Program-made: the position numbers and the translations under genes
In this document: one piece after another, positions 1 through 17,100 of the stretch
How the letters are laid out: every line of letters starts with the position of its first letter
Numbering within the stretch: position 1 is the stretch's first letter
Assembly: GCA_038736825.1 (NCBI GenBank)
Contig: JAVYME010000024.1
Coordinates: 1 to 17,100 of the forward strand
DNA: 17,100 nucleotides
Source: Candidatus Iainarchaeum sp.
Lineage (GTDB): Archaea > Iainarchaeota > Iainarchaeia > Iainarchaeales > DTGL01
Direction: 5' to 3'
The notes under the pieces: model-generated
Database searches by the model: none
What the model was told of the DNA's origin: nothing
Seen by the model: the letters and a program-made list of their open reading frames with translations, nothing else

Positions 1-1338
1 ATCAATTCTTTTCAATTCCTTTTCTGGAATTGTTTTGAAGAGATTCCAGGCAATGTCTAGGGTTTCCTGTATGGAACGGTTTTCCTCGTATCCCTGGGCT
101 ATGAATTCTTTTTCAAAGCGTTCAGCGAATTTCAAGAATTGCTTGTCCCTTTCGCTTAAGGCTTCTTCGCCTACAACCGCCACCAAGTCCTTTTTGTCCA
201 TTCCTTCAGCATAAGCAGCATACAACTGGTTTGAAACACAAGCATGGTCTTCCCTTGTTTTTTCTGCGCCTATGCCGTGCGACATAAGCCTGCTCAGAGA
301 AGGCCTTGGATCTATTGGTGGAAAAATGTTTTCTCTGTGCAATGCCCTGCTCAAAACAATTTGCCCTTCCGTAATATAGCCAGTGTTGTCTGGAATTGGA
401 TGGGTTTTGTCGTCATCCGGCATTGAGAGGATTGGGAGCTGGGTTATTGAACCGGGTTTGCCTTTTATTCTGCCAGCTCTTTCATAAATTGACGCCAAGT
501 CTGTGTACATGTAGCCTGGATAGCCTCTCCTGCCAGGCACTTCCTCTCTTGCAGAACTGATTTCCCTTAATGCCTCGCAATAATTGGTCATGTCTGAAAG
601 AATTACTAGCACGTGCATGCCTTTTTCGAAAGCCAGGAATTCTGCAGCGGTTAACGCTATCCTTGGAGTAATGATTCTTTCAATTGCTGGGTCATCCGCA
701 TAGTTTAAGAACATTACAACTCGTTCAAGGGCACCGGTTTTTTCAAATTCTTCTCGGAAAAAGTTTGCCTCTTCCTTGGTTACCCCCATTGCTCCAAAAA
801 CTATGGAGAATTTTTCGCCACTGCCAAGCACTCTTGCCTGGCGAACAATTTGGGCTGCAATCTTGTTGTGTGGCAGTCCAGCACCAGAAAAAATTGGAAG
901 TTTTTGCCCTCTTACAAGAGTGTTCATGCCGTCTATTGCGCTAATCCCTGTTTGAATGAAATCGCTTGGATTGTCCCTGCTTGTGGGATTGATTGCCATT
1001 CCGTTTATGTCCAATTCTTTTTCCCCGATTATTTCTGGGCCGCCGTCAATGGGTTTTCCAGTGCCACTGAAAACCCGTCCAAGCAATTCCATGCCCACTT
1101 TCAGTTTTATTGTGTGCCCTAAAAATTTAACGCTTGATTTTTTTGTGTCAATGCCTGAAGTGCCTTCAAAAACTTGCACTACAGCCATGTCTTCGGATAC
1201 CTCTAGCACTTGCCCGTTTTTAATGCTTGAATCAGGCAGTTTGACTTGCACTGTTTCCTGAAACATCACGTTTTTAGTGTTTTTAACGAAAACAAGCGGC
1301 CCTGCAACCCTTTCAATAGTGGAATACTCTCGTATCAT
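1..1338 (-). CDS. atpB: A1AO (A/V-type) ATP synthase subunit B, 3' end truncated by the window edge
   Basis: Missing from the ORF track because it runs off the left edge. Minus-strand translation from the ATG at 1338-1336 stays open to position 1 (446 codons). It reads [20 protein letters not shown]...[19 protein letters not shown]...[26 protein letters not shown]...[25 protein letters not shown]...[12 protein letters not shown], typical of the non-catalytic B subunit. GGAGG lies 7 nt upstream. The start overlaps the atpA stop (ATGA). Confidence 0.95.
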
Positions 1339-3101
1339 TGTTTCGCCTCCTTCTTTTTAGCGGAAGCCTCTTTTTTTCGGAGAGCTTCAAATTCTGCCTG
1401 GATTTGCTTCATCAGAGAAGCGATTTCTGTTTTGAATTTTTCGTTTTCAACAAATTTTAGCCTTGAAATCCTGTAAACTGATTCAAGATTGCTTATTTCT
1501 TCAGCGTCAGGGAATTCCAGTGACATTGCCTGTTCCCTGAAGAAAAGTATTGCGGAAATGATTCCAAGCTGTTTTTCGAGCGGGCAAAAAGTGTCAATTT
1601 CATGGTAAGCGTTTTGCTGCAAAAAGTCTTCTCTTACCATTCGCGCTATTTCAAGCGTCAAGCGCTCTTTTTGCGGCAAAGCATCAGGGCCGATTATTTG
1701 CACTATTTCAAGCAATTCTGCTTCTTTTTGCAATAATTCCATTGTGGTTTTTCTCGCTTTAGACCATTCCCTTGAAATGTTTTTGTCAGCCCATTTTCCT
1801 GTTTCTTCAGTGTAAAGCGAGTAAGAGGAAAGCCAGTTTATGGAGGGAAAATGCCTTCTTTCGCTTAAAGAGGCATCCAAAGCCCAAAAGACTTTGGTGA
1901 TGCGCAAAGTGTTTTGTGTCACTGGCTCTGAAAAGTCGCCGCCTGGAGGTGAAACCGCGCCGATTGCGCTTACAGAGCCAATTGTTTCATTCAAGGTTTT
2001 CACTCGCCCGGCTCTTTCATAGAATTCCGCAATTCTAGTGCCAAGGTATGCTGGATATCCTTCTTCGCCCGGCATTTCCTCCAAGCGAGATGAAACCTCT
2101 CTCAAGGCTTCAGCCCACCTTGAAGTGGAGTCAGCCATTAATGCGACATTGAATCCTTGATCGCGATAGTATTCTGCAATCGTGATGCCAGTGTAAACCG
2201 ATGCTTCCCTTGCAGCCACTGGCATGTTGGAAGTGTTTGCAATCAAAACGGTTCTTTTCATTAAAGGCTTGCCTGTTTTTGGATCCAAGAGTTTTGGAAA
2301 TTCTGTGAGCACGTCAGTCATTTCATTGCCTCTTTCACCGCAACCAACGTAAACAATTATGTCAGCATCAGCCCATTTTGCAAGGGCTTGCTGGAGGACA
2401 GTTTTGCCTGAACCAAACGGGCCTGGAATGCTTGCAGTGCCGCCTTTTGGCACTGGAAACAAAAAGTCTATTGTTCTCTGTCCTGTGACAAGCAGTTCAG
2501 AGGGTGAGAGTTTTTCAAGGTAGGGTCTTTGTTTTTTCACCGGCCATTCCTGCATGAGCTGGATTTTTTTTCCATTGATTTCGCAGATTGTTTCTTCAAC
2601 CGTGAAATCGCCTTCTTTTAAGCCTGAAATTTTTCCATGTATTGCGGGTGGCACTAGAATGTGGTGTAATATTGTTTCGGTTTCCCTTACAATGCCGATT
2701 TCTTGTCCGCCTTTCACTGTTTCCCCGTTTTTTGCTGTGGGCTTGAAGTGCCATTTCTTTTTTCTGTCCAGGGCTGGCGCTGAAACCCCTCTTGCAATAA
2801 AGTCTCCGCTTTGCTGTTTTATTATTTCAAGCGGTCTTTGAATGCCGTCATAAATGCTTCCAAGCAATCCGGGTCCCAGTTCAAGGCTTAAGGGGCTGCC
2901 GGTGAGTTCAACTGGTTCGCCTGGTTTTATGCCACTGGTTTCCTCGTAAACTTGAATGGTTGCCTTGTCTTTTTCCAAGCGAATTATTTCTCCAACCAGT
3001 TTTTCGTTTCCAATCCTTGCAACTTCGTTTATTTTGGCTCCCTGCAGGTTTTTTGCCTCTATTACTGGGCCTGAAATTTTGGTAATTATTGGTTTTTCCA
3101 T
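1335..3101 (-). CDS. atpA: A1AO ATP synthase catalytic subunit A
   Basis: 588-aa ORF with Walker [10 protein letters not shown]. Other typical stretches are [43 protein letters not shown] and [27 protein letters not shown] lies upstream of the ATG. It sits between atpF and atpB. Confidence 0.97.
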
Positions 3102-3115
3102 TGTTTTTTTCCTCC

Positions 3116-3454
3116 TCAGCTTGAACCTGAAGCTTTTTTTGTTATGTGTTCGGTTATTCCAATGCTTTTTTTTCCGGTTTTGTCCGGAATTTCTATTATT
3201 ATGGGGTTTTTGTTTGCTTCAATGAATAAAAAAATTTCTTTTTTTATTGGTGAACAGGAATTGTCAATTATGAGGATGCCTGTGCTTGGATCGGCTGTAA
3301 GGGTTTCAAACTGTCTTAATAGGGCTTGAGGGTTTTCCTCTGCAACAATTGTTTTTTTTATTCCGGCTAGCTTGAAGCCGGTAACCGTGTTTTTGCTGCC
3401 TAAAACTGTGATTTGCAGTTGTTGTCCTTCTTTTTTTTGCATTGAATCGCTCAT
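3116..3454 (-). CDS. atpF: A1AO ATP synthase subunit F
   Basis: 112-aa ORF in the canonical position between C and A. The pattern [19 protein letters not shown]...GILIID...IIEIP fits the small alpha/beta F subunit. Its start is 3 nt after the atpC stop. Confidence 0.85.
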
Positions 3455-3457
3455 TTT

Positions 3458-4603
3458 TCACACCGCTATTGCGATTTCCATTATTTGTTCTTTTGGCAGT
3501 CCAAGCCTTATGCCATTCAATATTGTTTTCAGGTTTAATATTTCTCTTTCTTTGAGGGCTAAATAGCAGGCAATCGGGGTTAAGCCAAAGGGCTGCCTTA
3601 AAGAGTAGGCATTGATTTCTTGAGCCCAAAATTCGTCCAATGCTTTTTCTGCTTGAAAGAGCGAGCCTTTCTCCAATTCTTTTGCTTTTTCTGAAAGTAT
3701 TGCGTGATAGGGAGTGCCTTCAAGCGCGCTTATTGCACTGTTGATGTCAACTGCTTCTGCAAGCGCTTCTGTTTTTTTTTCTTGAATGAAATAACCGTTT
3801 TTGAACAAAAGGGTTTTTGTTTTTTCAGTGCCAAGCTTGTCTTTGATGCAGCGCAAGACTATTTTTATTTTCAGTATGTCTGCTTGCATTCCATAAATTT
3901 TTCCCAGGTATTGCGAGTCCTGCATTATTCCAGCGTTTCTGGCGGTTTCATCTATTTTTGCTTTTCTTAAAATGCTTTCAAGCAAGTGCTTGTCCAAGGC
4001 TTGCTGTATTTCCCTTGGAGTCGGGTTTTGTGGCAATGATTCCACTGCTTCGCGATAGCTTGTGGCTTTCAGCAATTCAATGATTTCCTGCATGGAATTG
4101 GCTTCACTGAGTTTTTGCAAAAAGGCTTCAGAGAGAGGGCCTGGATAGAACTCTTGGATTGTTTGCTCTGTTTCTTTTGCGGCAATTATTGCTTTAATGT
4201 TTTCAACGTCGTATTTGGCGCTGACAATTTTGAAGAACTGGGTTGCTTTTCTCGGGCACATTCCAATTATTGCTTTGTAGTCGTGGGCTAAACTCAAGGC
4301 AAGCGATTTTTCTATTTCTTCAATTCCTGTTTTTCCTGCAATGAAGGTTTCATAGCCTGTGCCTTCAAAAGAGCCTATTACGTCCCTTAAATCCATTGAT
4401 TCCACTAGTTCCCTTATTTTTTCGCGTCCAAGCATTTTGCCTTTCATTACCCTTACTCTAGAGGAAGGGTAAGAGTATTGGGCTATTGGCATTGCCTTTA
4501 TTATTAAAAACATTAAGGCGAAACCGCCAGCAAGTATTGCTGCAAGCAAAATGCTGTCAACCAGCAATCCAATGCCGAAAAGCCCGGTTGCCATTTCATT
4601 CAC
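3458..4603 (-). CDS. atpC: A1AO ATP synthase subunit C (eukaryotic d-like) with an unusual hydrophobic N-terminal extension
   Basis: 381-aa ORF between atpE and atpF. The conserved subunit-C start YSYPSSRVRVMKGKML appears only at about residue 43. The start codon is ambiguous. One option is GTG at 4603, an 8-nt overlap with atpE. The other is ATG at 4594, 1 nt after the atpE stop with GGTGA upstream. An internal ATG at 4492 would give a canonical-length protein. Confidence 0.85.
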   Translation of the reverse strand: MNEMATGLFGIGLLVDSILLAAILAGGFALMFLIIKAMPIAQYSYPSSRVRVMKGKMLGREKIRELVESMDLRDVIGSFEGTGYETFIAGKTGIEEIEKSLALSLAHDYKAIIGMCPRKATQFFKIVSAKYDVENIKAIIAAKETEQTIQEFYPGPLSEAFLQKLSEANSMQEIIELLKATSYREAVESLPQNPTPREIQQALDKHLLESILRKAKIDETARNAGIMQDSQYLGKIYGMQADILKIKIVLRCIKDKLGTEKTKTLLFKNGYFIQEKKTEALAEAVDINSAISALEGTPYHAILSEKAKELEKGSLFQAEKALDEFWAQEINAYSLRQPFGLTPIACYLALKEREILNLKTILNGIRLGLPKEQIMEIAIAV

Positions 4604-5159
4604 CGATTTCCTTCAACAATTCTTTTTTCAGTTCTTGTTTTTTTTCTTCAAGCAATGCTGCAAAAGTGCAGTCAATTTTTATGCTTTCGTCAGCGCTTTT
4701 GATTATTGCGCCTGGGCTCATGTTTTTCACTGTTTCAATTTTTGCGCTTTTATTGTTTTTTTGCAAGAGTTTTGCGTCCTCTGGTGAAACTTGAATTGTG
4801 ATTGTTCCTGCTGGCATTTCTTTTATGGCCTCTGTCACCATTGAATTGAATTTTTTTGCAAAGTTTTTTTGTTTTCTCAGCAATTGAAGGGTTTTGGATG
4901 CATTGCTTATTATTTCTTCCAGTTTTTTGTCCAAAAGCAGTGCGATTTCTTTTTGGGCGTTTAGGTTTGCTCGCGCAATTTCTCTTTTTTTTGCGGTTTC
5001 TGCTTCGCTTTTGGCTTTTTCTCTTGCCATTGCAATGATTTCTTGCGCTTTTGCTTGTGCTTGGGATTTAATGCGCGCTGTTTCCCTTTCGCATTCGGTT
5101 TCTATGGCTTTCGCTCTCTTTTGCGCATCGCTTTTTATTTTTTCCATTATTCCTTGCAT
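4596..5159 (-). CDS. atpE: A1AO ATP synthase subunit E (peripheral stalk)
   Basis: 187-aa ORF. The N-terminal half is a charged coiled coil (KSDAQKRAKAIETECERETARIKSQAQAKAQEI...) followed by a globular C-terminus. It occupies the canonical position between K and C. Confidence 0.85.
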   Translation of the reverse strand: MQGIMEKIKSDAQKRAKAIETECERETARIKSQAQAKAQEIIAMAREKAKSEAETAKKREIARANLNAQKEIALLLDKKLEEIISNASKTLQLLRKQKNFAKKFNSMVTEAIKEMPAGTITIQVSPEDAKLLQKNNKSAKIETVKNMSPGAIIKSADESIKIDCTFAALLEEKKQELKKELLKEIGE

Positions 5160-5189
5160 TTTTTTGCCTTTTGTTTTTTTTTCTGGGTT

Positions 5190-5447
5190 TTAAAGGAATC
5201 CAGCGCCGGCTGCAACCACAAAGATTATCAGGATTGCAATCACAAGCCCGTATATTGCTTGGGTTTCAGGTATTGCGGTTAATACGAGCATTTTGCCAAA
5301 ACTGTAGTCTTTTTCTGCAACCCCTCCTGCTGCGGCTGCTGCTGCAATTCCTTGGCCTAAGCCTGAACCTGCTGCAGCTATTCCCACTGCAAGCCCTGCG
5401 CCTATCATCATTAAGCCCAAGGCGTTCATTGAAACTGGGTCAACCAT
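5190..5447 (-). CDS. atpK: A1AO ATP synthase proteolipid (c/K) subunit, single two-helix hairpin
   Basis: 85 aa with two hydrophobic helices rich in Gly and Ala (GAGLAVGIAAAGSGLGQGIAAAAAAGG). The ion-binding carboxylate lies in LTAIPETQAIYGLV. GGAGGTG is 8 nt upstream. There is an 8-nt overlap (ATGGTTGA) with the atpI stop. Confidence 0.9.
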   Translation of the reverse strand: MVDPVSMNALGLMMIGAGLAVGIAAAGSGLGQGIAAAAAAGGVAEKDYSFGKMLVLTAIPETQAIYGLVIAILIIFVVAAGAGFL

Positions 5448-7416
5448 TTTTTTGCACCTCCGTTTTTTTGGTTATTTTTCTTGGCACATGGAATGGCTTG
5501 AATTCTTTTCCATTGCCTGCGTAAAAGAATGAAAAGAATTCCACGAAATGCAGTCTTAAAGGGTGAATGAAAGAGCTTAAAATGTTGAAAACCAGGTTTG
5601 CTGTGTGCCCGAAAACCATTATTATTGCCCATAAAGCAAATCCAATGTATGGTATGTCAAAGAAAAGCTTGGCAATTATGTTGATGGACATTGCAACTGC
5701 AAAGGTTGCAAGGCTTAAAACCATTAGCCTTAAATAGGATAAAGTGTTGCCCATAAAACCGGTTATTTTCATTAACCCCAAGGGTCCGCCTGATAATAGC
5801 ATTAGGGCGAGCGAGGCAAGCAAGAGGCATAATCCTGCAAGGATTGCAATTTCTTGTCCTGGAAGGATTGTTCCAATTGCGTACAAGGCAATTCCGCCTT
5901 CAAGCAACAAGTAAACCATTTTGTCTTCAAGTGCTGCCTTGTAGTTTTTTTTCCTGAGTTCTTCTTTGAAGCCCAAAACTATTGCAAGGGTTAAGTGAAG
6001 CAATCCAACCAAAATCATTGCTCCAATGAAGAGCAATGCAATGCTTTGCCCTTCAAGGGTTTTGCCGAATGGATCCAGTAAAGCTATTTTTTTCATGCTT
6101 TCGCCGCCTAAATCGCCAAAAAAGCCGCCGAAAACCCAGCCGAAAAAGATTGTGGCAATTGAGCCGTGAACCAAAATGCTTGAAAGCTGTTTCCAGGAAT
6201 CGCTTTTTTTTCCAAGAAAGTGTTTTAAGAAAAGCGATATTGCAAGCAACACAAAACCGTAACCAATGTCAGAGAACGCTATTCCAAAAAAAACAGGATA
6301 GAGTATGGCAATAAAGAAGGTGGGGTCAATGGAGCCATATTCTGGCAATCCATACATTTTCACCAAAAACTCGTAGTTTTTAAAATAGCCCTTGTTTTCC
6401 AGCATTACTGGGGCTTCCTCTTCCTTGAATTGCATTTCTTCAATGTAATGCCTGCCTTTAGTGTTTTTTTCAATTTTTTCCCTGAACCTGTTTTCCAGTT
6501 TTTCTGGAACAAATGCTTCAAAGAAAACTGTTTTTTGAGTGCGAGCGAACATTTGAAAGGCTTTGCCCTTGGATTTCTCTATTTCAAGCAATTCTTGCAA
6601 GACTGAAACCCTTCCAGCGTGCTTTTTTTCCAGTTGTCGGCATTCCAAAACAATTGCCTTTTTTTCCTCTTCCAGCTGGCGCAATTCCTTTTCAGCCTTT
6701 CGTATAAGGTTTGCTGGCTTGCCAGAGCGCTCTGGCACTATCAGCCTGTCAAAGCCGATTTTTTTAAGGCTTTGCATTATGCTTTCTTGCGCTTCTGTTT
6801 CCACAGAGAACAAGACTGTTTTTTCTCCAACGCTTTCAGTTATCTTCAAAAGGGATGCTTGTTTTTGTTTTTTGAAGAAAGCCAGCAATTCGTCCTCAAA
6901 CTCTGGCGGGATTTTTCCAACAACAACCGAAATGCTTTTGTATCCTGCAAGGAGGTCCAATTCAATGCCGAGTTCTTGAATGCTTTCAAGTATTAGTTTT
7001 TCCTTTTGAATTGCTATGGAGCGCTCTTCTGCTTTTTTCAGTCTTGAATCCAGGGCTTCAATTTTGCTTGCAAGCCCGCCAAGGAATTCGTCAGCGCTTT
7101 TCTTGAACGAATTGAAGTCAGCGGGAGCTTTTTCCTTTAAAGGCTCTCTTGTTGAAAGGAATTCTTTTATTTTTTCTTTCAAGGATTGCGGTTCAGAGTG
7201 CGCTTTAAAAAAACCTAAAATCCTTTTCGCGCGCGTTAACTGGAATGAGGCAAAGCGCTCCCTTTCATTAAAATCAAAAGCGTTGAGGTTTTTTCCTTCA
7301 ATGTCAACGCGCTTGAATTCAACCAGTTCTTCTTCGTGAAAGTCATCCAGCACTTTTTGAGTGTCCTCTTCAAGCAATATTACTGAAAACTTTTTCATTT
7401 TAGCCGGCTTAAGCAT
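5440..7416 (-). CDS. atpI: A1AO ATP synthase subunit I (stator a-subunit)
   Basis: The N-terminal half is soluble and coiled-coil rich. The C-terminal half has multiple transmembrane helices and ends ...HPLRLHFVEFFSFFY. I chose the ATG at 7416 (MLKPAKMKKFSV..., the usual M-L/F-K/R-P-x-K/R-M start). It has GGAGG 8 nt upstream and overlaps the atpH stop by 8 nt. The ORF-track start at 7479 would add 21 atypical residues. Confidence 0.9.
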   Translation of the reverse strand: MLKPAKMKKFSVILLEEDTQKVLDDFHEEELVEFKRVDIEGKNLNAFDFNERERFASFQLTRAKRILGFFKAHSEPQSLKEKIKEFLSTREPLKEKAPADFNSFKKSADEFLGGLASKIEALDSRLKKAEERSIAIQKEKLILESIQELGIELDLLAGYKSISVVVGKIPPEFEDELLAFFKKQKQASLLKITESVGEKTVLFSVETEAQESIMQSLKKIGFDRLIVPERSGKPANLIRKAEKELRQLEEEKKAIVLECRQLEKKHAGRVSVLQELLEIEKSKGKAFQMFARTQKTVFFEAFVPEKLENRFREKIEKNTKGRHYIEEMQFKEEEAPVMLENKGYFKNYEFLVKMYGLPEYGSIDPTFFIAILYPVFFGIAFSDIGYGFVLLAISLFLKHFLGKKSDSWKQLSSILVHGSIATIFFGWVFGGFFGDLGGESMKKIALLDPFGKTLEGQSIALLFIGAMILVGLLHLTLAIVLGFKEELRKKNYKAALEDKMVYLLLEGGIALYAIGTILPGQEIAILAGLCLLLASLALMLLSGGPLGLMKITGFMGNTLSYLRLMVLSLATFAVAMSINIIAKLFFDIPYIGFALWAIIMVFGHTANLVFNILSSFIHPLRLHFVEFFSFFYAGNGKEFKPFHVPRKITKKTEVQKNG

Positions 7417-7717
7417 CCAAAAGCCTCCGCAAAACAATTGCTTGCAGTTCACTGCTTTTTTCTGAAATTTTTCTTTCAAGCGCTTCCATTTTTTTGCGTG
7501 AAACCCTTTCTATTTCTTTTGCCTTTTCCTGTCCTTCAAGCCGGCCTTTTTCAATTATTTCGTTTCTTTCCTTTTCAGCTTGCAATAAAGCGTTTTTTAT
7601 GGTTTCTTGGGCTTCAAGCTCTGCCTTTCTGGTTAAATCCTCTTTTCGTTTTTCGGCTTTTTCAATCAAAGCATTGCTTTCCTGCTCCAATTGCCTTATT
7701 TCCTTTAAAACCTGCAT
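7409..7717 (-). CDS. atpH: A1AO ATP synthase subunit H (peripheral stalk coiled-coil protein)
   Basis: First gene of the operon. It encodes a 102-aa, entirely charged helical protein (MQVLKEIRQLEQESNALIEKAEKRKEDLTRKAELEAQ...). I chose the ATG at 7717 rather than the ORF-track start at 7798, which adds an F/K-rich read-through of the promoter region. The call rests on position, size and composition. Confidence 0.7.
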   Translation of the reverse strand: MQVLKEIRQLEQESNALIEKAEKRKEDLTRKAELEAQETIKNALLQAEKERNEIIEKGRLEGQEKAKEIERVSRKKMEALERKISEKSSELQAIVLRRLLDA

Positions 7718-7824
7718 TTTTTTCCCTTTTTTTGTTTTTACTGAAAAAAAAAACTTGAAGGCGAATATATTTCCTTTCCACCAAACCTTTAAAAGCATTT
7801 TTTAAAGGATTTGTGGATTAAAGA
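7718..7824. promoter_or_regulatory. Divergent intergenic promoter region between the atp operon and argS
   Basis: 107 bp, very AT-rich. On the minus strand, TATA-like AAATATAT (complement of about 7764-7771) follows purine-rich GGAAAGG and lies about 50 nt upstream of the atpH ATG. On the plus strand, TTTTTTAAAGG (7798-7808) lies about 20-25 nt upstream of the argS ATG. No experimental support. Confidence 0.35.
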
Positions 7825-9540
7825 ATGCTTATGGAGTTAAGGAAAGGCATAGCTGGGGCTTTTTCTGTTGCAGCAAGCGTGCCCTTGGAAAAGGCTTTGG
7901 CTTTGATTGAACGCCCTCCAGACAAAAAATTCGGAGATTTTTCCATTCCAGTGTTTTCTTTGTGCTCTAAAAGCGAAAACCCAGCAAAAAAAGCACTGGA
8001 AATAAGGCAAAAAATGAAAACCCCGGAAGGAATTTCAAAAATAGAAGTTGTTGGACCTTACATTAATTTTTTCCTGGATGAATCAGTATTTTTTGCTTCA
8101 GTAATGGAGTCAATTCTTTTATTGCAAGAGAATTTCGGGAAAAGCGATAAAGGCAAGGGCAAAAATGTCATGGTGGAATATTCTGCACCCAACACCAACA
8201 AGCCATTGCATATAGGGCATTTGAGGAACGACTGCATTGGCATGAGCGTTAGCGCTTTGTTTGAGGCAGCTGGGTGGAGGGTAATTAGGGCAAACCTTGT
8301 GAATGACCGCGGAATCCACATTTGCCAGGCAATGGTTGCCTACCAAAAATTCGGTGAAGGCAAAACCCCGCAATCCGCGAAAACCAAGGGCGACAAGTTT
8401 GTGGGCGATTTTTATGTGCAATTCAATCAAAAAGCAAAGGAAAACCCTGAATTGCAAGAGGAAGCCAGGGTTTTGCTTCAAAAATGGGAGTCTGGAGACA
8501 AACAAACAAGGGCTTTATGGAAAAAAATGCGCGAATGGGTGCTTTCAGGATTCAATGCAACCTATAAAAAGTTCGGTTCAACCTTTGAAGAAACCTTTTT
8601 TGAATCCGATTTTTACGACAAAGCAAAACCATTAATAGAATTGGGCTTGAAAAAAGGGGTTTTTGAAAAAACACCAGAGGGAGCCATAATTGCCAGGCTG
8701 GAAAAACACGGCTTGCCTGACAAAACCGTTCTCAGGGCTGACGGAACAAGCATTTACATTTCAAACGATTTGGCTTTGACAAAATTCAAGCAAGAAAAAT
8801 TCAATTTGCACAAAAACATTTTTTGCGTTGCAAGCGAGCAAGACCTTTATTTCAGGCAATTGTTCAAAATACTGGAATTGCTTGGGTTTGCTTGGGCTAA
8901 AAACTGCGAGCACTTGAGTTATGGCTTGGTGTTTTTGCCGGAAGGCAAAATGAAAAGCCGTGAAGGAAAAGTGATAGATGCAGACGACCTAATAGCAAAA
9001 ATTGAAGGCATTGCATTAAAAGAAGTTGAAAAAAGGTATCCCAAACTAAAGGAAAAGGAAAAGAAAAAAAGGGCTGAAACCATAGCCCTGGCGGCAATAA
9101 AGTTTGCAATGCTCAAAATAGACCACAAAAAAGATTTCACTTTTTTGCCAGAACAATCCTTGAGCTTTGAAGGCGAATCAGGGCCATACCTGTTATACTC
9201 TTATGCAAGGGCTAAAAGCGTTTTAAGAAAGGCTGAATGGAAAGGCACTGGCAAAACAAAAACAGATTTTTCCAAGCTTTCAAGCGAAAAAGAAAAAGCA
9301 ATTTTGAAAACCCTTGCGGTTTTCCCAGAAACAATTGAAAAAGCCTTGAATGAAAGAAACCCGAGCCTTTTATGCCATTTCCTTTTATCACTGGCAGAAC
9401 AATTCAATGCCTATTACCATGAAACAAAAATAATAGGTTCAACAGAGGAAAAGGAACGGCTTGCGCTCACAAAAGCAGTTTCCATTGTCTTAAAATCAGG
9501 CCTTTCGCTTTTAAACATTTCTGTTTTGGAGGAAATGTGA
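7825..9540 (+). CDS. argS: Arginyl-tRNA synthetase
   Basis: 571-aa ORF with the class I HIGH motif (EYSAPNTNKPLHIGHLRN). It also has the ArgRS-type second signature region GKMKSREGKVI and a C-terminal anticodon-binding style helical domain (GPYLLYSYARAKSVLRKA). Confidence 0.95.
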   Translation: MLMELRKGIAGAFSVAASVPLEKALALIERPPDKKFGDFSIPVFSLCSKSENPAKKALEIRQKMKTPEGISKIEVVGPYINFFLDESVFFASVMESILLLQENFGKSDKGKGKNVMVEYSAPNTNKPLHIGHLRNDCIGMSVSALFEAAGWRVIRANLVNDRGIHICQAMVAYQKFGEGKTPQSAKTKGDKFVGDFYVQFNQKAKENPELQEEARVLLQKWESGDKQTRALWKKMREWVLSGFNATYKKFGSTFEETFFESDFYDKAKPLIELGLKKGVFEKTPEGAIIARLEKHGLPDKTVLRADGTSIYISNDLALTKFKQEKFNLHKNIFCVASEQDLYFRQLFKILELLGFAWAKNCEHLSYGLVFLPEGKMKSREGKVIDADDLIAKIEGIALKEVEKRYPKLKEKEKKKRAETIALAAIKFAMLKIDHKKDFTFLPEQSLSFEGESGPYLLYSYARAKSVLRKAEWKGTGKTKTDFSKLSSEKEKAILKTLAVFPETIEKALNERNPSLLCHFLLSLAEQFNAYYHETKIIGSTEEKERLALTKAVSIVLKSGLSLLNISVLEEM

Positions 9541-11405
9541 TGAAAATCAAAATTGCAAAGCCAAGCATTAAACTGCCGCCCTTGCGGTTTCCAGTGCCAG
9601 CGCCAAAGCAGAAAACCCAAAAACCAAAAAAGAAAAAAAACGATTCCGAGTTCTCCAAAGAAAAAAAAGAATTGCTGGAAAGCATGAAGCGAAGCTCTGG
9701 CAGGGCTGACACAAAACTTGTGGGAAAAGCCCTTTCCTTTATTGCAAGCCTTCCACGCATTCCACGAGAAAGAGGGGAACGAATTTTGGTTGAAAAGGCC
9801 TTTTTGTTCTCAGAGCAAAAGCATGGAATGCAGAAAAGGCTTTCAGGCGACCCATATTTTTCGCACTCCTTTCAAACAGCACTAATTCTTTCAGAATACG
9901 GTTTGGACAGCAACACCATAGCGGCAGCCCTATTGCACGATGTTTTAGAGGACACAGAGGCAAGCGATGAAGAAATAGGAAATGCCTTTGGCGGAGAAGT
10001 CCTCAAACTAGTGAAAGGCGTAACCAAACTAAAACAAAAAGAAAAAGCAAAAGGGGAAAGCGAGCAAGAGGAAAAAGCCTATTTGAAAAGCGTTCTGGCA
10101 GCCTCTGCAGAAGACCCAAGGGTTTTACTGATAAAGCTTGCTGACAAAATCCACAACCTGCGCACCATAGAATTCATGCCTGAAAAACGAAAAAAAGAAA
10201 TCTGCGAAACCGCACTGGAAGTCTATGCTCCGCTCGCTGAAAGGTTTGGCTTGAACAAAATGAAGGAAGAAATCCAAGACAGATGCCTTGCAGTTTTGCA
10301 CCCCCAAGAATTTGAATCGCTTTCAGCTGAAATAAGCAAGCGCCGCAACATAAAAGAAGAAGAAATCAATGAAGCAATCAAAGTGCTTTCCGGAATGCAA
10401 GTGCAAGGCAGGAAAAAATTTTTCCAAAAATACTCTTGGCGGAAAATGAGCAAAAACGTTTACTATTACTATGAAAAAACCACTAAAAACAAAAAAAGCC
10501 TGGACGAATTATACGATTTTGTCTCCCTGGTTGTTTTATGCAACACCATAGGAGAATGCTATGAAGCCCTCAAAACAATCCACACAGCCTTTTACCCGAT
10601 TCCAGGAAAACTAAAAGACTTGATTGCAACACCACACTACATGACATACCAGTCAATTTGCACTTCAGTGATTGGACCGAAAGGCTTTCCAGTGAAAATC
10701 TTCATTAGAACCAAAGAAATGGACGAACTTGCAGAAAAAGGAATCGCTGTCTGGCTAAAAGAAAAATTCAAGCCAAAAGATGAAGAAAAAGAACTCGAAT
10801 CACTGGCAGAAATGGCAAAAAAACCCTGCGAACCAAAAGAATTCTTTTCAACCCTAAAAACAGACTTTTTAGGGGAACAAATAAGCGTTTTCAGTGAAAA
10901 CGGTTCCAAATACAGCATTCCAAAAGGCTCAACAGCCCTCGATTTTGCCTTCAAACAAAACCCTGGAAAAGCCCTTTACGCTTTAAGCGCAGAAATAAAT
11001 GGAAAACAAAGACCATTATGGCATGAATTAAAAAGCGGGGACAGAGTGGTTTTCTCTTTTTCGCAAGCAAAAACTGTTTCAAGGGACTGGGCTGGTTTTG
11101 CAAAAACCTTTGGAGCAAGAGAATGCATTTTAAAAGAACTCAACCTTTACTCAAACAACACCCTATCAGGAAAAACCCCTTTGGCTGGCTATTCGTTTTC
11201 AGCAAAGCCAAGAAAAGGCTTATTGAAAGAAATCTTTTTGGTTTTAGGAGAAAACGCTTCAGTTTCAAGTTTTACCGTTAAAAAGGTTGCACCGCACAGG
11301 GTTGAAGGCTCGCTTTTCCTTGAACTCAAAAAAAACACTTCAATTGAAAAAATTGAAAAAAAGCTTGGCAAAATCAAGGGTTTAAGCGAAATAAACAGGA
11401 TTTAA
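9540..11405 (+). CDS. Long RelA/SpoT homologue (RSH): HD hydrolase domain, degenerate synthetase-like domain, TGS domain and ACT-like C-terminus
   Basis: HD motifs: HGMQKRLSGDPYFSHS, AALLHDVLEDT, LLIKLADKIHNLRT and EVYAPLAERFGL. Synthetase-like region: GRKKFFQKYSWRKM...DLIATPHYMTYQSICTSVIGPKGFPVKIFIRTKEMDELAEKGIA. TGS-like region: ISVFSENGSKYSIPKGSTALDFAF...INGKQRPLWHELKSGDRVVF. GGAGG lies 7 nt before the ATG at 9540, which overlaps the argS stop (TGATG). GTG at 9537 and ATG at 9684 are alternative starts. Confidence 0.85.
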   Translation: MKIKIAKPSIKLPPLRFPVPAPKQKTQKPKKKKNDSEFSKEKKELLESMKRSSGRADTKLVGKALSFIASLPRIPRERGERILVEKAFLFSEQKHGMQKRLSGDPYFSHSFQTALILSEYGLDSNTIAAALLHDVLEDTEASDEEIGNAFGGEVLKLVKGVTKLKQKEKAKGESEQEEKAYLKSVLAASAEDPRVLLIKLADKIHNLRTIEFMPEKRKKEICETALEVYAPLAERFGLNKMKEEIQDRCLAVLHPQEFESLSAEISKRRNIKEEEINEAIKVLSGMQVQGRKKFFQKYSWRKMSKNVYYYYEKTTKNKKSLDELYDFVSLVVLCNTIGECYEALKTIHTAFYPIPGKLKDLIATPHYMTYQSICTSVIGPKGFPVKIFIRTKEMDELAEKGIAVWLKEKFKPKDEEKELESLAEMAKKPCEPKEFFSTLKTDFLGEQISVFSENGSKYSIPKGSTALDFAFKQNPGKALYALSAEINGKQRPLWHELKSGDRVVFSFSQAKTVSRDWAGFAKTFGARECILKELNLYSNNTLSGKTPLAGYSFSAKPRKGLLKEIFLVLGENASVSSFTVKKVAPHRVEGSLFLELKKNTSIEKIEKKLGKIKGLSEINRI

Positions 11406-11430
11406 CGATTGCAAGCGAAAAAGCATTTTT
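11406..11430. terminator. Candidate bidirectional oligo-T termination region between the convergent RSH gene and leuS
   Basis: A 25-bp gap between convergent stop codons. The plus strand ends in GCATTTTTTT (a T7 run reaching into the leuS stop). The minus strand reads GCTTTTTCGC (T5). Archaeal RNA polymerase terminates at oligo-T tracts. No strong hairpin is visible. Confidence 0.3.
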
Positions 11431-14304
11431 TTATTCCAAGAAAATGGCTGGTTTCAAGGGAAGCGCTGAAGAGGCTTTCTGCTTGAAATCATTCCCTGCC
11501 TTTTCCTCTTCAAGGATTTCAATTTTACACTCAAGCGCTCTTTCCATGAAATCCTTTCCTCCTTCCAGAACCTCCAGTTCGCAAATTTTTTGCACTTCCT
11601 TTAACTCCATTGCCTTTCCAGCAAGCCTTTTAATGACGGTTTCAGCCTCTTTTCCCTTGGATTTCACTTCAGGGCACTTCATTGCCTCTTTCATTGCAAG
11701 CCCGAAATCAGGCCTGTCAATTTTTTTCACTGCTTCAAGGGCAATCCATTTCCATGGGGCTGCCGTGAAAAAAATTGCCTTTTTTATCCTGGTTTTGCCT
11801 GTTATTTTCATGATGTTTTTTGCGTCTTCAATGCAAGTGGAAAGCAAGGTTTCGCTTAAGTCAACTATTTGGCTTGTTTGCATTTTTTCCGGGAGTTTTG
11901 ATTTAAAGATTGATTCCTTGTGTTTTAGCGAGTTTCTCCAGATTTCTTCGGCGATGTGGGGCATGAAGGGGGCTATGCATTTCAGCCAAACCTCTGTTAT
12001 GTATAAGTTAAGGCTTTTGTTTTCTTTTTGTTTTCTTGTTTCAAACCAGAGCAAGTCTTTTGCGAACTTGAAAGTGATTTCCTGCACTGCAGAGCGCAGC
12101 ATGGCGCTTTCCATTGCTTCAAGGAAGGCATTCACCCTTTTCCTGAAAGCATTCAAAAACCATTTTTCCGCTTGGTCTAAAACAGCTTCATCTAGTTCGC
12201 CGCTTTCAGCGGACTCCAAAGCGCTCTCTTGCACCCATTCAACCAAATCATTCAGTTTTTCAACCCCCTTGTCTATTTCCCTTTGCTTCCAATCCATTTC
12301 CTCCCAAGGCTCAACAGAATTCATTAAAAACAAGCGCACATAATCAGTGCCAATTTTTTCACACATATCGTTTATCAAAATTACATTGCCCTTCGAGGAA
12401 GACATTTTTTTGCCCTCCAATACAAGCATTCCAAGATTAAGAGTGCCCTTTTGCCTTTTGTCAGGCGGAAAGATTGCAGTGTGCTGGAATATGGAAAAAG
12501 ACATGTGGTTTGGAATGAGCTCTGTAGCGCTAACATTGAACGCCAAGGGATACCAGTAATCAAACTCTTTCCCCATTTCCTCCAAGTCTTTTCTGTCCAA
12601 ACCACTTTCCCTTGCAATTTCCTCCACTTTGCCTTTTCCAAGGAACACAAAGTCAAAAACCTGCTCGGAAAGCCTTTCAGGCGGCAATTTTTTTATAATG
12701 TGTGAAATCGTAAAATACGCCATGTAAATAGTTGAATCAGCCAATGGCTCCAATATCTTGTCCTGCTGCCAGGGAAACCTTGTCCCCAAGCCCTTTGAGC
12801 GAGTGCAAGGCTTGTCATCAAGCCAACTGAAAACATTATCGTATTGAGTGCGAAAAACCTCTGGCACAATCTTCATTTTTTCAAGCGTTTTCCTGCTCTC
12901 CTCCTTCCATTCAGGATCAGAATATGTAACAAACCACTGGTCCTCCAAAACACGCACAACACATTCAGCTCCGCACCTGCAAACCACTCTGCCCTCCAAT
13001 TCATAAAATTTTTCAGCCTGCCCTTTTTCAATCAATTCCTTTTTCACCAACTCTTTTGCCTTGCTCACCGGCATTCCAGCATACTTTCCACAGTTTTGAT
13101 TCATTTCACCCTTGTGGAACCCTATCCTGTAAACAATTTTTTTCGCTTCCTCCAGTTTTGCCTCATCCTTTTGGCTTTGAATTCCCAAGTCTTTAACGAT
13201 TTTTGCCGCAGACTCCTCGCCAAACTCAGCGGTTTTAATTATGGGAATGGTTTTCAAGGCAAGCACTTCGCTTTCATTCAAGCCATACCTTTCAATCATT
13301 GCAGCATCCTTTTGCAAATCCAGTAAAGCCACCAAATCAATTGGAGCATCGCTTGGCACAGAAGTGACAATCCCAGTGCCAGTTTTCGGATCACAAAAAG
13401 AGCAAGGCAAAACAAGCACTTTCCTTTCAATGCCTGGCGCCAAAGCCTTCTTTCCAACCAAAACAGCACCACTTATTTTGCCCTTCTCGATTACCCCGCT
13501 CTTTTGCTCTTTCAGTTTTTCAACAAACTCCTTGCTGCCAATCCATTCCTCCCCATCAACTCCAGCAATAAAATATTCAATTTCAGGGTTAACCCACAAA
13601 TTGGTTTGCCCGAAAACAGTTTCAGGCCTCAAGGTTGCAGCAACAATAAATCTGCCATCATCCATTTTAAACTTTAAAATCGTGAACTCCTGTATGCCCA
13701 AGCCCTCGCCTTCAGCCAAATCATGGTCTCCAACAGGATTATTGTCTTTCGGGCAATACCTTACAGGATATTTTCCCTTCTTGATATAGCCTTTATTGTA
13801 AAGCTTTTTGTACTGCCATTCAATGAACTTCTTATAAGTTGGATCAATGGTTTTTAGCTCCCTTCTCCAGTCAATTCCCAATCCAAGCTTTTTAAAACCA
13901 GCCTTATAACCATATTTTGCCTTGTTCACCATGTAATCCACAAAACTCTCAGGGCTTTCTGTAAGATATTTCAAGTCTTCTTTTGGAATCCTAGAGCTTT
14001 CAGTGAAAACTTTCAACACTTTTTCATTGCCTTTCTGCAACGCCTCAACAGCAGCAATAACCGGAGTTCCAGAAACATGCCAGCCCATTGGCATCAAAAC
14101 ATTATAACCTTTGAGCATGTGATATTTTGCCATTATATCCGTGACAGTGTAAGTGCGCGCATGCCCGATATGCATTGCCCCGCTCGGATAAGGATAAGCA
14201 ACTTGAATATAAAAAGAGGGCTTTTTTGAATCCACTTTCGGCTCAAAAAGGCCTTCCTTTGCCCAGGCATCCTGCCATTTTTTCTCAATTTGTGCAAAAT
14301 CCAT
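11431..14304 (-). CDS. leuS: Leucyl-tRNA synthetase (archaeal/eukaryotic type)
   Basis: 957-aa ORF with HIGH (AYPYPSGAMHIGHARTY) and KMSKS (GKKMSSSKGN) motifs. The CP1 editing-domain signature TLRPETVFGQTNLWVNP is present. Length and C-terminal extension fit the archaeal form. Confidence 0.97.
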   Translation of the reverse strand: MDFAQIEKKWQDAWAKEGLFEPKVDSKKPSFYIQVAYPYPSGAMHIGHARTYTVTDIMAKYHMLKGYNVLMPMGWHVSGTPVIAAVEALQKGNEKVLKVFTESSRIPKEDLKYLTESPESFVDYMVNKAKYGYKAGFKKLGLGIDWRRELKTIDPTYKKFIEWQYKKLYNKGYIKKGKYPVRYCPKDNNPVGDHDLAEGEGLGIQEFTILKFKMDDGRFIVAATLRPETVFGQTNLWVNPEIEYFIAGVDGEEWIGSKEFVEKLKEQKSGVIEKGKISGAVLVGKKALAPGIERKVLVLPCSFCDPKTGTGIVTSVPSDAPIDLVALLDLQKDAAMIERYGLNESEVLALKTIPIIKTAEFGEESAAKIVKDLGIQSQKDEAKLEEAKKIVYRIGFHKGEMNQNCGKYAGMPVSKAKELVKKELIEKGQAEKFYELEGRVVCRCGAECVVRVLEDQWFVTYSDPEWKEESRKTLEKMKIVPEVFRTQYDNVFSWLDDKPCTRSKGLGTRFPWQQDKILEPLADSTIYMAYFTISHIIKKLPPERLSEQVFDFVFLGKGKVEEIARESGLDRKDLEEMGKEFDYWYPLAFNVSATELIPNHMSFSIFQHTAIFPPDKRQKGTLNLGMLVLEGKKMSSSKGNVILINDMCEKIGTDYVRLFLMNSVEPWEEMDWKQREIDKGVEKLNDLVEWVQESALESAESGELDEAVLDQAEKWFLNAFRKRVNAFLEAMESAMLRSAVQEITFKFAKDLLWFETRKQKENKSLNLYITEVWLKCIAPFMPHIAEEIWRNSLKHKESIFKSKLPEKMQTSQIVDLSETLLSTCIEDAKNIMKITGKTRIKKAIFFTAAPWKWIALEAVKKIDRPDFGLAMKEAMKCPEVKSKGKEAETVIKRLAGKAMELKEVQKICELEVLEGGKDFMERALECKIEILEEEKAGNDFKQKASSALPLKPAIFLE

Positions 14305-14357
14305 TCCACCACCAATAACCTATATTCTTTCCAAAAAAGGGGTTTTAAATATTGCCT
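14305..14357 (-). promoter_or_regulatory. Candidate leuS promoter and ribosome-binding site
   Basis: The minus strand reads ATATTTAAAA (complement of 14343-14352) about 43 nt upstream of the leuS ATG. GGTGGTGGA lies directly before the ATG. Read-through from the upstream HExxH gene cannot be excluded. Confidence 0.3.
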
Positions 14358-14978
14358 TCAGCCAATCGCCCTCAAAATGAATTCCCTGTATGGAAGCGCT
14401 CCATAAACTATTTCCCTTCCAGCAAAGTGCGCTATCACCTGCTTTTTTGGAAAACCCATTTTCACTGCAAGCTTTGCACTCAAAACATCTGCAAGCAATT
14501 CCTCTGCCTGTTCGAGTGAAATGCGGTGTGCTAAAGCAAATTCCCTTAGTTTTGGTTTTGGAAAGTGCGCGTATTCATGGCATAAAGTGAGAATGCCGTC
14601 CAAAGACATTTTTTCTCCCTTGAATATGTGTTCAACTGGAAGGTTTATGTAACTCTTTCTTTCAATTCTGCGCATTCCGCCAATTTGGATTATCCTGTAA
14701 AAGGAAACGTTTTCGCCTTGAGTGACAAAAAAAGGGTTTGCACGCATTACTTTTCTAGGGTAAAAATATATTGGCGTGTTCGCCAAATTCAATTCCATTA
14801 ATTCAAACAATTCGCTTTCAATGCCGCTTTTCGCCTCTTTTTTCAATTCTTTCAAGGAATTCGCAGCATGCCTCATAAAGGCATCCAATGCCTTTTTTCT
14901 GGCTCCACTCAACACAGGGCTTTCAGGGAATTGCATGAAAAAAAGAACAACCGAAATCCTTATTAAGCGGGATTTCAT
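14358..14978 (-). CDS. Hypothetical protein with a single HExxH motif (possible zinc metallopeptidase-like fold)
   Basis: The ORF-track frame 14358..15116 actually starts on TTG and overlaps the divergent gene. The first plausible ATGs are at 14978 (MKSRLIRISVVLFF...) and 14936 (MQFPESP...). The only recognisable motif is LTLCHEYAHFPKP. I recognise no family. The start is uncertain. Confidence 0.55.
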   Translation of the reverse strand: MKSRLIRISVVLFFMQFPESPVLSGARKKALDAFMRHAANSLKELKKEAKSGIESELFELMELNLANTPIYFYPRKVMRANPFFVTQGENVSFYRIIQIGGMRRIERKSYINLPVEHIFKGEKMSLDGILTLCHEYAHFPKPKLREFALAHRISLEQAEELLADVLSAKLAVKMGFPKKQVIAHFAGREIVYGALPYREFILRAIG

Positions 14979-15003
14979 AATATTATCGGCTTTGGTGGAT
15001 TGA

Positions 15004-15399
15004 ATGGAAATGCCGATTTGGGCGATAATAACGCTTTTCTTGGCAATTAGTGTTGCATCTCTCATATTGCTTTTTGGGACTGACATGCTTGCCAGTGCAA
15101 GGAATGCCTTGAACAACTGGTTTCCCCAAGAAAGTCCTCAAATTATAAGGCAACCCTCGATTTCAGACACCCAAGTGGCTGAACTCATAGAACAATGCTA
15201 TAAGAACAGTTATGGCAAGGCATTAAAGCAGGAAGTCTGCTTTTCCATCACTTTGGACAATGCAGTAAACCTGAAATCAGCTTCAATTTCTCCGCTTGTC
15301 AAAATAGACCAAAACCATTTCAAAATAAATGATGGCAACACAAGGTCTTTTTCAATTGTATGGGATTTTGCGAATTCAAAGGTTGAGGTGATACCATGA
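15004..15399 (+). CDS. Small membrane-anchored or secreted protein 1 of the tandem cluster (N-terminal hydrophobic helix, 2 Cys)
   Basis: 131 aa. The N-terminus MEMPIWAIITLFLAISVASLILLFG is hydrophobic. GGTGGA lies 4 nt upstream of the ATG and a stop codon immediately precedes the ATG. Its stop overlaps the next start (ATGA). Confidence 0.65.
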   Translation: MEMPIWAIITLFLAISVASLILLFGTDMLASARNALNNWFPQESPQIIRQPSISDTQVAELIEQCYKNSYGKALKQEVCFSITLDNAVNLKSASISPLVKIDQNHFKINDGNTRSFSIVWDFANSKVEVIP

Positions 15400-16007
15400 A
15401 ATCTAAAGGAATGGAAATGCCAATACAAATCTTCATAATACTGTTCGTGCTACTTGCAGTGGCAATGCTGGTACTGCAAATGGTGTCGCAACAGTTTGCT
15501 GAACGGCAAAAAAAATTAAAGGAAGAGGAAATGAAGCGGGCGTACAATGAAAAATTGGCTTCAATGAATGAGACTTGCAGCAATTTGTGCGCGCAAGCCA
15601 ATTCTGATGGAAGTCTTTCCTCAAAGGTTGCTTTTTGCGCTAAAAAGTTTGAGGATGGTTTGGACATTACAAAGAACTCTATGACTGGAGATTATACTGA
15701 AGAGTTTTCCAATATTTTTGGCGTGGGCATATGTGAAGACATGATTTATTGCCCGCACACGCATAGCTGCAAGATTGGCGGTGGCACTGCTTTGACAATG
15801 GACACTTGCAAGACAATAATGTGCCAATATTTTGCCAACCAAGGCTTTACCCAGGATGAGCGCACTGAAAAACTCAGACAATTCATACGCCCCGGAAACT
15901 GTTATTTTGAGAAAGCCAGCAATGTTCCAAACCACTGGTACACTCGCTTGTTTGACAAAGACGGCAGCAAGACAGTTGACTTGAACTCCGAAGTTGTTTG
16001 CCCTTAA
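15396..16007 (+). CDS. Small cysteine-rich protein 2 with a class III (prepilin-like) signal peptide candidate
   Basis: 203 aa. GAGGTG lies 5 nt upstream. The N-terminus is MKSKG|MEMPIQIFIILFVLLAVAMLVLQMV, followed by a charged helix (AERQKKLKEEEMKRAYNEKL) and a domain with 10 Cys. Confidence 0.7.
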   Translation: MKSKGMEMPIQIFIILFVLLAVAMLVLQMVSQQFAERQKKLKEEEMKRAYNEKLASMNETCSNLCAQANSDGSLSSKVAFCAKKFEDGLDITKNSMTGDYTEEFSNIFGVGICEDMIYCPHTHSCKIGGGTALTMDTCKTIMCQYFANQGFTQDERTEKLRQFIRPGNCYFEKASNVPNHWYTRLFDKDGSKTVDLNSEVVCP

Positions 16008-16024
16008 GTGAACGGAGTGTTTTC

Positions 16025-16432
16025 ATGGAAAACATTGTCTGGGCGATTTTTGGAGTTATGGCTTTCCTTTTAGCAATAGGCATACTGGTAAACTTGGTGG
16101 TAAGCGGTGTTGACGACCGCAAGCTTGCAGTGAGCAGGAATGCTGTGAGCGAGCTCGGGCAATGGTGTCGAACGGTTTGCGGTTCGGACATTGAAAGCAG
16201 GCTTTCAAAGGAAATCACAATGGCTTCCGGTTCAGAAGTCAAAGCAGAAAAATCCGGAGTTTGCATGTCTTTTGGTTCTTGGAGGGAATGCAGTGATTGC
16301 ATCTGTGATTTGAACACGTTCTATCTCAATCTCAACAAGCCGGAAATACTGCAAATGTATGAAAGCCACAAATTTGCCTGCACTTTTGAAAGACAAGGCG
16401 GGGGCGTGGTGGCAATTGACTGCAAGGGCTGA
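16025..16432 (+). CDS. Small cysteine-rich protein 3 (N-terminal helix paralogous to protein 1, 8 Cys)
   Basis: I chose the ATG at 16025 (MENIVWAIFGVMAFLLAIGILVNLVV) because GGAG lies 7 nt upstream and the N-terminus then matches protein 1. The ORF-track start at 15998 would overlap gene 2. 135 aa. Confidence 0.65.
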   Translation: MENIVWAIFGVMAFLLAIGILVNLVVSGVDDRKLAVSRNAVSELGQWCRTVCGSDIESRLSKEITMASGSEVKAEKSGVCMSFGSWRECSDCICDLNTFYLNLNKPEILQMYESHKFACTFERQGGGVVAIDCKG

Positions 16433-16469
16433 AGGCGTTTCCAAGCCTTTGCGCTCGGAGCCCCCTTTT

Positions 16470-16853
16470 TTGGGTTTGAAGGGAAGCACTTCAACCCAGA
16501 TAATTTTATGGGTTGGTGTCATAATCATTGCTGGAATAGGGCTTTACTGGTTTTTAAGCCATTTTTATAATGCTCAATATCTTTTCGAGCTAATAGACAA
16601 TGAAGTGCTTTTTTTTTCTGGGAAAATAAACCAGAACTGTGATGCCAACTATCATTATTTCAGCCGCAATCCGATAATAGAGGATGGCAACATTTTTTTT
16701 TCAAAGAATGAGGTTTGCATTAGATCAAAATCAATTGAAAAGTGCGCTTTGCTTTCCTGTGGACCGGACAAGAACGTTTCAATAGATTTGGCGCAAATAG
16801 TTTACATTGAGGGAATCAGGTACGGCGAACTCAGAATCAGGGGCGTTAAGTGA
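16470..16853 (+). CDS. Small protein 4 (hydrophobic helix after a K-G motif, 4 Cys), start codon uncertain
   Basis: The frame is open from the ATG at 16359, but that start overlaps gene 3 by 74 nt and has no SD. TTG at 16470 has GGAG 9 nt upstream and gives (M)GLKG|STSTQIILWVGVIIIAGIGLYWFL. There is no in-frame ATG between 16359 and the helix. Confidence 0.5.
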   Translation: MGLKGSTSTQIILWVGVIIIAGIGLYWFLSHFYNAQYLFELIDNEVLFFSGKINQNCDANYHYFSRNPIIEDGNIFFSKNEVCIRSKSIEKCALLSCGPDKNVSIDLAQIVYIEGIRYGELRIRGVK

Positions 16854-16884
16854 TGGAATCGCTTGCTTTAAGGTGGAATGCGGA

Positions 16885-17100
16885 ATGAGGTTTTTTTCAG
16901 GGCAAAAGGGCGTGCAAAGCGTTATCACTGCCTTTTTTTTAGTGGTGGTTTTTGTCACGGTATTGCTTTTGCTAATATACTTCAATTACGAGGGTGTTGC
17001 AAAAAAACAGGCTTTATCGCAATCCTATCATTTTTTCCAGCAAAACGCTTTCTATAAAGACCAAATAGAGAATTGCTTGAAAATGCCAGAAAAGCAGGAC
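16885..17100 (+). CDS. Small protein 5, class III (prepilin-like) signal peptide candidate, 3' end beyond the window
   Basis: Absent from the ORF track because it runs off the right edge. AGGTGGA lies 7 nt upstream of the ATG at 16885. The translation is MRFFSGQKG|VQSVITAFFLVVVFVTVLLLLIYFNYEGVAKKQ..., open for 72 codons to position 17100. Confidence 0.55.
   Translation, partial: MRFFSGQKGVQSVITAFFLVVVFVTVLLLLIYFNYEGVAKKQALSQSYHFFQQNAFYKDQIENCLKMPEKQD

What the first reader, a model, noticed from the sequence alone, without database searches (positions are those of the whole stretch)
9540..11405. Long RelA/SpoT homologue in an archaeal housekeeping context, with an intact HD hydrolase but an apparently dead synthetase
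Multidomain long RSH enzymes (HD, synthetase, TGS, ACT) are typical of bacteria and plastids. To my knowledge they are rare in archaea, which generally lack (p)ppGpp signalling. This gene sits between archaeal-type argS and leuS next to an archaeal ATP synthase operon, and it uses the same SD and gene-coupling style. It therefore looks like an integrated acquisition.

Hydrolase motifs are preserved: H..Q.R.SG.PY..H, HD, ED and KLADK.HN.RT. I compared the synthetase region with the E. coli SpoT and RelSeq motifs as I recall them.
- GYQSLHT is YQSICT here.
- The catalytic E.QIRT is VKIFIRT (Glu to Lys, Gln to Phe).
- The D..A.R strand is DFVSLV.
- AAHW.YK is AVWLKEK.

This predicts a hydrolase-only enzyme, or one with a new function, that keeps the TGS domain that in bacterial RSHs contacts the deacylated tRNA CCA end.
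Basis: partly seen in the sequence, partly recalled or inferred. Interest (0 to 1): 0.65.

Follow-up and report, generated by a model that had tools for sequence, protein, structure and literature searches.

The report
Archaeal hydrolase-only RelA/SpoT homologue
This gene encodes an archaeal relative of the bacterial stress-alarmone enzymes RelA/SpoT that keeps a perfect breakdown (hydrolase) site but has a conserved, catalytically dead synthesis domain. It belongs to a sizeable family in Diapherotrites (Iainarchaeota) archaea that is almost always fused in an operon with the arginyl-tRNA synthetase gene.

Summary
ORF 9540-11405 (+) is a 621-aa long RSH with HD, RelA_SpoT and TGS domains by Pfam and an ACT/RRM fold by AlphaFold2. 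It is translationally coupled to archaeal argS, convergent with archaeal leuS, and next to an A-type ATP synthase operon.

- **Catalytic sites.** All hydrolase residues are intact. The synthetase site is dead: G240K, R241M, R269V, E324K, Q326F (B. subtilis Rel numbering), in gapless alignments to four solved active Rels.
- **Family.** About 41 clusters at 50% identity form one clade (NJ bootstrap 30/30). Named members are Diapherotrites or unclassified archaea. Hydrolase residues are invariant, the pseudo-synthetase is nearly as conserved as the HD domain, and Lys replaces the catalytic Glu in 21/23.
- **Other losses.** The family lost the TGS histidine that reads the tRNA CCA end and the AH/RIS (helical/zinc-finger) domains. 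This parallels the hydrolase-only SpoT of Acinetobacter.
- **Synteny.** argS lies directly upstream in 10 of 12 independent loci.

RelA/SpoT in Diapherotrites was already reported (Li 2021), so its rarity was overstated. The dead synthetase, lost His and argS pairing were not found described. The substrate, and whether these genomes hold any synthetase, remain untested.

The parts
7825..9540 (+). argS (arginyl-tRNA synthetase, 571 aa), upstream partner in the conserved gene pair
   Evidence: Pfam Arg_tRNA_synt_N, tRNA-synt_1d and DALR_1. TIGR00456, 488 bits. argS lies directly upstream of the RSH in 10 of 12 independent loci.
9528..9532 (+). GGAGG Shine-Dalgarno-like motif inside the end of argS, 7 nt before the RSH ATG
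   Evidence: Sequence read. Equivalent GGAGG/GAGGAG motifs occur at the junctions in L001, L004 and L007.
9540..11405 (+). Long RSH gene (621 aa), type [Hs]: active-looking hydrolase, dead synthetase. Its ATG overlaps the argS stop TGA by 1 nt.
9540..9641 (+). N-terminal basic, proline-rich tail (residues 1-34: 12 K/R, 0 D/E, 7 P), predicted disordered
   Evidence: pLDDT about 40 for residues 1-30. Composition. Similar K/R/P-rich tails occur in P0004, P0014, P0015 and P0018.
9765..10391 (+). HD (3'-pyrophosphohydrolase) domain, residues 76-284
   Evidence: Pfam HD_4, 135 bits. AF2 helices with pLDDT 85-96. The N-terminal catalytic half superposes on S. aureus Rel with pppGpp (7oiw_A, TM 0.92, rmsd 2.0 A).
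9936..9953 (+). Codons for H133-D134-V-L-E137-D138, the HD and ED catalytic motifs
   Evidence: Codons checked. Invariant in 23 of 23 family members, as are R100, S102, Y106, H109, K199, D202, H205, N206 and T209.
10419..10769 (+). Pseudo-synthetase (SYNTH-fold) domain, residues 294-410
   Evidence: Pfam RelA_SpoT, 72 bits. Alignments to active Rels are gapless. Mean column conservation in the family is 0.62, against 0.66 for HD.
10695..10703 (+). Codons K386-I387-F388, which replace the catalytic Glu-x-Gln (B. subtilis Rel E324 and Q326)
   Evidence: The Glu position is K in 21 of 23 and the Gln position is Y or F in 17 of 23 family members.
10776..10868 (+). Two-helix linker between SYNTH and TGS (residues 413-443), positionally equivalent to the 'Core' of SpoT
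   Evidence: AF2 helices 413-427 and 432-443, pLDDT about 75-83. The analogy to the SpoT_Ab Core (PMC9974481) is inference.
10878..11060 (+). TGS domain, residues 447-507
   Evidence: Pfam TGS, 30.3 bits against a cut-off of 22.2. AF2 beta strands, pLDDT about 90.
10959..10961 (+). Codon N474, at the position of the tRNA-CCA-recognising His (B. subtilis Rel H420)
   Evidence: Register. The His is absent in all 25 family members and present in all 36 canonical RSHs aligned. Its role and its loss in SpoT_Ab are stated in PMC9974481.
11181..11399 (+). C-terminal ACT/RRM-like domain, residues 548-620
   Evidence: AF2 beta-alpha-beta-beta-alpha-beta fold, pLDDT 81-87. Pfam ACT_4 is significant in homologues P0003 (32 bits) and P0015 (38 bits) at the same position. 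It is not detected by Pfam in this protein.
11431..14304 (-). Archaeal-type leuS (957 aa), convergent with the RSH gene
   Evidence: TIGR00395 leuS_arch, 974 bits. A convergent leuS or alaS follows the RSH in 9 loci.
1..7798 (-). A-type ATP synthase operon (B partial, A, F, C, E, K, I and a 129-aa H-like ORF), divergent from argS. Context only.
   Evidence: The same arrangement occurs in L001, L002, L007 and L092.

Best explanation
The gene encodes a monofunctional long RSH of type [Hs]. It is a Mn2+-dependent HD-domain hydrolase that removes the 3'-pyrophosphate from (p)ppGpp-type nucleotides.

**Domains.** The hydrolase is fused to a synthetase-fold domain that can no longer catalyse pyrophosphate transfer but is kept under selection. 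After that come a helical linker, a TGS domain that has lost its tRNA-CCA-reading histidine, and an ACT/RRM domain.

**Proposed mechanism.** By analogy with the hydrolase-only SpoT of Acinetobacter baumannii, the non-catalytic domains most likely act as an intramolecular scaffold or allosteric switch for the HD site. A small ligand may be sensed through the ACT domain, or through the remaining guanine-nucleotide-binding residues of the pseudo-synthetase. They probably do not act as a ribosome or tRNA sensor.

**History.** The gene is ancient and vertically inherited within Diapherotrites/Iainarchaeota. It presumably derives from one old transfer of a bacterial Rel, and is co-transcribed and translationally coupled with argS.

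**Shown.** Domain content, residue states, family-wide conservation, monophyly and synteny.

**Inferred.** Loss of synthetase activity, retention of hydrolase activity, the scaffold role of SYNTH and TGS, and the identity of the substrate.
For: **Hydrolase site.** All catalytic and substrate residues are present and invariant in 23 of 23 family members. In B. subtilis Rel numbering these are R44, S46, Y50, H53, H77, D78, E81, D82, T83, K141, D144, H147, N148 and T151.

**Synthetase site.**
- G240K, R241M, H244N, R269V, E324K and Q326F are seen in gapless alignments to four solved active enzymes.
- The same losses occur throughout the family. The E324 position is K in 21 of 23 and the Q326 position is Y or F in 17 of 23. 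G240, R241 and R269 are substituted at the family level: no member has G240 or R269, and a single sequence has Arg at the R241 position.
- The domain is conserved (0.62, against 0.66 for HD) rather than decaying.
- D264, K243, K251, the RxKD-equivalent KxKD, Y308 and IRT are kept.

**TGS and C-terminal domains.**
- The TGS CCA-His is lost in 25 of 25 family members and present in 36 of 36 canonical RSHs.
- AH/RIS (PF19296) is absent. The gap from TGS to ACT is about 43 aa, against about 194 aa in a bacterial Rel.
- Some members lack ACT (P0032 in L004, where leuS abuts the gene) or part of TGS (P0002, P0028).

**Structure.** The AF2 model has pLDDT 81 and pTM 0.71. Foldseek best hits are RelA, Rel and full-length SpoT_Ab. 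The N-terminal catalytic half reaches TM 0.92 to S. aureus Rel with pppGpp.

**Precedent.** SpoT_Ab is an experimentally shown hydrolase-only long RSH. It has a pseudo-SYNTH, has lost the TGS His, and its C-terminal region activates hydrolysis allosterically (PMC9974481; PMC12742793).

**Family and inheritance.**
- 41 of the best 150 representatives at 50% identity share the signature and form one split (30/30 NJ bootstrap; 100/100 in the smaller tree).
- Identity to the window is 40-56% for the RSH, 53-70% for ArgRS, 56-71% for LeuRS and 42-51% for AtpI.
- Source names are 'Candidatus Diapherotrites archaeon', 'Candidatus Iainarchaeum archaeon' or 'archaeon'.

**Coupling.** argS lies directly upstream in 10 of 12 independent loci whose outer flanks differ.
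Against: - No biochemical data exist for any member.
- I could not test whether these genomes encode any alarmone synthetase. The natural substrate is therefore open. A hydrolase with no endogenous substrate would be odd.
- The conserved Lys at the former catalytic Glu, and the conserved aromatic at the Gln position, could mean the domain gained a function I cannot see, rather than being a passive scaffold.
- The AF2 interdomain arrangement does not superpose well on the SpoT_Ab tau state (global TM about 0.45), and this family lacks the HEL and ZFD domains that form part of that state. The SpoT_Ab mechanism can therefore apply only in part.
Confidence: 0.7

Rival explanations
1. The HD domain is active, but its physiological substrate is not an alarmone. 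Candidates are NADPH or PAPS/pAp-type 3'-phosphorylated nucleotides, as for metazoan MESH1, or the 3'-pyrophosphorylated CCA end of tRNA made by toxic RSH-type enzymes. On this reading the argS operon reflects a role in keeping tRNA or nucleotide pools usable for translation.
For: [quoted passage not shown]
- No synthetase-competent domain lies in this gene or in the about 8 kb flanks of 12 loci.
- The HD part of the model matches MESH1-NADPH and MESH1-PAPS structures (5vxa and 9chy, TM about 0.76).
- There is a tight, conserved association with argS and other aaRS genes.
- The basic N-terminal tail could bind RNA.
- From memory, not checked here: small alarmone hydrolases can remove the pyrophosphate that toxSAS enzymes put on tRNA (Kurata et al. 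2021).
Against: - The HD pocket residues are those of (p)ppGpp hydrolases and are invariant.
- The closest structural match of the catalytic half is Rel bound to pppGpp, not MESH1.
- The TGS His that reads the CCA end is lost, which argues against specific tRNA handling.
- Whole genomes were not scanned, so an endogenous synthetase cannot be excluded.
Confidence: 0.18
2. The synthetase-fold domain is still catalytic. It would use a non-canonical mechanism or a different donor and acceptor, with the conserved Lys386 and aromatic 388 forming a new active site. The enzyme would then be bifunctional, as NCBI names some members.
For: - The domain is almost as conserved as the HD domain.
- D264, K243, K251, KxKD, Y308 and IRT are retained, and K386 is conserved in 21 of 23.
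- Some database entries call members 'bifunctional (p)ppGpp synthetase/hydrolase'. These are automatic names.
Against: - The Mg2+-coordinating Glu is replaced by a cationic Lys.
- The Gly-Arg of the ATP-phosphate loop, R269 and Q326 are all lost family-wide.
- From established knowledge of RelSeq and B. subtilis Rel (from memory), substitutions at the E323/E324 and D264 positions abolish synthesis.
- The same pattern of loss in Moraxellaceae SpoT goes with an experimentally shown lack of synthesis.
- In the P0008/P0010/P0011 lineage K386 and D326 both vary, which fits a structural salt bridge better than a catalytic pair.
Confidence: 0.05
3. The gene is a bacterial contaminant, a chimeric assembly, or a recent one-off transfer now decaying into a pseudogene.
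For: RSH enzymes are overwhelmingly bacterial, and the nearest relatives outside the family are bacterial Rels at 33-40% identity.
Against: - The ORF is intact.
- GC content is the same as its neighbours.
- The start overlaps the stop of argS.
- The same arrangement with archaeal leuS, A-ATPase or RNase P Rpp14 occurs on about 11 independent contigs from different samples.
- Catalytic hydrolase residues are invariant across sequences only 40% identical.
Confidence: 0.01

Closest known systems
SpoT[Hs] of Moraxellaceae (Acinetobacter baumannii SpoT, PDB 7QPR; Tamman et al. 2022, PMC9974481)
   Same: - It is a long RSH with an intact HD hydrolase.
- It has a retained but non-catalytic pseudo-synthetase domain and a folded linker before TGS.
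- It has lost the TGS histidine that recognises the tRNA CCA end.
- It has a C-terminal RRM/ACT domain.
- Both are predicted or shown to be hydrolase-only.
   Different: - The loss is independent. The archaeal family is a separate clade from the sampled proteobacterial (beta- and gammaproteobacterial) long RSHs; SpoT_Ab itself was not in the tree.
- Sequence similarity to SpoT_Ab is weaker than to Rel (6e-44 against 2e-89).
- The archaeal family lacks the HEL and ZFD (AH/RIS) domains that are part of the SpoT_Ab tau state.
- It has a basic disordered N-terminal tail.
- It has a specific, conserved Lys at the catalytic Glu position.
- In Acinetobacter a partner RelA supplies the substrate. No partner synthetase is known here.
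Bifunctional Rel[HS] (B. subtilis Rel 6YXA, S. aureus Rel 7OIW, RelSeq 1VJ7)
   Same: - These are the best sequence and structure matches: 2e-89 to 6yxa, and TM 0.92 for the N-terminal catalytic half to 7oiw.
- The order of HD, SYNTH, TGS and ACT domains is the same.
   Different: - The synthetase catalytic residues, the TGS His and the AH/RIS domains are lost.
- TIGR00691 scores 401.5, below its 499.2 cut-off.
Second archaeal long-RSH family in Nanoarchaeia/Woesearchaeota-type DPANN genomes (L074, L082, P0274-P0363)
   Same: - They are found in DPANN archaeal MAGs.
- They are shortened long RSHs (about 630-645 aa) without PF19296.
- They share the HD-SYNTH-TGS-ACT architecture.
   Different: - They keep every synthetase motif and the TGS His.
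- They form their own clade (100/100).
- They are about 55% identical to Rels of thermophilic Firmicutes such as Thermosediminibacter, Caldanaerovirga and Thermovenabulum. They therefore look like a separate, more recent acquisition.
Small alarmone hydrolases / MESH1
   Same: They have the HD fold and catalytic motifs and are hydrolase-only. They also occur in organisms where the source of (p)ppGpp is unclear.
   Different: They are single-domain proteins of about 180 aa. The present protein keeps the SYNTH-fold, TGS and ACT domains.

Membership tests
RSH superfamily, long RSH class | N-terminal HD (hydrolase-fold) domain followed by a RelA_SpoT (synthetase-fold) domain | tested here: met
   PF13328 scores 135 bits and PF04607 scores 72 bits, both far above their cut-offs. 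Foldseek TM is 0.92 to the S. aureus Rel catalytic half.
RSH superfamily, long RSH class | C-terminal regulatory region with TGS and ACT/RRM domains | tested here: met
   TGS scores 30.3 bits against a cut-off of 22.2. ACT/RRM is seen as a beta-alpha-beta-beta-alpha-beta fold in AF2, and ACT_4 is significant in homologues.
RSH superfamily, long RSH class | Helical (AH/HEL) and zinc-finger (RIS/ZFD) domains between TGS and ACT | tested here: not met
   PF19296 is absent in the query and in all family members, but present in bacterial P0055. Only about 40 residues separate TGS and ACT.
NCBIfam TIGR00691 spoT_relA (RelA/SpoT family protein) | Score at or above the curated cut-off (499.2 bits) | tested here: not met
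   The score is 401.5 bits, and the match covers profile positions 1-451 of 687.
Bifunctional Rel / (p)ppGpp synthetase | Synthetase catalytic set: G240-R241-x-K243-H244 loop, D264, R269, Y308, H312, E324, Q326 (B. subtilis Rel numbering) | tested here: not met
   The query has K, M, K, N, D, V, Y, C, K and F at these positions. The losses of G240, R241, R269, E324 and Q326 are family-wide.
(p)ppGpp hydrolase (HD-active RSH) | Metal and substrate residues R44, Y50, H53, H77-D78, E81-D82, D144, N148, T151 | tested here: met
   All are present in the query and invariant in 23 of 23 family members. Enzymatic activity itself cannot be tested with these tools.
Ribosome/tRNA-sensing stringent factor (Rel/RelA mode of regulation) | TGS histidine that recognises the 3' CCA of deacylated tRNA (BsRel H420 / EcRelA H432) | tested here: not met
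   The query has N474. The His is absent in 25 of 25 family members and present in 36 of 36 canonical RSHs. Its role is described in PMC9974481.
Moraxellaceae SpoT[Hs] | Phylogenetic membership in the proteobacterial SpoT lineage | tested here: not met
   The family is a separate clade from the sampled beta- and gammaproteobacterial long RSHs (SpoT_Ab itself was not in the tree). It works like SpoT[Hs] but is not a member.
Small alarmone hydrolase (SAH/MESH1) | Single HD domain, about 180-200 aa | tested here: not met
   The protein is 621 aa with four folded domains.

The most novel reading that the evidence does not exclude
Iainarchaeota encode no alarmone synthetase at all. This conserved argS-coupled hydrolase would then act on something other than self-made (p)ppGpp. 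It might clear 3'-pyrophosphorylated or 3'-phosphorylated nucleotides, or pyrophosphorylated tRNA 3' ends, that come from neighbouring bacteria, from toxins or from salvage. The dead synthetase domain, with its conserved Lys, and the ACT domain would serve as a ligand sensor, for example of arginine or another amino acid, that links hydrolysis to aminoacylation capacity. This would be an archaeal RSH pathway without a stringent response.
Probability: 0.2. Interest if true: 0.8.

Novelty: new variant of a known kind. Interest (0 to 1): 0.55.

Why it matters
- **Textbook view.** Long RSH enzymes are treated as a bacterial and plastid hallmark, and archaea as lacking (p)ppGpp signalling.
- **What is new here.** A whole archaeal lineage has kept for a long time a long RSH whose synthetase is dead and whose hydrolase is perfectly preserved. 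The gene is locked in an operon with arginyl-tRNA synthetase.
- **Parallel evolution.** This is a second, independent case of the route taken by Moraxellaceae SpoT: pseudo-synthetase plus loss of the tRNA-reading His. That supports the idea that the synthetase fold and TGS are retained as allosteric scaffolds for hydrolysis.
- **A testable question.** What does an alarmone hydrolase degrade in an organism not known to make alarmones?
- **Annotation.** Public names such as 'bifunctional (p)ppGpp synthetase/hydrolase' for family members are probably wrong. Counts of 'RelA/SpoT' in DPANN genomes mix two unrelated families with different predicted activities.

Tried and rejected
- **Alignment shift.** Rejected. 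Four independent phmmer alignments of the synthetase core are gapless.
- **One-off decay.** Rejected. The substitutions are family-wide and the domain is conserved.
- **Contamination or chimera.** Rejected by synteny on about 11 contigs.
- **Donor lineage.** NJ trees put the family on a long branch outside all sampled bacterial phyla, so the donor is unresolved. No ML phylogeny program (FastTree, IQ-TREE or similar) is among the installed tools, and none was run.
- **Genome-contig scan.** It returned only one family member (Iainarchaeum SKW289) plus bacterial Rels, so it cannot be used for prevalence.
- **Small alarmone synthetase in these genomes.** Only about 8 kb flanks are readable. The supplements of Li et al. 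2021 held here contain no KO table.
- **RNA features.** tRNA and Rfam scans of the window found nothing.
- **Literature.** Searches for DPANN or Diapherotrites with ppGpp, alarmone or RelA/SpoT found only the presence/absence statement of Li et al. 2021. None described the dead synthetase, the lost His or the argS pairing. The library lacks most subscription-journal papers, for example Youssef et al. 2015.
- **Tau-state fold.** A global superposition of the AF2 model on the SpoT_Ab tau state is poor (TM about 0.45). I do not claim the same quaternary arrangement.

Full report
**1. Observation**

The window holds an intact ORF at 9540-11405 (+), with an alternative in-frame GTG at 9537. Homologues start MKIKI, MELKI or MKIRI, so the ATG at 9540 is the start.

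Pfam finds HD_4 (residues 87-238, 1.8e-39), RelA_SpoT (305-406, 5.5e-20) and TGS (449-503, 4e-7). NCBIfam TIGR00691 (spoT_relA) scores 401.5 bits. That is below its 499.2 cut-off, and the match stops at profile position 451 of 687.

- argS at 7825-9540.
- Archaeal-type leuS at 11431-14304 on the minus strand (TIGR00395, 974 bits).
- An A-type ATP synthase operon at 1-7798 on the minus strand.

The argS stop TGA (9538-9540) overlaps the RSH ATG (9540-9542), and GGAGG sits at 9528-9532. GC content is uniform across the region.

**2. Catalytic sites**

phmmer against solved structures gives B. subtilis Rel (6yxa) at 2e-89. A search with the synthetase core alone gives gapless alignments to S. aureus, B. 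subtilis and M. tuberculosis Rel and to 8fr8.

In B. subtilis Rel numbering, counted from the alignment, the synthetase positions read as follows:
- Lost: G240 to K302, R241 to M303, H244 to N306, R269 to V331, H312 to C374, E324 to K386, Q326 to F388. The AAHW motif is also lost.
- Kept: K243, K251, D264 (D326), K297, D298 and Y308. R295 becomes Lys (K357), a conservative change that gives KxKD for RxKD.

The hydrolase residues are all present: R100, S102, Y106, H109, H133-D134, E137-D138, K199, D202, H205, N206 and T209.

The residue roles come from established knowledge of RelSeq and Rel, recalled from Hogg et al. 2004 and later work and not re-derived here. Those roles are Mg2+ binding by D264 and E323/324, ATP phosphates by the Gly-Arg-x-Lys loop, and guanine stacking by Y308.

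**3. It is a family, not an accident**

The closest database relatives (72% down to 38% identity) all carry the same pattern.

In a 23-sequence alignment (A1), I read out the key columns:
- The hydrolase residues are invariant in 23 of 23.
- The position of the catalytic Glu is Lys in 21 of 23.
- The Gln position is Tyr or Phe in 17 of 23.
- No member has Gly at the G240 position or Arg at the R269 position, and only one of the 23 has Arg at the R241 position.

Mean column conservation is 0.66 for HD, 0.62 for the synthetase fold, 0.59 for TGS and 0.40 for ACT. The dead domain is therefore under selection.

The only lineage that lost Lys386 (P0008, P0010, P0011) also varies at Asp326. This hints that the Lys pairs with the former Mg2+-binding Asp. 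It is one evolutionary event, so the evidence is weak.

A profile search of 1.84 billion representatives found 56,680 RSH hits. Among the best 150 representatives:
- 110 have the full canonical signature.
- About 41 are short (460-640 aa) and have the dead signature with an intact HD motif.
- Those 41 form one split in an NJ tree (30/30 bootstraps).
- A smaller tree with named bacterial phyla gave 100/100.

**4. TGS and C-terminal region**

Tamman et al. (PMC9974481) state that the His recognising the tRNA 3' CCA end in Rel and RelA is lost in the hydrolase-only SpoT of A. baumannii. In that enzyme TGS serves as a scaffold for the HD site.

In my alignment that His (B. subtilis H420) is present in all 34 bacterial Rels and in the two other DPANN RSHs. 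It is replaced in all 25 members of this family. The family motif is DFAFKxxP against the canonical DFAYxxH[TS]xxG, and the residue here is N474.

PF19296 (RelA/SpoT AH and RIS domains) is found in a bacterial Rel but in no family member.

The AlphaFold2 model (pLDDT 81, pTM 0.71) shows these elements:
- A disordered basic tail (1-30) and an extra helix (35-53).
- HD (76-284) and the SYNTH fold (294-410).
- Two linker helices (413-443) and TGS (447-507).
- Two short helices, then a beta-alpha-beta-beta-alpha-beta ACT/RRM fold (548-620).

Foldseek puts RelA, B. subtilis Rel and full-length SpoT_Ab on top. The catalytic half superposes on S. aureus Rel with pppGpp at TM 0.92 and rmsd 2.0 A.

Some members have lost ACT altogether (P0032, where leuS abuts the gene in L004). 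Others have lost part or all of TGS (P0002, P0028). This fits accessory regulatory roles.

**5. Context and inheritance**

I fetched contigs for 11 relatives.
- argS is the immediate upstream gene on the same strand in the window, L001, L002/L003, L004, L006, L007, L089, L090, L091 and L092. That is 10 of 12 independent loci.
- L008 has one gene inserted between the pair.
- L005 lacks argS but has leuS, aspS and archaeal RNase P Rpp14 nearby.
- The outer flanks differ between loci: the A-ATPase operon, argF-argG-argH, an ABC transporter, or small unknown ORFs.
- The downstream convergent gene is leuS in seven loci and alaS in two, and is a glycosyltransferase in L006.

Only the argS-RSH pair is constant.

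Junctions are overlapping or 0-6 nt apart in five loci. Identity to the window's proteins is 53-70% for ArgRS, 56-71% for LeuRS, 42-51% for AtpI and 40-56% for the RSH. The RSH diverges in step with housekeeping genes.

Source names are 'Candidatus Diapherotrites archaeon', 'Candidatus Iainarchaeum archaeon' or 'archaeon'. The gene is therefore ancient and vertically inherited in this lineage. Contamination or chimerism is excluded.

**6. What is known**

- Atkinson et al. 2011 (PMC3153485) listed archaea as lacking long RSHs.
- Li et al. [quoted passage not shown] They predicted an acquisition from Bacteria.
- I found no paper describing the dead synthetase, the lost His or the argS pairing. 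The library is incomplete.

The closest functional analogue is SpoT[Hs] of Moraxellaceae. The archaeal family works like it on paper. It is not a member of that lineage, and it lacks the HEL and ZFD domains.

**7. A second archaeal family**

RSH genes on Nanoarchaeia and Woesearchaeota MAG contigs (L074, L082) keep every synthetase motif and the TGS His. They form their own clade.

They have about 90 close relatives of 630-645 aa. Those that carry an organism name are labelled Nanoarchaeia or 'archaeon'. Next come Rels of Thermosediminibacter, Caldanaerovirga and Thermovenabulum at about 55% identity.

The published DPANN 'RelA/SpoT' counts therefore mix two families with different predicted activities.

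**8. Interpretation**

The best explanation is a hydrolase-only long RSH whose dead synthetase fold, linker, TGS and ACT domains act as scaffold or allosteric elements for the HD site. It is co-expressed with ArgRS.

I put about 0.85 on 'no synthetase activity, hydrolase active'. I put about 0.7 on the fuller statement that the substrate is an alarmone-type nucleotide.

The main open point is the source of the substrate. I could not scan whole genomes for a small alarmone synthetase.

The most novel reading still allowed is a hydrolase acting on non-self or non-alarmone 3'-(pyro)phosphorylated substrates, with ligand sensing tied to aminoacylation. I give it a probability of about 0.2.

**9. 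Verdict**

- The finding is a new variant of a known kind: an independent, archaeal, domain-reduced [Hs] long RSH family with a conserved argS operon.
- It is of moderate to good interest and is directly testable.

Noticed in passing
window 15004-16853 (+): Four tandem small ORFs (131, 203, 144 and 164 aa). The first three start with a hydrophobic helix after a short polar leader (for example MKSKGMEMPIQIFIILFVLLAVAMLVL); in the fourth (16359-16853) the hydrophobic segment lies about 60 residues in, after a long polar leader. All have several Cys. They look like archaeal type IV pilin-like (class III signal peptide) proteins. Pfam gave no significant family for any of the four: two had no hit at all, and the other two (scanned) had none or only weak hits below the cut-offs.
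   Followed up: partly
window 14358-15116 (-): A 252-aa ORF downstream of leuS has no Pfam or NCBIfam hit but contains an HExxH-type motif (CHEYAHF). ORFs of about 200 aa with no Pfam family occupy the same position in L002 and L007.
   Followed up: no
L074 5833-7830; L082 1746-3083; P0274-P0363: A second, separate archaeal long-RSH family occurs in Nanoarchaeia/Woesearchaeota-type MAGs. It has intact synthetase motifs, an intact TGS His, and an acidic EFDD/EFND motif in place of RFKD. Members are about 630-645 aa. The nearest bacterial relatives are Rels of thermophilic Firmicutes at about 55% identity.
   Followed up: partly
L001 1-1527 and L007 1-1475 (AtpA genes): The A-ATPase catalytic subunit A carries an intein with a LAGLIDADG endonuclease in two related contigs (products of 1103 and 1092 aa). 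It does not in the window, where AtpA is 588 aa.
   Followed up: no
L004 2505-5369 and 9514-12378: The Iainarchaeum SKW289 contig carries two full-length LeuRS-like class I synthetase genes (954 aa each) flanking the argS-RSH pair, together with aspS and alaS. This is an aaRS-rich neighbourhood.
   Followed up: no
L089 8798-15791; L006 2516-7798; L090 12057-14546: aaRS genes sit next to biosynthetic or catabolic genes for their cognate amino acid. leuS is followed by leuD-leuC-leuB-leuA. argF-argG-argH precede argS. argF and arginase lie near argS-RSH.
   Followed up: no
window 7789-7812: A near-palindromic, A/T-rich element (CCTTTAAAAGCATTTTTTAAAGG) with TATA-box-like halves lies in the divergent intergenic region between the ATP synthase operon and argS. 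It is possibly a bidirectional archaeal promoter.
   Followed up: no
window 9540-9641; P0004, P0014, P0015, P0018 N-termini: The RSH family carries lysine/arginine/proline-rich N-terminal tails of variable length. In P0004 the tail has repeated 'KP(R/H)I(K/P)' units. The following helix (LVGKALSF) resembles the first HD helix (LVEKAFLF), which suggests a small duplication.
   Followed up: partly
P0017, P0121, P0128, P0268 (database names): Several family members are named 'bifunctional (p)ppGpp synthetase/guanosine-3',5'-bis(diphosphate) 3'-pyrophosphohydrolase' in NCBI or UniRef, although they lack the synthetase catalytic residues. This is probably over-annotation.
   Followed up: yes
P0002, P0028, P0022/P0023/P0031/P0032: The C-terminal region varies within the family. 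The closest relative, P0002 (72% identity), lacks the second half of TGS. P0028 lacks TGS. Four proteins end right after TGS with no ACT. For P0032 this is confirmed by the abutting leuS gene.
   Followed up: partly

Follow-up and report, generated by a model that had tools for sequence, protein, structure and literature searches.

What do the five closely packed genes at the end of this archaeal contig encode, and to which kind of machine do their products belong? The window, by which we mean the whole stretch of 17,100 nucleotides analysed here, is the entire 17.1-kb contig of a Ca. Diapherotrites/Iainarchaeia MAG. An earlier note on this DNA had proposed that positions 15004 to 17100 carry an undescribed surface or pilus-like module made of five small proteins, here called O1 to O5. 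We consider it likely that O1–O5 supply the set of pilin-like subunits for a type IV filament (TFF) machine specific to the tiny DPANN archaea, the filament being a prediction from the genes; within such a machine, the set is probably minor-pilin or tip-like.

A conserved five-gene array at the end of the contig

The five ORFs run in the same direction on the forward strand. O1 (15004–15399, 131 aa), O2 (15396–16007, 203 aa) and O3 (16025–16432, 135 aa) start with ATG, O4 (16470–16853, 127 aa) starts with TTG, and O5 (16885–17100), again with an ATG start, comprises 72 codons and is open at its 3′ end. Neighbouring genes are separated by −4, 17, 37 and 31 nt, in agreement with the 4-nt overlap and the gaps of at most 37 nt described before. 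SD-like motifs were likewise found for all five ORFs, each 4–9 nt before the start codon: GGTGGA (14994–14999) for O1, GAGGTGA (15385–15391) for O2, GGAG (16014–16017) for O3, GGAG (16457–16460) for O4 and AGGTGGA (16871–16877) for O5. The contig ends at 17100, with no further sequence in this assembly, and its end interrupts O5; the array does run off the window as reported. Longer frames for O3 and O4, starting at TTG 15998 and ATG 16359, respectively, were rejected because they overlap the preceding gene; orthologues set the start of O3 at MEN... and that of O4 at the TTG five codons ahead of the helix.

Each protein has a single strong hydrophobic segment, located at its N-terminus (best Kyte-Doolittle 19-mer 2.5–3.3), and none elsewhere, which bears out the N-terminal helix proposed for each ORF. 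In each of O1–O5, this helix is followed by an extracellular head that is either Cys-rich or a small alpha/beta domain. Orthologues of all five occur in other MAGs with the gene order unchanged (E = 1e-10 to 1e-80), and the five are real, conserved genes. The notion that some or all of them are spurious, as frames open by chance in decayed or AT-rich intergenic DNA, draws its only support from the absence of annotation and is already refuted by this conservation, with orthologues 25–57% identical in many MAGs and invariant Cys patterns. The SD motif at every ORF and the confident AF2 models of O1 and O2 (pLDDT 83–84) also speak against it, and we assign it a vanishingly small probability.

Searches of Pfam and NCBIfam with O1–O5 at E ≤ 10 returned no family. 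Only sub-threshold matches appeared; ComGE, SieB, TrbK and others were rejected as compositional and driven by the TM helix. Foldseek searches of the PDB with the AF2 models of O1 and O2 gave nothing at E < 1, the best E-values being 2–4. The sole pilus-related Foldseek row for O1 was PilN, at rank 14 and not significant (E = 6). An exact-sequence look-up of O1 and O2 found no record, and in the literature we found general archaeal TFF classifications and no description of the O1–O5 families. The earlier statement that none of the five belongs to a known family therefore holds, in sequence for O1–O5 and in fold for O1 and O2. The word "undescribed" applies to these families, whereas their general kind is known, DPANN type IV filament loci having been recognised in outline.

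Upstream of the array, the window encodes a small HExxH protein and then LeuRS; the neighbours of the array in the window are housekeeping genes, for LeuRS, ArgRS and the A-type ATPase. The window contains no gene for an ATPase, platform or peptidase of pilus type, and Rfam and tRNA scans of the window were empty.

Leadered and leaderless N-termini

The K-G leaders claimed for three ORFs are present in O2, O4 and O5. In O2, the leader MKSKG (15396–15410) runs into MEMPIQIF...; the helix has 65 residues, and the head contains 10 Cys. Its AF2 model (pLDDT 82.9) consists of a helix at residues 7–71 and a compact head, matching the long helix and globular Cys-rich domain that had been predicted. 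Nine of these Cys never vary, the tenth, C202, is kept in 90% or more of the sequences, and the helix core LFVLLAVAMLVLQ varies hardly at all. O2 has 17 close homologues, and its family comprises about 320 cluster representatives (E ≤ 1e-3) from at least four DPANN phyla. The family also occurs as stand-alone paralogues, and some relatives are fused to dockerin or cohesin domains, which argues for an extracellular location. A homologue in Aenigmarchaeota reads MGKKG↓LNALE (the arrow marks the predicted cut) and lies among about 20 genes, mostly with canonical KG↓L leaders, in a locus that also contains a platform homologue (E = 3e-48).

The leader of O2 has [KR]G in 19/19 locus orthologues, a count that excludes the 20th aligned row, which is the leadered O1 of locus L022. 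Its codons vary among these 19/19 orthologues and include CGT and GGC/GGT/GGG. A GGAGGTGA-type SD is conserved 4–6 nt ahead of the leader's start codon, which indicates that the K-G leader is truly translated. We rejected the reading in which the K-G codons merely serve as an SD for a start at the next Met: no nucleotide separates AAR-GGN from the Met codon, the leader already has a full GGAGGTGA upstream of its start codon, R is once encoded by CGT, and in the orthologue of L006 the +1 codon is TTA, so that translation cannot start there.

In O4, which has 4 Cys, the leader (M)GLKG (16470–16484) precedes STSTQIILW.... Orthologues have a common TTG start and the pattern M-N-A-[KRA]-[GA]↓S-x-x-x-[E/Q/D/N]; position +5 after [GA] is Glu in roughly half of these orthologues. 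The O5 leader, MRFFSGQKG (16885–16911), precedes VQSVITAFF..., and the 72 codons are the first part of a larger pilin-like protein. O5 is 56% identical to the N-terminus of a 596-aa protein that follows O4 in L005, the single syntenic relative; orthologues elsewhere have 138–246 aa, and the motif [KR]G↓[VIN]-[YHQ]-S is kept in 10 of them. Contrary to the description as five small proteins, O5 is probably not small. A [KR]-[GA] directly ahead of the helix is conserved in O2, O4, O5 and p466, a further protein of the relatives' loci. In a six-frame scan of the whole window, O2, O4 and O5 were the only real ORFs with [KR][GA] followed by a hydrophobic stretch. The pattern was otherwise matched by two short ORFs that lie antisense within known genes.

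O1 (MEMPIW...) has an N-terminal helix, a small alpha/beta head and 2 invariant Cys. An in-frame TGA stop lies directly 5′ of its ATG, and it has no leader. Its relatives (17 orthologues in loci and 21 in the database) are mixed: in about half of the family M-x-N-x-K-G stands ahead of the same Met, and because MxNxKG↓MELPI (with leader) and MEMPI (without) thus coexist in one family, G↓M is the predicted processing site. O3 (MENIVW..., 8 Cys) also lacks a leader. All 18 of its orthologues begin ME/D-[NQ]-x-V-W, several with a stop codon directly upstream. O1 and O3 start at the Met that succeeds K-G in leadered relatives, a state that the earlier note had left implicit in naming three leadered ORFs. 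Another leaderless protein of the relatives' loci, p145, starts MQAIE.

In the AF2 model of O1 (pLDDT 84.3), a helix at residues 5–39 is joined by a low-confidence linker to the alpha/beta head; the helix is not packed on the sheet, unlike in classic pilins. The N-terminal 39 residues of O1 are homologous to O2 (hhalign 97.6%), and this helix module is the only part common to both, which would be pilin-like behaviour, as pilins do the same. The heads of O3 and O4 are homologous to each other (hhalign 92%, E = 6.8e-7).

The predicted mature end has an acidic residue at +2 or +5, and KG↓L...E(+5), the canonical form of a pilin N-terminus, occurs in distant orthologues. In five relatives, small pilins with the canonical [KR]A↓QxSLE are encoded downstream of the array, within a few kb, which indicates that these organisms use class III signals; the one scanned, from L001, matched Pfam Class_IIIsignal at E = 5e-4, below its cutoff. 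Class_IIIsignal/DUF361 pilins, the substrates of EppA, have the pattern QxSxExxxL, with Q at +1, S at +3 and E at +5. O1–O5 gave no match to Class_IIIsignal (PF04021)/DUF361 at E ≤ 10, and their mature ends would be MEMP, STST and VQSV, so that canonical QxSxE-like N-termini are indeed poorly matched, as had been remarked. M-E, S-T and V-Q after the putative cut also do not fit the FlaFind rule, which counts against a pilin reading. In some orthologues of O4, position +1 is S and position +5 is E. An A24 prepilin peptidase (multi-TM, GxGD) was sought in all fetched 20-kb loci and none was found, which likewise counts against that reading. The relatives' canonical [KR]A↓QxSLE pilins and a FlaK-like peptidase reported in the micrarchaeote Mia14 (PMC5498576) lend indirect support to the presence of such a peptidase.

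ATPase and platform-like protein beside the array in relatives

The earlier note had recommended a synteny check in related genomes and a search for a PilB/FlaI-type ATPase, and both were informative. About 16 independent MAG loci retain the order O1-O2-O3-O4(-O5). Wherever the flank is long enough, the array adjoins a FlaI/GspE/CpaF-type ATPase and a 9-TM platform-like protein, and the same loci encode two coiled-coil proteins and further pilin-like proteins, some of them very large. In L013, L017 and L022, all components belong to a single co-directional operon. Iainarchaeia, Micrarchaeota and Aenigmarchaeota all retain the linkage to the ATPase and platform, even though rearrangements have occurred. 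For the array of the window, we infer the same linkage from these relatives and from synteny with L005.

The ATPase (~555 aa) stands beside the array in 9 distinct loci (among them L001, L003, L011, L013, L015, L016, L017, L022; L002 and L012 duplicate L001 and L003). It matches Pfam T2SSE (E = 1.3e-16), and its best PDB matches are FlaI (1.9e-21), AfGspE (3.6e-21) and CpaF (5e-15). It scored 7e-32 against the NCBIfam FlaI model, below the cutoff of that model, and matched the BasE model weakly (3.6e-23, far below its cutoff). Its Walker A is GPRGSGKT, and an N-terminal CxxC...CxxC motif is present.

The platform-like protein (~630 aa) is always encoded after the ATPase. Nine TM segments are predicted in it, together with two soluble domains, and its two halves are alike (hhalign E = 1.4e-4). 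Sub-threshold Pfam matches were to Spore_III_AB (SpoIIIAB) in 5/8 members (best 8e-5) and to T2SSF in 1/8 (0.03), and PDB sequence and profile searches gave no match. SpoIIIAB has a GspF-like fold. The resemblance to T2SSF is weak, which counts against a pilin machine. The two coiled-coil proteins are cytoplasmic and stand before the ATPase. Additional pilin-like proteins of the loci are p145, p466 and a PKD protein, which has an HExGH motif in some relatives; a Sec-secreted, C-terminally anchored protein is also encoded. The 13-gene locus contains one platform gene and no peptidase gene. With the ATPase and platform-like protein beside the array in relatives and with conserved leaders, the earlier proposal of a divergent or new pilin-like set within a pilus-like module gains support.

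Proposed assembly, alternatives and related systems

If O1–O5 are pilin-like subunits, the pre-proteins would insert N-in/C-out, and a PibD/FlaK/EppA-type peptidase would cut after Gly (KG↓MEM..., KG↓STST... and KG↓VQS...). O1 and O3 would begin at that very Met (ME...) and would not need cutting. The ATPase and platform would then draw the helices out of the membrane and assemble them as a helical core. We think that O1, O3, O4 and O5 may form a priming or tip complex, because a conserved four/five-gene block with large adhesin-like proteins after it resembles the layout of bacterial minor-pilin/PilY1 or GspH-K sets. The strongest candidate for a repeating subunit is O2, since its helix is the most conserved and stand-alone paralogues exist. 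Alternatively, the bulk of the filament could be built from a small Flp/Epd-like pilin that relatives encode separately. The role is likely attachment to surfaces or host cells.

It is also conceivable, though in our judgement unlikely, that O1–O5 belong to the same TFF machine and yet are not filament subunits, but uncleaved bitopic membrane proteins of an extracellular alignment or stator part. The archaellum has stator or alignment proteins of this kind in ArlF/ArlG (FlaF/FlaG), and bacteria have PilN/PilO or GspL/GspM. O1 and O3 are leaderless in almost all genomes; p145 and the PKD protein also lack a leader, and the helices of these four proteins could be plain membrane anchors. The O1 model, with its TM helix, floppy linker and separate small alpha/beta domain, would suit such a part; O2 has no detected pilin fold, the PilN row for O1 is the one pilus-related structural hit, although non-significant, and the relatives' separate small canonical pilins could build a filament alone. 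However, [KR]G is strictly conserved right before the helix in O2, O4, O5 and p466 within a translated leader, and leadered and leaderless forms of one family meet at one Met. The acidic residue at +2/+5, the canonical KG↓LxxLE of distant orthologues and the confinement of O1–O2 similarity to the N-terminal helix also favor subunits, and at least 8 such proteins per locus are far above known alignment complexes. Far less probable still is that O1–O5 are ordinary Sec-inserted, signal-anchored, Cys-rich surface proteins whose pilus-gene neighbourhood in relatives is functionally meaningless. The housekeeping neighbours in the window and the absence of family or fold matches to pilins would agree with this, but it does not account for an ATPase/platform linkage that has survived rearrangements in three lineages, for the single operon in three loci, or for the conserved K-G and Glu motifs.

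The pilin-like reading can be extended to a DPANN-wide machine with its own pilin families, some naturally leaderless, that acts as an attachment organelle, or its tip complex, by which these ultra-small archaea bind partner cells; this we regard as possible and put forward tentatively. The start codon of O1, O3 and p145 would then be the +1 residue of the mature pilin, bypassing the prepilin peptidase, whereas their orthologues and paralogues retain a 5-residue M-x-x-K-G leader. Dockerin-, cohesin- and PKD-bearing versions (some PKD with HExGH) would be exchangeable functional heads.

The Epd pilus locus of Methanococcus maripaludis represents the archaeal TFF "System 1 / Clade 1" in the classification of Makarova et al. 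2016 (PMC4858521) and Sivabalasarma & Albers 2026 (bioRxiv 10.64898/2026.04.22.720090), and the literature reports this system from some DPANN. Like System 1, the loci described here are large, with one secretion ATPase and platform protein(s), at least 5 minor pilin-like genes and large adhesin-like proteins with pilin-type N-termini; small (60–70 aa) headless major pilins encoded apart in System 1 have their counterpart in the relatives' [KR]A↓QxSLE pilins a few kb away. The loci differ in having a single ~630-aa, internally duplicated platform gene where System 1 has two genes, and no peptidase gene where System 1 has EppA/EpdA. They also differ in the two coiled-coil proteins before the ATPase and its N-terminal CxxC...CxxC, in pilin-like families without a Pfam/NCBIfam model, in a cut context of KG↓ME and not QxSxE, and in several leaderless members.

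With bacterial minor-pilin sets (FimU-PilVWX + PilY1; GspH-I-J-K; ComGD-G), the array shares a conserved block of four/five co-transcribed pilin-like genes with only the N-terminal helix common to members, a large adhesin-like gene after the block, and Glu at +5 in some members and missing in others. This likeness is an analogy of gene organisation and not homology: sequence or fold similarity was undetected, the components here are archaeal FlaI-type, and the leaders have 5–9 residues ending in K-G. The leaderless O1 and O3 resemble ArlF/ArlG (FlaF/FlaG) of the archaellum, which are likewise small proteins with an uncleaved N-terminal hydrophobic helix and an extracellular domain, encoded next to FlaI/FlaJ-type genes. 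O1–O5 have no sequence match to ArlF/ArlG, however, the O1 family has leadered K-G members, and archaellins and other archaellum genes are absent from the loci. As in the Sulfolobus bindosome (Bas) and functionalised TFF, pilin-like N-termini are found on diverse, sometimes large extracellular proteins, here the PKD proteins (some HExGH) and the dockerin/cohesin-fused O2 relatives, with one ATPase/platform pair serving all. Linked substrate-binding proteins or ABC transporters are absent, in contrast to the bindosome, and the BasE match is weak.

A life attached to other cells is assumed for DPANN archaea, and few of the molecules that make this contact are known. The locus is a concrete, widely conserved candidate for them, with about 320 O2 clusters in at least four DPANN phyla whose members are all annotated "hypothetical" and are invisible to Pfam, NCBIfam and fold searches. 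Its motifs and gene order can be turned into profiles, which could extend archaeal TFF classification tools to DPANN genomes. Since leadered subunits and subunits that start at the cut site occur in one family, the locus also raises the question of whether a type IV pilin-like protein can assemble without prepilin-peptidase processing.

The pilin-like array and its protein families

Five co-directional ORFs lie on the forward strand at the 3′ end of the window: O1 (15004–15399, 131 aa), O2 (15396–16007, 203 aa), O3 (16025–16432, 135 aa) and O5 (16885–17100, 72 codons, open at the contig end) start with ATG, and O4 (16470–16853, 127 aa) starts with TTG. Recomputed spacings of −4, 17, 37 and 31 nt bear out the tight packing described in the earlier note, and the SD-like motifs that it listed were located 4–9 nt 5′ of the starts (GGTGGA, GAGGTGA, GGAG, GGAG and AGGTGGA, from O1 to O5). 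The hydrophobic helix that it assigned to each protein is the only strong hydrophobic segment and is N-terminal in all five. Leaders ending in K-G directly before the helix were likewise recovered in O2 (MKSKG), O4 ((M)GLKG) and O5 (MRFFSGQKG). When all six frames of the window were scanned for [KR][GA] plus a hydrophobic stretch, these three genes alone came up, apart from two short antisense ORFs within known genes. An in-frame TGA abuts the ATG of O1 on its 5′ side, and O1 is thus without a leader. The O1 and O2 genes overlap by 4 nt (ATGA), and the conserved C-terminal ...VEV... of O1, encoded by GTN-GAG-GTG codons, doubles as the O2 SD motif GAGGTGA (window 15380–15399 and orthologues), so that protein and translational constraint fall on the same sequence.

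Housekeeping genes occupy the remainder of the window: those for A-type ATP synthase, ArgRS, a RelA/SpoT-like protein and LeuRS. A 622-aa ORF (9537–11405, forward strand) carries the HD-domain motif LLHDVLEDT, and its counterpart in the related locus L005 (GCA_026396995.1) matches Pfam HD_4, RelA_SpoT and ACT_4; it is unusual for a DPANN archaeon to encode a homologue of (p)ppGpp synthetases/hydrolases. Divergently upstream of O1, a small protein with a zincin-like HEYAH (HExxH) motif is encoded on the reverse strand (14358–15116, probably 14358–14903); its longest ORF overlaps O1, and the L005 orthologue suggests a start ~70 codons later. This protein shares 66% identity with the product of the L005 gene in the equivalent position, is absent from the other loci and matches Pfam MPTase-PolyVal weakly (E=0.056). 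The window spans a whole contig (17,100 bp) from a Ca. Diapherotrites (Iainarchaeia) MAG, and the array end is therefore set by the assembly, not by the window. The earlier claim that the array runs past the window end holds in that O5 is open at 17100, but the cut is the contig end and nothing lies beyond it in the assembly.

Profile searches of Pfam and NCBIfam with O1–O5 gave sub-threshold matches alone, driven by the TM helix, in agreement with the earlier view that none belongs to a known family. Conservation excludes spurious ORFs, and these are real genes, yet outside every described family. Seventeen close homologues of O2 were found among MAGs of Diapherotrites and Micrarchaeota. The helix core LFVLLAVAMLVLQ is near-invariant; nine of the ten O2 cysteines are invariant and the tenth, C202, is kept in at least 90% of sequences. 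When 1.84 billion cluster representatives were searched with a profile, 320 relatives passed E≤1e-3, of which 200 passed 1e-10 and 40 passed 1e-30; the named ones are from Diapherotrites, Woesearchaeota and Aenigmarchaeota. Two relatives carry C-terminal fusions annotated by their source as a dockerin type I repeat (P0046, 437 aa, Diapherotrites) and a cohesin domain (P0053, 472 aa, Woesearchaeota), which indicates an extracellular location and hints that a pilin scaffold may bear plug-in heads in the manner of a cellulosome. In L004 (10001–13647), which comes from the genome that also contains L003, an isolated O2 paralogue (P0017, 40% identical) lies immediately 5′ of the gene for a 975-aa DUF87 (HerA/VirB4-like) ATPase, with no other system genes nearby.

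Confident AlphaFold models were obtained for O2 and O1. The O2 monomer (pLDDT 82.9) consists of a long N-terminal helix (residues 7–71) and a compact head; in O1 (pLDDT 84.3) a linker modelled at low confidence joins a helix (5–39) to a small alpha/beta head. Foldseek searches of the PDB with both models returned no match (best E 2–4). The O1 and O2 profiles have only their first 39 residues in common (97.6%, E=4.8e-12), and O3 and O4 have their heads in common (92%), the kind of sharing that pilin paralogues show.

Leadered and leaderless N-termini

All O2 orthologues begin M-x-x-[KR]-G-[MLV]-E-M-[AP]-I-Q. We conclude that this leader is translated, because most O2 loci have a GGAGGTGA-type SD 4–6 nt 5′ of the leader start codon, the leader codons vary (AAA, AAG, AGA and CGT for K/R; GGA, GGC, GGG and GGT for G), and the codon after the predicted cut (+1) in L006 is TTA, which cannot start translation. 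With ↓ marking that predicted prepilin-peptidase cut, O4 orthologues have a TTG start and M-N-A-[KRA]-[GA]↓S-x-x-x-[EQDN], with Glu at +5 in about half, and the leaders of O5 and p466, a protein encoded beside the array in relatives, end in ...[KR]G↓. O1 (MEMPI) and O3 (ME[NQ]xVW) begin right at the helix, and a stop codon often abuts the start on its 5′ side. About half of the wider O1 family has M-x-N-x-K-G ahead of the same Met (P0026–P0035, P0038 and L022), and the leaderless forms therefore start exactly at the predicted +1. In the Aenigmarchaeota locus L024 (GCA_021157705.1, 1–20600) the O2 homologue begins MGKKG↓LNALE within a run of ~20 co-directional genes, nearly all with an N-terminal hydrophobic helix and most with canonical KG↓L leaders. 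The run includes a 706-aa homologue of the platform-like protein described below (E=2.9e-48); no gene of the locus matches T2SSE, and its ATPase is either elsewhere or unrecognisable.

A conserved gene neighbourhood in relatives

To compare neighbourhoods, DNA around O2 homologues was retrieved and all ORFs were compared by BLAST. The order O1-O2-O3-O4 is kept in ~16 independent loci, with O5 next in 10 of these, and in every locus with enough flank the array adjoins a conserved gene set. This set comprises two coiled-coil proteins (~230 and ~195 aa), a secretion ATPase (~555 aa), a polytopic membrane protein (~630 aa), p145 (140 aa, Cys-rich, leaderless, starting MQAIE with Glu at position 5), a PKD-domain protein (560–900 aa), p254 (Sec-type secreted, C-terminal anchor) and p466 (400–860 aa, starting ...KG↓N). 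All thirteen genes form a single co-directional operon in L013, L017 and L022, and in L001, L003, L011, L015 and L016 the array and the ATPase block are transcribed divergently. L022 (JAFCCG010000015.1), labelled 'Chloroflexi bacterium', holds the full archaeal-type operon with a leadered O1 and is probably a mis-binned DPANN contig. Upstream, L005 is syntenic with the window (ArgRS, RelA/SpoT-like, LeuRS, small HExxH protein, then O1–O4); beyond O4, and until its contig stops, come genes for a 596-aa O5, p466, the PKD protein, p145 and the platform-like protein. By this synteny, the unassembled continuation of the window genome would resemble L005.

The ATPase matches Pfam T2SSE (1.3e-16), and among solved structures it is closest to FlaI, A. 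fulgidus GspE and CpaF. Its match to the NCBIfam FlaI model lies far below the cutoff, and it is therefore a divergent archaeal secretion ATPase, not a FlaI orthologue. Its Walker A is GPRGSGKT, and an N-terminal CxxC-x10-CxxC motif (DCxxCxG...x10...CxxC) is present in seven of eight orthologues (for example L001 6537–8201, reverse strand) and degenerate in L022. FlaI is not known to have this tetracysteine motif, which may form a zinc ribbon peculiar to this subsystem. The ~630-aa protein has nine predicted TM segments and two soluble domains of ~140 aa, and its halves are alike (hhalign E=1.4e-4). Five of eight members match Pfam Spore_III_AB (best 8e-5) and one matches T2SSF (0.03), with no match to PDB sequences. 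The SpoIIIAB fold is GspF-like, and the protein is weakly assigned as a putative, very divergent FlaJ/TadC-type platform.

The PKD protein (L001 1103–3262, reverse; L005 13005–13682 and 15091–16782, reverse; L017 11777–14281) starts with a pilin-like hydrophobic helix, and 5 of 11 orthologues contain an HExGH motif; a fragment in L005 matches a reprolysin-like Pfam family weakly (E=3.5e-3). The filament could carry this protein as a protease or an adhesin. Immediately upstream of the array in L006 is a second, different type IV filament cluster (1–8300, reverse; 8499–9524, forward), which comprises a 738-aa T2SSE ATPase (29% identical), T2SSF and eight genes of small or medium size; a DDE transposase separates the two. 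A few kb downstream of the array, five relatives (L001, L003, L008, L011 and L015) encode small pilins with canonical [KR]A↓Q-x-S-L-E signals, such as the second pilin-gene group of L001 (16450–16936, reverse; 15225–15578, forward), and class III signals are thus in use in these organisms. A ~60-aa headless pilin of this group (Pfam Class_IIIsignal E=5e-4, Flp1_like 2e-3) might serve this machine as its major pilin.

A candidate DPANN type IV filament

The array genes are conserved and linked, the K-G leaders are translated, and the products have a helix-plus-head architecture. The simplest account is that O1–O5 serve as pilin-like subunits in a type IV filament machine specific to DPANN, in which an A24 peptidase would cut after the Gly of the leader, the ATPase and platform would extract and polymerise the subunits, and the head would be extracellular and disulfide-bonded. 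As a rival, O1–O5 could stay uncleaved in the membrane and act as anchored accessory or stator proteins of this machine, a reading that suits the leaderless members and the O1 model and is opposed by the conserved K-G and Glu motifs and by the occurrence of leadered and leaderless forms within one family. Linkage across phyla contradicts the view that they are unrelated signal-anchored surface proteins.

Archaeal filament loci have been classified (Makarova et al. 2016, PMC4858521; Sivabalasarma & Albers 2026, bioRxiv 10.64898/2026.04.22.720090), and System 1, 4A or Aap-like loci are reported for some DPANN. The present locus resembles System 1 (Epd) in its complexity, many minor pilins, adhesin-like proteins and separately encoded small pilins. 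Unlike System 1, it has one fused putative platform gene, coiled-coil proteins, a Cys motif on the ATPase, unmatched pilin families, a KG↓ME cut-site context and leaderless members, and it lacks a peptidase gene. Literature searches turned up no account of the O1–O5 families.

The fixed four/five-gene block followed by large adhesin-like proteins recalls bacterial minor-pilin/PilY1 or GspH-K sets, and by this analogy we favour a priming or tip complex. O2 is the most plausible candidate for a repeating subunit, because its helix is the best conserved and some of its paralogues, such as P0017, stand alone; possibly the bulk filament is built of the small [KR]A↓QxSLE pilin instead. From DPANN biology and the adhesive domains fused to family members, we conjecture that the filament may take part in cell-cell attachment.
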